Shown here piece by piece: positions 1 to 64,000 of a stretch of 64,000 bases of DNA. The stretch's first letter is position 1. Each line of letters opens with the position of its first letter. This stretch comes from Trypanosoma brucei (Eukaryota), in NCBI GenBank assembly GCA_000002445.1, contig CP000068.1, forward strand, positions 640,001-704,000. The letters are read 5' to 3'. Position numbers and translations under genes: made by a program. The notes beneath the pieces were generated by a model. It saw only the letters and a program-made list of their open reading frames with translations, had not been told where the DNA came from and ran no database searches.

Positions 1-1496
1 ATTAACACCCAGCACGCACCCTCTGTGGCTAGTTGAAGGATGGGTAGATACGCACAGTTTCTTAAACGCAAACTCCGCCGTCTTCCTCATTCGAAACCGT
101 TGACGGCAATCGACCTCATTCACCACACTTCCAATAACGCAGAGTTTTTATTGCGGGAAAGATCAAGCACCTTCAGGTTGCACCTTCTTCCTCCTTCAAT
201 ACCACCAATGCGCATCGGCGATTTCCCTGCTGCCCACGCGCTGTTCCCAGGTTTGTGCATTCGCGACGGCGTCGCCTGCTGTCGCCACGATGCGCACGAA
301 ACCATTTGGCGGAAGCACACCCTCAATGTCACTTCCCCTTTCCCCTGCGAATTCTCACTACACGCACAGGACGACGGTGCCATCGATCCGACACTAATCA
401 AAACGGGGAAACGGAGCTGCCCACTAGGTCGCTTCTTCACCCACGGAAATTTCGAAAACCCTGGCAGATTCCCGCAGCCCCACAAAAATACCTAATAAGG
501 TGCTGAGTTTCTGGTCCCATTCATGGGCAAACATTTTGGGTGGCATTAGTAAGGTATGGGGAATGAATGATTAGTAACAGTATGGGAGGTGCCGGAACAC
601 TTCCTATTTTCGACGCCGCGTCCACAACCTTTGCCAATGGTTCAGTTTCGATCCCAAGGTTTTGGGGTATTTAGGAGGAGCCGTCCCGGTTACACGGCTG
701 GGCACATCCGTCGCCCCACCGAGGGTGCAAGTCTAATTTCCCCACTCAGGGTTTTTCAGAGTGGGAGATTCGATCAAATAGGAGAGTGTCGGCACCCCAA
801 CCCCGGTGCGTGGCACTTTTCCTTCCCTTCCTGACCGCACGCTTGTCCGGCAGCTGTTAAATAAACTCGTCGGGGCTCATCAAAGTAACCCGTTCCCCTT
901 GGACAGAAGCGTAGTCGGTCCCCTTTTTAGATTGTGCTCGTGCGCGCCGCCACGTTGAATCGCACTTCGCCACACGAGGTTCGCCTCCTACGTGTTGTTG
1001 TTCTCTCCCGCAGCGCGAGTCAGCATGCACTGCTGGGGGCACGTTTCTCCAATGTCTTCGTCCTCGCACCAAGGGGTGGGGAGCGTTTCACCATTGCGTG
1101 AAAACTGACCTTCCGCCAAAAACCTCTACACATTAACATCTTCATGAGGGCTTCCGGTCATAACCGCCCGCCCACCCGAAACGCTGAGAAGGGATTGGGA
1201 TCGAGCATATCTCTGGACCGAGGGTCGATTCTGGTGCACTCTGCCCTTAAATATGTAGAAAAAAAAAACGCGCACAAAATAAAATTAGCAAAGTTGGCGT
1301 CGCACGAACCGTTTCCGTGACATTATTTCGACATCGGCGCGCATCACTGCGCAGTTTATTCCGCACGGAGAAAAACAAGGAGGAGGAAGCATGCGAAAAG
1401 CCATCGGCTCGCTGCGCTGTTGCAATGTGAGTTATGGCAAACACCAACGTGCACGTATAGAGGATCGAAAGGGACATGCAATACCGGTTTGTTCAT

Positions 1497-4106
1497 TTAA
1501 CCTTCGCGGCGCCGGACTACGGCAAAAGACGGCCTTCCATGAGAACAGACGCTGTACTGGCCCACGGCCCTCAATGAATCAACTAACAGTTTTGCGTGCT
1601 CATCCTTGATGCGGTCCCCAAACATTATGGCACCGCGGCAAGAGCGAGTGACGAAGAACTGCAATACAGCCGATGGTATTACTCTGAATTCGTGGTGGCG
1701 CCGGTGTCGTTCACAATTATCGCCCTCCGGGGTGTTCGTGGCGCGGAGGGCGGAAACATGTGATGCAGGGAAAACTGCTGCAATCTCTTCCAGCGTTTGG
1801 CGAAGAGCACAAACGGTGTCTAGCACAAGCCGGTGCCCCTCCAAAGTGAGACAGGGCCATTGTGTAATGGTATCAAAGAGTTTCCTCGGACATGGGGTGT
1901 CCGGAAAATCGATGGTAGCTTCTGGAAAGCAAGCCAAATTTGGTTGCGGTGTGTTGTGTGAGAAGCGCCAGCCCCAACGCTTGAGAGCACCCTCATAAGC
2001 AGCAACGCAATGCCGCATGTCATGAGGTATTTTTACGGGGAAGGTTGTTAAAGACGGTTGCGGCTCCACATACGACTCTGCGTGGGCCAGGAAGTATTCG
2101 AGGCGCAAGCGCTCATGAATAGCGTGCTGATCTGTGATGAACAACTTGGGGGGGATAGGCGAATGTCGACTTTCGGTTGCTGTTGCTCGTGCGGATGGGA
2201 GCCGCTGTTCATTGCACTCTGTCGACGCAGTGTCGTTCAATCCCGCTGCATCGCCCGTGTCAAGCAAGAGAAACTTACGATCCCACTGCGCCAAAAAATG
2301 ATTACCACGAAACGGACAAATAATCGGCTCGTTCTCGTCCGGAGCTTCCCCTCCCCTCCAAACAACGGGGCAACGGAATATCCGGGGCACAATGCACGAC
2401 GGTTTCGGTGCAACTGGCATGGCGGTACGGGCCCGCGGGAGGGTATCAGCCGAGGGCACTGGCTTCATCAACGTATATGGACAGAAGGGCGTCCGGCGGG
2501 GGACCGAGGCAGCGGCGGCATTGATTCCCCCGATTGCGCGACTTGTTGCCGGGACGGAAACTGTGGACGCGAGCTGTCTGGCCAAAAATGACACTCGCAC
2601 CCCAGTGGCCACTGCATTGTGAGACTCTTTACCTTCGGTTTTTGTGAGAACTTTTCTGACGGTGGGGAGGTCATCTTCATCCGAGCCGCGTTTGGGGTTA
2701 TTCCCGTTTGCTCTATGGGGAATCCGACCGACACCTGGAACGTGCTGCTGCACGACCGCCTGAAACATCCGTTTGAGCTGGGCATCCCTTCCCTCCAACA
2801 GCTTCCCGTCCACGAAGACAAATAGGGGATGCAGTGATTTAGGGAGCGTTGCCAAATGACGGTACACGCGGTGCCGTTCATCAACAACGTAACATTCACC
2901 GGAGACCGGGTCCGCGGACAAAATAAGTACGGAACCAAGGCAATTGTAAGCGTGTCTGCAGAGACCGGTACCGACGTGCGTTTCACAATGCGGCGCATGA
3001 TACACCATAGCAAACTTGGCACGTGCTACAACAACTTCTCGAAGGCACAAAGTTTCCGCGTTGTTTCCAAGTCCCAACGCCACGGCCAACTGGCTGAGGT
3101 GCGGCAGGAAAGCTTGCAACAAACGGTAAACGGTAGAAAGGGTTTCCGATTCCCCACCTGCGTGGGCGTACTCGCGCTTCCGTTTGACCAACGAATCTAC
3201 CCCCGCCCCATCGCCCGATCTTGAAGCCCCTATGAACACTACACTGGCTGTATCGTATGCTGCTCTTCCCCCCTCGGCGATGACATCGCTTAGGCGAAGG
3301 TACACTGAGGTGGCCCGACGCCCCCCTCCCTGTGGTAAGAGATAAAAAGGTGCCAAGATCCGCTCCGCGGCCACGCGATACGCAACCATAACCACTGCCT
3401 GCCGTTCGCTTCGCATCCGATTGTTGAAACCCCCGCGTGATTGGAGTGCAATGCGGCGTCGCACAGGCATGTTGCAGAAGAGGCCGATAACCTCACACTG
3501 TAACTTGATCAGTGAGGAACATTTGGCGATGCGGTCGGCACACGAACATCGACACCACTGTTCAGCTCGTTCTCCAATGGGGATAAGAACTTCCGACAAA
3601 ACGTCTTTCCCTTTCAGTGGTGAACAAGAGGTCCAGCGACCTTCGTAGAGCACGCATGCGTGATGCGGGGGCGAGGGGACTCCAGCACGCGAGCGCTCTG
3701 CTAGAACTTCGACATTAACTCGCAACTTAACCTCTTGACTTACCACTGTCAAATGCGCGAGGGAAGCGGCATCGATTGCGTCGTCGCCCTCGAGCGATAT
3801 TTGTTTAACATTTTCGACTCTACTACAGCATGGGGGGAGCTCAAACAGCAGATCCAGCAGAAAGTTTAGGTCGCGCGGGTCCGCCACAACCCGAATGTGA
3901 CGCGCCACACTCCCTACACCGAGCAAGCGAAGGAATTGATACGCAGCTTCCACAGCAACAGCGAACGTCGGCAAATAGTGCGCAGCGCGTACTCTCGCTG
4001 CGTCAAATGCACCCAATGGCTCAATGGTGGTACATATACCGCGTTCCGGTGTGCATGCAGACGGAGGAAATGGGGATCCTCCGCGAAATTTCGTTTCCAT
4101 CAGCAT
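1497..4106 (-). CDS. Hypothetical protein (869 aa), no confidently recognised domain
   Basis: 2.6-kb uninterrupted ORF on the strand shared by the neighbouring genes. Only short ORFs lie on the opposite strand. No motif I can name with confidence. Confidence 0.5.
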   Translation of the reverse strand: MLMETKFRGGSPFPPSACTPERGICTTIEPLGAFDAARVRAAHYLPTFAVAVEAAYQFLRLLGVGSVARHIRVVADPRDLNFLLDLLFELPPCCSRVENVKQISLEGDDAIDAASLAHLTVVSQEVKLRVNVEVLAERSRAGVPSPPHHACVLYEGRWTSCSPLKGKDVLSEVLIPIGERAEQWCRCSCADRIAKCSSLIKLQCEVIGLFCNMPVRRRIALQSRGGFNNRMRSERQAVVMVAYRVAAERILAPFYLLPQGGGRRATSVYLRLSDVIAEGGRAAYDTASVVFIGASRSGDGAGVDSLVKRKREYAHAGGESETLSTVYRLLQAFLPHLSQLAVALGLGNNAETLCLREVVVARAKFAMVYHAPHCETHVGTGLCRHAYNCLGSVLILSADPVSGECYVVDERHRVYRHLATLPKSLHPLFVFVDGKLLEGRDAQLKRMFQAVVQQHVPGVGRIPHRANGNNPKRGSDEDDLPTVRKVLTKTEGKESHNAVATGVRVSFLARQLASTVSVPATSRAIGGINAAAASVPRRTPFCPYTLMKPVPSADTLPRARTAMPVAPKPSCIVPRIFRCPVVWRGGEAPDENEPIICPFRGNHFLAQWDRKFLLLDTGDAAGLNDTASTECNEQRLPSARATATESRHSPIPPKLFITDQHAIHERLRLEYFLAHAESYVEPQPSLTTFPVKIPHDMRHCVAAYEGALKRWGWRFSHNTPQPNLACFPEATIDFPDTPCPRKLFDTITQWPCLTLEGHRLVLDTVCALRQTLEEIAAVFPASHVSALRATNTPEGDNCERHRRHHEFRVIPSAVLQFFVTRSCRGAIMFGDRIKDEHAKLLVDSLRAVGQYSVCSHGRPSFAVVRRREG

Positions 4107-5465
4107 GCTATCCTGTAATAATGTGCCTGGGGATGGAATTTAACAGTGAAATTGGGGTGAGAATGCGAGTACAAACACCAAGGCGGAACGATTACTTATT
4201 TAGGAGGCAGAAGGAGCAAGTCATCCGGTGATGTGACCCTTCCCCCTATTAACCCTTCACCGCTTTCATTCCCAGTAGGGGAAGGATTGTGCCGGTAGCA
4301 GCTTCACGCCGACCACACTTTCGCACTCACCCACTAAAAACTCCATATACTGAAGGGGTGCGGGGCTGATTGAAAAAAATCGCTATTGCCCCCATATCGC
4401 AGTAATGCGTTCCGGAACAGTTTTACTAGAGAAAAATCTAATATCGATAATACCACGCCGAACTCTAGCGAAAACAATAATCATAAAACACGGCTCGACC
4501 ACCGCAACGCGCGGCCCGACGCTCCGCCAAGAGGGGTGCAAGTTCCCAGGAGACGAACGGGGCCCAGGAACCACCGGAACAAATGGAAAGCCCACCCCCC
4601 AAATATCCAATGTAGCCCAAGCTCCCCCAAACTACATGGATACGCGTTTCCTCGGCGACCAATCATGCGTCCACCCCGGCGTCCGCCTTGAGGCGTGGGT
4701 CTTGATCACGAGGCTCGCCTGGCAGTTTAGCCAGCGCTGCGGGATCCTTGTTCTCCCAGCTTCCGGGAAAGAAAAAACGGACACCGAAGATGGTGAGGAA
4801 ACCCGTTCCCCTCAGTGTCAGAGAATGAAAACAACGCTTTGGTACGTGTGACAAGTGATCCTTTTGGTAAAACACGAAGGAGAGGGCGGTCGTGGCGTTT
4901 TGTCTGCTGCGACCCGGGCCCCCTCGCCTGTCTCGAACTGTGTCGGGCTTGGGAAGGAGGAAGGGCCAAATGAAGCGAGACGACCCAATTTGTTAGCGGG
5001 TTCTTCTGGGGTTGGCCAGATGATGTTTCTGGTCCAAGTCGCGCAACCACAGTGGCATCAATGCTGTGAGCCTTGCTTTAGACAGTTTGTCAACGATTGG
5101 CACGTGTTAGATCGGATCAGGTACGGCAGATACAGCGTTTTTCCTAGGGGCTAGTATCTCATCTTCCTAGAATGCCCCAATTTGTCGCAGCCGTCTACAG
5201 AGGGTAGGCTCTCACCAAGGGTTTTAACGGGGTGGATTGAGGAAGGAGTTTGAGCCCAAATGCAAAAAAGCAGAGGATGTGAGGTAGGGATGGATTTCTA
5301 CGGAGAGTAGGGAACCGAAGGAAGACGACCTGCAACGGTAAGCATTTGTTGCTTCGCTGAGTATAACAATCAAAGCGCAGAAAACGTTTGGAAAAGAGGT
5401 GAAGCGCAATGTTGCGCAGTTTGCCCGCGCTCCGTTCACTCGCGTCGGTCGGCTACCCATGCCCT

Positions 5466-6719
5466 TCAACCGCCGTCGTGGCCCCGTCTCTTGCGCCGCC
5501 GATCGTTTTCCCTTAGCTGCAATTCATCAAAGTGGCGCTCCGCCACCTCATCGGCCGAGGGCCCCACATCATCCTCTTTGAAAGCCAGAGTTGCTGGGGG
5601 AGCCACGCCATCACTCTCACCATCTCCCCGTTCCCTCAGCTCCCGCTCCTTCCGCCTCGTTCGCGCTATGTTCAACTTTTTCTTCAGTCTTTCTGCCTCA
5701 TGCTCCGCTTCTTCCACGCTGTCAAAAAGCCCCGTACGGTTAAGCAAGCGGTGTAGACGGACGTTGCATTCGTAATCGAGCGCCTTCTTTTGGGTCTGCC
5801 ACATATGGCGCCGCTCTTCCACATCAACGCCTGTAAAGGCGAGTCGATACTCATGAACTTCGGCAGTGCACGTCGCCCCATGTTTGCCGTGACTCGGCGG
5901 GTAGTCCTGAATGCGAAAGAGCGCGCGCATGGGCGCCGTGTGGTTCACCAGAATGCTTTTGCACAAGCTCGTTATGCTTATGCCCAACCAGGTGGGTGCT
6001 ACATGTGGTGGGAGAAAGCCAGCAAAACTTGTGACAAACTGCGCGGAGAGGGTAATGACTGTAAAAACACCCCACGCTCCAGTCACATATCCCTTTCCTC
6101 GCCGAATCCAGGCGTCCAATCCGTCACTGAAGCCCATGCGTCGCTGCAAGTGGTCCCGTATGCTGATGAGTGTGAGGGTGGCAGCGAAACAAAGAGTGGG
6201 GTCAACCACTGTGCCCATTAGTCGGAATGACAGAGGAGATGTAACGGAAACGACGGCGAGGTGGTCACTGAGTTGTTGCGCGGGAGAACAGAAACTGTAC
6301 CACGTCATCAAAACTGCGACAGCATGGGGAAGGACAAGGCGAACGTTATCAACATGATGGCTACGAAATATGCGATTACGATCATTTTTTAGTTTCTGCG
6401 CCGCAACCTTCTTCTCCCAAAAAATAGCACGCGGGTGATCAACGATGGTTTTGTACTGCTCGTGTGCCTCCTGCAACTCGGGAAGCGCACACGCCGCGCG
6501 GGCAACGCAGCGGTCACCGTATATGCTGGCTGCGAGAGAAATGAATCGAAACACGACACCGCCAACCAATAACACACCGAACACATCGTGTATACTCAAG
6601 GCGTTCGCCGCGAAGAGAGCTAAGTTAGCCAGAATAGTAGACGTTGTTCCTATGCGACGCCTCACAGTGCAGCGAAACATTTGTAATCCACTATTCGACG
6701 CGCCCCGTGAGTTGTCCAC
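5466..6719 (-). CDS. Hypothetical multi-pass membrane protein (417 aa) with charged, coiled C-terminal tail
   Basis: Several ~20-aa hydrophobic stretches (e.g. ILANLALFAANALSI, VLLVGGVVFRFISLAASIYG, WGVFTVITLSAQFVTSFAGFL) followed by a K/R/E-rich C-terminus. Same strand as the cluster. Confidence 0.5.
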   Translation of the reverse strand: MDNSRGASNSGLQMFRCTVRRRIGTTSTILANLALFAANALSIHDVFGVLLVGGVVFRFISLAASIYGDRCVARAACALPELQEAHEQYKTIVDHPRAIFWEKKVAAQKLKNDRNRIFRSHHVDNVRLVLPHAVAVLMTWYSFCSPAQQLSDHLAVVSVTSPLSFRLMGTVVDPTLCFAATLTLISIRDHLQRRMGFSDGLDAWIRRGKGYVTGAWGVFTVITLSAQFVTSFAGFLPPHVAPTWLGISITSLCKSILVNHTAPMRALFRIQDYPPSHGKHGATCTAEVHEYRLAFTGVDVEERRHMWQTQKKALDYECNVRLHRLLNRTGLFDSVEEAEHEAERLKKKLNIARTRRKERELRERGDGESDGVAPPATLAFKEDDVGPSADEVAERHFDELQLRENDRRRKRRGHDGG

Positions 6720-7809
6720 TTATGGCTGCAACGGAACGTTCTCCCCGTACCCGTTACTTTCTCTCGACCGTGCCGAGAACACCCTACACCACCGAGAATT
6801 GTTTTGATTGACGGTAGAAAGCGAGTCAAAAGATAAGAGGACGGAGGTTTATAATGACATACGGGCGCGGCAAAACACACTACCGGTGCACAATTCCCCT
6901 TACCAACAATAGAGATGGGAGTTCATATAACGAACTGTACGCAGTGGCGAAGCAATACCTGGAATCTCGAGACCAATGAATGTGAGAACATTTGTCTATA
7001 CACAAACCGACACATTAATGGGCGCGTGGAAAGGGAAAGTTGAACACAAAACAAATGGATATATGGGGGAGTAGGTGATTTGACACATTTTCGTGGGAGG
7101 AGAAAGAACTTGGGTAGAATGGGAAAAAATACAAATGGAAATCAGTGTACGAATCGATCAAGTTTCACTGTTTTCAATCGCAGGGTCCCTGCGTCCAAAG
7201 GTGTCCTAAGCTTAAAATTCATCACATCAAACTGTTAGCTGCAGCAAAAAGCATCGTATATGCTGAGGTAGACAGCCGTTCAAAGGGGGGAAAAAGGAGC
7301 GAAGGTCATTCTGGAGCAACGTCGCCGACATTAGGACCATGCATCAGATCCCATAATTTCTCACACACTGTTGTGAGGTGTCGGAAATGGAGGTTCAAGA
7401 AAGTTTCAAATGTAAAATAACTAGGGGAACTGCCGTAAAGAAACTAGATAGGATTGAAAAAGAGCACCATTGTTGTTGCATATTGCAAAGCACTGCAAAG
7501 CGGAGAGGGCGCCAGTTCAATAAATCATTTGGCGGTGAACACAAGTAGGCGGAAGTATAGAGGGCCTTACGGTAAAGGGGGGGGTGAAACTTCACAAGCC
7601 CGCGGTAAGAGTGGGCAAAAAGCCATACCGCCGTGCCCCATGATAGTGTATTTGTACCGTCTCCGAAGAAAAAAGAGAAAAAAAACGTATTTTCCTGTTG
7701 GAAACAGAACCGACAAGATTCGTGCTGGTGTGAGTTCCTCCCTACCGTACAACCCACCGTGTCCTTTTCCATCAGGGAAGAAATGAGAGAACCCGATGTT
7801 TTGTTTCCG

Positions 7810-8793
7810 TTAAATGCGGTTAAGTAAACAACGGTTGAGACCTTCGTGTAGAAGCCGCTCCCTCTGCTTCATATTGTCCCGCCATCGACAGCGCTCGTTA
7901 GCCGATACACTACTGCCAACACTACCGCACTCGCTCGCCGCCTCAACGAGCTCTTTTCCAAAAGGGTCGCTCAAACCGCTTGGCGTCGCGTTTCCCGGTC
8001 CAGAAGTAAGCAGCTCATCCAGCACAACTCGAGTGTCGGACGTCGGCAACGTGTCTATGCCACACGTGCCCATGCTGCGCCTCGTCATGTCTTTCGCGTA
8101 AAAGAATCGCATGGCTTCATCATCGCTTTCACTACCCTCCAGTGAGCAACAATTCCTCTCAACGCTCAGCTCCTGCGACAGGTTTTTCATCTCGTTGCTT
8201 AGCAACTCCAATGGTTCTGACAACAGCTTCCGCACATCCTCCAACTCCTTTGCGATCATTTGCCGAGCTTCAGCATTAATCGTTCTTTTCTCCTCTGCTA
8301 CCTCATCACTGGTTGGATCCCTCAGCCCCGCCGCCTTCGCTAGGGTGTCTGCACCGTGCAATATTTTTCGCGCCTCATCAGCAAAACTCTGGCGCTTGCG
8401 TGACCAATGGCAAATCGCTGCAACACGCCTCTGCTCAACAGCGTTCAGTTCCTTGTCTATGAGCAACACGTCGCGCCTGAGTTCCTGCAGCCCCTTCAAC
8501 TTCTGTTCTCGCTGCTGCTTCAGGTGCTCCAGCGCCCTGCCAAGGGCCAGCATGTGCTCTGCCCTTGGTTGCTCATATTCATCCCGTAAACGTTGAAGGA
8601 GGGTGTTTGCATTACGAAGAAGCGCGGAGGGAAAGTATTGCGTTGCCAGAGAAAGCGGAATGCGACTGTGCCCGGTGTGTGGTCCAACCAAGAGGGACAA
8701 GGCACTACAAGAGGTGTGGCAGTTTGTGCAATAAAAATCCTCAACTTCACCGGGGAATAACGGGCACGGGAAATAGCGTAGTGCCGCCATCAA
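7810..8793 (-). CDS. B-box-like zinc-finger / coiled-coil protein (327 aa), hypothetical
   Basis: N-terminal Cys/His cluster CTNCHTSCSALSLLVGPHTGHSRI resembles a B-box. It is followed by long heptad-like E/K/L/R-rich segments (LKQQREQKLKGLQELRRDVLLIDKELNAVEQRR). Confidence 0.5.
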   Translation of the reverse strand: MMAALRYFPCPLFPGEVEDFYCTNCHTSCSALSLLVGPHTGHSRIPLSLATQYFPSALLRNANTLLQRLRDEYEQPRAEHMLALGRALEHLKQQREQKLKGLQELRRDVLLIDKELNAVEQRRVAAICHWSRKRQSFADEARKILHGADTLAKAAGLRDPTSDEVAEEKRTINAEARQMIAKELEDVRKLLSEPLELLSNEMKNLSQELSVERNCCSLEGSESDDEAMRFFYAKDMTRRSMGTCGIDTLPTSDTRVVLDELLTSGPGNATPSGLSDPFGKELVEAASECGSVGSSVSANERCRWRDNMKQRERLLHEGLNRCLLNRI

Positions 8794-9180
8794 CGCCGCC
8801 TTTAAAGAGAGTATCTAGGTGCGCGTGTATATGTGCGCGTGGGTTTATAGGCTTAAATCTATCTTTTTTCTATGATTCCAACAGCCAGCGCCGTTGTTCC
8901 TCTCGAATCTAACGAATGTAAGGCCTCGAAAGTTAAGTAGGAGAGAAAAATTAAACAACAGCTATAATAAGGGCAGTGAAGTAAATTAAAGTGAGGTGTC
9001 AACCTAAGTGGACGTTGCGTTGGCACGTGGGTAACGGATACAAAGGGTTGCATGCACGCTCAGCTACAGCGCAAACGCTATAAGCGCCAGGTTACTGCGG
9101 TCAGTTGTTAACACCTCTCTTTCTCTTGCACTCTTTCAGGTTTTAGACGACAGTCTTCACCGAAGCAGCTAAGTAAAAAA

Positions 9181-10290
9181 CTATCGAGTCCGCTCTCGCT
9201 TACGCCCCCCACTTTTCCTCCCTAAATCGGCACCATCAACAACCACATCACGCGAGGCGGTGGAAGCACCTGTCCCCCATTTTCCACTACGATGCACCCA
9301 ACTAATGCGTGTTACTCGGACGGGCATACCCAAATCGCTCGGTCCCTCCCCAACGACTTCTGTTGACGTCGACCATTTGTATGACCCCCGCATCCGCAAT
9401 AGCGCTTCCTCCATTGTTTCGTTTCCCTCTGGTCCCACCGCACTGTTGGCAGGTGGTGGCAACTTCGCATTCTCCTGCTGGAGGAGATTCAAGAAATCCC
9501 CTTCCACATCATCCACTCGTTGCTCACAAAAGTTTATCACTTCACAACGAGGGTTCGCTGCTAGTATTTCCGACAACGTATATAACAACTGTGGCCAGCT
9601 TTTCGGGTTTCCGTAGAGGGCGTCACAGAGTACAACAAGGTCTACATGATCGAGCAACCGCTGCATTTCGACGAATGCGGGAGAGGGTAAGAGGTACGGT
9701 GAGCGCCCTCTCTCGTTTTGTGCGCTCGGCACGTCTGCATTTGAAGAATGTTGCCGCGCATTATTAATTTTGACCCGCTTAGCATTATGCTTTTGCTTCA
9801 CCAGAGGCGGCGGACCCCACCTCCAGGTCATTGCAACACAACTTCCCTTTCCATTGCTTCGTGAGAGAATTCTCTCCTTATTTAACTCAATATTCTTTTC
9901 CATGAGTGGCACAAGTTCCTTCATGTCAGTGATTACCACGCGCGCACCCGCCATCGCGAGCCCAATACCCAAACAGCCGACCCCCGCCCCGAGCTCCACC
10001 ACATGACACGCCTTGTCGTGGTTCTGGAGGACGTGTTTCTGCAGGTGGCCCATCGCAACTGAGTTGCTGTTCCACAACACGGCACCGAGTTGGTCTTCTG
10101 CATCTTCCAGGAGGTGCTGCAATTCGGGTTGGACTTTCCCGCCTTGTCCCACCTTGTGGTGCAGTTTCTGAGACTCCGCGGTGTTGTCGCTGCTCTCACC
10201 GTCGTCCTGCCCTTCTGGCACGGCCCAATGTATAGTGGCTATATTGCCAAACGGCCCTTCCACCTCTTTCACGACCCATTGGAGCATCAA
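9181..10290 (-). CDS. Class-I SAM-dependent methyltransferase, METTL21/FAM86-like putative protein-lysine methyltransferase
   Basis: Motif I VVELGAGVGCLGIGLAMAGARVVITDM and post-motif DLVVLCDALY, typical of the Methyltransf_16 family (established family signature). Confidence 0.7.
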   Translation of the reverse strand: MMLQWVVKEVEGPFGNIATIHWAVPEGQDDGESSDNTAESQKLHHKVGQGGKVQPELQHLLEDAEDQLGAVLWNSNSVAMGHLQKHVLQNHDKACHVVELGAGVGCLGIGLAMAGARVVITDMKELVPLMEKNIELNKERILSRSNGKGSCVAMTWRWGPPPLVKQKHNAKRVKINNARQHSSNADVPSAQNERGRSPYLLPSPAFVEMQRLLDHVDLVVLCDALYGNPKSWPQLLYTLSEILAANPRCEVINFCEQRVDDVEGDFLNLLQQENAKLPPPANSAVGPEGNETMEEALLRMRGSYKWSTSTEVVGEGPSDLGMPVRVTRISWVHRSGKWGTGASTASRDVVVDGADLGRKSGGRKRERTR

Positions 10291-10650
10291 CTGTGAGAAG
10301 CCTTAACGGCCTACGTAGGATAAGTACAGAGAGAGATGAGGTCAAAGGAAATACCCTTCGAACAAACTATACCCGAACATGAAGCAGCCTTTCTTCACAC
10401 GAGGAGTGTTTAGTGGTGCCGGCTGCGGGACTCGCTGACGGACTGAGGGCCTCAAAAGAAAGGACCAGTGAGTCTCTCTCAACATGCTGTTAGCAATTAA
10501 ACAACTCTTCTTTAGGCAAACCTAACTAACGAGACGGCGGATGGGTCTTAATCTACTCAGTCCACCGAACGCAACAACCAAAGGCAATGCAGCCCATTTA
10601 CACTTACATGTACCACTTCCCGCACACGAGCTTACTGCACCTGCCTTACA

Positions 10651-12843
10651 TTAGCTGACCTGTTTGTTGCGGAACTCTTCCTGCAGGGTGCGCTCCTTCT
10701 GCTCCACTGCCTCCAACTGGCTAGCGACACACTCAAGCCGCCTCTTCATTTCCCTTTGTTCTGCCCTGCGCACCTCAGTGTAAAAGATGAGCTTTCTCTG
10801 TGCTTCCCGCAGCCGTTCACTCCAAAAAAGGCAAATGCTCTGGACCAACCGATGTATGCCGCAGCCGTAACCCTTGGCACCGTACTTCGCTGCAGTGCCG
10901 GACGCAGTGGGGCAAACATACGTATAACCGGAGCGGGGCGAGAAGCAAACACTTATTATACGTTCAGGGCATTTTACCCCCGGCTTTCCTGACCCCACCG
11001 ACTCCGAACACTCCGAGACGAGCGCTTCGACCTGCCCCCTTTGCTGGTGCAACTGATTGTCAAGTTGGATGATGGCTTCACTCGCTTTCACGGATCTCCA
11101 TAGATCAGGGTCAGACTCCTCTTGGCATTCTGCAACTTTAGAGACCTGCTCATCCAGCACACCTCCACCCCTTCGCAACCCCAGGGAGGCAGCACCAACG
11201 CCCTTCCTTTGTTGCGTGATCGCTCCAGGACCATTCACACACCCTTTTCGAGCAGCACTCCCATGCAGCAGCAGTTGTGTTGTTATACCGAGCTGATTCG
11301 CAATGAGGGCGTACACAAGTTGCCTTGTGGTTCCATCGCCCAAATCATCATTCACCACCTCGTTCACACCTTGGCACTGCTCATAACTGTCGCCACGGCT
11401 CCTTTTGCTGTGAAGAAACATGTGGCGTCCTACGGCCGCGACGCGCCGTTTTGCTTCACCAAGAAGGGTGCGACCACTCGGTGAGGTGAAGTCCAAAAGA
11501 ACTGGCGTGTCGCCGACTGATCCCACTGAGGGGCGCGACGAGGACCTCCCAAAGTCTTCACTAGCAGGAGCCGATGGTACCTCCTTGAGCCCCTCCTCTG
11601 CTTCATGGTTGCCAGGAAATGGGTCTGGAAGGTCACCGAACAAAGTATCGATGTTTGTTTCTGTTCCAGCGACGAGCTTGCGCGATTCATCAACCACACG
11701 TGGCAAGGAGGCAAAAAGATCGTCAAGATCCACACGCTCGTGACCAACGGAAGACGGGTCAGCATCACTTCTAGGTTCACCAACACTGCAGCCGCTGCCG
11801 GTGCTCTTAGACACCCACTCGAGTGAAGCCACAACCTTATTATTTTCCAACTGTGGTGTGAGGGAAGCTGCACCGGCGCTTGCAACACGCAACAAGTTCA
11901 AGTTTAAACCGGTAGACGACGCACCTTTCGGCGGCGGTAGGCCTGCATCTGAGTCAACGGTGCTGCGAAGCTCCTTGACAAGAACGCGCTGTTTCGGCTG
12001 TATCCCAGCAGCCCTTTTGTCTGTGCCAAGATCGATTGGCTGAAATTTTCCTTTTGTCGAGGCAATTGACTCTTCACCTTCACCGCCTTCCCCGATGTCC
12101 TCCGTAATGCTGTCCACAAGATATGCCTCACTCGGTCCGGAACGATCCTCCATCATGGCTCGTTCCATCCGCTTCTTCGCCCTGGCCGACAACGTGCCGG
12201 ATTCGATAGCCTCGCGGTTACTTTGGAGTTTAGCCAGGAAGCTTGTGTGCTCCAGCTGTTTCCTGCGCTCTTTGCGCAGCCCCTTTTTCCCATCTTGATT
12301 GGCCAATCGGCTCATGGCAAACTCGACCATCTCCTTCTCAGACGCTTCCATGTTTACAGCGTCTGGACGAGCGGTGCGCGTCTCGATACCCCTGTGGACC
12401 CCGCGCTGCCGCTTGCGCTCCTCAAGAAACTCTCCTAAGGTAAGGGAAGCACTGTTTCTGGACTCGCTGGACTCCTGCTGCCGCCTATACTCTAGTGCGT
12501 CAAGCAGGGAGTGATATTGCTCCTCGCACAACCACGCCGGCCTGTTCATACCACAACGACGTGACACTTCTTGAGATATCAGACTCCATTGGTTTGGAAA
12601 GAGCGACTGCAGTTGGACAAGGTTCTCCTCTTCCTCCGCCGTCCACGCTTCGTTAATGTTTAGCCGAGGGTCGAGAAAATTTTCCCAGCGCTCCCGGCAC
12701 TGGGTTGCAGTTTTTTTTACCAGCGTTGAGGCCACGCGTTCCCAGTTCTGCAGTCCATACACCGTAAGAGACGCACGGAGTACCTGATCTTCACTGTTTG
12801 TCCACGCACCTCCCTTGAAGTGTAGGCGCGTCATTTCCTCCAA
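10651..12843 (-). CDS. CDC5: CDC5/Cef1-like Myb-domain pre-mRNA splicing factor (730 aa)
   Basis: Two N-terminal Myb/SANT repeats: FKGGAWTNSEDQVLRASLTVYGLQNWERVASTLVKKTATQCRERWENFLDP and WTAEEEENLVQLQSLFPNQWSLIS. They parallel the CDC5L N-terminus (IKGGVWRNTEDEIL...QCKARWYEWLDP). True start is probably the second Met (MTRLHFKGG). Confidence 0.8.
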   Translation of the reverse strand: MEEMTRLHFKGGAWTNSEDQVLRASLTVYGLQNWERVASTLVKKTATQCRERWENFLDPRLNINEAWTAEEEENLVQLQSLFPNQWSLISQEVSRRCGMNRPAWLCEEQYHSLLDALEYRRQQESSESRNSASLTLGEFLEERKRQRGVHRGIETRTARPDAVNMEASEKEMVEFAMSRLANQDGKKGLRKERRKQLEHTSFLAKLQSNREAIESGTLSARAKKRMERAMMEDRSGPSEAYLVDSITEDIGEGGEGEESIASTKGKFQPIDLGTDKRAAGIQPKQRVLVKELRSTVDSDAGLPPPKGASSTGLNLNLLRVASAGAASLTPQLENNKVVASLEWVSKSTGSGCSVGEPRSDADPSSVGHERVDLDDLFASLPRVVDESRKLVAGTETNIDTLFGDLPDPFPGNHEAEEGLKEVPSAPASEDFGRSSSRPSVGSVGDTPVLLDFTSPSGRTLLGEAKRRVAAVGRHMFLHSKRSRGDSYEQCQGVNEVVNDDLGDGTTRQLVYALIANQLGITTQLLLHGSAARKGCVNGPGAITQQRKGVGAASLGLRRGGGVLDEQVSKVAECQEESDPDLWRSVKASEAIIQLDNQLHQQRGQVEALVSECSESVGSGKPGVKCPERIISVCFSPRSGYTYVCPTASGTAAKYGAKGYGCGIHRLVQSICLFWSERLREAQRKLIFYTEVRRAEQREMKRRLECVASQLEAVEQKERTLQEEFRNKQVS

Positions 12844-13242
12844 GCCAATCCTCCACGGTACAACCCCCTGCTTCTTCCCGTCGTAGGACCGCCACCATCA
12901 ATGCCACAACCGCATGACGAAGAGAGAGGGAGATGCAAAGGGGAAGAGGAAAGAAGGAAGAAAAAGAAGTGTGATATGGGAAGATTGGTCTCATGCATAA
13001 TGGATAAGGGGAAAAAAACTCTCAACAGAGGCATCGCAGTAGTTTTTGAAGGACGTAAGTGGTACGATAATTAACTTAACACCACAGCATCTCGTCGGGG
13101 GAAAAAAGTAACGGCACAAGGTAGACGGTGGCCATTTGGGAACATGAATATGTACCGAAATACTGACACGTTCACCCTCCGTTTCCTGGGAGCTGTTTGC
13201 CACCCATTATTACTCTCATCTCTTCCCATACCCCTCCCTCAC

Positions 13243-13264
13243 AACACACACACACACACACACC
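13243..13264. repeat. (AC)n microsatellite
   Basis: acacacacacacacacacacac, just 3' of the 634-aa gene. Confidence 0.9.
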
Positions 13265-13288
13265 GTCGAGACCTACATCAGGAAGCAC

Positions 13289-15193
13289 CTACACTACCGG
13301 CACCCCAACCTCGTTCGTTATTTTGCGCAGACTCGCGACAGCCTCAACACATGCCGATAATTCAGGTGGAACTTGTAGCGAGGGGTCGTGGACAAGACGC
13401 AACATGCGATGAACATCTTCCTCACGGAGAACCATATCATTCCCATCATTCACACCACCCTCACCGTGGGACTTCGCAGCACGTAGCCTCCGCAACTCTT
13501 TACTCCACTCACGCATAATGCGTCCATAAAAGTAGTAAATAGCCTCAGACTGGCAGAGGCCTAGACGGAGACAGAGATCAAATATTTCGTAGTCAATGGG
13601 GGGAATCTCTGGGGCACGCGGTGATGTGTTTGGGATGCGAGCGAGGGCACTGGCGCTAATAAGTTGGTTGCACTCTTGCTGGGCACGTTGAAGTGCCGGA
13701 GCATCGTGCTTGCCAAATACACTTGGTGCAAGACGGGTTGATCTCCCCTCAGCCTCATCTGCCAGCATTGGGGACCGCGGGCGGGTGGACGCGAGCGTGC
13801 CCACTTTAACTGGAAGAGGAGGTTTAATAATGGGCGGTGGAGCAACAAAAGGGGCGCTTCCATTTGTACAAACACAGCCCTCTTCTCCCCACACAGCCTC
13901 AGTGCCCTTTTGCTGTAGCGCGTCGCTTCCGTCAGTCGCATCGCCTTTTGGATGCGGGGATATACCACTGAGGCACTTGATATGGCGACGTACATGCCCC
14001 TCCAGTGGTACGACGTAATTTGTGTACAAACGTGCCTTTTCACGCAAATCCTCCTTGAGTTCATCGGAAAGTGTCAACGAAATGGTAACCTCAACGTCAC
14101 ACTCGCCTGTACCGGTTGGATTGCCGTCGGCGGCGCACCCCGTGTTAGAGGCCCAAACCACCCCACCATGGGTGCAACGACATTCCCTTAGGGCGCTTCT
14201 TATACTATCTCGCAACAGGTTCCGCCTTGTCTCCAACACATAACGAACGTTCTCGTTTCCCCTCCCCACGCCCTCGGGTGTCGCTGTATATCTCCTGCTG
14301 TCCTCGATACCTTTGTTTCTTTCTCTACTGCTACCGCAGCCAACCTGTTGGTCTCTTTGCTCACAGTCGGGAAATGGGTCAAGGTAGGAGTGGGACTGAA
14401 CTGCAAACGTGACCGTGGGAGATTCCAACTCACCATCAGGGAAGAAGCGGGAAATATCGTAGCCCTCTAACGAAAGCTGCAGTCGTCTCTGTCGCAGCTC
14501 GCTGAAGGATGGTGTGTCCGCCGCAGGTGGCTCCACAGGGGCGATAAAGGCGATGTCGATAGGCTGGCGAATAGCCCCGCTCCAAAAGCACAGCCCCTGT
14601 GCCGCGGACTCAGGACTCATGACGAACAGCATGCCCGGGATAATGGAAGCGCCAAGAGTTGAGCACTGTGGACCGCTCACAAAATCAGCAGCCGTACCGG
14701 TGGTTGGGTCAGTTACCACTCCAAGTGAGTCTTCCACTTCTTTCCACCCCTTAGTCGCAACCGCGCTCCCACCGTCGACGGCCCCCCCACTGCCGCCAAG
14801 TCCGTGTCGCACACCGACCTCCCCAAGCACGCTTCCACCATTTCCCGGAGGCTCGAGCACACTCATGGAGAGCCCGCGTTGCACTTCCCAGGGAAGCACC
14901 GCTGACCACAGCAACAATCGAACGCGCTTCGTGTAGCTAAGCGACGCGGCCTCTCCTGGTCGACGACAGACTTCCCCACTCATTTTGGGGTCACCTTGAG
15001 TGTAAACACGTGACATCGATTTAACTGAGGGGTGCACCGTGATGCATAGCTCCGCGGGGAAGGCTGGTTTCGCTTGAAGTGACTGGCATTCCGTGTAGTC
15101 CAGCCAGTCCTTCAGCACCCGCCGTAACGCTGTGCCGTCCCTCGAAACAGGAAACGTGACATGACTTCTGGCAATATCAAACACAGATTTCAT
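13289..15193 (-). CDS. Hypothetical protein (634 aa)
   Basis: Long ORF in the cluster orientation. The overlapping plus-strand ORFs are much shorter. No recognised domain. Confidence 0.5.
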   Translation of the reverse strand: MKSVFDIARSHVTFPVSRDGTALRRVLKDWLDYTECQSLQAKPAFPAELCITVHPSVKSMSRVYTQGDPKMSGEVCRRPGEAASLSYTKRVRLLLWSAVLPWEVQRGLSMSVLEPPGNGGSVLGEVGVRHGLGGSGGAVDGGSAVATKGWKEVEDSLGVVTDPTTGTAADFVSGPQCSTLGASIIPGMLFVMSPESAAQGLCFWSGAIRQPIDIAFIAPVEPPAADTPSFSELRQRRLQLSLEGYDISRFFPDGELESPTVTFAVQSHSYLDPFPDCEQRDQQVGCGSSRERNKGIEDSRRYTATPEGVGRGNENVRYVLETRRNLLRDSIRSALRECRCTHGGVVWASNTGCAADGNPTGTGECDVEVTISLTLSDELKEDLREKARLYTNYVVPLEGHVRRHIKCLSGISPHPKGDATDGSDALQQKGTEAVWGEEGCVCTNGSAPFVAPPPIIKPPLPVKVGTLASTRPRSPMLADEAEGRSTRLAPSVFGKHDAPALQRAQQECNQLISASALARIPNTSPRAPEIPPIDYEIFDLCLRLGLCQSEAIYYFYGRIMREWSKELRRLRAAKSHGEGGVNDGNDMVLREEDVHRMLRLVHDPSLQVPPELSACVEAVASLRKITNEVGVPVV

Positions 15194-15646
15194 TCTGCCA
15201 GTCTGGTAGCCGGTGTTTAATCAACGTCTCTTCTCCCTTGGAAAACCGCATTGCTGTCACTGGAACTCGTGGACTTGCCAGCTAGAAACAAATAAGAGAA
15301 TGCAGAAGACGAAAAAGAGCAAAGGCGAGAAAAGAACGAAAGGAAGGGGAAACCACGAGAAACAACCTGCGCCAGACCGACAGCTTGTGCATAAGGTTGT
15401 GGATGCCTTTCTTTATTTGATTTTGACATACCTCACCCGGCCGCTCCGGCAAAAGCCACGTCCGACACCGAGATGATTCGGAATACTCCGAGGTTTCCAA
15501 CTTTAAACTCTCTATACCATGATCGCTATATCTGTCCTTCGTTCAACAATCCTATTACTTTCTCGTTCATGTTTTCCTCCCTGTCTACCCCTGATCTTTT
15601 TTTTTAAAGGAACAATTTCCCGCATATGATTGTGTAATATATATAT

Positions 15647-15668
15647 ATATATATATATGTAAAGCTAC
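15647..15668. repeat. (TA)n microsatellite
   Basis: tatatatatatatatatatata in an intergenic region. Confidence 0.9.
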
Positions 15669-16343
15669 ATTGAATAAGTTCTCCTTAGCTGAACATTAAA
15701 TGAAGGTGGTCGCTATTTTCCTTGTTTTTCTTCTTTTCCCCAGCCTTCCGGTGCAAAGTGTCACTAACCGGTGGTAGCTGTGGTCCAGCACCGTAACGAA
15801 CGACCACAGAATACAGGAAAAAACAGGGGGATAAATCGCAACGTACGGGCACACATCCTCCGTAAGCCGAATTTCACCACCCACGCATCAACAAATGGTA
15901 CACAACCCAAAACCGCAGTAGAAAAGTTGAAACATAAAAAGGTTGGAAAGCGCTAATTATAGGGCAGGTAAGAAGGGAAGAAAGAAAATCCACGACCCTC
16001 ATCTAGAGGATTTTTCTTCGTCTCCATATGTTCTTTTTCCCTTTCCCTTCGTTTTACCTTACTAACTGCTGGGTGACAACAGGCGGATTCACCACCCTCC
16101 AATCCAGTGCGTGTTGCCAGAGGGGTAGGATATCGTTTCAGGAAAATTTATAGCACACCAACCGCATATTTACGTAATCACAGAAAATGGAAAGAGAAAA
16201 CTTACGCTTCCTAATAACCACTAACGCCACAACGTATTGCAAGTACGGGGAAAAACAAACAAAGTACCAAGTTTTTTTTTTTAACCGCATATCCGACGAT
16301 CGTGCTGAAACGGCGACCACAAAGTGAATAGGTTTATGCACGT

Positions 16344-17819
16344 TTAAAGTTTGGCAACACCGTGACTTCCACTCTCACGCAGACCAGCGCCCGTCATGCG
16401 CACGAAACGCGTCCTCCGCTGCATCTCCTCGATCGACTTGGCACCGCTGTATGACATACCGGAGCGCAAACCACCTACCAGCTGTCGAACGATTGGCCCA
16501 ACGGGCCCTTTGCACGCCACACTCCCCTCCACACCCTCAGGGACCAAAGATGAGAAGACATCTTCATCCTGAGTTCGTTCCCGCTCGGCCTTGCTTAGGT
16601 TGGCACCGAATCCCGCCATCCCCCGAATGATCTTGACCTTCTGCCCATCCTTAACGAGCACACGACCCGGAGCTTCGTCCGTTCCAGCGAGCATATTTCC
16701 CAACATCACAGTGTCAGCACCAGCACCAATCGCCTTGCTGATATCCCCGGACGTCCGCAGTCCACCATCGGCAATACAAGGTACACCCCTGCGACGTGCC
16801 ACCCGCGTGCATGCCAACACAGCGCTTAGTTGAGGCACACCGGCGCCAGCAACGAGGCGGGTAATGCAAATACTCCCAGGACCGACACCAATTTTCAGCC
16901 CATCGGCACCAGCATCAATTAACGCCTCCGCAGCCTCGGCTGACGCGATGTTCCCGGCGATAATATCCACACTAGCGGTGCGCGGGTCCCCCTTAAGGCG
17001 CTTTACCATATTGATACACAGATCGCTGTGTCCGTGTGCAATATCGACCACAAGAACATCGGCACCAGCCTCCACGAGTCTGATGGCGCGGTTCATGTCG
17101 TCTTTCTTCACACCCACGGCAGCCCCGACAAGAAGGCGACCACGGGAGTCAAGCGACGCCTGTTTGTTCTTTCTCAACTTCACAACATCAGAGAGAGTCA
17201 CAAGGTACAGCAACTGACCGTTTTGCCCAACGATAGGAACGTTTGCCGTGCGCCCCTTCCGCATCAAGTGCGTTACCTCCTCCAGCGATATGGATGTATT
17301 CGTCGAAACCACCATTTTGTCTACGGGCGTCATTAGTGATTCCACTGTCGTGCTCTCGTCAGCGAGTTTAAGATCGTGTCTGGTGATTATGCCCAACAGT
17401 TTGCGCTCATTCTTGCAGTTCACAACCAATAGGCAACCCACGCCACCCACGCGCCCCTTCCAGTTCAACCCCTCCCATGCCTCACGAGCCGTTTCGTGAG
17501 GCAAAATTATGCGGGGGCTCTCAATAAGGAAGGACTGTGCGCGCTTCACCTCCCGCAGCATCGCGCACTGCTCCTCAATGCTGCAAAAGCGATGTAAAAT
17601 ACCAATACCCCCCTCACGAGCCATGGCGACCGCCATCCGCTGTTCACACACCGTGTCCATGTTACTGGCAACGATAGGAATGCTGAGTTTTACATTACGC
17701 GAGAGTCGAGTGGTGGTATTCACCTCCTTGCGGGAGGTCACCCGGCTGTGCTGCGGGATTATGAGGACATCATCGTACGTGAGACCTGTGGGAATGGATG
17801 CCGATTCATTGAAGGACAT
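16344..17819 (-). CDS. IMP dehydrogenase / GMP reductase family enzyme with CBS pair and C-terminal PTS1-like AKL; length suggests trypanosomatid GMP reductase
   Basis: [14 protein letters not shown]-terminus, [11 protein letters not shown], and [17 protein letters not shown]. Catalytic Cys loop is [24 protein letters not shown]-like insert lies between. Terminal tripeptide is AKL. Confidence 0.85.
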
Positions 17820-19120
17820 TTAAGCGATATGCAGTTAACGTATGTATATATACGTATTAATAGACCGATCTTCGACAAAGTTTGCGATAAATCCTTTTTT
17901 AAAAAACTTAAACAAGGGGGAAAATACAAATTGAATAAAAAGGGAAAGTTTCGAAAGTGCTACACACGGGATATGCGCTCAAGTAGTATAGTGCAGACAA
18001 GTGAGGGCATTGTGTGCGTAGCAAAATGACGCAGAAGGGCGAATAAGAGAAAAACACCTACAGCAGTTTGTGGTGTTGCTCCGCGCTAGGAAAACAAGAG
18101 AGAAAAAAGCGAATGATTCCTCGTGTACAGCCCAGCAGTAACGCTCACAAGTGTGTGTGTGGGAACCGGCTGGCGCATGCCCGCGCAACTTTCTCTTGAC
18201 AAGGCGCTATAAGGTGCAATTTGGTACACGTATAGGGCAGCAAAAGGGGGGAAATAAAAAAACAGTTAGTGCAACATAAGCAACAACGGAATCAAATCGA
18301 AACAAACAGAAAAAAGAAAAATGTGGTGGAGGGAACGGCGGAAATGGTGCAGGGGCAAAAGTTGACGCCCAACACTAGGAAGCAATAAAAGAAGGAAGCA
18401 AATGCGTGACGGCTCCCCCCCCCCTCCTCCTCCTCCAAATAGGCAAAAAATACACACAGACGGAAACCGTCTAATGCACATAAATGAGCAACGAACCCAA
18501 ATACGCCTGTGACAAGTGTGGCGTGACCCCCGTCGCGTTCCCTTCGATCCCTCACCTCCCCGTTCCCACAGACGGACTGAGAAAACGTTGAAAGGAGCAA
18601 ATTAATAGTAACTAAAGGGAATAAGTGTTGATCGTGGGACCAAGGAGAAACCATATATATGTTGCACAATCGGTTAGAGGGAAAAAAAGGAACCCTCCTT
18701 TGCAGCTGTGTGTTTGTGGAGGCGGAGGGGGGGACTCATGTCGCGAATCGAAAGAATGAGGATAGGGCCAAGGTAACAGCAAAAAAATGTTCATAACAAC
18801 AACCACAAAAACAAAAGCAGCATCGCAATAATTGTGTTCCCCCGTCATCCTGTGCTGCCGCTTCCTACTTCCCCAGTTCCTCCAGTGCAAAGATAAGCAC
18901 AACAGTACACGCTCATCTGTCCACTTTTTCGCTCCACTTCGCTCGCCATTCCTCATTTTTATTTTTATTATTTACCGTGCTGAGTGCTGGACGGTGGTGT
19001 TCTTGCGTTCGCCACACAGACAAAAAAGGAAAATATGTAGGGATAGGGGTATATTGATAACAGAAATATGTTGTGGGGGCGAAATAAAAAATGTGCAACC
19101 CTTAGCCTCCCTTACACACA

Positions 19121-19190
19121 CATATATATATATATATATCCTTCACTTGTACATGCACATCCAAGCGCAGACACACACACACACAGTTAT
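19121..19190. repeat. Compound (TA)n ... (CA)n microsatellite region
   Basis: catatatatatatatatat followed ~30 bp later by acacacacacacaca, in the intergenic region upstream of the kinesin gene. Confidence 0.85.
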
Positions 19191-19614
19191 TTTGCTTTCC
19201 TTCCCTTTGCGTTTACATATTTGATATCGTCTTATATCTATCTGCCACCACCATCCCCGCTTGCTTGCGCAGTTTCCAACAGAAGAGAATGGAGCATAAC
19301 CCCAATTTCCACGTATCAACGAAAAAAGTCAATGAAAACGAAGGTAAACAAACGCAAAAAAAAAAAAAAGAACGGCACAATGGGGAATTGGTAGGAAGCG
19401 CTGCTAATATATAAACGACTCCACAAGTCGTGGTGTAGAGCCAAAAGGCAGAGAAGGAAAAGGAGAATAAGCGGGGGGAAAGAAAGTAAAACATATATAC
19501 ATGCGCGGCTGCAATACGTGTATGCCACATTCTTGAAAAATGCCGCAGCATTGTGTACACTCTTAGTCAACCACCTCGGTCAGGCTCAACCACGCGGACC
19601 ACTGTCCCCCTCCC

Positions 19615-22600
19615 TTAGAAATCAGCTCTTCGGACGTTCTCCACTTCACCAAGAGCAAATAGATCCTTCTTGCGCCGCCGCTCCTCCTTTGCGCGTTCGA
19701 GCGCATTTTGTATTTGTTCCTTCTTCTCATACACTTGCGCCTCTTCCGCCGTCTGTCCCATTCGCCGCAGCAACCGCATGTGGTCCACCTTGTGCTCTTC
19801 AACGGCATTGCGCAGTTCTTCACATTCACAAACTTTTCGGTCGTAGTCTTCTTTGCATTTGTCCACCTCCATTTCCATTTTCTTGATCTTCTTCTTTAGC
19901 TTCTTCATTTTCGCCTCGATCTGCTCGGTCTCATCGCGGTGATTTTGTGTGGATTCCTGTAGGCGTTGGTTAAGCACGCGTTGGAAGTTCTCATCCCGTT
20001 CCTGGATCTTTTGGCGGTACTGCATCTCTTTCTCCTGCCATTCTGCCATTCCGTCGCGTAGTTTCTGCTGCAACGCCTCTGATTTTTGATTGCTTCGCAC
20101 AATTAGTGCTTTCTGCTTCTCAAGAAGCCCTCGCATTTGCTCAACTTGCTCCCCTCGCTCCTTTAACCGAGAGGTGAGATTAGCAATTTCGTCTGCGCCC
20201 CCTTGCGAATTCTCCAACCGTCGCTCGTACTCACTCATTGTTTCGCGCATCTTACCTTGAAGTTCAACATACCGCTTCTCCGCCTCAGCCGCCTCTGCAC
20301 GCAGCGCCTTGACTTCCTCTTGCAGGGATACTCTTGCCTGCGCGAGTGCCGCATTTCGCTCCCGCTCTTCCTCTAACTCAACGCGAATGTCGTCAGCGTC
20401 TGCAAGCAATGAGGAGCCACGCTTCAGACCAGTGGCTGCGGTATCACCGGCGTTCTTCGAGTGTTTGTCCCGCCTTGTTGGTGAATTCGCGGTCTTGGCG
20501 ACCTCGTTACGCAGCTCTGCCGTCGCCTGTAGACGAAGGTTTTCTACCTCAGCGGTGAGTTGTGAGGACCTCTGGCGTAACTCGTTATTCTCTTGCACTA
20601 CCCTGCGAAGCTCCTCTCTTAGATCTACTGGGGCTTCGGAGGATTCAGTAAGCGCTTCGAGAATACGATTACGTTGACCGTGGGCCTTGTTTACGTTATC
20701 GTGTAAACTTGATAGAGCATTAGCGTACACCTGAGCCTCTGATGCATCCACAGCCTTCAGCTTCTTCAATGCCTTTTGTGAGGCAGCTGCGTCTCCGTTC
20801 AGGGCTACCATTGGCACAATTTGGGCTTCACGCACGACAGCAACCAAATCCGTTGTGATATTCTGCATGGTCTTCATGTGTTCCACTGCAATATTATACG
20901 TTTTGTCATCCTCCTTAAGAATGTTTCTGAGTTGTTTCACAACAGCTGAGTCACTCTCGCCAGGAGTGCTTAGTATCTCTCGCGCCTGCTTCATCTGCTC
21001 CAAGTATGCGCGAGTTGTCTCATCCTGAGTTTTCTGAATCTCTTGCAGCTTGGCCTCCACATTCGCCATAGCACCTCTACCTTCCAATTCTTTCTGGGCG
21101 CTCTCCAGAGCAATCCGCAGCTTCGCCACCTCCTTCTCGCTGGCCGCCGATCCCCCGTCCTCTGAGTTTGATGAAACCGCCGCGGAACTTGCTGCATTCT
21201 TTAGTGCTTCCTTTGCCTCGCTTAACTTCTTCTCGTACTTCTTAAGCTTGCTCTCTGCTGACTTCAGAGCAGCTTTACTCTCCTGCATCTTCTCACTCAT
21301 TTCCTTTTTCATTGCTTCACGTTCCTGTAGAGACTGCTTCAGCTCCATCTGGACCTTTTGAAGCTCATTCTGCACCCCTACCATCTCCGAGCTGTGTCTT
21401 TCATGCGCCCTCCCACGCAATACAGCCTCGAGCTCTGTGGCATTGTTAATCTTTTCCTCCCCACCCTCCGTGCGCAGGTAGTGGGAGCAGAGACGGAGTA
21501 TCTCTTCCCTCTGCAGCCGCTCCGCGTTGATATTCGATTCCGCGAGTTGCTGATCACTCTGCAGCGTGGCAATCCGCTCCTCCAGTTCTGCAATCGTTGC
21601 AGTGAGGTTTTGTCGCTCCTGTTCCATCATCGCTTTGATGTTCTCAAAGTCCGCGCGATCAGCCTCGCGTGCCTTTACAGCATTGTCGAGACTCACCTGC
21701 ATCTCCCCCATCTTTTCCGTCAGATCATCTACATCTTGCTCCAGCGCCCCAGTCCCTCCTGCGTCGTACTTCTTCAACTTCTCCCGCAGTTCGTGCACTA
21801 ATTCCGTCAACTCAACAATCTTCTGATCTTTGGTATCCAAGTTCACAACAGGCTTGTTTTTGATTTGCTTTGCACGATCCGCGAAACGCAGGGTGCTTAT
21901 TGTCTCAGACACGTTGTGTTCGCTGGGGTTAATGTTCGCAAACATCACCGTCTTGCTGGAACCACCGAGGGAATCCTTCAATATCATCGTGAGAGGACTG
22001 CTACGGAACGGCACGTGCCCTTTACCCTTAACAATTGTGTCGATTACGGTGCCGAGTGCACTAAGTGAGAGGTTGATATTACATCCTTCCTTCAGCGTAT
22101 CGCCTAGTGCACCCGTTTTGCTCTGACGCTCGGAACCAGCAAGGTCGACAAGGTTAAGCTTGCTTGTTACCGAACGGGAATCACCGTCTTCAGACACTTC
22201 CGTGCACTCAATAATGAGAGTGAAAACGGAGTGTGAACGAGAGCTGTCAGCATTAAGTTCCGTTGCGGCGACACGGCGGCGCTCCGTTCCCTCCTCCATT
22301 TGGTGGAAAATATCGTCAATACACTTTACCTGGGGGATATGTGCCCCCTGCACGAAGAATGACTTGTCTTTATTCTCTTTCAGGGCCAATGGCACTTGCT
22401 GGCGCGCAAGTAAGTCGTGGACCTTGCCGTTGTATAACTCAATGAATGAAACGTAGAGGGAAAACTGTTTATTCGGCTCCGTTGCCTTCATCGAGCTTAT
22501 GCGGTCGAACACGTGCTCGAAGCTGCGCGGTGTTAGACCCTTCAGATCTTCATCTCCCAGTTTCCCAGTCATCGTGTGCGTCTTACCGGACCCTGACTGC

Positions 22601-22881
22601 CCGTAAGCGAAGACGGTGGCGTTGAAGCCATCCAGAACGGAGTCCACAAGGGGCATGATAAACTGCTGAAAGACATCCTTTTGGGTAAAGGTGTTGTTGA
22701 TGACGGCGTCAAACGTCCAACGGTCGGGCTCCCCAACAACGCTCTGCACGGTGACGGTATTTTCTGTGAGGTCCAAGTCTACTGATGTTTTGTACCCCTG
22801 ACTCTTTTCCTTGTCATTGAGTGGACGGCAACGGACCAACACTTTTATATTCTCCGCTGCGCTGTTGGTTTTCTTCCCCAT
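19615..22881 (-). CDS. Kinesin with N-terminal motor domain (kinesin-2-like) and long coiled-coil stalk (1088 aa)
   Basis: IKVLVRCRPLNDKEK start of motor. P-loop FAYGQSGSGKTHTMTG. Switch I NADSSRSHSVF. Switch II LVDLAGSERQSKTG. C-terminal ~700 aa is E/K/L/Q-rich coiled coil. Confidence 0.9.
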   Translation of the reverse strand: MGKKTNSAAENIKVLVRCRPLNDKEKSQGYKTSVDLDLTENTVTVQSVVGEPDRWTFDAVINNTFTQKDVFQQFIMPLVDSVLDGFNATVFAYGQSGSGKTHTMTGKLGDEDLKGLTPRSFEHVFDRISSMKATEPNKQFSLYVSFIELYNGKVHDLLARQQVPLALKENKDKSFFVQGAHIPQVKCIDDIFHQMEEGTERRRVAATELNADSSRSHSVFTLIIECTEVSEDGDSRSVTSKLNLVDLAGSERQSKTGALGDTLKEGCNINLSLSALGTVIDTIVKGKGHVPFRSSPLTMILKDSLGGSSKTVMFANINPSEHNVSETISTLRFADRAKQIKNKPVVNLDTKDQKIVELTELVHELREKLKKYDAGGTGALEQDVDDLTEKMGEMQVSLDNAVKAREADRADFENIKAMMEQERQNLTATIAELEERIATLQSDQQLAESNINAERLQREEILRLCSHYLRTEGGEEKINNATELEAVLRGRAHERHSSEMVGVQNELQKVQMELKQSLQEREAMKKEMSEKMQESKAALKSAESKLKKYEKKLSEAKEALKNAASSAAVSSNSEDGGSAASEKEVAKLRIALESAQKELEGRGAMANVEAKLQEIQKTQDETTRAYLEQMKQAREILSTPGESDSAVVKQLRNILKEDDKTYNIAVEHMKTMQNITTDLVAVVREAQIVPMVALNGDAAASQKALKKLKAVDASEAQVYANALSSLHDNVNKAHGQRNRILEALTESSEAPVDLREELRRVVQENNELRQRSSQLTAEVENLRLQATAELRNEVAKTANSPTRRDKHSKNAGDTAATGLKRGSSLLADADDIRVELEEERERNAALAQARVSLQEEVKALRAEAAEAEKRYVELQGKMRETMSEYERRLENSQGGADEIANLTSRLKERGEQVEQMRGLLEKQKALIVRSNQKSEALQQKLRDGMAEWQEKEMQYRQKIQERDENFQRVLNQRLQESTQNHRDETEQIEAKMKKLKKKIKKMEMEVDKCKEDYDRKVCECEELRNAVEEHKVDHMRLLRRMGQTAEEAQVYEKKEQIQNALERAKEERRRKKDLFALGEVENVRRADF

Positions 22882-23433
22882 GATTATCGTCCGTAAACTA
22901 TTTCGTGGGTACCAACAGCTCAGTAGTCGCGTAATAAGAGCAAAACGTATACGAATTTACCTCTGCGCAGACAATATATATGTACTTCCCTACACACAGA
23001 AAATATGTCACTACTTTTTCCCGTATGTGAAACTACACGCTTCGTGACCTAATATATTTCGTGATTTTGCCTTACTTGTTGAAAAGCCTCTTGAGCCTCC
23101 ACTAACTCTAGAAAGGACAAAAGTGCACGTGTGCACGGTAAGTTTGTGGGTGAGAGCAAAAAATAGCGAGGCGAAGTAACACACCATGAAACGAAGATGC
23201 TAAACCACCTTGCATTAGTAACAGGAACCGAACTGTCGAATCACGTCGAACAATGCATACCGCATGCGGTCACGTTATTCGAAAGCGATTGCAAACGGAC
23301 GCCACAAGGGAAAAGGGTGAGAAATAATTGCGCTTGCCCATAAGGATGGCTAAGTTAAGGGAAGTGCCCCAGCGCTGCTTTAATAAAAATGAAAGATAGA
23401 AACAAATGCGGTAGCTTAAAAGCCACACCGTGT

Positions 23434-24831
23434 TCATTTCTTTTCTGATTCCCTCTCCAACTCCTGCACCGCAGTGAGAATGTCAACGGAGACCGAGGGC
23501 ACGACGGAAAGTACGCAATCACCCTGAAGCTGATACCCATCGAGTTCTAACACTGCTCTCACTGCATGCTCCACGGCGAGAAACGTTACCTCAAAGGTCC
23601 GCTCCCGCTTTCCCAACACACTTGTACAAGATGTGGAGGACTCCTGCTTGCTAGTCTGCTCCTTGTCCCCCTCCTCCTCCTCGTGCTGTTGCGACCTATA
23701 ACGAGCACCTCGAAGACTGGTCTCGCCACTCGCCACTGAAGTCGGTCTTAAAACGCATGAAAGTACGGGACCTACGCGAGAGAACATGTCGCGAACCTCC
23801 GAGGCACCGACGTTCACTGGGATCCCGCGAACAACCACTTTTTGACTACCGATGCGTGTCACACCCGCATTATCCTTAAAAGGAAACGCCCCCGTGTTCC
23901 GTAACAGGGCAGAAAGAGACTTCGCCGACACCGGGCTACCAGCCGATTCGTTACCGTTCACACCAGCATCTTTCACCGCCTTAGAAGCTGCACGGGAAAC
24001 AGCCGCCGACGCCACATCAACTTTCGCTGACTTAAGATGGGGTTGAACAACGTTTGTAACCAGTTTCTCTGCCGTCAGCTGTTCCATGCGCGCCTGCAGA
24101 GCCTCCAGACGGGTGCTTAGTACTGAGACTCGCCTCCCGATATCCGAAATAACGGTTGATGGCGGATGCGAAGGACTCGACGAGGATATGGTTACATGCA
24201 GCGGAGTCAACGACCCCGCATGCACATCAGAAGCGACGCTGGGCGCCCCCGGTTGTCTCTCCCCCACGCTTAAATTTACCCCTCCGCTCTCCGTTGTATG
24301 GTCCTCATCGGCGCTTAAAGAGTTGGAAGATCCGTTGCCGTTTTCAGATATCGACGGCGAAAGGGCTTTCAGTACAAGTTTTTCCATTTGGCGGACCAGC
24401 GCGTCCACGTTGTGGTGTTGAAGAGACACATCCGATGCTATCCGTGTTGATTCCGCTATTTGTTGTTGCGTCCGCGCTGCCTCCTCCTCCAACGCCACAA
24501 TACGGCGTTCCAGCACTGCCTGCTGCCGTTGCATAAGTGAAACCTGTGCCACTTGCTGCTGGATTGTACCTTCGATTACGGCGCTCTTCCCTGTTACTCT
24601 TTCTAACTGGTCGTTCAAGCGCGCGAGAAGCTCACCGAGTTCACCCCCATGTGGCGGCTGTTGGCTTCGTTGCTCTTGCGGGGCAGCCGACGAAGCAAGA
24701 GGCGTCGGGGGTGATGGTGTAGAAGTTGTGCTGAGATGAAGCAACCTCGTGCAGTACATCGGTGCCCTTGCCGCGGGTGTAACCAGAAAGAGACGGCGGC
24801 CCGTCCGTGAGAAAAGACAAACAAAACGCAT
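23434..24831 (-). CDS. RNA-binding protein with C-terminal RRM-like domain, possible mitochondrial presequence (465 aa)
   Basis: C-terminal KVVVRGIPVNVGASEVRDMFSRVGPV ... FEVTFLAVEHAVRAVLELDGYQLQG resembles RNP-2/RNP-1 of an RRM. N-terminus MRFVCLFSRTGRRLFL is Arg-rich and amphipathic. Start codon uncertain. Confidence 0.55.
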   Translation of the reverse strand: MRFVCLFSRTGRRLFLVTPAARAPMYCTRLLHLSTTSTPSPPTPLASSAAPQEQRSQQPPHGGELGELLARLNDQLERVTGKSAVIEGTIQQQVAQVSLMQRQQAVLERRIVALEEEAARTQQQIAESTRIASDVSLQHHNVDALVRQMEKLVLKALSPSISENGNGSSNSLSADEDHTTESGGVNLSVGERQPGAPSVASDVHAGSLTPLHVTISSSSPSHPPSTVISDIGRRVSVLSTRLEALQARMEQLTAEKLVTNVVQPHLKSAKVDVASAAVSRAASKAVKDAGVNGNESAGSPVSAKSLSALLRNTGAFPFKDNAGVTRIGSQKVVVRGIPVNVGASEVRDMFSRVGPVLSCVLRPTSVASGETSLRGARYRSQQHEEEEGDKEQTSKQESSTSCTSVLGKRERTFEVTFLAVEHAVRAVLELDGYQLQGDCVLSVVPSVSVDILTAVQELERESEKK

Positions 24832-25206
24832 GTGTATAAATATATGCTTTGTGAGGGTAGCCTCTTTACAGCAAAAACCCTTATGTAGAACCTTGTCTTA
24901 CTTCTCCGCTAAGACACACCACCCCCTCTGTCCTGCAGCGCCGTGCATTCAATAAAGGGGCGCACGCATCAAGTATATGAAGGATAAAGCGCGGAGTCAC
25001 GAAAGACACACACAATCAGGACCTGAATCATCCATGGTGTGAGGAAGCACAGGTTTTCTTTAAGCAGGTGAATTACCCCTCTGTTACTTGTGGTTCGGGT
25101 TGCTTCGCAACATTCAACAACCTTTAGCATTTGCTTTCACAACAATCCTCAGTAATTACGCAGCGAAACTAGCCCTGCTGCTGACAAAACGAACAAAGTC
25201 ATGACC

Positions 25207-25755
25207 TCAGTGGCCGCGGTGTGATTCTTCAATTCGGCGGAGCTTCCCGTTGAAGAAACGGTGACGACCAGCCCGTCCCAAGCGCACTCCGCCGCACCGC
25301 TCCAGCAATTCCTTGTCCGACATCCGCAATATATCAACTTCCTTACCTTCGTCAGAGCTACTACTGCCACTGGTGCTGCTGCAATTACTGGCGCAGTCGT
25401 CAGTGGCGCTGCTACTGTCGTCGCTGGGACCACGCGTCCTCTTCTCTCCCTTTACTTCAACGCTGGCCTGACGTGTCTTTCCTCTTTCATCATCCACATC
25501 GCATTCCTGGTCCTTCTTACTCATCTTAGTCTTCGCTTTCCGTTCGCTGGACGCGAGGCTGGAATAGACGGCGTCGAGTTCCACTTCAAAGGATGAGGTC
25601 TGTCCCATTTCAGCGGCGTGGCCAAGTCCCGTTGCCACTCCGGGATCACGGCGGTTGACCTTAATGTACGTCTTCACACCTTGTCCGTTTTTCCCAAGCC
25701 CTGAGCCCTCCTTCCAGCCTTGCCGCTCGAGCATTCGTTTGGCAATCGATGACAT
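25207..25755 (-). CDS. G-patch domain protein (182 aa)
   Basis: N-terminal AKRMLERQGWKEGSGLGKNGQGVKTYIKV matches the glycine-rich G-patch consensus. Acidic, Ser-rich tail. Confidence 0.6.
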   Translation of the reverse strand: MSSIAKRMLERQGWKEGSGLGKNGQGVKTYIKVNRRDPGVATGLGHAAEMGQTSSFEVELDAVYSSLASSERKAKTKMSKKDQECDVDDERGKTRQASVEVKGEKRTRGPSDDSSSATDDCASNCSSTSGSSSSDEGKEVDILRMSDKELLERCGGVRLGRAGRHRFFNGKLRRIEESHRGH

Positions 25756-26008
25756 TTCCCTTTTTGTAACCTTCTTCCTCCTTCACCGATCACCTCAAGT
25801 CTCCTCGAACGCCCAAAGCAATAAGTTCGCTCCCTACTGAAGCGGTGCCGCCGCACTCTCTTTCGGACCTTTGTTCAACCTACAAATTCTTCTTGACCCC
25901 GCAACAGTAGTACGAAAGAAGAAGGCAAATTTACTTGGTGGTCACAGTTTTCACGGTAGTCGTACTTCCCGCGAGTTTCGCATCTGTATGAAAAAGAGGT
26001 GATCAAAC

Positions 26009-26030
26009 ATATATATATATATATATATAT
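26009..26030. repeat. (AT)n microsatellite
   Basis: atatatatatatatatatatat. A second (AT)n lies at ~26459-26476 and a (CT)n at ~27623-27642 in the same 3-kb intergenic region. Confidence 0.85.
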
Positions 26031-28857
26031 TCAAAAAAAAAGTCTCTCCTTCGCACATTTCACGTGTAACACTTTCCTGACGTTTGGATTAGGGTTCTCT
26101 TTCATTGTTTCTTTTTTTTTTTTGCTTCTTTTGCGCATCTGCGTGGGTGCGGGCGGGTGCCAACAGTCCTTTCCTTTCATTTCACGTCCGTCCGCTCTTG
26201 TTCCTACCGTTTTTATAGTTTACTTCTTATTTCACGTGTCTGTTTCCTGCAAGTTATCCCCATGCACGCCACAAACACATACACTCTGTGGCATAGTCAA
26301 AAACCAACAAACAAAATAATAAAATGAAAATTATGATAGATGGGAAGTAGGATTAGATATATGTAACATACAGAGGCACAAACAGAAAAGATCAAATATA
26401 TATGTGTATGACCACATTTGGCAACCCCAGTCCCCGCTTCCACACAATCTTTCCCGAACATATATATATATATATGTTCTCTTTGTCAGCCCTCCTTCCC
26501 AACACCGCACACTCCTTGCTCCCTCTACTCGCTTCACCTCTTTTTCTTTATTTTCACTTTCATTTCGCTACTACCACACGTTTGTTAGTGTTCCACATAC
26601 GTAGGTAAAGACGTTCTAGTGATAGTCCACCCCTGCCTTCGTAATTTCACAACACACCCTCGACGATGATGGCAAGGAACGGTAACGGAAGAAAACAAAA
26701 GGGGGGAAGGAAAAGGGTGAAAGAAAGAAAATTAGTCCGGGAGAAGCGGTGCCACGTTGGCACTAATTACATATGCCACATCAGCAAAAACTTGGCGAAA
26801 ACAGCGACGGTGGTGGTAGTAGTATTAGTAGGGTCTTACCGAACAAAACGAATGGATGGAGATATATATGGATATACATATCGGTAAATAGATACACAAA
26901 AAAGGACACAGGTTAAAAAAAAAAGCAACTTGACGGGAAGCAGCTAGAAAGGAAGGGAAAGTAAAAAGCAATCGGAAAAAAAAAACGACAACAGCAATAA
27001 CAATAATAGCACCAGGGCCCACTACCCTCACAATATTCAAACTCACCTTTAGGCGCCCTTACGCCTCGCATCATTGTTTTCCTACTTCCCCTTAAGGTAT
27101 TTTCTCTCCATCACCGCAGAATTACGTGGGGTTCCCTTTCGAGTTGCATTCATTTGCCCACCCACGTTTTGGCCACATCTCCCACTCCTCTTATTTCCTT
27201 TTTTCCCCTGGCGTTGCTCTCTCACTTTTCATTTCTTTTTGTCCAGTAAAACGAGTGCACATAACAAAAATGAGCGACAAGTAAAGGAGAGGATGGGATA
27301 TGGGATAAAATATACAGAGGGACGTGGTATGTGGGTGCATGCAAATGCTCCATATCCGCGCATGCGGTGTGGACAAGTAGGAAGGCAACTAAGCATGCAG
27401 AAGAGTACAAGGAAATATATACATACCTTCCCCTTTACTGCACTGCACTATCGCTTCACGCCTTACATGCACACACCCAGAAAGCTTAGACCTCTAGCGG
27501 AGATGAAGAAGGGAAGTGAACTTAACGGGTAAAACAGGACAAAACAATACAAAAAAAAACAGGAACATCTTCTAGTCCATGCATTTAATGTGCAATCAAA
27601 AAAAACATCCACGAACGCCTTTGCGTCTCTCTCTCTCTCTCCTCCTTGCAACCACTTTGTACATCCTCTACACATTACTGCCCGCTTATAGGCCCTCATA
27701 AACACGTGGTGTGGAAGGCGTGTCTACACGGACGCACGCAGCTGTCGGAGAGTAGGAAGACCCGAAGAAAGAAAAAAAAGTACGTGAGAGAGTGAGGGAA
27801 AGCACCGTCAGTTGAAAGTGAGAAAGTAATAATGATAGTGGTTGTGGAACAAAAGGGAGAAACTGCACTAACCACATGGGTAAGAAGAATGAAAACAGTG
27901 CGTCGGCAAGCCAGGTGCAGTTGTTCAACACATCGCTTCCCGTGGAGCGGGGTACCCGTGGTGAGGGAAAGAAAAAAAAACGCAAACGGATGTTCAGAAA
28001 GTTAGGCACGGGCGATCTCAAAAAGAAATTTCGTTTCAACGAGAAATGAGTCGAACAAAACGAAAGGCCGAAAAAGATAGCAGAATAAAAGGGGTACAAA
28101 AAAGCAAGGGACTTTCATTCACATTCCGTTCTATTGATGTTATGGATGGAGACCCTCATCTGAAGGCAAAGTGGGAGTGGCGAGTGTCGTGCCAACCGCC
28201 GTCAATCGGATACCATAACATCCCGTATGCAAAGGGTAGCGGTTACCCGTTAATACTTACATACTCTTCCTTCACACATATTTGCTCGTTAGTCCCTTTT
28301 CATCACTTTCCTTCCTTTTGTTTTCAGGCACGTACTATAAACGACAACAGTACCAGCTACTTTTCCGTCACTTTCTAGTGCGCAATCTCATCCGCTTCCA
28401 TTATTTCCCCCCTCCCCCAAGTTCTACCCCAGTTTCCCTTAGCGACGCCTGCTCACCGTCTACCTCTTCTCTTCCAATCATGTATCGCTCGCCTCCTTTT
28501 GCTCCCAGTTTTTCCTTTTCAACTCGCCCCCACCTTTCCTTCCTAACTTATACCAACAACAATACGCATAACCACCGCTACACACTACTTGCTAATGATG
28601 CTGCTACCACTGCTCTTTGCTGTCGGCCGCACGTAGAAAAGCTTAAGGCGCCAAAGCGCTGCAGCCCAAGGGCACTCGCCCAGATCTCATTCGACCGGCC
28701 TTCCCCGTTTTGTGTACATGCATTCTCTACAAATCGGCGTTCTCCATTACATCAAGCCCTTGTTTTGACGTTGTTGTCTTCTCTTCCCCACATGCAAATA
28801 CTCCCGCCACCCGAAAAAAACTCACACACACAAACAGGTTCTGCGACCCATGCCCCC

Positions 28858-29913
28858 CTACTTCATCATGGTATTTGTTCCAGCGGTAGTGCGGGATATC
28901 AAGCTGCTCACCTCGCCAGTGTCACCGGCGGAGCACTCCGAAAAAGCAGAGCTGGCGGAGCGCAGCACCTTTTTAGTACTTGTTGTCACTTGGCGCCGAT
29001 CTATGGGATCACGTGCGGAGTTGCGCGGGTGCTGCGGCTGTGGCCGCAGCACCCCTGTACCGGAAAGTCGCTTGTTCAGAGAAGTAGCAGTAAGAACCGC
29101 ACTATTCACTGCTTGTGATGTACTGGACCCCTCCATAACAGAGGTTGTGGGGCGTCCATTGTTGGCACCGCTGCCGTTGCCATTGCTGTTTACCCCAGCG
29201 CTTGCAACCGTGGGCGGTGTGCTGCGCCATAAGTGCGGCTGCTGCACCTGTCCCTGCCCCTGCGCTTGCGTTTGCATCCCGTTCCCCGTGGAAAATGCCG
29301 TTGCGCGCGGACTAATGTTCACAGCGCCGCCGCAACCTCTACCTGCATATGGGTGGTGCGGTCTCGGGATGTCAGTGCCCGGCGCTGGCCCCTCACGACC
29401 GTTCCTCAAGGAGAGCACTACTTCTTTATCGATTGTCAAGCGGCCGTCTCCCCCACTTGGCATGCCACCGTGAGGCTGCATGTTGGTGCGGTGTAACTCC
29501 TCAACGAACTGCAGTATCAGCTGCCGCTCGTACTCCTCACTGAGTTTCTCCGGTTGCTGCTCCACGTGATCGGATATATAGCGAAGAATAACTCGTGCCA
29601 CGTCCCTTGTCATACAGCGTGCCGTCTGCGGGTTACTCATCGTGGCCGAAAGGCAGCTGGAGGCGGTAGCCACAGACGAGAAGATCTCAGCGGAAGGTAC
29701 TACAGTTGGAGAAGGGGGTAACGCCTGGGCACCAGGAAAAGCAACGCCGAAGGGATTAGGAACGTTTGCGCAGTCCTTAAGCAACTGCAGGTCGAACATA
29801 TCGAGTCCATCTGAGACCCTCTCTTCCGTTGCTACCACTGGTGCTGGGCTCTGCCGCGATAAAGGTGTCTGCCGCGTACTGCCGTGTTGAGGTGGGGGTG
29901 CCTGATTCTCCAT
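28858..29913 (-). CDS. Hypothetical low-complexity (Q/G/S/T-rich) protein (351 aa)
   Basis: ORF in cluster orientation, but competing ORFs lie on the plus strand (28282..29118, 28850..29473). The minus strand is preferred only because of transcription-unit polarity. Confidence 0.35.
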   Translation of the reverse strand: MENQAPPPQHGSTRQTPLSRQSPAPVVATEERVSDGLDMFDLQLLKDCANVPNPFGVAFPGAQALPPSPTVVPSAEIFSSVATASSCLSATMSNPQTARCMTRDVARVILRYISDHVEQQPEKLSEEYERQLILQFVEELHRTNMQPHGGMPSGGDGRLTIDKEVVLSLRNGREGPAPGTDIPRPHHPYAGRGCGGAVNISPRATAFSTGNGMQTQAQGQGQVQQPHLWRSTPPTVASAGVNSNGNGSGANNGRPTTSVMEGSSTSQAVNSAVLTATSLNKRLSGTGVLRPQPQHPRNSARDPIDRRQVTTSTKKVLRSASSAFSECSAGDTGEVSSLISRTTAGTNTMMK

Positions 29914-31841
29914 CGTTTACCCACGCTAAATCGACCAGCAAGAACAAAAAATCTGTTTCCTCACGGCCTCGTCCACCCCGAAAACAGAAAATTAAAAATA
30001 AAACACAAGCACACAAAGCGACAAAAACCCGGCTTTACTCCTCAACAACCTTTGAAAACAAGCCAAAGAGCGTCCTAGTACCAAAAAAAGATAATGATCA
30101 CAAATTCACAAGAAAATATGCAAACTCTCTGCTCTCACCTTTTTATCCTCAATATTTCTTTTTGTTACCCCCTTCCGGTTCGGACAGAGTTGTCACCACA
30201 CGCGAGAGCTTGACAAAGTCCTCTTCTCTTCGCTACCCCACCAACTAGGGATAATGAAGCGGCACAAGCGATCGCGCAAGTGGAGGATCGCTCTGTACAA
30301 GAGCCAGAATGATGCAACAAAAAAAGAGGAAAAGTTCCTGTGGTCCTACAGGAGAAAGCGAAACAGCCGATCAAACAACCTACGGATAACGAAAGAATTC
30401 AGTGTACCGATTCTCAGGGCGCGAGCCGTCCTGGTACTGTCGCTTTCTACCACTATACCCCAATATCCTTCCTCTATTTCTCTCTCTGCAGAAACCAAAA
30501 GACACGTACAGATCCAAAGAAAAAAAAGGCGCGAACAAACCGACCTTCTTAATCCAATGTTAGCTTGCGTCACAGGTTTTTTTGTGATCCTTCCCTCCTC
30601 GTACCTTTTGCTTCCTTCCCTTCCCCTATTTGCACCTTCCCGACCTTTGCTTTGCTGCCAAGCACTCCTTCTTTCCTGATCTTCAACAAAAGGCGCTCGC
30701 ACCCACTGCAAAAGGAAATGGAGATATAAATGGACAAGCGAAAATACACCACGCGCCCCTCGTGCTTGTACTTTACTATGGTTGTACGGCCGTGACGGTC
30801 CGCCAGTCAGGAAGACCACCAATAGGACGGTAGAGGGGACAAGGAAAAAGTAGAAAGATATTTTATTCCCTTTGGGCAGCCGGGAAGGAGGAGGATTGCG
30901 AATGAGAGGGCGAGGAGAGATAATAAAAAAAGTGTATATGGAGGTTGCGAAGCTGCCTCAACAAAGTCAAAAGAATACTAGCACAGAAAAATGCCAATGT
31001 GGGTCCTCCTCTTCACTTCCCTCCTCTTTTCTATTTTTTCTTCTTCCCTGGTTTATCGACCTTTGTTGACTCGCCCCCGTTCCTCTTCTTTTATTCCTCC
31101 CTGTCGCCAGTCCGCTTCTTAAGTTAAACAAAAAAAATAGAACTGAACTTCTGGTACGAAAAAAAAAAAGGCTGAGGAAAGGAAAAACCAAACCAAACTA
31201 AACAGGGGGGTCTTTCGTTCTGTGTTGCCTTGTTCGGTTCTCGACACAAAAAGAAAGAGGACAAGCGATGCTTCAGTTGTTTTTTTTTTTCGTTTTTAGT
31301 TATTAATCTTTTCTCTAATCCTTTCCTTTCCTTCACTTCCTTCCCTACCAGTGCACCCCTGCTACACACAGAATGCTCTATAAGCTGGGGTTTAACTGGC
31401 AGACTAAAAAGGGCGCCAGAAAGCACAAAATAAGCTTGAGAGAAAGCAAAGAAAAGAGAAGAGAAAACCAACATAGAATGGTGCAGAGGTGAAAAGCAAG
31501 CTGAGATGTGGCCAGAAGGAAATCAACGTATATATATATGTATGAGGTACAGCTGTGGGATGAGATTTCTCGCTTTCTTCCCAATATATGCGACAATGAA
31601 AAGGGGACACATAAGGGGACCAAATACAAACCAGTCCAACACCTTCCAATATGGGCACAAACTACTGGTCTTTGCAGAACCTCGGGAGGGGGGGAAACAC
31701 ATGACGTTGTCACGGGAACTCGTGCGCTTCACTAGGAAGAATAAATAGCGCTAGCGCCAAAGAACCGGCCTTATCAAGGCAACTTGTTGCACCCCAACCT
31801 CTTTCTCAAATCCGCCCTCACCTCCCCCCCCTTACTTTTCA

Positions 31842-33407
31842 TCACACATCCCCTACGGCATCCTCCACCCACGGCAAATCGTTCCCAGCGTCAACACCAT
31901 CTTCAGTGCGAGCGCCGTTCCAATCAGCCGGCCTCGTTGCTACCGATGAGCAGTTGGCATCCGGCGCTCCCGCCTTATCGTCCAGTTTCGCATGCCCACT
32001 GCCCGTCACCGGACGATGATGTCCAGAACCCCCCCCTGCTACGACCGCAATTGTTGACTGTGGTTGGGCCTGCTGGATTGGAGAGGGTGGGAGTCCTAGC
32101 GATTGCAGTAACTGTTTTGTGCTATGGGCTGGTATCGAGACTTCGGTACTTATCGGCTCCTCCTCGGAACTTTGTAGGAAGTTGCACGTTTCAGACGACC
32201 AACTATCGTCGTTTGCTGATAAGTAGTTGTGTGATTCCCTCAACACCCTCAACCACAGAGGATGGTGAACAACTCGATCCACATCACTTTTCCGCCCCAC
32301 AGCACCGCGTTCCCCTGGAACATCAATAAAGTCGATAAACCCCTTACCCTTAGCAGGTTTGTCCAGTGCGAGAAATTTCGTTTTCTGCTGGGTCGCCACC
32401 GGGGAAGTGGTACCTGCAGTGGTGCATTTGCCGCTCGTGTTCTCATGTGGGACGGTAGCCTCAAATCGGCAGTGTAAATGGGCAGCTATCCAGTACCGCG
32501 GTTTTATATCCTGCAGCAGCTTCACAGTGTGCGGATTGCCCAGGACACCGTGTCGTATATCTTCCCTGAAGTACGGCTTATATCGGAGTAATTGTTCTTC
32601 ATCACCGTATTTTGTTACACCAGTAGGCCAGTCGTGGGAAACAAATATGTCAACAGGAGGGAGGGTAATATGGGAGTTGGTAGTGTCATTTCCCCCATCC
32701 TGAGATACTTTCTGTGCCGGATTCGCGATGTTCGCAGCTGTAGCCAACGGTGATACTGACTGTGCACCCCATTTCCGGCCCCACTGCTGCATGTGCCGAA
32801 GGGCACGCACAAAAGCCCTTAATTTTTCTACCTCAATGCGGCGCACGTGGTAGGCGGAGCGCTTTGAGGCCTCAGAGACATGAAACGGCCGGTTGGGATA
32901 AGGCCGCACGTAGTCATGGGCCTTGAAAATCCCACTTATGCCTGCAACCGTAATGCAACCATCAACAACAACAACTCCTGAGTGACCTAAATAATAAATG
33001 TTGGGTGCGAGGAAGCCACCGTACGACTCTTCGGCGAGCCAATCGGAGCACTCGTGGTTTCCGCCAACGAACAATGTAAGGTACGGTGCCCGCTTTTCGC
33101 CCTGATAGTACTTTACAAAGTCGCCGAGAGAGCGATACTTCTCCGGCACAGCCATACACTTCAAGTCCTCCTCTCTGCGGAGGGCTTGGAAATCGCCAGC
33201 ACAGATGACAAAATCAATCTTTTTCCCCGATGAAACCTCGTGGTCGGAGCACGCTAGATATATTTTATCGAGTTCTCCGTGGCAACACCCCACCACGGCC
33301 ACGTGCAAATTAGCAAATGTCTCGGTTGCTCCACCACTGCTTGAGGGAGCCGTCCTCTCGGTTACGCCCCCCTTTACATTAAAAAAGTGATGCACCAGAC
33401 TCGACAT
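31842..33407 (-). CDS. DBR1: Lariat debranching enzyme DBR1 (metallophosphoesterase)
   Basis: HVAVVGCCHGELDKIY, FVICAGDFQALRREEDLKCMAVPEKYR, GGNHECS, APNIYYLGHSGVV, ISGIFKAHDY, SAYHVRRIEVEKL and FVSHDWP align colinearly with human DBR1 (VAVAGCCHGELDKIY.../GGNHEAS/ISGIFKSHDY). The ORF extends to 33707. The start is placed at internal Met MSSLVHH (ATG at 33405-33407) because the upstream 100 codons are hydrophobic and unlike DBR1. Confidence 0.85.
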   Translation of the reverse strand: MSSLVHHFFNVKGGVTERTAPSSSGGATETFANLHVAVVGCCHGELDKIYLACSDHEVSSGKKIDFVICAGDFQALRREEDLKCMAVPEKYRSLGDFVKYYQGEKRAPYLTLFVGGNHECSDWLAEESYGGFLAPNIYYLGHSGVVVVDGCITVAGISGIFKAHDYVRPYPNRPFHVSEASKRSAYHVRRIEVEKLRAFVRALRHMQQWGRKWGAQSVSPLATAANIANPAQKVSQDGGNDTTNSHITLPPVDIFVSHDWPTGVTKYGDEEQLLRYKPYFREDIRHGVLGNPHTVKLLQDIKPRYWIAAHLHCRFEATVPHENTSGKCTTAGTTSPVATQQKTKFLALDKPAKGKGFIDFIDVPGERGAVGRKSDVDRVVHHPLWLRVLRESHNYLSANDDSWSSETCNFLQSSEEEPISTEVSIPAHSTKQLLQSLGLPPSPIQQAQPQSTIAVVAGGGSGHHRPVTGSGHAKLDDKAGAPDANCSSVATRPADWNGARTEDGVDAGNDLPWVEDAVGDV

Positions 33408-34981
33408 TTTGAATAAACAAAGAGAGCAGACGAATATATCTGCACCTTCCCACCCCTTGGTCTCTCTCCTGTTGTCTCCCTTTGCCTGATTCCCCTCCCA
33501 GTCATACGGAACAAAGGGACAAAGAACAATACATTGCCAACCGAGAAAATAGACAAAAATGCAAGGCCAACATAAAACGAATGGGGAACAAACGGCAACC
33601 GCTGCTGCCACAAACATCGTCAGCAAGGAAGGATGAAACATCAGGGCTCCGTTCACAACATCTGCTATTTGATGCAAATTATTTATCCACAGTCGCTTTA
33701 TTATCATTATTATTGTTATTTAGTCATAGGTATTTACAACAAACCACTTTGCTGCCGGTGCGATTCCCCGCTACCTTCCTCACCACCGTCCCACTCGGTG
33801 CGCCTTTCCCCCTTTTCCACCCCGCGGCCCGTTCGATGGCGGTTATACATGTAGTTCAAACAAACAAAGACAAGCGAAGCTACTCCTTTTGTCCGCCACA
33901 GCAAAGCAAGCCATTTGGCGATCAAACAAGAGTCAGATGCAAGAAGGTGGACCCCACTGACCGTCACTAATCCCCGTCACTTCCAACCACACGAAAAAAA
34001 GCGTCAGGGGAGGGCACGCAACATCACCAAATTTACGTTTACTTCGCGTGTTAGTGGACGTCACGCAGCACCGAAAATAACGAAGAGAATGAGAGCAGAA
34101 CGGCAGCATGCTCCTATGGGATCAGCCACCGCACACACAACGCAATAGACCCCGTCAAGTGCACTCTTTCTAAACTTCCTTCCTGTGGTGTAGTGTTGCT
34201 AATTATAGCGTCGCTGCCATGGCCCTTTTGTGCTTCATGACTCATTTACACAACAACCAAACCCCCCATTTCCCCGTTCATCGCGCTCCATGACGGTGGC
34301 ACTCCTTGTATGCCAAACAAAACAAAGCCATCGGAAGCAACCCCTCTTGCGTCTGCCCTCCCCCTCCACTGTCGCGGGCGCTACCAATATTTGAATGCGG
34401 GCACGGGAATCGGCACCTGGAATACACACAAAACCCCAGGGAAATCACAGGGCTAATGCGGTTTTCGGAAAACAAAGAAAAGCAGCACTCCGCAAGACAT
34501 ACGGGCACTGCGGTTCGCGGTTCTCTGAAAACCACGAGGGGTAACAAAGCAACAGATCAACCCCCTCCCCTCACCAATGACGCGTCACCTCATTACCGTT
34601 CCGACACAGCGACAAGAAAACGTATGCCGCCACTTTACCCGGATGCCCAACCATCGTCGAGACCCTGAGTGTCTTCCTATCCCATGTCCACGGTTCCCCC
34701 TAGTGATCTGTAGACCAAAAGAGACCGACCATTGGGCGGCAACACGGCACCCCAGCAGCCCTCAAATATTTTTGGTAAATCATGGTTACAGGGAAGCGCC
34801 ACCGGTAGCTCAGATCCTTGGGGGTTAGCTCGTCAAGGTACTCTTTTAGACTGTTGATATCAACGCCGTCTTGCAGTAGAGCGTTGTTGGTGCGTCTCTT
34901 TCCGCATCAGACAAAGATTTTGAATTACGACTTCGCACCCCAGCACGAAGAACGCGATTCAAGTCAAGAGAAAAGAAGGCA

Positions 34982-37516
34982 TCAAGACTCACCAGGCAAG
35001 AACAATGGCGAGTCGGATTCTTCCCCTTTCAATTTACCACCTCTTTTCCGTGGTTTCTGCAGCACCACCGCCGAGGGAACGAGGTCGTCAATAGGGCCTT
35101 CCACGATCAACGACAAAGAATTCATATGCACAAGGAGTTCGTGCCAGCCCGGGTACCGTGAGAAAAGCTGCACATTGCCCATTATAATTAGCCCACGCTT
35201 CGCCCGGGTTAGCGAAACATTAAGCCTCCTCCCGTCCGTCACAAACCCCGCACCCTGACGGTGATTGCTCCGAACGCACGACAAAATTATGAATTCCTTT
35301 TCTCTTCCCTGAAACGCATCAACAGACGAAATTTCGACGCGATCATACACTTCCATAGGAAGACGACCACTACGTGAAAGATAGCTTCTCAAATATCGAC
35401 ATTGTGACCTATACGGAGTTATGACACCGATATCCCCGGGTTCCACTCCCCCCTGTATAAGCTTCGTTACAATCTGCTCAGTCAATGCAGCCTCCGCTCG
35501 ATTCAGATATGATCTTCCGTTTGACCCAAGTTCCTCATTCCCGGTTGCATTGTAGAAAAAAATGGGCTTCGTTACGTCCGGCCAGGGGAAGACTTCCGAC
35601 GCATCGCGTTGCTCAGCGGTAACGCCATTCTGAAGGGTCCCCTCATAATAATGATGAGAGGGGAAGAAAGAGAGAGAAGGATTCATCCGGTATTGCACGT
35701 CCAACCGCACTGGTCGGTGTCCCATCAACACTAGTCGTTCAAACAAACTTCGTTGGTATCCAGCTTTCTCTGCTGCGGTAGAGAAAACCAACGGACGTAA
35801 TTGACAGTGGTCCCCAACCAAAATAACTTGCTTCGCCCCTCGGACCAATGGAATCAACACTTCCGGCTCAGTTCCTTGGGTTGCCTCGTCTATAAGGACA
35901 TGTTTGAACTTCATAGTTTTCAATCTATAGTCGCCCGCTCCAATGCATGTGCAGCATACGACGTCTGCATTCCGAAGGATTAACCGCTCAATTTTCTCCA
36001 CACCATCTTTGTAAGTGCCGTAGTCTTTGTCATTTAAACTCTTACCTGTTTGCATCGAGTCCAGAAGTTCTTTCAATCTCTCGAGACCTGAACTCGCGTT
36101 AATGTAATCTCCTACCTGTCTTTCAAGCCCAATACTTTCCACAGAGCAAGGAATGTCGTTGCGGTACTTAGCTTGCAATCGAACAACTTTTAATCCAGTT
36201 CCACTAACTCTTTGTGCTAGGTGGTCGACTGCAACATTACTTGGAGCGCAAACCAAAATCCTCGACTTTACGTGACTGTGCAACTCCCGAATAATTGCCA
36301 CACTTGTTGACGTTTTCCCTGTGCCGGGCGGTCCTTGAATAAGGGTCAATGGATTTCTGAGGGCCACTCTCAAGGCCTGTTCTTGGGAATAATTCAAATT
36401 GTGGTGCCCCCTCGGCTCAGGTTCGGTATCAAACCCAGAATTCCTGTGCGCAGCACGTTCCTTCTGCCCAAGAATGGTGAAGTACAAATAAGCGGAGACC
36501 GAGCCTTCAGACCGTGCAAACTGCTGCAGTGCTTCCATCTTCCGTTTATCAGCAACCCCGTTGTACTCTGGAGAAATAGTTACAGTGGTTGCAGCAAGAA
36601 TCTCATTCACAGCCTTCTTATCCACCGAACGTGCTGTGGTATCAGTTACGAAAACAGCGTGTTCGTTGTCGACTGAAGTTGCACTAACTTCAGTGATAGT
36701 GCCAGATAGACTGCTTTCACTTCCCTTAACGCGGATTGATACGTTATCACCGCGATTTACACCTACGTCGAAGAGGGGGAACGGTTTCAACACGAAAAAA
36801 TGCCTACCGCCGATCTTCTTCTGTTGTGTGCACTGGATACCCTCAAAAGAAGTATCCTTTGAATCTCTTGCCCCTTGGGAATCAAGAGCAATTAAACTCG
36901 AAAATACTTCCACGTATTTCGTTCCACTCTCAAAATATAATGGAACCTCTGGGACACTCTCAACAGGATCAACAAATTCTTTGACCTTCTGTTCCCAACT
37001 CATTTCAAGTGCCTTAATGTCATGCAACGTCAGTGGTCGGCGCAGGGTACTGGGAATACTGCAAATCCATGGAAGCAACCTCCGCTCTTCTATCAGGGGT
37101 AGCCAAGTAGAAGAGTCCCAGTTTAGGTCACGTAGCGTCTTCGAATGAAGACACGGTTCGCGACAGACAAGTACAACGACAGCTTCCTCCTTTGAAGGCA
37201 TAAATCCCAAGGAAAAAATATTCGAAGATCGACATATGTAGCACTCTAAAGTGGAATCACCAAGCGAATTCTCTGCGTGCAGTTTCAGTGAATTATGCCC
37301 ACTTTTTACGAGGTGAAGAATAATGTGAGAACCGCTGGTACCATTTGACCCATTACAAAACCATTTTGAGCATCCATTGCAAAAGGCTAAGCAGGTCGGG
37401 CTCTCTTCGCTACAGTACGAGCAGCTGGGTTTCTTGTTCGTCTCCCCACTTGCAACCGGTGTGGTAGCAACACCGAGCGCTCGTTCATCACTAGCATGCT
37501 CACTGAACATAAACAA
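34982..37516 (-). CDS. UPF1: UPF1 / regulator of nonsense transcripts 1, superfamily-1 RNA helicase (844 aa)
   Basis: N-terminal Cys/His-rich CH domain (CSYCSEESPTCLAFCNGCSKWFCN...HIILHLVKSGH...CYICRSSN). Walker A LIQGPPGTGKTSTSVAII. Motif II HVLIDEATQGTEPEVLIPL. VILVGDHCQLRPLV. QYRMNPSLSFFPSHHYYEG. Confidence 0.9.
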   Translation of the reverse strand: MFMFSEHASDERALGVATTPVASGETNKKPSCSYCSEESPTCLAFCNGCSKWFCNGSNGTSGSHIILHLVKSGHNSLKLHAENSLGDSTLECYICRSSNIFSLGFMPSKEEAVVVLVCREPCLHSKTLRDLNWDSSTWLPLIEERRLLPWICSIPSTLRRPLTLHDIKALEMSWEQKVKEFVDPVESVPEVPLYFESGTKYVEVFSSLIALDSQGARDSKDTSFEGIQCTQQKKIGGRHFFVLKPFPLFDVGVNRGDNVSIRVKGSESSLSGTITEVSATSVDNEHAVFVTDTTARSVDKKAVNEILAATTVTISPEYNGVADKRKMEALQQFARSEGSVSAYLYFTILGQKERAAHRNSGFDTEPEPRGHHNLNYSQEQALRVALRNPLTLIQGPPGTGKTSTSVAIIRELHSHVKSRILVCAPSNVAVDHLAQRVSGTGLKVVRLQAKYRNDIPCSVESIGLERQVGDYINASSGLERLKELLDSMQTGKSLNDKDYGTYKDGVEKIERLILRNADVVCCTCIGAGDYRLKTMKFKHVLIDEATQGTEPEVLIPLVRGAKQVILVGDHCQLRPLVFSTAAEKAGYQRSLFERLVLMGHRPVRLDVQYRMNPSLSFFPSHHYYEGTLQNGVTAEQRDASEVFPWPDVTKPIFFYNATGNEELGSNGRSYLNRAEAALTEQIVTKLIQGGVEPGDIGVITPYRSQCRYLRSYLSRSGRLPMEVYDRVEISSVDAFQGREKEFIILSCVRSNHRQGAGFVTDGRRLNVSLTRAKRGLIIMGNVQLFSRYPGWHELLVHMNSLSLIVEGPIDDLVPSAVVLQKPRKRGGKLKGEESDSPLFLPGES

Positions 37517-38504
37517 CTTTTCAGAAACACGGATTCAGCTTGGACTCAGAACGCTAACCAAAATAATTTTGATAAGGAAAGGACAAAAAATAATGAGAGT
37601 TTGACGTAACAACTCATTTTTTTTTTTGGAGGGGTGCGTATCATGGATGGAACAGTATTAACAAAAAAGGGAGTCGCAAAGCTTCAAAAAAAAAAAATGA
37701 GTGCATGTTCGAAAAGAGGATAGTAAAAAGAACAGTGATCACACGAGTTCAAACCTACATCGTGCACGCACATCTCTCCGGGATCCGTCATGATGTATTT
37801 ACTTGAAGTATCTAGTGAACTTCTGTAAAGATGGACAGGGACAAACCACAGACTTATGATATAGTATCGATTCCTCTAAACAAACATACGGCCGGTCGCC
37901 TTACGTGAGAGACCGCCACATGATCGCTGTGTAGTCCGTCTCAAAAAGGTAAAAACAGTTTGGTGCGCCAAGTGACACTAACAGTGATGATGATGCTATG
38001 GGTTTACAGACGCATTCGAACATGATTCTGTATGTTAACCAGCTGTAGTTGAAATGCCTCTCTACCGAAAGAAACCGACTGAAGTGTGAGAAAACGGACG
38101 AGGAGTTTCAAAATAAAAACTGATTTTCTGGATACCACTTAAACGGTGATAGCACGTTCATCAATAAATACGCTACACTTCAACACAAATATGTTCGCAG
38201 GTGAAGAGACCACTTTTCACATCCTGATAAGGCGAAATAATCAGAGGCGACGTAAAACATAAGTAAAACCAATGACAACAACAACTTCTCAGGAACAGCA
38301 CTGTATCTGGAAAAAAAAACCGATTATGGCACCACCTCGATGGGATAGGGCGCACCAAGTATGTTCCCTTGCGTTCATTTTATTAAATTGTAGACAGTTA
38401 CCACATGATTCGCGTAGTTTTATAAGAATTACAAAAGTAATAATAATTTTACCCTACCTGTTATGTGCTAGAATGAGAGACATAAAACAGCTCACCGTAC
38501 ATTA

Positions 38505-40100
38505 CTACCTGGCCGCGAGGCGGTACTCGTCCTCGAGTTGCCTCAGGAGAGTTGGGAAACTCTCCTTCTCGTAGTCGTCAGGACAACCTCCGCTCACCCA
38601 CCGAATAACACCCTCGTGGTCTACAAGTATCACATGGGGCGAAAGGTAATTGCGTAGGCCCACCGATTTGTAAAACGGTACAAGCAACTTACTTCCAACA
38701 AACGTGGACGACGAGGTTATGAATCCATTGAGAAGGGACCTATCGTCAGAGCTTTCAGCACCTGTCGCCGTGGGAAACAAGGATCCTGCAAACCGCCGCA
38801 CATAAAGTTTGTGCACCCATCGATACTTGTAGACATCCATGCTCCGAAGTGAAAGCACACTAATTGGCATGTTACGGTCAACGGGGCATGCTAAGGTTTC
38901 ATTTCGGCAACGTCTCAACCCCCTTCCATGTTGGGCCTCTTCTGAGTTTACATGTCCCTCACCTTTTGCATTTTCTTTCGGAAGATAAGAGAGAAGTTTG
39001 GGGTTCAACACCGAATATGCAAGACGCCGCCACTCCAAATCGGCCTGTGCGCCTAGTTTCTGACCCAATTGTGAATAAATAACTACAGCAGGTCGCCGAA
39101 ACATCACCCTAGAGATCTCAGTAAGTTGTTGAGTGTCCGTTTCATCAAAAGAACGATTCAAATATAGCTTGCCAAGTGATTCCTCTGTAAGTTCAGCAGT
39201 GTTGTTGAAAAACGTCTTTTGCTTCATCAAGATACACAGCCTCTTCTCTGCCTCTTCATTGAGGGAACAGTATTGACTTACCCTTGCCGCTTTTAGGGTT
39301 GGAAAGAAGGGTACTGTATCGAACCCCAAAGATTCACACACAGTGCGGACCTTCTTTTGGCTAAGGGCAGCAGGGCCCCTCATAAGTTTACTGTTCTGGA
39401 TTATCTTCAACTCATTAAGGGCATGTTCGTTAAAGTAACGTAGCATCCGCTCCAGCTCATTGTCAACCGCGTATTCAATACCATACCTAAAATACTTGAG
39501 GACGAGGAAAACATCCCTTGACAGTATCGGTTTGTCTAGATCCATACCAACATCGCGGAAAACAAGCATCTTCTTTCTTTCACCTAGAACTTTTTGCTCC
39601 GCAGCACGGTTGTGGCGTCGTGCTACTTGTGACGTGGCTGACGGTCGACTTAAGCCAGCCGTTTCCAGATCCGTGAGCTTGCGCAGAAATTTATTTCCCA
39701 TGTGGTTTCTATCCAAACTATAGCTAACACGGGAGGTAGCCTTTGCAGTACCATTAACACCAAACGCCGTGGAACTCTCCTTCCTCGACATAACCCTCTT
39801 GTCCGCGCCTTGGTGGTGGCTGTACTGGACCCTCGCATCGTAGCTTTCCCTGGTAGCAGCATCCTTGTCTCCGCGTTGGATCCCCAAAGTTGCAGAAGCG
39901 TTTGCAGTATCATCACCTGCAGTAATTCTTATGTCCCTCGTGCCACTGGTTGTGTTAGAACGTGAGCGTGTACTGCACAATCGTTTCGGTGTCACAAAAC
40001 ATTGAATTACACACCGACCGAGATCTGACCGCCTGCAACACAAATCCGCCTGGATGTGTACGTTTGCATTCATCAGCGCACGCCTCTCCAGCATGTTCAC
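38505..40100 (-). CDS. Hypothetical protein (531 aa)
   Basis: Long ORF in cluster orientation. It is the last gene of the leftward cluster, i.e. nearest the strand-switch region. No recognised domain. Confidence 0.5.
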   Translation of the reverse strand: MNMLERRALMNANVHIQADLCCRRSDLGRCVIQCFVTPKRLCSTRSRSNTTSGTRDIRITAGDDTANASATLGIQRGDKDAATRESYDARVQYSHHQGADKRVMSRKESSTAFGVNGTAKATSRVSYSLDRNHMGNKFLRKLTDLETAGLSRPSATSQVARRHNRAAEQKVLGERKKMLVFRDVGMDLDKPILSRDVFLVLKYFRYGIEYAVDNELERMLRYFNEHALNELKIIQNSKLMRGPAALSQKKVRTVCESLGFDTVPFFPTLKAARVSQYCSLNEEAEKRLCILMKQKTFFNNTAELTEESLGKLYLNRSFDETDTQQLTEISRVMFRRPAVVIYSQLGQKLGAQADLEWRRLAYSVLNPKLLSYLPKENAKGEGHVNSEEAQHGRGLRRCRNETLACPVDRNMPISVLSLRSMDVYKYRWVHKLYVRRFAGSLFPTATGAESSDDRSLLNGFITSSSTFVGSKLLVPFYKSVGLRNYLSPHVILVDHEGVIRWVSGGCPDDYEKESFPTLLRQLEDEYRLAAR

Positions 40101-42939
40101 TTTCTCTATATGTGTTTGTTTGTGTGTTTGAGGATGACAAGTGGTAGTGTTTTCAATGCGTGACCATGTTAACGAATTACAGTTAAAGTGCTATCAACGA
40201 GGGCACTTCCAGCGATGTAACACGCACATCTTCTACGATAGATTGCTAAAAGGATTTTATTTTTAAGGGCACGACAATGATCATATAAAACGAGAAACAG
40301 CATGCTCTTTCAGATGATACTGACAGAATAAGTGGAGAGGAGTACCAAAAAAGTCACAGAAAGAGCGCTGACCAGCAAAGGATGACGAAAAAAATCAATA
40401 CAAACGACTAAGTACCGGAGAGATTCACAAATACACACGCAAAACGCGCTTTGTATCACTTATACGCTTTCATGCGTGCTTTGCTCGTGAGGTCCAGAAA
40501 TAAAGCAAAAATTATACGCGGTGACATCACTCAATAGGAAACAATCTGAAACGGCTGCTAATAGTGTTCACGACAGCGATAGCGAAGCAATGGCGTAACA
40601 ACCTTCACAAAGAGCGGTTGGGATCATTTAAAAATGCGCACAGACACACCAAATCATGGTGGTGAGGACCAGTGTAAAACCACCCACTCTGGTAATCACA
40701 CCAAGGAAATTTAGTTCCATGGGTAAAATACAATAACAGAACCATCACACCCCTCACGGTCACACTTCAAGGGGGTTACGTGGAGGAAACCATACTAGAA
40801 ACCGTGGTATGCGCAGAATGATGCTAATGAACAGTAGAACCAAAAAAAAAGTAGCACTCATGACCCGCCTCGAGGGTACACACCTTCTCGAAAACTCACG
40901 TGCCACGTTAGAATGACAGTGCAACTACCCACGGGGGCAGAACGGCAAACATAAATAAGTACAAGGAGTTCTATCGCAAAAAATTCCGAAATAACCCCTA
41001 ATGCACTATTTGACAAAAATAAACAATGATGCAGTAATTACAAAAAAAAACAGCAACACTCCCCATACACACTAGCTTAAGGAGCATTCGATTATAAACA
41101 CAGCGGTACAGTGGTCAAAAGGAACAAAAAGTGAAATACTACTTAGGGTCCGTTATAAGGAATAGTGGAAACGCACCGATATTTTAACCAATATACCAGA
41201 ACAAAAAACTTCAAAATAAAGAAAAAATACATCCAACAAACGCTTGGCACACCAAATGGAGAAATTGGAGATCGCAAGCAACCCTCTCATGCTTTTCTAA
41301 ATACGGCTAATCAATCAAAAAAGCAAACACCCCATAGTCCGTTTCTGGTCCCCTTACGTCTTGCAGAAGGAAATTATGAAGATCATCAAAATATTTACGA
41401 GGGTTGTCGGAAACCCCACGGTAATGACATCTTTAGGCACCAAAAACTCCTGGGAGCAGCACGCACTTGCCCCAAGAAATAACGAAAACGCAAAAAACAC
41501 AAAAGATTCTCAGACAACTACTCCCACAATTTTATAAGCCTTAAAACCTGCGATACGGAGAGGAAGGTCCTGGTCCACCCGCTCCCTGTCCCTTGAAAAA
41601 GCTGTTTACGTGACCACTTTCTTTGTACGCTCATATGCATAAGCTAACATTGCCCTTACTAACTCCATTAATCCACAGGCAATCGCCTCAGACCACACGG
41701 CCGCGAAAAGGAAAATGGTCGCAAGAACGGCAAAGCCAATAGGTACGCGGTGTATCTTGGGGGTTCAGCCACCGCGTAACCGCGGCTGATGCCCACATTC
41801 ACTACAGACGTGTGCCCAACCCTCCGAGCAATATGATAAGGAGACTACCTCTAACACGTCAGCCTGTTCGAACGGATCACCTTCAACTTCGCCAGCAACG
41901 AGACACAATGACCCTGGCGGAAAACAGCTGCCTTTTCATTTAAAGGGGTGCATCGGCCATAGCGCAGCACACCACCGCCTGTTCTCCCACTACTGCCCGC
42001 CTACTGAAGGACAGTCGCGTCCCGAGGCCACGCTCAGTCGACGATAATACCTCTGCGAAGAGAGCAAATCCACAGCCGGGCGGAGACCATCACACATCCC
42101 GTGCCCCCAGAGGGGCGGTCCTGCGACCAGCAACATCGAACCTGACCCCTGCACCGACCCCTGTTCCATTTCTCTCTGCCTTTCCACCCACACCCGTACC
42201 TCATGCGCGATACCTCGGTTTCCTAAAGGGGATCGCCCCGACCCCCAGGAACATCCGACTCCAAATGTGGCCCTAGGGCCCGGCACCTCCAGTTTTAGAG
42301 GAAGCGGATCATCGCAACGTTCAGAGGGCGAAAATAAAAAAAAAGTCACCAGCCTCGTCCCCCGGAAGATGTGGCCTTGAGCTCACGCTGAAAAAGACCC
42401 GCTACCTACGATAACTCAGCGCTTTCTTCGAACCCCACTAGCACACACCCGTTTCGCTCGGCAATCCTCACTGCTGATGTATCGAAAAGGAGTGCCTCCT
42501 CCAAAGAAAACACCACCACACCCTACTCTTTAAGACTTCGCCTTCCGGAGACATGATTTTTCCTGGATGGCGGACGCCGATTTGCCCACTGCATCGGCGC
42601 TATGGGGACGCGTGCTGGGGGCCCTAAGGCGGGTGAAAGTTCTGGGGAAACGGAAAGTTTGGCCTTCCGAAAAATGAAAGACGGCGGCGCCGGCACCCCG
42701 GGTTTGCCATAAGAAAACATCGAACCTTTATTTTTCTTTTAACCCCCGCATCATTGAGGGCGTTTCGCCGCACGACACCACCGGGGCGGCGCCGTGTCGG
42801 TGGTGAAATGTTAGTGGGGCGTTTAGCGCGTGCCAAGTGGGGTGAGGTTATCCAATTTGGAAAGGTGCATACCTGGTGGGGTGGGGTTGTCGATAGGCAG
42901 TCCTCGGAGGGTCTCGTTGTCCGCATCAGTCATGGCGTA

Positions 42940-42953
42940 GCATTGTGAGAATT
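42940..42953. repeat. Target-site duplication (left copy) of the L1Tc insertion
   Basis: gcattgtgagaatt directly precedes the T11 run (element A-tail). The identical 14-mer follows the element 5' end at 48214-48227. Confidence 0.75.
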
Positions 42954-43222
42954 TTTTTTTTTGAATTTTCTTCGTGCCTTCGTGAGAGTTTCCCCCCACT
43001 GGCGCGGCCATCAGCCACCACCGTAGAGCCCTGAGATGCTATCGGTCTGGCGACTGTGGCAGAGTCTCCCTTTTTTATTCATCCTAACACACCCTCTATA
43101 ATTTTTGTTGTATTTCCGCATTTGAACGGAATACAGCAGATGGGGCGAGAAGCCTCCCACCCCGGACTCTCCAAAAGATGTCAATTGGCAATCCTTTTTT
43201 TTTGATTTTTGTTATTCGTTTA

Positions 43223-44143
43223 TTATTCTCTCTCCCTCTTTCTGTTTCTGTTGCTTGTTGATTGCATACCTCCTCTGTCTCTGAGGGTGTCTGGACTATT
43301 CCTGCGTCCGGTGCTTTTCCTGCTAGCTCCACATTCGGCAATAAGGGGGAAAGTTGCAGAAGGGAGAGTGGGTTGTATGACTGTTACATTGAATGAGGAC
43401 TTCACCTGCGGCCGGCCCCGTTCAACCGCAATGAGAAACTGCGCCAGCCTTTTGGAGAAGCATATATCCTGCACACACTCACCTTCTACCGCAAACCTGA
43501 CACGTAACTCCTTCAAACCTAGACAGCTCATCGGGTGCAGCGACGTTTCTTCGCAGTCGCCGCGTTGGCTGGTAACAGCGCACTCTACCTTCATACCGTG
43601 CATCTTCTTTTGATGTAGGGTGAGGCCAGTTTTGCTAGCACACTGCCTTCCGCATGTCGTGCACACCAACATGGATGCGTTTGTATGTGAGGAATTAGTG
43701 GCACACAATTTTGTGCTTTTGCTGCATTTAAGCTCGACTCCCTCACCTTTGTGGAAAGCCTTACAGTGTCGGATGAAGGAGTCCCTGCAACTGAGCACTT
43801 TTTGGCACACACCACACCGCACCTCGCCTTTCCCCGGGACGTCAACATTTCCCTCACTGGCACGCTTACGAGGGAATTGCACCACCACCACGGTACCGTC
43901 TTCCGTCACTATGCTCTTATGTTTGAATTTCTGGTGTAGTGACAGGGAAGAGCGTGTACCGAAGCTCGCCTCGCACAGGTCACATTGAAACGGCAGCTTC
44001 CGTGTATCCTGAGGGGCTGGCGCTGCTGGGGCTCTACCATCTCCTTGTACTGAGTCCTCGTTCTCTCGCCCCCTTTTCACGCGGCAACTACCGCTGCCTA
44101 TGCCATGTATTGTTCTAAGGTGGTGTAATAGTCGGCCTGGCAC
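43223..44143 (-). pseudogene. L1Tc C-terminal C2H2 zinc-finger (nucleic-acid chaperone) segment
   Basis: Three C2H2 fingers: FQCDLCEASFGTRSSLSLHQKFKH, VRCGVCQKVLSCRDSFIRHCKAFHKG and LVCTTCGRQCASKTGLTLHQKKMHG. In a different frame from the RNase H segment. Confidence 0.7.
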
Positions 44144-45636
44144 ATTCTAATTTGGAGGCACAGAGGGTACAATGAAGCACCTGCGGTCTCATCAAAACTC
44201 GTGTGCTTCGATGGTAAAGGAACGATCGCCACCACTGGAGGGGGCTCCGGGGGGATGTCCACTGCAGGTGTTGCATCGCCGTATTTGATCCTCCGGATGG
44301 CATCAGCTCGCACAAAGCCATGTTTGTTTACCATATGCGTTACAGCACTCGAGCGGCATTGGTATGTGGCATCATATTCCGTACATTTGGTCGGTTCGGA
44401 GGTTCTCTGAAGAGTGCGTGTCGCAACAGATGGGGTTGTTTGTGTTTGTATTGTTGTTCCTATCACTGCATGTTGCGGATTGCACCATCGGCACTGTGGA
44501 GGCACACTCGGGTTGATCTTTCGCAACATCCATCCATAGTGTCTTGAAGACCCAACCCGAAAGCGTGCCAATACCGTTTCTTCTTCCCTCGTTAGTTCTT
44601 CCTTATGTTTTGTTGGAAAGTGATTGCCCGTGATACCAAACCTATGAGTGTTCTCATGGACTTCTTCCGACCTAAGCACTCGCTTCGCATAAGCAATGAT
44701 GTCGGGGATCCATGTGTCTCGCAACTGTGGTAAATCTGCGGCCTTTTTGGCCATGTCATCACAAACCTCATTCCGTTTCACGCCACAATGGCCAAACACA
44801 AATTGCAGTCGGATACGTATCTTCCTTCTCTGAACTTGAAGCAGAAGCCTCCATAGTCGTCTTAGAATTGGGTCCGTTACGGCTAGGGGGCCTGTCTGCA
44901 GTGCTGTTAACATTGACAGCGAGTCAGAGAAGATGGACAACCTGCTCGGTGTGCTTCTGTGTGCCGGAAGCCATTTCAGCAGCCGTTGCAGTCCTATCTC
45001 TAATGCTACGCATTCCGCTCTGTAACTGCATGAGAGTTCCCCTGCTCCGGTCTTGGGTGCGCAAATCAGCGTGTTGTTTCTATAGAGCAGGGCAGCTGCT
45101 CCGGACTTCTCACCGAGGGACACGGATCCATCAGTCCACAATTCGTAGTGCTCTCGCCGCGGTGGCTCCTTCCCCCTCCGTGCAAAATGCCGTGCAATCC
45201 ACTTTTCGGAAGCTTCCCTTTTGACATCGTCAGGGTCATCAGCGCACACAGGCCTAATCTGCGTGTGAAATATCGGTCGGCAGCTGTGGCGGAGCGTCGA
45301 TGTCTCTAGTTGGTGCTCGCGTGGCTCAATGCGGAGGTGGGGGTAGGACCGCATGATGCGGGAATGTAGGGCTCTGAGTGGATGTTTGCTGTGGTATACT
45401 TCCTCAGCACTGCGCCGCAAACATCCGCCTCGTGACTCACACATCAGCATGAACTTCATGCTGCGCACAAGAGTGGTCGTCTTGAGTGGGAGGAGGTTTG
45501 CTTCCAGCAGAGAGTCCTCTTCGCGCGTCCCATGCGGTATGCAAGCTATGATGCAACTACCCTTGTGTTGTGCTGCTGCAAGGAGGTCGCGACTTCGTTC
45601 CGAAGCGTCCCAGTACCATACCTCAATGCCATACAT
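44098..45636 (-). pseudogene. L1Tc RNase H-containing segment
   Basis: ELWTDGSVSLGEKSGAAALLYR...ELSCSYRAECVALEIGL matches the RNase H fold motif (TDGS...E...AE). Separated from the RT segment by an in-frame stop. Confidence 0.65.
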
Positions 45637-45720
45637 GGTGTGTGCCTGTACGAGTGCTAGATAAAAAGCTCTCAGTACTTGTCGTCTTGGCCCCCATGTA
45701 TAAACTGAGATGGCTGTTAT

Positions 45721-47394
45721 CTACAGTAGTCGGAAGTCCATCTTGCGTCTCGTCTCGGCCGCATGTGTTGCCATCCCTTGCAGACACTGGAATGTTACTC
45801 CTAGAAGCTTCGGTGTCCTGTCAGCTCCTATTCTTTCGCCGTCCAGTCGTAATGTAAGGGGGTGGCGCTCTGTACACCCGAAGAGTGTGCACTTTGTTTT
45901 CGCTACATTGATAGACATGAAGTACTCTTTTGACCACTGTAACACCACGTTGAGGCCGCATTGTAGTGTGTGGTTGATGACATCCCTCTCTGTGTGCCTC
46001 GCAAGTAGCGTCAGGTCGTCTGCAAAGAATCCGTGCTGCAGTAACGGCACTTCTGCAAGGCGTTGGCTCAACGAGTTCATGACAATAATGAACATGATTG
46101 GGCCAAGGACAGTTCCTTGTGGCACTCCTCGCTCAAATGTTCTGCTTCTGGAAAGCCTTTCCCTGAGTCTCACTCTGCCAGTTCGGTTACTCAGAAATGA
46201 TACGCACCACTTCACAATGTGGGGTGATACCTTCATTTTGTGCATTTCCCTCGCAATTTTGTCGTGGTCTACTGTATCGAATGCCTTCTCGTAGTCGACG
46301 AATACAGCACCCGTACGATATTGGTGCGTGGGACGGCAGAGGGCAGCGCGGACGTGCAGCAGCTGTTCGAGCGTTGAGCATCCGGGGCGAAAGCCTGATT
46401 GCTGCGGCGTCAGCTGGGACTCAACAGTGTCTCTAAGTCTCGCGGCAATTATGCGCTCCATGACTTTGCAGAGACAGCTCGTGAGCGTCACAGGCCTGTA
46501 AGAATCGAGGTCCTCCGCCTTTTTTCCGGCCTTCAGGATGGGGATGATAACACCGGTCTTCCATGCAGGCGGCACGACTCCCGTTCGTAGGCTCTCACTG
46601 AATAGCCTCAGAACAACATTCAGCGCTGTTCTACCGAGATGTTGTATTGCCTCGTTGTATAAGCAATCAGGTCCGGCTGCGGATCCACTCGGTAGCAGTT
46701 TGATCGATCTCCGTAGTTCAGCCATCGTGATGGGACTGAACTCACTCGCTATCGTCTTTATGTGTGCTGGTGGGTGTGAGTTGGGGTGCCTTCTTGCGCG
46801 GGACGAGTACAGTTTAATGAACCTCTCAGCTTGACAGTAGTCCGTGATGGCCGCGTTATCAACAAGTACAGTCGGTGTGGTTAGTGGTCGTGGCGCATAT
46901 ACCTTCTTGACAATGTGCCAACTGCAGCGGTCTGACACCGCAAGTCTGGAGCATAGCGTGCTCCATCTCTTCTTTGTGGTACGGTCCAGAATCTGCTTAC
47001 GCGTGGCTACCAACTTTTCCCTTCGGTGGGAGGGTCCGCATCCAGCAATCTCTTCATCGAGTTTCGCGAGCGCAGGTATCCAATGTGGTGGCGTTGCTCT
47101 GCAGCCACGGGGGACGGATGCCTTCGTCGCAATGCGGATGGCGGAGCTCAATATCTGTTCCAGGGTGTTGACTTTCTTCTCTCTACCAATTTTCCTGCAG
47201 ACCTCGTCAACCTTGAGACGGAAATTCCTCCAGTCAGCTTTTAGCCATGCGTACATGGGCTTTTGAAGCCGCGGGCAACTCAGTGCATCTGTGTCGTCTC
47301 CAACGATAACGTCGAAAAATATGTGATGGTGATCGCTATCGGGAGAATACAGCGATGTCCACGTGTACACTGTGCAATTCCTTGACAGTGTCAC
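45721..47394 (-). pseudogene. L1Tc reverse-transcriptase segment
   Basis: RT motifs YRPVTLTSCLCKVMERIIAARL, FRPGCST, and the FADD box (LQHGFFADDLTLLA). Lies between the endonuclease and RNase H segments. Confidence 0.8.
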
Positions 47395-47460
47395 ATCAGG
47401 GGTGGACTCCCCGTGGTGGCGCGCGTACCTGGTGCACTCACCAGTGTTGCAGACCAGAAC

Positions 47461-48066
47461 CTAGTTGTCAATGCACCACTGTGTGAGGGTTTCATCCTTG
47501 GTATTTGATGGGCTCGCGCGATCCCATGCCAACGCGTGTGCGTTAGCGTCTGCACCGATGAGCTGGGCACTGTCAGTCGTCAGAAGCGTATCTAGGTCAG
47601 TTGCCGTGAAGGTGCGTTTTGGTGGGATGTATGCTGACGTGACGGTCAGCGCCGTTCCACGTGCAAGGTGAATTGTTGCATGCACTTGTTCAATGCGACC
47701 AACAACGGCCATACCGGTCTCGACTAGTAGGTCCTCCTTTACTAGTATTGGTACACCACCTTCTTTGCAGTTACGAGCTATTCCGTGATGTTGATAGCCA
47801 GCAACGCTAAAGCAAGCCGCCTCTCCAGGCGTCATCCTTGTCTCGCTCAACAGACAAAAGGCGATCCGCTCATCAACAAGGGTTTTGTGGAGTGCTAATC
47901 TCTTTCCTTGAGATAGCCCCGGCGCAGTTCCACTGCATCCCGCGCAACGACGGGCCGGGATTCTCTTCCACATCACCGGACAGCAGCATCTTACTGCGGA
48001 TGATACTGCTGATGGCACGCTGGCACGTGCCCAGGGGCCGACAAATGAAAAACGGTGTCCCAGCAA
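47461..48066 (-). pseudogene. L1Tc AP-endonuclease segment (interrupted)
   Basis: Sits immediately downstream of the 2A motif and upstream of the RT segment, i.e. where L1Tc carries its AP endonuclease. The ORF ends in an in-frame stop before the RT ORF. Confidence 0.6.
47951..47980 (-). other. 2A-like self-processing peptide motif (SGDVEENPGP) at N-terminus of L1Tc polyprotein
   Basis: Minus-strand translation gives ...KMLLSGDVEENPGPSLRG.... The canonical D(V/I)ExNPGP 2A motif sits upstream of the endonuclease, as in L1Tc. Confidence 0.75.
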
Positions 48067-48136
48067 GACGCTGCTGATCCCTGTGCTGTATGATGCCGTA
48101 GCCGGAGCAAAGCAGTGTTCCCCATGAAAGGAACGC

Positions 48137-48213
48137 CGCTGGCTCTTGGCTTCCCCCGATGATACGGGGTACTGGACCCTGGCACCACGTGGAGGTGGCC
48201 GGCATCGCCAGGG
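48137..48213 (-). promoter_or_regulatory. Pr77-like 5' hallmark of L1Tc/ingi elements (internal promoter / HDV-like ribozyme region in the literature)
   Basis: Reverse complement begins CCCTGGCGATGCCGGCCACCTCC...GTACCCCGTATCATCGGGGGAAGCCAAGAGCCAG, the conserved first 77 nt of L1Tc/NARTc/ingi. Confidence 0.7.
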
Positions 48214-48227
48214 GCATTGTGAGAATT
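48214..48227. repeat. Target-site duplication (right copy) of the L1Tc insertion
   Basis: gcattgtgagaatt immediately after ...ggcatcgccaggg (reverse complement of CCCTGGCGATGCC). Confidence 0.75.
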
Positions 48228-48610
48228 AATCCCACGCCACCACCCCTTGCTTGGAATGCGTCTCTTCAGGGTCCCTCGGCACGTTTTTTTTTTGTGGCGC
48301 CCCATTCCGTCGCGTTACTCAGTAAGTGGTGATATAACTGTAGTCACTTCAGATGCTTCCATGTAGCTGCGCGTTTTTCTTCGGTACTTTTTGGTTGGCA
48401 CGCTTATCTTCTGCCTGTTTCACTGCACTGCGAGAATCTGCGTGCTTTGTTGTAATTTTTGTACGCCACCCTCTGTCAATGCGATTGTTCCTAAAGTGTG
48501 GAGAGGCTTCGTTGCACGTGTGTCGTGCGAACGCTCAGTGCAACCACGCGCCTGAAAAGTCTTTCATGCTTCTAGACTTTGGTGATCCTATGCAGGGGGT
48601 TTGCTCCAGT

Positions 48611-48639
48611 TCTGCTTCCGTATTATTATTATTATTATT
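48611..48639. repeat. (TTA)n microsatellite
   Basis: gtattattattattattattatga. Confidence 0.85.
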
Positions 48640-50538
48640 ATGATCATTTGTTATGCCCTCTCTTTTGAATGTCGTTTCTTCATCATCTTGTCCTCGTTTC
48701 CTCGTTGCTCACAGTGTCTGCGGGCAGTTTCTGTCGACTCAAACGGCTACGTTGGAACTGACGTGCGTTCCGCACGCATTTAAGGTTCATGTAAGTCATT
48801 GGCACTTGTGCCATAGTCTCCTTCTCGTCGGTGAGGAAATTGAATGCTGTGCCCGTCTAGTGTGGCAGCCGTAGGGGGGCCCTGTTGTGACGTCGTATGT
48901 TGTTTACAACTGCTCTTTATGAGCCGCAACTGGAGTTCTTGAACCTCCGAGGGCTTGTGCGCTGTGGTGGCGACATAAAGAGGAGACCAAATTTCGCTCG
49001 GGGTTCAGTGTAGTTACCGTGTTCCAATGTAGCATCTCTGCTTGCGAATGGGGGAAAAGAACATGCGCCTCGTTTTCTCTCTCGCTCCGCACTAAAGCAT
49101 GAGGTGCTCTGACACCGGTGCCGTGCTATCCCTCTGTGCTTCTGCTTCCCTGAGCTATGCCCAGCTGCCTTTCCGTCTCGAGTTTTGGCACTGAAGCAGA
49201 CTTTCGCAAACCCTACAGCGTGCATGGCTTCCGCGCACCCATGCATAGCTATGCATTTTCTAGGGCTAGCGTTTCACTGTTCCTAGCTTGTCACCCCAAC
49301 TCCTTTTCCAGGGTCTAAACTAGGACGCGGGCGCGTGTTTGTTTTGATTTATGTGAGTGTTCGGGAGTGTCTGACGGAGGTTGCGTTGACGCGACGTGAC
49401 ATACTCCAAGTCAATGCTTTCAGGTTTTGATTCCCATTATTATCTAACCATGGAACCCGGGGAGGGAGGGGGGGGGGGCGTTTTGTCCCGCAACGATCGT
49501 GGAGCGGTAAAAAGCAAGGCGCTGCCATGGCGCCGCTGCGGGAGTGCGCCGTTGCGCGCTGTCTGGCACGCTCGTGGTGAATAGCGCGCGCTCATGAGCG
49601 CGTGAGGCCTTCTATTGTTCCGGCACCCCGCTACGCTGATACCAGCTGAATTCAGGGTTAGGAGCACCCATCAGCATGTCAAATGCTGCGGCGAGGTGGT
49701 GGGGAAAGTCTCTCCAGTTGGGGCTCCATCAGTTACAAGCTACCCGCTTACAGCGGCTGACTCCGTATAGAAAATTATCACTGCGTTTCCGCGCCGCGTT
49801 GGAAGCGTTGCCAACAGACATGGAGACGTCAAGTCTCTCCCAGATTCAGACAAAAAATCGAAAAAAAGAACAGCCAGGCTAAAAAAAAAAAAATTGGCAC
49901 ATTAATAGATAGGAGATAGGAGATAAATGCTGTCAACAATACACTCCATGTTAAACATTTCCTTCTCCACCCAGAAGAGGTGGGTAAAATACCAACGTTG
50001 CCCCTAACGACCCTATATGGGGGTGGCACCAACCGTGCAGTTGAAACCAATATCAACTTGATGGGAAGAGCCTTCCCTGAAATCGATATCTTAAAGAGTA
50101 AAAGGCTGTCGAGGCCGTACACGAGACTTACCAACGCAGCTAGTGTTGTCTCGTTTTATTCCGTGTCTCCCATCAATGCGAGATGTTCACATATGACATT
50201 CGATGCCACACTATTGACCGGTGGACGGTGCGAGATTGCATCACCACAGCCCTTCCCTCAATAAGTACACCAAGTCCAATACAAACAAGATAATGAAGCA
50301 CACCTTGCCTTTCCACATCACGGCCGATAGCGTTTGGTACCCAGTTTTCTTTCGATATAGCGAATTAAAGAAAGTAGCACCATCGTTGACCAGCACAAAA
50401 CGATCAGGAAGTTACAAAGACAGAATCAACTAAACAGCCCAAAAACGACAAAGTTCCTTATTTTCACATACAGCACAACCCAAAGAAAAGCACCCCTACT
50501 ACGTTTCCAGGAGCAGCAGAGGTTTGTTGCCGCCTACC

Positions 50539-51210
50539 GCTGTCAAAAGCATTCCATGTTATAATTTGTTTGCCGCGCTTGGTCTCGTGATGCTGAGTGA
50601 TTGTGCCTGTGTTTGTGGTTTCACCCCCTCTTGTCACGCCTTCCGCGGTTGGTGTGATTCCATTTGTGTTTGTTTCATGTGTTTTGTTTCCCTCACTACA
50701 TTGTGTGGTGAGGTTTGCTACTCTTATGATGAGTGCGCCTTGTGCCGCGTGCGTGTGTAGTGCTCATTTACCACTTGCTGCTTTCCCTTAACCTATTTCT
50801 GGATGAAAGAGACTTTACTCTTGTTTTTACCCACGTTCAAGCCGACACGGATAACAATGGCCACCTGCCCTAAACACCTGTTCGGGAAGTACCATCTAAA
50901 GAGTTTTAATGGCAAAAGCGCCTTGGAGGGCGAACTGGCCGGTGTGACACTGGAGCTTGGTGAAGAAGACGGTCGTGTCACAGTACGCGCGAAGGCGGGA
51001 AATGCGATGAGTGGTGTGTTGAAGTATGAAGGTGGGATGCTCACCGGTCCCTTGATGTCTACAATGATGATGCCTCCCCCTGCTGTCTTGAAAGTAGAAC
51101 GAACCCTCGTGTCCGGTTTTTCCAGCGGTATGCATGCGCTCCGTGAAGGCTCTTCTCTTACGCTTTCGCATAAGACAGACACGATGGTGTTTGAGGCCGT
51201 GGAGTAAACT
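50539..51210 (+). repeat. Truncated, diverged leading copy of the tandem-array unit (5' flank plus small-protein gene only)
   Basis: Alignable with 52026-52687, 56208-56869 and 60390-61051 from aagcattccatgttataatttgtttgccgcgcttggtctcgtgatgctgag through the stop of the small ORF. Flanks differ on both sides. Confidence 0.85.
50803..51207 (+). CDS. Small single-domain protein, diverged paralogue (array copy 0); candidate FABP/calycin-like beta-barrel domain
   Basis: Probable start at second Met (50857): MATCPKHLFGKYHLKSFNGKSALEGELAGV. About 116 aa from that Met. Differs from copies 1-3 in the C-terminal third (MSTMMMPPPAVLKVERTLVSGF vs ISTIMLSPPALMEVESAFSSGF). Confidence 0.6.
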   Translation: MKETLLLFLPTFKPTRITMATCPKHLFGKYHLKSFNGKSALEGELAGVTLELGEEDGRVTVRAKAGNAMSGVLKYEGGMLTGPLMSTMMMPPPAVLKVERTLVSGFSSGMHALREGSSLTLSHKTDTMVFEAVE

Positions 51211-52039
51211 TGTTTCTCGACATGCAGTTACCCTTTTATTTTCTACTTGTGTTGCCACTACACTTTCGTGTTTGTGGTCGGTGTTAGCGAACACTACCTT
51301 TGTTTACCACTTAGTGTTATGTTATTTATTTTTGAAATCGGGTTATTATTTTTATTTTTTTTTTCCAGGGTGTAGATATTTGAACCCTAATAAACGTCAA
51401 CGTTTTGTTAATTTATACGGGGGTACGTGTTTTTTTATTTGTTATCGAGGTATAGGCCTTCTGTCATGGTGACTACTGGACATTTTCGCTTCCTCTTTGC
51501 TGGATGCTCCCTGAATACTCAACGTAATAGTATGAAGAAAAGTGAGATGGTAGGCGGGGAATAAGTGTATGTAAGGAGTATATATTGTACGGACATCGGT
51601 AGTGGTGATGATGTTGAGATTCTCTCTCTTAAAGGTTATATCTTTGTATCAACTGATTCGGTACATAAGATCAGATTTTAAATACTATCTTCTATTTATT
51701 ATTTATTATGGAGTGTGATAATTAAAATGTAAGGGCAAATTATCTAACTGCTTATGATCAGTTGATTAGGTAGCGAGTAGTTTAGATAGTATCTTATATT
51801 TAGGAGGTGAGGTGTCCATCTGTAGTAATGGAAGAAATTGTTTGTAAGGATCGACGGCAGTGCAGATAAAACAAATATCGAAGTATATATATATGTATAG
51901 AAGTTTGGCTCAGCGACAGAGATACAATATTCTGCAAAAATAAGATATAAATATTTCATCATTACCCTACCATGCACAGATTATCGATGTGTATCCAACA
52001 AGGTGGGCGCGTGCGACTCCTTCAAGCATTCCATGTTAT

Positions 52040-52279
52040 AATTTGTTTGCCGCGCTTGGTCTCGTGATGCTGAGCGATTGTGCCTGTGTTTGTGGTTTCA
52101 CCCCCTCTTGTCACGCCTTCCGCGGTTGGTGTGATTCCATTTGTGTTTGTTTCATGTGTTTTGTTTCCCTCACTACATTGTGTGGTGAGGTTTGCTACTC
52201 TTATGATGAGTGCGCCTTGTGCCGCGTGCGTGTGTAGTGCTCATTTACCACTTGCTGCTTTCCCTTAACCTATTTCTGG
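52040..52279 (+). promoter_or_regulatory. GT/pyrimidine-rich upstream region of the small-protein gene (putative polypyrimidine tract / trans-splice acceptor zone)
   Basis: tgtgtttgtggtttcaccccctcttgtcacgccttccgcggttggtgtgattccatttgtgtttgtttcatgtgttttgtttccctcac directly upstream of the ORF in every unit. Trypanosomatid trans-splicing needs such tracts (established). The site itself is not mapped. Confidence 0.3.
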
Positions 52280-52684
52280 ATGAAAGAGACTTTACTCTTG
52301 TTTTTACCCACGTTCAAGCCGACACGGATAACAATGGCCACCTGCCCTAAACACCTGTTCGGGAAGTACCATCTAAAGAGTTTTAATGGCAAAAGCGCCT
52401 TGGAGGGCGAACTGGCCGGTGTGACACTGGAGCTTGGTGAAGAAGACGGTCGTGTCACAGTACGCGCGAAGGCGGGAAATGCGATGAATGGTGTGTTGAA
52501 GTATGAAGGTGGGATGCTCACCGGTCCCTTGATATCCACTATTATGCTCTCGCCCCCTGCTTTGATGGAGGTGGAGAGTGCTTTCAGTTCTGGATTTTCC
52601 AGCGGTATGCATGCGCTCCGTGAAGGCTCTTCTCTTACGCTTTCGCATAAGACAGACACGATGGTGTTTGAGGCCGTGGAGTAA
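52280..52684 (+). CDS. Small single-domain protein (array copy 1); candidate FABP/calycin-like domain
   Basis: Same gene as 56462..56866 with two aa differences (K/E, P/V). Probable start at MATCPKH (52334). Confidence 0.6.
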   Translation: MKETLLLFLPTFKPTRITMATCPKHLFGKYHLKSFNGKSALEGELAGVTLELGEEDGRVTVRAKAGNAMNGVLKYEGGMLTGPLISTIMLSPPALMEVESAFSSGFSSGMHALREGSSLTLSHKTDTMVFEAVE

Positions 52685-53110
52685 AGGTGACGGGCATACG
52701 TTAGTGTGTGTTTTGTTTATACGGTGATGTAAAAAATGACTTAAATTTTCATCTGTTTTTCGGTTATATTGTAGGTGCATATTCAACTTTCTCAATACCT
52801 AATGGCGGTACTATTAGTATTATTTTTTTTAAATACTTTCCTTGTTCACGAATATGTGATATCTACTGATTCGTATGAGCACTTTTGTTTTTTTATGCGT
52901 CTTCCTGTCTTCGCTAGCGTTTTGTTGTTGATGTATTTCTTGATTTGCTTTTCGTTTCTTTCTTTATGCTCTATACCTTTTTTTGCCTTTCCCTTGTATC
53001 CGCATATTCTCGTCCTCTGGTCTCTACTCCGCCATATTTATTCATGTAGTGCATGTAGTACTGGTTTGCATCCCGTGGAAACCTCTGCTTTTGTGTAGCA
53101 CCCGCGATTT

Positions 53111-54541
53111 ATGGCATCAGACAATGAGTCCACTGTCGAGGTGAGGGAGGCTCGTGACACCGAGGAGTACGATGCGCAGGCTGCTGCTCGTGGGCTGTGT
53201 GACAAGGCATGTGACATAAAGAGCCTTCTACATGGGCACGTTGAGTCGACGCGTGCCCTCGAAAGGGTTGTTGGGGAATTTTGCACTCGCGACATCGCTG
53301 AAGAGGATGCCTTCCGGAAAATCTCTCTCGACGTTATGCATGCCGAAATGCGGGCGCTACGGGACCTTCACTACGTTGCATTTTCCCAGCGGTGGGCAGA
53401 GGTAGAAAAGGGCTCCGCTGCAGAGGAGGTCACCAGCCTACCTTCAGCGGATAGGAGTGTTGGAAGTTGCGTGTCCCACCTTCTGACCTCGCTTTGTGAG
53501 GGAAAGCCTGATGCAACTTTTAGCCTTTCAGAGTATTTTGGTGTCGCTGACGTGCTTATGGAATGGCGCTCGTTAACTCCAGCATCACAGGAACAGTTGG
53601 ATATTCTTCTTCTGTCAATAACCAGGAGCGTGGAGGACATTTCATCATGTGTCCTGCTGCTGAATGGGGTTTTATATACACCATCTGATTCATTTGATTG
53701 TTGTGAACTCACTCGACGGGAGCTCACCGCGATAATTGGAAGTGGGGGACCCGCTTCCGCGGAAGAGGCACTTGTTGGATGGCTTAATTTTATTGTGAGA
53801 CGCTCGTTACTCAACCAGACCCTTCTCCAGAGGCTGATGAGTTCGACCATCGAGTTTCGGAGAAGTGATCTTTGCCTACAGGGCGACGGCGCAGACGTGC
53901 TGGTTGTAGTCGACCACAGGCGGTTGTTGAACTCCGCTGTCTTTCGTGGGTTTTTCTTTTCTGGGGAGTTGCGTGGTGTAGAGGCTATTGGGGCGCAGGT
54001 GAACTTGATGTCAGTATTATTTGCAGGCAACGGCAGCGGAGATCAGCTTGACATAGAGAAGTGTATCGCCGACATTTTCCGCGCTTTATGGGAGCAGCAG
54101 GAACTGCTTTCATGTAAGTGGAAGAACGTTACTGTGACCCTCGCTGTTCAAGCCAGGAAGGACGTCGGAGCCGGCGCTCAAACCAAGTTGATGGACTTCG
54201 TTGTGCTCGATCTTCGCCCCCTGTCGCCGAACATTCCTTTTCAGTGGCACTTTACATGGGGCGAGGTCTGTGCACTAGGCCAGCTCAGTACGAATGACGG
54301 AGATAGAGCACGACCCCTGGACATTCCTGTTTTCAAGACGACTCGTGTAGCTGTAGCCTCTCTGGGGCCTTATGATAAACTTTCACGCATAATGTTCCCT
54401 TCGATTAACGAGTATTTACGTCTTACGCGGAAAGAGCCACCATCTGTAGCCCCAGTCGCCTACGCTGCCGTCGCGGCGGCGCTTGTCGTCGGGGGATTTA
54501 TTGTTGGAAGCTGCATACTCGGTTCCCGGCGAAGACGATGA
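53111..54541 (+). CDS. 476-aa protein with single C-terminal transmembrane segment (tail-anchored-like), array copy 1
   Basis: No N-terminal signal peptide (MASDNESTVEVREARDTEEYD). Single hydrophobic segment AYAAVAAALVVGGFIVGSCILG, 5 residues from the end, followed by SRRRR-stop. Repeated at +4182 and +8364 with one substitution (T/A). Confidence 0.7.
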   Translation: MASDNESTVEVREARDTEEYDAQAAARGLCDKACDIKSLLHGHVESTRALERVVGEFCTRDIAEEDAFRKISLDVMHAEMRALRDLHYVAFSQRWAEVEKGSAAEEVTSLPSADRSVGSCVSHLLTSLCEGKPDATFSLSEYFGVADVLMEWRSLTPASQEQLDILLLSITRSVEDISSCVLLLNGVLYTPSDSFDCCELTRRELTAIIGSGGPASAEEALVGWLNFIVRRSLLNQTLLQRLMSSTIEFRRSDLCLQGDGADVLVVVDHRRLLNSAVFRGFFFSGELRGVEAIGAQVNLMSVLFAGNGSGDQLDIEKCIADIFRALWEQQELLSCKWKNVTVTLAVQARKDVGAGAQTKLMDFVVLDLRPLSPNIPFQWHFTWGEVCALGQLSTNDGDRARPLDIPVFKTTRVAVASLGPYDKLSRIMFPSINEYLRLTRKEPPSVAPVAYAAVAAALVVGGFIVGSCILGSRRRR

Positions 54542-54789
54542 GCAGTATCCGCCTCTGCTTTTTTCTGTTCATCTTGTTTTATTGACTTTAGAGCCATATT
54601 TAGGCTCCGCTATGCGTCCTTGTTGGTTAGAGGTTTAGTATTGTTGTACCTGACTCTGTGACTGATGGTGGGTGCCGCACCGTATCTGCGGCATGGGGTG
54701 CTTGCGTGAGTGAGGATCCACACTTATTTGACCGCTGTTTGCTATGAAATGTTTCCCTCCTTTCCTACTTGTAGCCAAGTTAATATTGC

Positions 54790-56130
54790 ATGATGGATAT
54801 TACTGCGTTGTGCGGAAACTATCGGTTGTGTGAGATTGACGGAAAGACGTGCTCCGAGGAAGTGTTTATTGCTCTAGAGGCGTCTGGTGGTGGTGTTGAG
54901 GTTGTTGCCATGGTGGGCAACACCCTGTGCGGGCGCGCTTGTGTGAATGGGGACAGGATTAGTGCGAACCTTACTAGCACTATGAGGCAGGTGGAAGAAG
55001 AGATGATGAGGATTGAAAGCCTGCTGACATGCGGGTTCAAGGCCGGGTTTACCTGTGAGCAGAGTGACATCATACTGACGCTGACTGGAGAGCAGAGTGT
55101 CTTCACATTGGAGCGTGATGTATTATGTGATATAAAGTTTGGTGAGTATACCCTCTGTGAGTTCAATGGGGAACCCGTGGCTTCGGACGAGATGGTGCTC
55201 ACCCTGCTCCCCGCTGTGGTAGATGGTGCCCTTGTGATTGCACAGTTCAAAAACTCTCTCCGCGGGGAGCTGGAGCTTCGCAATGGTCGTCTCCGCGGCG
55301 TTATTGCGTCGACGATGTGCGAGGTGGATGGTTCTTTGAAGTGCGCGGAGGAAGCGTTTTTGTCAGCTACCAGGGGTGATGGCATAAAAGTGTGCTCTGA
55401 CGACCACCGGCTTGTGCTTAAGGACGACCACAATGCGTTCGTTTATGTGCTGCGTCCAGCAATTCCAGAGAACCTTGTGAGCGAGTACTTACTGAAGAGC
55501 TTCAATGGCGAGTCTGTAGAGGCTGAGAGGCGTGTGATGTTCCGCTTTTCCCAATCAGCTGACGGTGTCGGTACGGATGTTGTGGCGAGTGTTGCCAATA
55601 CGATCAGGGGGAAGGTAAGAGTGGATGACGGAAAGTTAAAATCGAAGGTGATGTCATCACGAAGGAAAGGGAATGAGTCGGAGATGCGATTTGAGAATGC
55701 TCTGAAGGAAGGGTTCAAGGCTGGGTTTTCGTGGTCTCTGGACGACACGGTGCTGACTCTTGAGTGCGACGGGAACCGCCTCATCTTCGTGAAAGTTGCC
55801 GCTGTGCCGTGCGAAAATGGTAGGCCGGGGTATATTGGTGATAAGGTTTCAAGATGCTTTAAGGCCCACGACGATGCTCGAGTGTACCGTATCATCAACA
55901 CTGTGGAATCGAAGTGGGCATTTTACAATGACACGACCGAATACAATTTTAATGTGTCAGTGACTTTTGGGCGGAAATCAAAGGTACGCGGTCTGGCCAA
56001 CACGTCAATTGAGACAAATGAGGAAGGCTTGACGGTTGCCAGCGTGTCAGTCGCCCCTGGTGCGACGGAGATGTTCGTTGCTGGGGATGTAAACGGGTAC
56101 AAGTGCTCCTATGACGCAGTGCACCAGTAG
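54790..56130 (+). CDS. 446-aa multi-domain protein built from 3-4 repeats of the small-protein domain, array copy 1
   Basis: Internal repeats of about 110 aa, each beginning with a small-protein-like motif: residues 1- MMDITALCGNYRLCEIDGKTCSEEV, 118- GEYTLCEFNGEPVASDEMV, 231- SEYLLKSFNGESVEAERRV. GFKAGF recurs in repeats 1 and 3. Confidence 0.7.
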   Translation: MMDITALCGNYRLCEIDGKTCSEEVFIALEASGGGVEVVAMVGNTLCGRACVNGDRISANLTSTMRQVEEEMMRIESLLTCGFKAGFTCEQSDIILTLTGEQSVFTLERDVLCDIKFGEYTLCEFNGEPVASDEMVLTLLPAVVDGALVIAQFKNSLRGELELRNGRLRGVIASTMCEVDGSLKCAEEAFLSATRGDGIKVCSDDHRLVLKDDHNAFVYVLRPAIPENLVSEYLLKSFNGESVEAERRVMFRFSQSADGVGTDVVASVANTIRGKVRVDDGKLKSKVMSSRRKGNESEMRFENALKEGFKAGFSWSLDDTVLTLECDGNRLIFVKVAAVPCENGRPGYIGDKVSRCFKAHDDARVYRIINTVESKWAFYNDTTEYNFNVSVTFGRKSKVRGLANTSIETNEEGLTVASVSVAPGATEMFVAGDVNGYKCSYDAVHQ

Positions 56131-56461
56131 CCGACATTGCGTTGAGTGTTGATCCGGATGTAAGATACACATATGTATGCGGAGGTGGGCGCGTGCGACT
56201 CCTTCAAGCATTCCATGTTATAATTTGTTTGCCGCGCTTGGTCTCGTGATGCTGAGCGATTGTGCCTGTGTTTGTGGTTTCACCCCCTCTTGTCACGCCT
56301 TCCGCGGTTGGTGTGATTCCATTTGTGTTTGTTTCATGTGTTTTGTTTCCCTCACTACATTGTGTGGTGAGGTTTGCTACTCTTATGATGAGTGCGCCTT
56401 GTGCCGCGTGCGTGTGTAGTGCTCATTTACCACTTGCTGCTTTCCCTTAACCTATTTCTGG

Positions 56462-56866
56462 ATGAAAGAGACTTTACTCTTGTTTTTACCCACGTTCAAG
56501 CCGACACGGATAACAATGGCCACCTGCCCTAAACACCTGTTCGGGAAGTACCATCTAGAGAGTTTTAATGGCAAAAGCGCCTTGGAGGGCGAACTGGCCG
56601 GTGTGACACTGGAGCTTGGTGAAGAAGACGGTCGTGTCACAGTACGCGCGAAGGCGGGAAATGCGATGAATGGTGTGTTGAAGTATGAAGGTGGGATGCT
56701 CACCGGCGTCTTGATATCCACTATTATGCTCTCGCCCCCTGCTTTGATGGAGGTGGAGAGTGCTTTCAGTTCTGGATTTTCCAGCGGTATGCATGCGCTC
56801 CGTGAAGGCTCTTCTCTTACGCTTTCGCATAAGACAGACACGATGGTGTTTGAGGCCGTGGAGTAA
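56462..56866 (+). CDS. Small single-domain protein (array copy 2)
   Basis: Identical to copy 3. Confidence 0.6.
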   Translation: MKETLLLFLPTFKPTRITMATCPKHLFGKYHLESFNGKSALEGELAGVTLELGEEDGRVTVRAKAGNAMNGVLKYEGGMLTGVLISTIMLSPPALMEVESAFSSGFSSGMHALREGSSLTLSHKTDTMVFEAVE

Positions 56867-57292
56867 AGGTGACGGGCATACGTTAGTGTGTGTTTTGTTT
56901 ATACGGTGATGTAAAAAATGACTTAAATTTTCATCTGTTTTTCGGTAATATTGTAGGTGCATATTCAACTCTTTGAATTTCTAATGGCGGTACTATTAGT
57001 ATTATTTTTTTTAAATACTTTCCTTGTTCACGAATATGTGATATCTACTGATTCGTATGAGCACTTTTGTTTTTTTATGCGTCTTCCTGTCTTCGCTAGC
57101 GTTTTGTTGTTGATGTATTTCTTGATTTGCTTTTCGTTTCTTTCTTTATGCTCTATACCTTTTTTTGCCTTTCCCTTGTATCCGCATATTCTCGTCCTCT
57201 GGTCTCTACTCCGCCATATTTATTCATGTAGTGCATGTAGTACTGGTTTGCATCCCGTGGAAACCTCTGCTTTTGTGTAGCACCCGCGATTT

Positions 57293-58723
57293 ATGGCATC
57301 AGACAATGAGTCCACTGTCGAGGTGAGGGAGGCTCGTGACACCGAGGAGTACGATGCGCAGGCTGCTGCTCGTGGGCTGTGTGACAAGGCATGTGACATA
57401 AAGAGCCTTCTACATGGGCACGTTGAGTCGACGCGTGCCCTCGAAAGGGTTGTTGGGGAATTTTGCACTCGCGACATCGCTGAAGAGGATGCCTTCCGGA
57501 AAATCTCTCTCGACGTTATGCATGCCGAAATGCGGGCGCTACGGGACCTTCACTACGTTGCATTTTCCCAGCGGTGGGCAGAGGTAGAAAAGGGCTCCGC
57601 TGCAGAGGAGGTCACCAGCCTACCTTCAGCGGATAGGAGTGTTGGAAGTTGCGTGTCCCACCTTCTGGCCTCGCTTTGTGAGGGAAAGCCTGATGCAACT
57701 TTTAGCCTTTCAGAGTATTTTGGTGTCGCTGACGTGCTTATGGAATGGCGCTCGTTAACTCCAGCATCACAGGAACAGTTGGATATTCTTCTTCTGTCAA
57801 TAACCAGGAGCGTGGAGGACATTTCATCATGTGTCCTGCTGCTGAATGGGGTTTTATATACACCATCTGATTCATTTGATTGTTGTGAACTCACTCGACG
57901 GGAGCTCACCGCGATAATTGGAAGTGGGGGACCCGCTTCCGCGGAAGAGGCACTTGTTGGATGGCTTAATTTTATTGTGAGACGCTCGTTACTCAACCAG
58001 ACCCTTCTCCAGAGGCTGATGAGTTCGACCATCGAGTTTCGGAGAAGTGATCTTTGCCTACAGGGCGACGGCGCAGACGTGCTGGTTGTAGTCGACCACA
58101 GGCGGTTGTTGAACTCCGCTGTCTTTCGTGGGTTTTTCTTTTCTGGGGAGTTGCGTGGTGTAGAGGCTATTGGGGCGCAGGTGAACTTGATGTCAGTATT
58201 ATTTGCAGGCAACGGCAGCGGAGATCAGCTTGACATAGAGAAGTGTATCGCCGACATTTTCCGCGCTTTATGGGAGCAGCAGGAACTGCTTTCATGTAAG
58301 TGGAAGAACGTTACTGTGACCCTCGCTGTTCAAGCCAGGAAGGACGTCGGAGCCGGCGCTCAAACCAAGTTGATGGACTTCGTTGTGCTCGATCTTCGCC
58401 CCCTGTCGCCGAACATTCCTTTTCAGTGGCACTTTACATGGGGCGAGGTCTGTGCACTAGGCCAGCTCAGTACGAATGACGGAGATAGAGCACGACCCCT
58501 GGACATTCCTGTTTTCAAGACGACTCGTGTAGCTGTAGCCTCTCTGGGGCCTTATGATAAACTTTCACGCATAATGTTCCCTTCGATTAACGAGTATTTA
58601 CGTCTTACGCGGAAAGAGCCACCATCTGTAGCCCCAGTCGCCTACGCTGCCGTCGCGGCGGCGCTTGTCGTCGGGGGATTTATTGTTGGAAGCTGCATAC
58701 TCGGTTCCCGGCGAAGACGATGA
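57293..58723 (+). CDS. 476-aa tail-anchored-like membrane protein, array copy 2
   Basis: Identical to copy 3. One aa differs from copy 1. Confidence 0.7.
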   Translation: MASDNESTVEVREARDTEEYDAQAAARGLCDKACDIKSLLHGHVESTRALERVVGEFCTRDIAEEDAFRKISLDVMHAEMRALRDLHYVAFSQRWAEVEKGSAAEEVTSLPSADRSVGSCVSHLLASLCEGKPDATFSLSEYFGVADVLMEWRSLTPASQEQLDILLLSITRSVEDISSCVLLLNGVLYTPSDSFDCCELTRRELTAIIGSGGPASAEEALVGWLNFIVRRSLLNQTLLQRLMSSTIEFRRSDLCLQGDGADVLVVVDHRRLLNSAVFRGFFFSGELRGVEAIGAQVNLMSVLFAGNGSGDQLDIEKCIADIFRALWEQQELLSCKWKNVTVTLAVQARKDVGAGAQTKLMDFVVLDLRPLSPNIPFQWHFTWGEVCALGQLSTNDGDRARPLDIPVFKTTRVAVASLGPYDKLSRIMFPSINEYLRLTRKEPPSVAPVAYAAVAAALVVGGFIVGSCILGSRRRR

Positions 58724-58971
58724 GCAGTATCCGCCTCTGCTTTTTTCTGTTCATCTTGTTTTATTGACTTTAGAGCCATATTTAGGCTCCGCTATGCGTC
58801 CTTGTTGGTTAGAGGTTTAGTATTGTTGTACCTGACTCTGTGACTGATGGTGGGTGCCGCACCGTATCTGCGGCATGGGGTGCTTGCGTGAGTGAGGATC
58901 CACACTTATTTGACCGCTGTTTGCTATGAAATGTTTCCCTCCTTTCCTACTTGTAGCCAAGTTAATATTGC

Positions 58972-60312
58972 ATGATGGATATTACTGCGTTGTGCGGAAA
59001 CTATCGGTTGTGTGAGATTGACGGAAAGACGTGCTCCGAGGAAGTGTTTATTGCTCTAGAGGCGTCTGGTGGTGGTGTTGAGGTTGTTGCCATGGTGGGC
59101 AACACCCTGTGCGGGCGCGCTTGTGTGAATGGGGACAGGATTAGTGCGAACCTTACTAGCACTATGAGGCAGGTGGAAGAAGAGATGATGAGGATTGAAA
59201 GCCTGCTGACATGCGGGTTCAAGGCCGGGTTTACCTGTGAGCAGAGTGACATCATACTGACGCTGACTGGAGAGCAGAGTGTCTTCACATTGGAGCGTGA
59301 TGTATTATGTGATATAAAGTTTGGTGAGTATACCCTCTGTGAGTTCAATGGGGAACCCGTGGCTTCGGACGAGATGGTGCTCACCCTGCTCCCCGCTGTG
59401 GTAGATGGTGCCCTTGTGATTGCACAGTTCAAAAACTCTCTCCGCGGGGAGCTGGAGCTTCGCAATGGTCGTCTCCGCGGCGTTATTGCGTCGACGATGT
59501 GCGAGGTGGATGGTTCTTTGAAGTGCGCGGAGGAAGCGTTTTTGTCAGCTACCAGGGGTGATGGCATAAAAGTGTGCTCTGACGACCACCGGCTTGTGCT
59601 TAAGGACGACCACAATGCGTTCGTTTATGTGCTGCGTCCAGCAATTCCAGAGAACCTTGTGAGCGAGTACTTACTGAAGAGCTTCAATGGCGAGTCTGTA
59701 GAGGCTGAGAGGCGTGTGATGTTCCGCTTTTCCCAATCAGCTGACGGTGTCGGTACGGATGTTGTGGCGAGTGTTGCCAATACGATCAGGGGGAAGGTAA
59801 GAGTGGATGACGGAAAGTTAAAATCGAAGGTGATGTCATCACGAAGGAAAGGGAATGAGTCGGAGATGCGATTTGAGAATGCTCTGAAGGAAGGGTTCAA
59901 GGCTGGGTTTTCGTGGTCTCTGGACGACACGGTGCTGACTCTTGAGTGCGACGGGAACCGCCTCATCTTCGTGAAAGTTGCCGCTGTGCCGTGCGAAAAT
60001 GGTAGGCCGGGGTATATTGGTGATAAGGTTTCAAGATGCTTTAAGGCCCACGACGATGCTCGAGTGTACCGTATCATCAACACTGTGGAATCGAAGTGGG
60101 CATTTTACAATGACACGACCGAATACAATTTTAATGTGTCAGTGACTTTTGGGCGGAAATCAAAGGTACGCGGTCTGGCCAACACGTCAATTGAGACAAA
60201 TGAGGAAGGCTTGACGGTTGCCAGCGTGTCAGTCGCCCCTGGTGCGACGGAGATGTTCGTTGCTGGGGATGTAAACGGGTACAAGTGCTCCTATGACGCA
60301 GTGCACCAGTAG
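58972..60312 (+). CDS. 446-aa multi-domain protein, array copy 2
   Basis: Identical translation to copy 1. Confidence 0.7.
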   Translation: MMDITALCGNYRLCEIDGKTCSEEVFIALEASGGGVEVVAMVGNTLCGRACVNGDRISANLTSTMRQVEEEMMRIESLLTCGFKAGFTCEQSDIILTLTGEQSVFTLERDVLCDIKFGEYTLCEFNGEPVASDEMVLTLLPAVVDGALVIAQFKNSLRGELELRNGRLRGVIASTMCEVDGSLKCAEEAFLSATRGDGIKVCSDDHRLVLKDDHNAFVYVLRPAIPENLVSEYLLKSFNGESVEAERRVMFRFSQSADGVGTDVVASVANTIRGKVRVDDGKLKSKVMSSRRKGNESEMRFENALKEGFKAGFSWSLDDTVLTLECDGNRLIFVKVAAVPCENGRPGYIGDKVSRCFKAHDDARVYRIINTVESKWAFYNDTTEYNFNVSVTFGRKSKVRGLANTSIETNEEGLTVASVSVAPGATEMFVAGDVNGYKCSYDAVHQ

Positions 60313-60643
60313 CCGACATTGCGTTGAGTGTTGATCCGGATGTAAGATACACATATGTATGCGGAGGTGGGCGCGTGCGACTCCTTCAAGCATTCCATGT
60401 TATAATTTGTTTGCCGCGCTTGGTCTCGTGATGCTGAGCGATTGTGCCTGTGTTTGTGGTTTCACCCCCTCTTGTCACGCCTTCCGCGGTTGGTGTGATT
60501 CCATTTGTGTTTGTTTCATGTGTTTTGTTTCCCTCACTACATTGTGTGGTGAGGTTTGCTACTCTTATGATGAGTGCGCCTTGTGCCGCGTGCGTGTGTA
60601 GTGCTCATTTACCACTTGCTGCTTTCCCTTAACCTATTTCTGG

Positions 60644-61048
60644 ATGAAAGAGACTTTACTCTTGTTTTTACCCACGTTCAAGCCGACACGGATAACAATG
60701 GCCACCTGCCCTAAACACCTGTTCGGGAAGTACCATCTAGAGAGTTTTAATGGCAAAAGCGCCTTGGAGGGCGAACTGGCCGGTGTGACACTGGAGCTTG
60801 GTGAAGAAGACGGTCGTGTCACAGTACGCGCGAAGGCGGGAAATGCGATGAATGGTGTGTTGAAGTATGAAGGTGGGATGCTCACCGGCGTCTTGATATC
60901 CACTATTATGCTCTCGCCCCCTGCTTTGATGGAGGTGGAGAGTGCTTTCAGTTCTGGATTTTCCAGCGGTATGCATGCGCTCCGTGAAGGCTCTTCTCTT
61001 ACGCTTTCGCATAAGACAGACACGATGGTGTTTGAGGCCGTGGAGTAA
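60644..61048 (+). CDS. Small single-domain protein (array copy 3)
   Basis: Identical to copy 2. Confidence 0.6.
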   Translation: MKETLLLFLPTFKPTRITMATCPKHLFGKYHLESFNGKSALEGELAGVTLELGEEDGRVTVRAKAGNAMNGVLKYEGGMLTGVLISTIMLSPPALMEVESAFSSGFSSGMHALREGSSLTLSHKTDTMVFEAVE

Positions 61049-61474
61049 AGGTGACGGGCATACGTTAGTGTGTGTTTTGTTTATACGGTGATGTAAAAAA
61101 TGACTTAAATTTTCATCTGTTTTTCGGTAATATTGTAGGTGCATATTCAACTCTTTGAATTTCTAATGGCGGTACTATTAGTATTATTTTTTTTAAATAC
61201 TTTCCTTGTTCACGAATATGTGATATCTACTGATTCGTATGAGCACTTTTGTTTTTTTATGCGTCTTCCTGTCTTCGCTAGCGTTTTGTTGTTGATGTAT
61301 TTCTTGATTTGCTTTTCGTTTCTTTCTTTATGCTCTATACCTTTTTTTGCCTTTCCCTTGTATCCGCATATTCTCGTCCTCTGGTCTCTACTCCGCCATA
61401 TTTATTCATGTAGTGCATGTAGTACTGGTTTGCATCCCGTGGAAACCTCTGCTTTTGTGTAGCACCCGCGATTT

Positions 61475-62905
61475 ATGGCATCAGACAATGAGTCCACTGT
61501 CGAGGTGAGGGAGGCTCGTGACACCGAGGAGTACGATGCGCAGGCTGCTGCTCGTGGGCTGTGTGACAAGGCATGTGACATAAAGAGCCTTCTACATGGG
61601 CACGTTGAGTCGACGCGTGCCCTCGAAAGGGTTGTTGGGGAATTTTGCACTCGCGACATCGCTGAAGAGGATGCCTTCCGGAAAATCTCTCTCGACGTTA
61701 TGCATGCCGAAATGCGGGCGCTACGGGACCTTCACTACGTTGCATTTTCCCAGCGGTGGGCAGAGGTAGAAAAGGGCTCCGCTGCAGAGGAGGTCACCAG
61801 CCTACCTTCAGCGGATAGGAGTGTTGGAAGTTGCGTGTCCCACCTTCTGGCCTCGCTTTGTGAGGGAAAGCCTGATGCAACTTTTAGCCTTTCAGAGTAT
61901 TTTGGTGTCGCTGACGTGCTTATGGAATGGCGCTCGTTAACTCCAGCATCACAGGAACAGTTGGATATTCTTCTTCTGTCAATAACCAGGAGCGTGGAGG
62001 ACATTTCATCATGTGTCCTGCTGCTGAATGGGGTTTTATATACACCATCTGATTCATTTGATTGTTGTGAACTCACTCGACGGGAGCTCACCGCGATAAT
62101 TGGAAGTGGGGGACCCGCTTCCGCGGAAGAGGCACTTGTTGGATGGCTTAATTTTATTGTGAGACGCTCGTTACTCAACCAGACCCTTCTCCAGAGGCTG
62201 ATGAGTTCGACCATCGAGTTTCGGAGAAGTGATCTTTGCCTACAGGGCGACGGCGCAGACGTGCTGGTTGTAGTCGACCACAGGCGGTTGTTGAACTCCG
62301 CTGTCTTTCGTGGGTTTTTCTTTTCTGGGGAGTTGCGTGGTGTAGAGGCTATTGGGGCGCAGGTGAACTTGATGTCAGTATTATTTGCAGGCAACGGCAG
62401 CGGAGATCAGCTTGACATAGAGAAGTGTATCGCCGACATTTTCCGCGCTTTATGGGAGCAGCAGGAACTGCTTTCATGTAAGTGGAAGAACGTTACTGTG
62501 ACCCTCGCTGTTCAAGCCAGGAAGGACGTCGGAGCCGGCGCTCAAACCAAGTTGATGGACTTCGTTGTGCTCGATCTTCGCCCCCTGTCGCCGAACATTC
62601 CTTTTCAGTGGCACTTTACATGGGGCGAGGTCTGTGCACTAGGCCAGCTCAGTACGAATGACGGAGATAGAGCACGACCCCTGGACATTCCTGTTTTCAA
62701 GACGACTCGTGTAGCTGTAGCCTCTCTGGGGCCTTATGATAAACTTTCACGCATAATGTTCCCTTCGATTAACGAGTATTTACGTCTTACGCGGAAAGAG
62801 CCACCATCTGTAGCCCCAGTCGCCTACGCTGCCGTCGCGGCGGCGCTTGTCGTCGGGGGATTTATTGTTGGAAGCTGCATACTCGGTTCCCGGCGAAGAC
62901 GATGA
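61475..62905 (+). CDS. 476-aa tail-anchored-like membrane protein, array copy 3
   Basis: Identical to copy 2. Confidence 0.7.
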   Translation: MASDNESTVEVREARDTEEYDAQAAARGLCDKACDIKSLLHGHVESTRALERVVGEFCTRDIAEEDAFRKISLDVMHAEMRALRDLHYVAFSQRWAEVEKGSAAEEVTSLPSADRSVGSCVSHLLASLCEGKPDATFSLSEYFGVADVLMEWRSLTPASQEQLDILLLSITRSVEDISSCVLLLNGVLYTPSDSFDCCELTRRELTAIIGSGGPASAEEALVGWLNFIVRRSLLNQTLLQRLMSSTIEFRRSDLCLQGDGADVLVVVDHRRLLNSAVFRGFFFSGELRGVEAIGAQVNLMSVLFAGNGSGDQLDIEKCIADIFRALWEQQELLSCKWKNVTVTLAVQARKDVGAGAQTKLMDFVVLDLRPLSPNIPFQWHFTWGEVCALGQLSTNDGDRARPLDIPVFKTTRVAVASLGPYDKLSRIMFPSINEYLRLTRKEPPSVAPVAYAAVAAALVVGGFIVGSCILGSRRRR

Positions 62906-63153
62906 GCAGTATCCGCCTCTGCTTTTTTCTGTTCATCTTGTTTTATTGACTTTAGAGCCATATTTAGGCTCCGCTATGCGTCCTTGTTGGTTAGAGGTTT
63001 AGTATTGTTGTACCTGACTCTGTGACTGATGGTGGGTGCCGCACCGTATCTGCGGCATGGGGTGCTTGCGTGAGTGAGGATCCACACTTATTTGACCGCT
63101 GTTTGCTATGAAATGTTTCCCTCCTTTCCTACTTGTAGCCAAGTTAATATTGC

Positions 63154-64000
63154 ATGATGGATATTACTGCGTTGTGCGGAAACTATCGGTTGTGTGAGAT
63201 TGACGGAAAGACGTGCTCCGAGGAAGTGTTTATTGCTCTAGAGGCGTCTGGTGGTGGTGTTGAGGTTGTTGCCATGGTGGGCAACACCCTGTGCGGGCGC
63301 GCTTGTGTGAATGGGGACAGGATTAGTGCGAACCTTACTAGCACTATGAGGCAGGTGGAAGAAGAGATGATGAGGATTGAAAGCCTGCTGACATGCGGGT
63401 TCAAGGCCGGGTTTACCTGTGAGCAGAGTGACATCATACTGACGCTGACTGGAGAGCAGAGTGTCTTCACATTGGAGCGTGATGTATTATGTGATATAAA
63501 GTTTGGTGAGTATACCCTCTGTGAGTTCAATGGGGAACCCGTGGCTTCGGACGAGATGGTGCTCACCCTGCTCCCCGCTGTGGTAGATGGTGCCCTTGTG
63601 ATTGCACAGTTCAAAAACTCTCTCCGCGGGGAGCTGGAGCTTCGCAATGGTCGTCTCCGCGGCGTTATTGCGTCGACGATGTGCGAGGTGGATGGTTCTT
63701 TGAAGTGCGCGGAGGAAGCGTTTTTGTCAGCTACCAGGGGTGATGGCATAAAAGTGTGCTCTGACGACCACCGGCTTGTGCTTAAGGACGACCACAATGC
63801 GTTCGTTTATGTGCTGCGTCCAGCAATTCCAGAGAACCTTGTGAGCGAGTACTTACTGAAGAGCTTCAATGGCGAGTCTGTAGAGGCTGAGAGGCGTGTG
63901 ATGTTCCGCTTTTCCCAATCAGCTGACGGTGTCGGTACGGATGTTGTGGCGAGTGTTGCCAATACGATCAGGGGGAAGGTAAGAGTGGATGACGGAAAGT
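63154..64000 (+). CDS. 446-aa multi-domain protein, array copy 3 (3'-truncated by window end)
   Basis: ATG at 63154 = 58972 + 4182. Translation identical as far as the window extends. Confidence 0.65.
   Translation, partial: MMDITALCGNYRLCEIDGKTCSEEVFIALEASGGGVEVVAMVGNTLCGRACVNGDRISANLTSTMRQVEEEMMRIESLLTCGFKAGFTCEQSDIILTLTGEQSVFTLERDVLCDIKFGEYTLCEFNGEPVASDEMVLTLLPAVVDGALVIAQFKNSLRGELELRNGRLRGVIASTMCEVDGSLKCAEEAFLSATRGDGIKVCSDDHRLVLKDDHNAFVYVLRPAIPENLVSEYLLKSFNGESVEAERRVMFRFSQSADGVGTDVVASVANTIRGKVRVDDGK

What the first reader, a model, noticed from the sequence alone, without database searches (positions are those of the whole stretch)
53111..54541. 476-aa cassette protein has tail-anchored topology (no signal peptide, single TM 5 residues from the C-terminus, RRRR stop)
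The only hydrophobic segment is AYAAVAAALVVGGFIVGSCILG, followed by SRRRR. This is unlike typical T. cruzi GPI-anchor signals, which end in a hydrophobic tail, and points instead to a tail-anchored membrane protein with a large cytosolic N-terminal domain. The protein is co-amplified with the putative ligand-binding domain proteins.
Basis: seen in the sequence. Interest (0 to 1): 0.6.

Follow-up and report, generated by a model that had tools for sequence, protein, structure and literature searches.

The report
Tail-anchored mitochondrial Cdc123-like protein
The 476-residue protein repeated three times in this Trypanosoma brucei array really is tail-anchored, public tagging data place it on the mitochondrion, and its large exposed domain is a highly diverged, probably non-catalytic relative of the translation-factor assembly chaperone Cdc123, which I did not find described in the papers I could search.

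Summary
ORF 53111-54541 (+) encodes 476 aa with one hydrophobic segment (aa 449-471) followed by SRRRR-stop. The N-terminus is acidic, and an in-frame stop lies four codons upstream of the ATG. The organism is T. brucei TREU927 chromosome 5, not T. cruzi; the genes are Tb927.5.2180/2210/2240.

The tail-anchor layout is conserved in all Trypanosoma orthologues and in about 34 of 43 full-length representatives of a family that includes Leishmania, Novymonas and Phytomonas.

The N-terminally tagged protein is "mitochondrion". The C-terminally tagged protein, whose tail is masked, gives only faint endocytic/reticulated signal. That is the signature of a C-terminal targeting signal, most likely for the outer membrane.

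The co-amplified neighbours are META-domain genes. The block is single-copy in T. theileri.

The parts
53111..54541 (+). Copy 1 of the 476-aa tail-anchored protein (Tb927.5.2180; XP_844892)
   Evidence: ORF list; exact-sequence look-up to T. b. brucei TREU927 and T. equiperdum; gene ID from PMC7952579 and the TrypTag primers.
57293..58723 (+). Copy 2 (Tb927.5.2210)
   Evidence: ORF list; 1 nt / 1 aa (T126A) different from copy 1.
61475..62905 (+). Copy 3 (Tb927.5.2240)
   Evidence: ORF list; identical to copy 2.
53111..53173 (+). Acidic, disordered N-terminus (aa 1-21); not a signal peptide or presequence
   Evidence: 8 D/E against 3 K/R in the first 30 aa; pLDDT below 50 for aa 1-16.
53174..53419 (+). 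Long N-terminal alpha-helix (aa 22-103) carrying the invariant F57-x-x-R60-[DE]61-x-x-E64 motif
   Evidence: DSSP on model m30c252c54bbb, pLDDT 82-94 for aa 21-80; column conservation R/K60 36/36 and E64 36/36.
53456..54433 (+). Cdc123-like ATP-grasp domain (aa ~116-441), including FRGFFF (R279), the strand with invariant E291, VVLDLRPLSP (D367/R369) and FTWGEVC (W383/C387)
54455..54523 (+). Single transmembrane segment VAYAAVAAALVVGGFIVGSCILG (aa 449-471)
   Evidence: Only strongly hydrophobic window; terminal helix 448-474 in the model; position conserved in orthologues.
54524..54541 (+). Five-residue basic tail SRRRR plus TGA stop
   Evidence: Translation; a basic tail is conserved across the family.
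52948..53057 (+). Pyrimidine tracts followed by AG dinucleotides: probable trans-splice acceptor region for the 476-aa gene
   Evidence: Sequence scan. The assignment is an inference from general trypanosomatid mRNA processing and no SL-RNA-seq data were examined.
52024..56205 (+). Cassette unit 1 (4,182 bp): small META gene, 476-aa gene, META2 gene
   Evidence: Direct repeats with 4,182-bp spacing; periodicity starts at about 52,000; 11 mismatches to unit 2.
56206..60387 (+). Cassette unit 2
60388..64000 (+). Cassette unit 3 (cut by the window end); identical to unit 2 over 3,613 nt
52280..52684 (+). Small single-META-domain gene (134-aa ORF; Tb927.5.2170). Paralogues at 50803-51207, 56462-56866 and 60644-61048
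   Evidence: Pfam META E 1.7e-15; translations; IDs from PMC7952579.
54790..56130 (+). META2-type gene (446 aa; META repeats plus DUF1935; Tb927.5.2190). Copies at 58972-60312 and 63154 to the window end
   Evidence: Pfam META 3.3e-27 and DUF1935 4.2e-34.

Best explanation
Tb927.5.2180/2210/2240 encode a tail-anchored protein of the mitochondrion, most likely of the outer membrane with the N-terminus in the cytosol. After translation, the only hydrophobic segment (aa 449-471) is inserted into the membrane. It is flanked by basic residues and ends in SRRRR, and it leaves about 445 residues exposed. The exposed part is an acidic disordered tip, a helix of about 80 residues, and a globular domain held close to the membrane. 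That domain is a very diverged homologue of Cdc123, the ATP-grasp protein that assembles translation initiation factor eIF2. The residues that bind ATP and Mg2+ in Cdc123 and other ATP-grasp enzymes are replaced, while a different set of polar residues is invariant. I therefore infer that the domain works as a membrane-tethered binding or assembly module for an unidentified client, not as a classical ATP-dependent ligase. Shown here: the topology features, their conservation, the mitochondrial localisation and its dependence on a free C-terminus (from a public tagging screen), and the fold relationship. Inferred: outer rather than inner membrane, orientation, loss of catalysis, and the chaperone-like role. 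The gene belongs to an ancestral syntenic block with META-domain genes at the start of a polycistron. T. brucei has triplicated that block, so dosage is raised, but a functional link with the META proteins is not shown.
Against: Sub-mitochondrial location and orientation were not measured, because TrypTag annotates only 'mitochondrion'. N-terminal tagging replaces the 5' UTR and can change expression. The digitonin pellet also contains ER and glycosomes. The gene was not found in the stored parts of the ImportOmics supplements, although those files may be truncated. Sequence-level support for Cdc123 homology is modest: hhalign probability is 46-61% with a thin CDC123 profile, there is no Pfam D123 hit at E up to 1, and the profile search of PDB sequences found nothing. 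The N-terminal half of the ATP-grasp module could not be aligned by sequence, and I had no model coordinates, so the claim that the phosphate-binding lysines are lost is provisional. R/K153 or R/K60 could compensate. R279, E291 and D367 sit at or next to canonical active-site positions, which leaves room for retained nucleotide binding. A subgroup of homologues (P0027, P0030, P0036, P0038, P0040, P0042) lacks the terminal TMD.
Confidence: 0.7

Rival explanations
1. The exposed Cdc123-like domain is an active enzyme (ATPase or ATP-dependent peptide/amide ligase) with a re-tooled active site, in which Arg/Lys residues from elsewhere (R/K153, R/K60, R369) replace the canonical lysines and the Mg2+-binding Asn.
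For: R279 (the R of the ExR motif) is present in 35 of 36 members, E291 is invariant on the neighbouring strand, and D367 (the D of DxN) is kept in 26 of 36. So the cleft positions are under constraint. Burroughs et al. document compensatory relocation of catalytic residues within the R2K clade, such as a second K/R in place of the linker lysine and ExGD in place of ExN (PMC4431377). CDC123 itself is an ATPase (PMC12860950). An invariant Cys (C387) could be catalytic.
Against: Four of the five canonical positions are not conserved: E177, D233, N248, and K104/R111. D367 is itself replaced by H, G, S, N or Y in 10 of 36 members.
Confidence: 0.3
2. [quoted passage not shown]
For: A very basic tail (+4) is typical of peroxisomal tail-anchored proteins in mammalian cells (general knowledge, not tested here). 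TbMsp1 shows that dual outer-membrane and glycosome localisation occurs in T. brucei, and the 'crude mitochondrial' fraction in which the protein was detected also contains glycosomes.
Against: TrypTag annotates the N-terminal tag as 'mitochondrion' only, and 'glycosome' is an available annotation term. The gene was not found in the glycosomal membrane inventory supplements, but that paper uses Tb427 identifiers, so this negative result is weak.
Confidence: 0.1
3. It is an ER or endocytic-pathway membrane protein, and the mitochondrial signal of the N-terminal tag is an artefact.
For: Both C-terminally tagged lines (Tb927.5.2180 and Tb927.5.2240) were annotated 'endocytic, cytoplasm[reticulated]'.
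Against: Both C-terminal signals are flagged 'fainter than parental' and 'classified as faint', so they are near background. A C-terminal fusion converts the 5-residue tail into a large lumenal domain and masks a tail-anchor signal. The Ala/Gly-rich TMD flanked by basic residues matches the outer-membrane-type signal described for T. brucei.
Confidence: 0.05
4. It is a GPI-anchored or otherwise secreted surface protein, and the C-terminal hydrophobic segment is a GPI-addition signal.
For: There is a hydrophobic segment near the C-terminus, and the gene sits in a tandem array, as many trypanosome surface-protein genes do.
Against: There is no N-terminal signal peptide: the N-terminus is acidic, the maximum 9-residue hydropathy is 0.62, and an in-frame stop lies upstream. 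The hydrophobic segment is followed by RRRR rather than ending the protein. The body is a Cdc123-like fold of a cytosolic type. The N-terminal tag localises to the mitochondrion.
Confidence: 0.02
5. It is anchored in the mitochondrial inner membrane, or faces the intermembrane space, rather than facing the cytosol from the outer membrane.
For: TrypTag does not resolve sub-mitochondrial compartments. The gene was not seen in the outer-membrane-related supplements I could search.
Against: There is no presequence and the N-terminus is acidic. A 27-kDa fluorescent protein on the N-terminus still reaches the mitochondrion. A terminal TMD plus basic tail is the outer-membrane tail-anchor signature. 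Cdc123-type domains are otherwise cytosolic.
Confidence: 0.07

Closest known systems
Cdc123 / D123 (R2K.1 ATP-grasp family; eIF2 assembly chaperone; PDB 4ZGN-4ZGQ, 8PHD)
   Different: No Pfam D123 match and only about 13-16% identity. The canonical E177, D233 and N248, and most probably K104/R111, are substituted. It has an N-terminal helix of about 80 residues and a C-terminal membrane anchor that Cdc123 lacks. It is mitochondrial rather than cytosolic. It is restricted to trypanosomatids and unnamed relatives, which per PMC4431377 also possess a canonical CDC123. Binding to eIF2-gamma is untested.
Tail-anchored mitochondrial outer-membrane proteins of T. brucei (as summarised in PMC12316301, citing Pyrih et al. 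2023) and of opisthokonts (for example Fis1 and OMP25, from general knowledge)
   Same: No N-terminal signal, a single moderately hydrophobic Ala/Gly/Val-rich TMD at the extreme C-terminus, basic residues on both sides, and a very short basic tail. Localisation depends on a free C-terminus.
   Different: The cargo domain is a Cdc123-like ATP-grasp fold, which is not known for any described tail-anchored outer-membrane protein in the literature I could search. I could not check whether it is already listed in the Pyrih 2023 or Niemann 2013 inventories, because those papers are not held.
Toxoplasma gondii Elp3 and RlmN (tail-anchored radical-SAM enzymes on the mitochondrial surface; PMC5749711, seen by title and abstract only)
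   Same: Conceptual analogue: in a parasitic protist, a member of a normally soluble enzyme family is tethered to the mitochondrial outer surface by a C-terminal TMD.
   Different: The fold and chemistry are unrelated. Those enzymes retain their catalytic motifs, whereas this protein appears to have lost the canonical ones.
Trypanosomal PEX15 (Tb927.10.1860), a tail-anchored glycosomal protein identified through structure rather than sequence (bioRxiv 10.1101/2023.10.13.562043)
   Same: A kinetoplastid tail-anchored 'hypothetical protein' whose identity is visible only at the fold level.
   Different: A different organelle (glycosome), a different fold (helical bundle binding PEX6), and a different function.

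Membership tests
Tail-anchored (TA) membrane proteins | No N-terminal signal peptide or presequence | tested here: met
   The N-terminus is acidic (8 D/E against 3 K/R in 30 aa). The maximum 9-residue hydropathy in the first 70 aa is 0.62. An in-frame stop lies four codons upstream. Orthologues are likewise acidic. This is a heuristic test, because SignalP and TargetP were not available.
Tail-anchored (TA) membrane proteins | Single TMD close to the C-terminus with a short (under about 30 aa) tail | tested here: met
   The TMD is aa 449-471 and the tail is 5 aa. This is the only hydrophobic window. The layout is conserved in about 34 of 43 representatives.
Tail-anchored (TA) membrane proteins | Post-translational insertion with the N-terminal domain in the cytosol | not testable with these tools
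   Indirect support only: localisation is lost when the C-terminus is tagged and kept when the N-terminus is tagged.
Mitochondrial outer-membrane TA proteins (T. brucei type) | C-terminal TMD followed by several basic residues | tested here: met
   SRRRR follows the TMD and RLTRK precedes it. The criterion is as worded in PMC12316301.
Mitochondrial outer-membrane TA proteins (T. brucei type) | Mitochondrial localisation in vivo | tested here: met
   In TrypTag Table S3 the N-terminal tag of Tb927.5.2180 is 'mitochondrion' and not faint. This is a public dataset read here, not a new experiment.
Mitochondrial outer-membrane TA proteins (T. brucei type) | Outer-membrane residence (protease accessible, carbonate resistant; present in the OM proteome; pATOM36 dependence) | not tested
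   The Niemann 2013 and Pyrih 2023 papers are not held. The protein is detected in the crude mitochondrial fraction only.
GPI-anchored surface proteins | N-terminal signal peptide plus a C-terminal hydrophobic signal that ends the protein, with an upstream omega site | tested here: not met
   There is no signal-peptide-like N-terminus, and the hydrophobic segment is followed by RRRR. NetGPI and PredGPI were not available.
CDC123 / R2K.1 ATP-grasp family | ATP-grasp fold with Cdc123 as closest structural relative | tested here: met
CDC123 / R2K.1 ATP-grasp family | Match to the Pfam D123 (PF07065) profile, or sequence-detectable homology | tested here: not met
   No D123 hit at E up to 1 for any of 36 members. 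The profile search against PDB sequences found nothing. Only profile-profile comparison finds it, at E 8.3e-5 and probability 61%.
CDC123 / R2K.1 ATP-grasp family | Absolutely conserved Lys in RAGNYA strand 2 (human K104) plus a second K/R in the following loop (R111): the '2K' signature in PKLNWSxP[KR]DA | tested here: inconclusive
   The motif is absent. Under the secondary-structure-guided alignment (N185-G186 matched to N106-W107), K104 corresponds to F/L/C/A/V and R111 to a variable position. Under hhalign's weak alternative alignment there is no conserved K/R either. R/K153 is the only conserved basic residue in aa 116-262.
CDC123 / R2K.1 ATP-grasp family | [quoted passage not shown] | tested here: inconclusive
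   R279 is conserved in 35 of 36. The E position is L/V/P/M/T/I and never acidic. The motif is half met.
CDC123 / R2K.1 ATP-grasp family | Acidic residue in the fourth strand (human D233) | tested here: not met
   The equivalent column (Tb T343) is T18, I4, L3, V3, S3 and others, with no D or E.
CDC123 / R2K.1 ATP-grasp family | [DE]xN Mg2+-binding motif at the end of the last strand (human D246, N248) | tested here: not met
   D367 is D in 26 of 36. The N248-equivalent column is R19, H5, Q4, A3 and others, with Asn in 0 of 36.
CDC123 / R2K.1 ATP-grasp family | Binds eIF2-gamma domain III and promotes eIF2 alpha-gamma assembly | not testable with these tools
   No interaction data are available. 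Kinetoplastids have a separate canonical CDC123 according to PMC4431377.

The most novel reading that the evidence does not exclude
Trypanosomatids possess a second, lineage-specific Cdc123 paralogue that has been moved to the mitochondrial surface and has exchanged its ATP/Mg2+ site for a new invariant constellation (R60, E64, R153, R279, E291, C387, K409, D422). On this reading it acts there as a dedicated assembly chaperone or receptor for a G-protein-like or translation-related client, in other words as a lineage-specific link between the cytosolic translation and assembly machinery and the highly diverged trypanosome outer membrane. It might work together with the META-domain proteins with which it has stayed syntenic and is co-amplified.
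Probability: 0.15. Interest if true: 0.7.

Novelty: new variant of a known kind. Interest (0 to 1): 0.45.

Why it matters
Cdc123 is known as a soluble, universally conserved eukaryotic factor with one job, which is assembling eIF2. A membrane-tethered paralogue with a remodelled catalytic site, conserved across trypanosomatids and sitting on the mitochondrion, would be the first example of this fold being reused at an organelle surface. It would also give a name and a testable hypothesis to a 'hypothetical protein, conserved'. T. brucei keeps that gene in three nearly identical copies next to the stage-regulated META genes. The trypanosome outer membrane has import and biogenesis machinery (ATOM, pATOM36) unrelated to that of yeast and humans, so lineage-specific outer-membrane proteins are candidates for missing functions. 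If instead the protein is a passive, degenerate relic, the finding remains a tidy annotation upgrade of modest importance.

Tried and rejected
1. Sequence-only annotation gave nothing. Pfam returned only a sub-threshold Thiaminase_I-like_N hit for the T. brucei protein and scattered single-member noise for the other 35. The family profile against PDB sequences gave only chance hits (IgG, surfactant protein B).

2. The word-indexed homology search with the broad alignment added almost no new named relatives. Names came instead from exact cluster look-ups.

3. The last word-indexed search, meant to fetch diverse CDC123s including the trypanosome one, listed only vertebrates. The CDC123 profile therefore stayed thin and the hhalign probability stayed at 61%.

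4. The N-terminal (RAGNYA) halves could not be aligned by restricted hhalign (E 0.28). Model coordinates are not exposed in the sandbox, so no residue-level superposition on 8PHD-ATP was possible.

5. The afdb50 fold library was unavailable.

6. Localisation datasets that gave nothing decisive:
- The glycosome membrane inventory returned no hit, but it uses Tb427 IDs.
- The stored hyperLOPIT files returned only the orthology table.
- The ImportOmics supplements returned no hit.
- The Msp1 SILAC-IP showed the protein detected but not enriched (ratio 0.33).
- Niemann 2013 and Pyrih 2023 are not held.

7. I considered and rejected a GPI anchor, a secretory signal and an upstream start codon.

8. 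I considered whether the META neighbours imply a functional module. Synteny holds in T. theileri and in a fused EukProt gene model (P0032), but not around the distant homologue P0066. Conserved gene order is the norm in trypanosomatid polycistrons, so I do not claim a functional link.

9. There are no tRNA genes in the window.
Full report
**1. What is in the sequence**

The ORF at 53111-54541 (+) exists and encodes 476 aa. It is one of three copies; the others are at 57293-58723 and 61475-62905. Copy 1 differs from the other two by a single nucleotide (T126A), and copies 2 and 3 are identical.

The copies lie in a 4,182-bp tandem cassette that begins at about 52,000. Units 1 and 2 differ at 11 positions. 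Units 2 and 3 are identical over the 3,613 nt that fit in the window.

Each unit carries three genes:
- a small single-META-domain gene (134-aa ORF);
- the 476-aa gene;
- a 446-aa gene with META repeats plus DUF1935.

An extra small META gene sits upstream at 50803-51207.

**2. Organism and gene identity**

The protein is identical to XP_844892 of T. brucei brucei TREU927 and 99% identical to T. b. gambiense.

PMC7952579 and the TrypTag primer table identify the genes as Tb927.5.2180/2210/2240, annotated "hypothetical protein, conserved". [quoted passage not shown] The window agrees with this. Genes up to about 48 kb are on the minus strand (Myb, IMPDH/GMPR-type, kinesin, DBR1-like, UPF1), and the array is on the plus strand.

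**3. Check of the observation**

Only one 19-residue window is strongly hydrophobic: aa 452-470, with a Kyte-Doolittle mean of 2.41 and a Hessa sum of -0.38. The runner-up scores 1.47 with a Hessa sum of +7.3.

The segment VAYAAVAAALVVGGFIVGSCILG (aa 449-471) is preceded by RLTRKEPP and followed by SRRRR and a stop.

The N-terminus (MASDNESTVEVREARDTEEYD...) has 8 acidic and 3 basic residues in the first 30 and no hydrophobic core. An in-frame stop lies four codons upstream of the ATG. Pyrimidine tracts followed by AG lie 55-160 nt upstream.

I could not run SignalP, DeepTMHMM or NetGPI, so this remains a hydropathy and charge argument.

**4. Conservation of the layout**

All eight Trypanosoma orthologues (44-54% identity) keep a terminal hydrophobic stretch with a basic tail, although the TMD sequence itself drifts.

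A profile search of 1.84 billion cluster representatives found 46 relatives. Of 43 full-length ones, about 34 end in a single TMD followed by a tail of up to about 20 residues (mostly 2-12) with net charge mostly +2 to +5. Their N-termini are acidic.

Named members are Leishmania major, L. infantum and L. donovani (chromosome 17), Novymonas and Phytomonas. The rest are unnamed assemblies.

A subgroup (P0027, P0030, P0036, P0038, P0040, P0042) stops just before the linker and TMD. I could not tell whether this is real or a gene-calling artefact.

**5. Localisation**

TrypTag Table S3 (PMC9981465) lists the following for Tb927.5.2180:
- C-terminal tag: "endocytic[weak], cytoplasm[weak, reticulated]", fainter than parental = y, classified as faint = y.

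Tb927.5.2240 tagged at the C-terminus gives "endocytic, cytoplasm[reticulated]", also faint. The primer sequences confirm which tag is which and that the same ATG was used.

A fluorescent protein on the N-terminus would block a presequence, yet the fusion reaches the mitochondrion. A fusion on the C-terminus abolishes the mitochondrial localisation. This is what a C-terminal tail-anchor signal predicts.

The protein group is detected by mass spectrometry (18.9% coverage) in digitonin "crude mitochondrial" fractions of procyclic cells. There it is background, not a TbMsp1 partner.

Outer-membrane residence and N-out orientation are my inference. The two papers that could settle it (Niemann 2013, Pyrih 2023) are not in the library.

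**6. What the large domain is**

No Pfam or PDB-sequence match exists for any of 36 family members.

By eye, FRGFFFSGELRGVE and FVVLDLRPLSPNIPFQWHFTWGEVC resembled the EFRCFV and WLIDFNPF...LLFTWEEL motifs of CDC123. I treated that as a lead and tested it four ways.

(c) Second algorithm. Foldseek against the PDB returned only Cdc123 chains (fission yeast and human) in its top ten, at E 1.2e-6 to 5.8e-5 and probability 1.00. The next hits were Ddl at E 2.6e-3 or worse.

(d) Profile-profile comparison. After confirming my recalled human CDC123 sequence against PDB 8phd_A, hhalign aligned Tb 225-425 to human 113-303 with exactly the predicted motif pairing. The E-value was 2e-4 with a 2-sequence profile and 8.3e-5 (probability 61%) with 9 sequences.

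I conclude that the exposed domain is a very diverged Cdc123-like ATP-grasp domain. It is preceded by a helix of about 80 residues (aa 22-103) and joined to the TMD by a short linker.

**7. Is it an enzyme?**

Burroughs et al. (PMC4431377) define the clade by five features:
- a strand-2 lysine (human K104);
- a second K/R in the next loop (R111, which contacts the ATP beta/gamma phosphates according to PMC12860950);
- ExR (E177, R179);
- an acidic residue (D233);
- DxN (D246, N248).

Using the hhalign register, the family shows the following:
- R179 corresponds to R279, conserved in 35 of 36.
- E177 corresponds to hydrophobic residues.
- D233 corresponds to T/I/L/V/S and is never acidic.
- D246 corresponds to D367, which is D in 26 of 36.
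- N248 corresponds to R/H/Q, with Asn in 0 of 36.

The N-terminal half cannot be aligned with statistical support. Under both candidate registers there is no conserved K/R at the K104 or R111 positions, and R/K153 is the only conserved basic residue in aa 116-262.

The family also has its own invariant set: R/K60, D/E61, E64, W152, R/K153, N185, G186, R279, E291, P373, W383, C387, K/R409 and D422.

My reading is that the classical ATP/Mg2+ chemistry is probably lost while a binding site is maintained. I give this roughly 55-60% and a re-tooled active enzyme about 30%.

**8. Genomic context**

In T. theileri the same block occurs once: META (105 aa), then a 503-aa orthologue, then META2 (443 aa), then META (122 aa). 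It sits immediately after a divergent strand switch that has UPF1 on the other side, as in this window.

An orthology table lists 3 T. brucei genes against 1 each in T. congolense, T. vivax and T. cruzi. The T. brucei array is therefore a lineage-specific triplication, homogenised to near identity.

One EukProt gene model fuses a META2-like protein to a homologue (P0032), which shows the same adjacency elsewhere. The distant homologue P0066 has no META neighbours.

In the ZC3H45 RNAi line, several genes of the array fall together: Tb927.5.2190, 2220, 2230, 2240 and 2250.

Conserved order is normal in trypanosomatid polycistrons, so I do not infer a functional complex from it.

**9. Novelty and verdict**

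The tail-anchored topology is correct and conserved. The mitochondrial localisation already sits in a public screen, so that part is confirmation.

The Cdc123-like identity of the domain, its degenerate catalytic positions, and the pan-trypanosomatid tail-anchored family were not found in the searchable literature. I could not check the Pyrih 2023 inventory.

I class it as a new variant of a known kind: a membrane-tethered, remodelled Cdc123 paralogue. It is of moderate interest.

Noticed in passing
window 43223-48305 (- strand): A run of broken ORFs with reverse transcriptase (45721-47394, RVT_1 E 5.6e-46) and RNase H (44098-45636) domains, plus an upstream ORF. It looks like a degenerate non-LTR (ingi-type) retrotransposon. 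It sits in the divergent strand-switch region between the UPF1-side polycistron and the META array. The equivalent interval in T. theileri (L002) has no such element.
   Followed up: partly
window 52024-64000: Cassette units 2 and 3 are 100% identical over 3,613 nt. Unit 1 differs at only 11 positions, 10 of them clustered at 52376-52798 (within the small META gene and just downstream of it). This pattern suggests recent duplication or ongoing gene conversion with a boundary near 52.8 kb.
   Followed up: partly
window 50803-51207 vs 52280-52684: The first small META gene (Tb927.5.2160) has a diverged segment (…MSTMMMPPPAVLKVERTLV… against …ISTIMLSPPALMEVESAF…) inside an otherwise identical protein. 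The ORF is 134 aa from the first ATG, whereas the literature quotes 116 aa, so the annotated start is probably the internal Met19.
   Followed up: no
P0032 (EukProt gene11096-7723_t): A 984-aa gene model fuses a META2-like protein to a homologue of the 476-aa protein, and it lacks the terminal TMD. It is probably a merged gene call across adjacent genes. It shows META2-to-homologue adjacency in another, unnamed species.
   Followed up: no
P0027, P0030, P0036, P0038, P0040, P0042: A subgroup of homologues (26-28% identical to T. brucei) ends right after the conserved …FPxxNxL… motif, without linker, TMD or basic tail. This could be a soluble subfamily or truncated gene calls, for example from species with reassigned stop codons.
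   Followed up: no
hyperLOPIT orthology table (PMC10361982, supplementary file 13): The T. cruzi CL Brener orthologue (TcCLB.511315.44) is annotated as a pseudogenic transcript, yet an intact 486-aa T. cruzi-like sequence (P0005) exists in the protein collection.
   Followed up: no
window 1-64000: Cumulative GC skew falls steadily to a minimum at about 44-46 kb and then rises, and AT skew changes sign in the same place. This mirrors the switch from minus-strand to plus-strand coding at the divergent strand-switch region.
   Followed up: no
window 53371-54030, 57553-58212, 61735-62394 (- strand): A 219-aa antisense ORF lies inside each copy of the 476-aa gene, and a 204-aa antisense ORF lies inside each META2 gene. 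They are most likely by-products of codon composition. No homology test was run.
   Followed up: no
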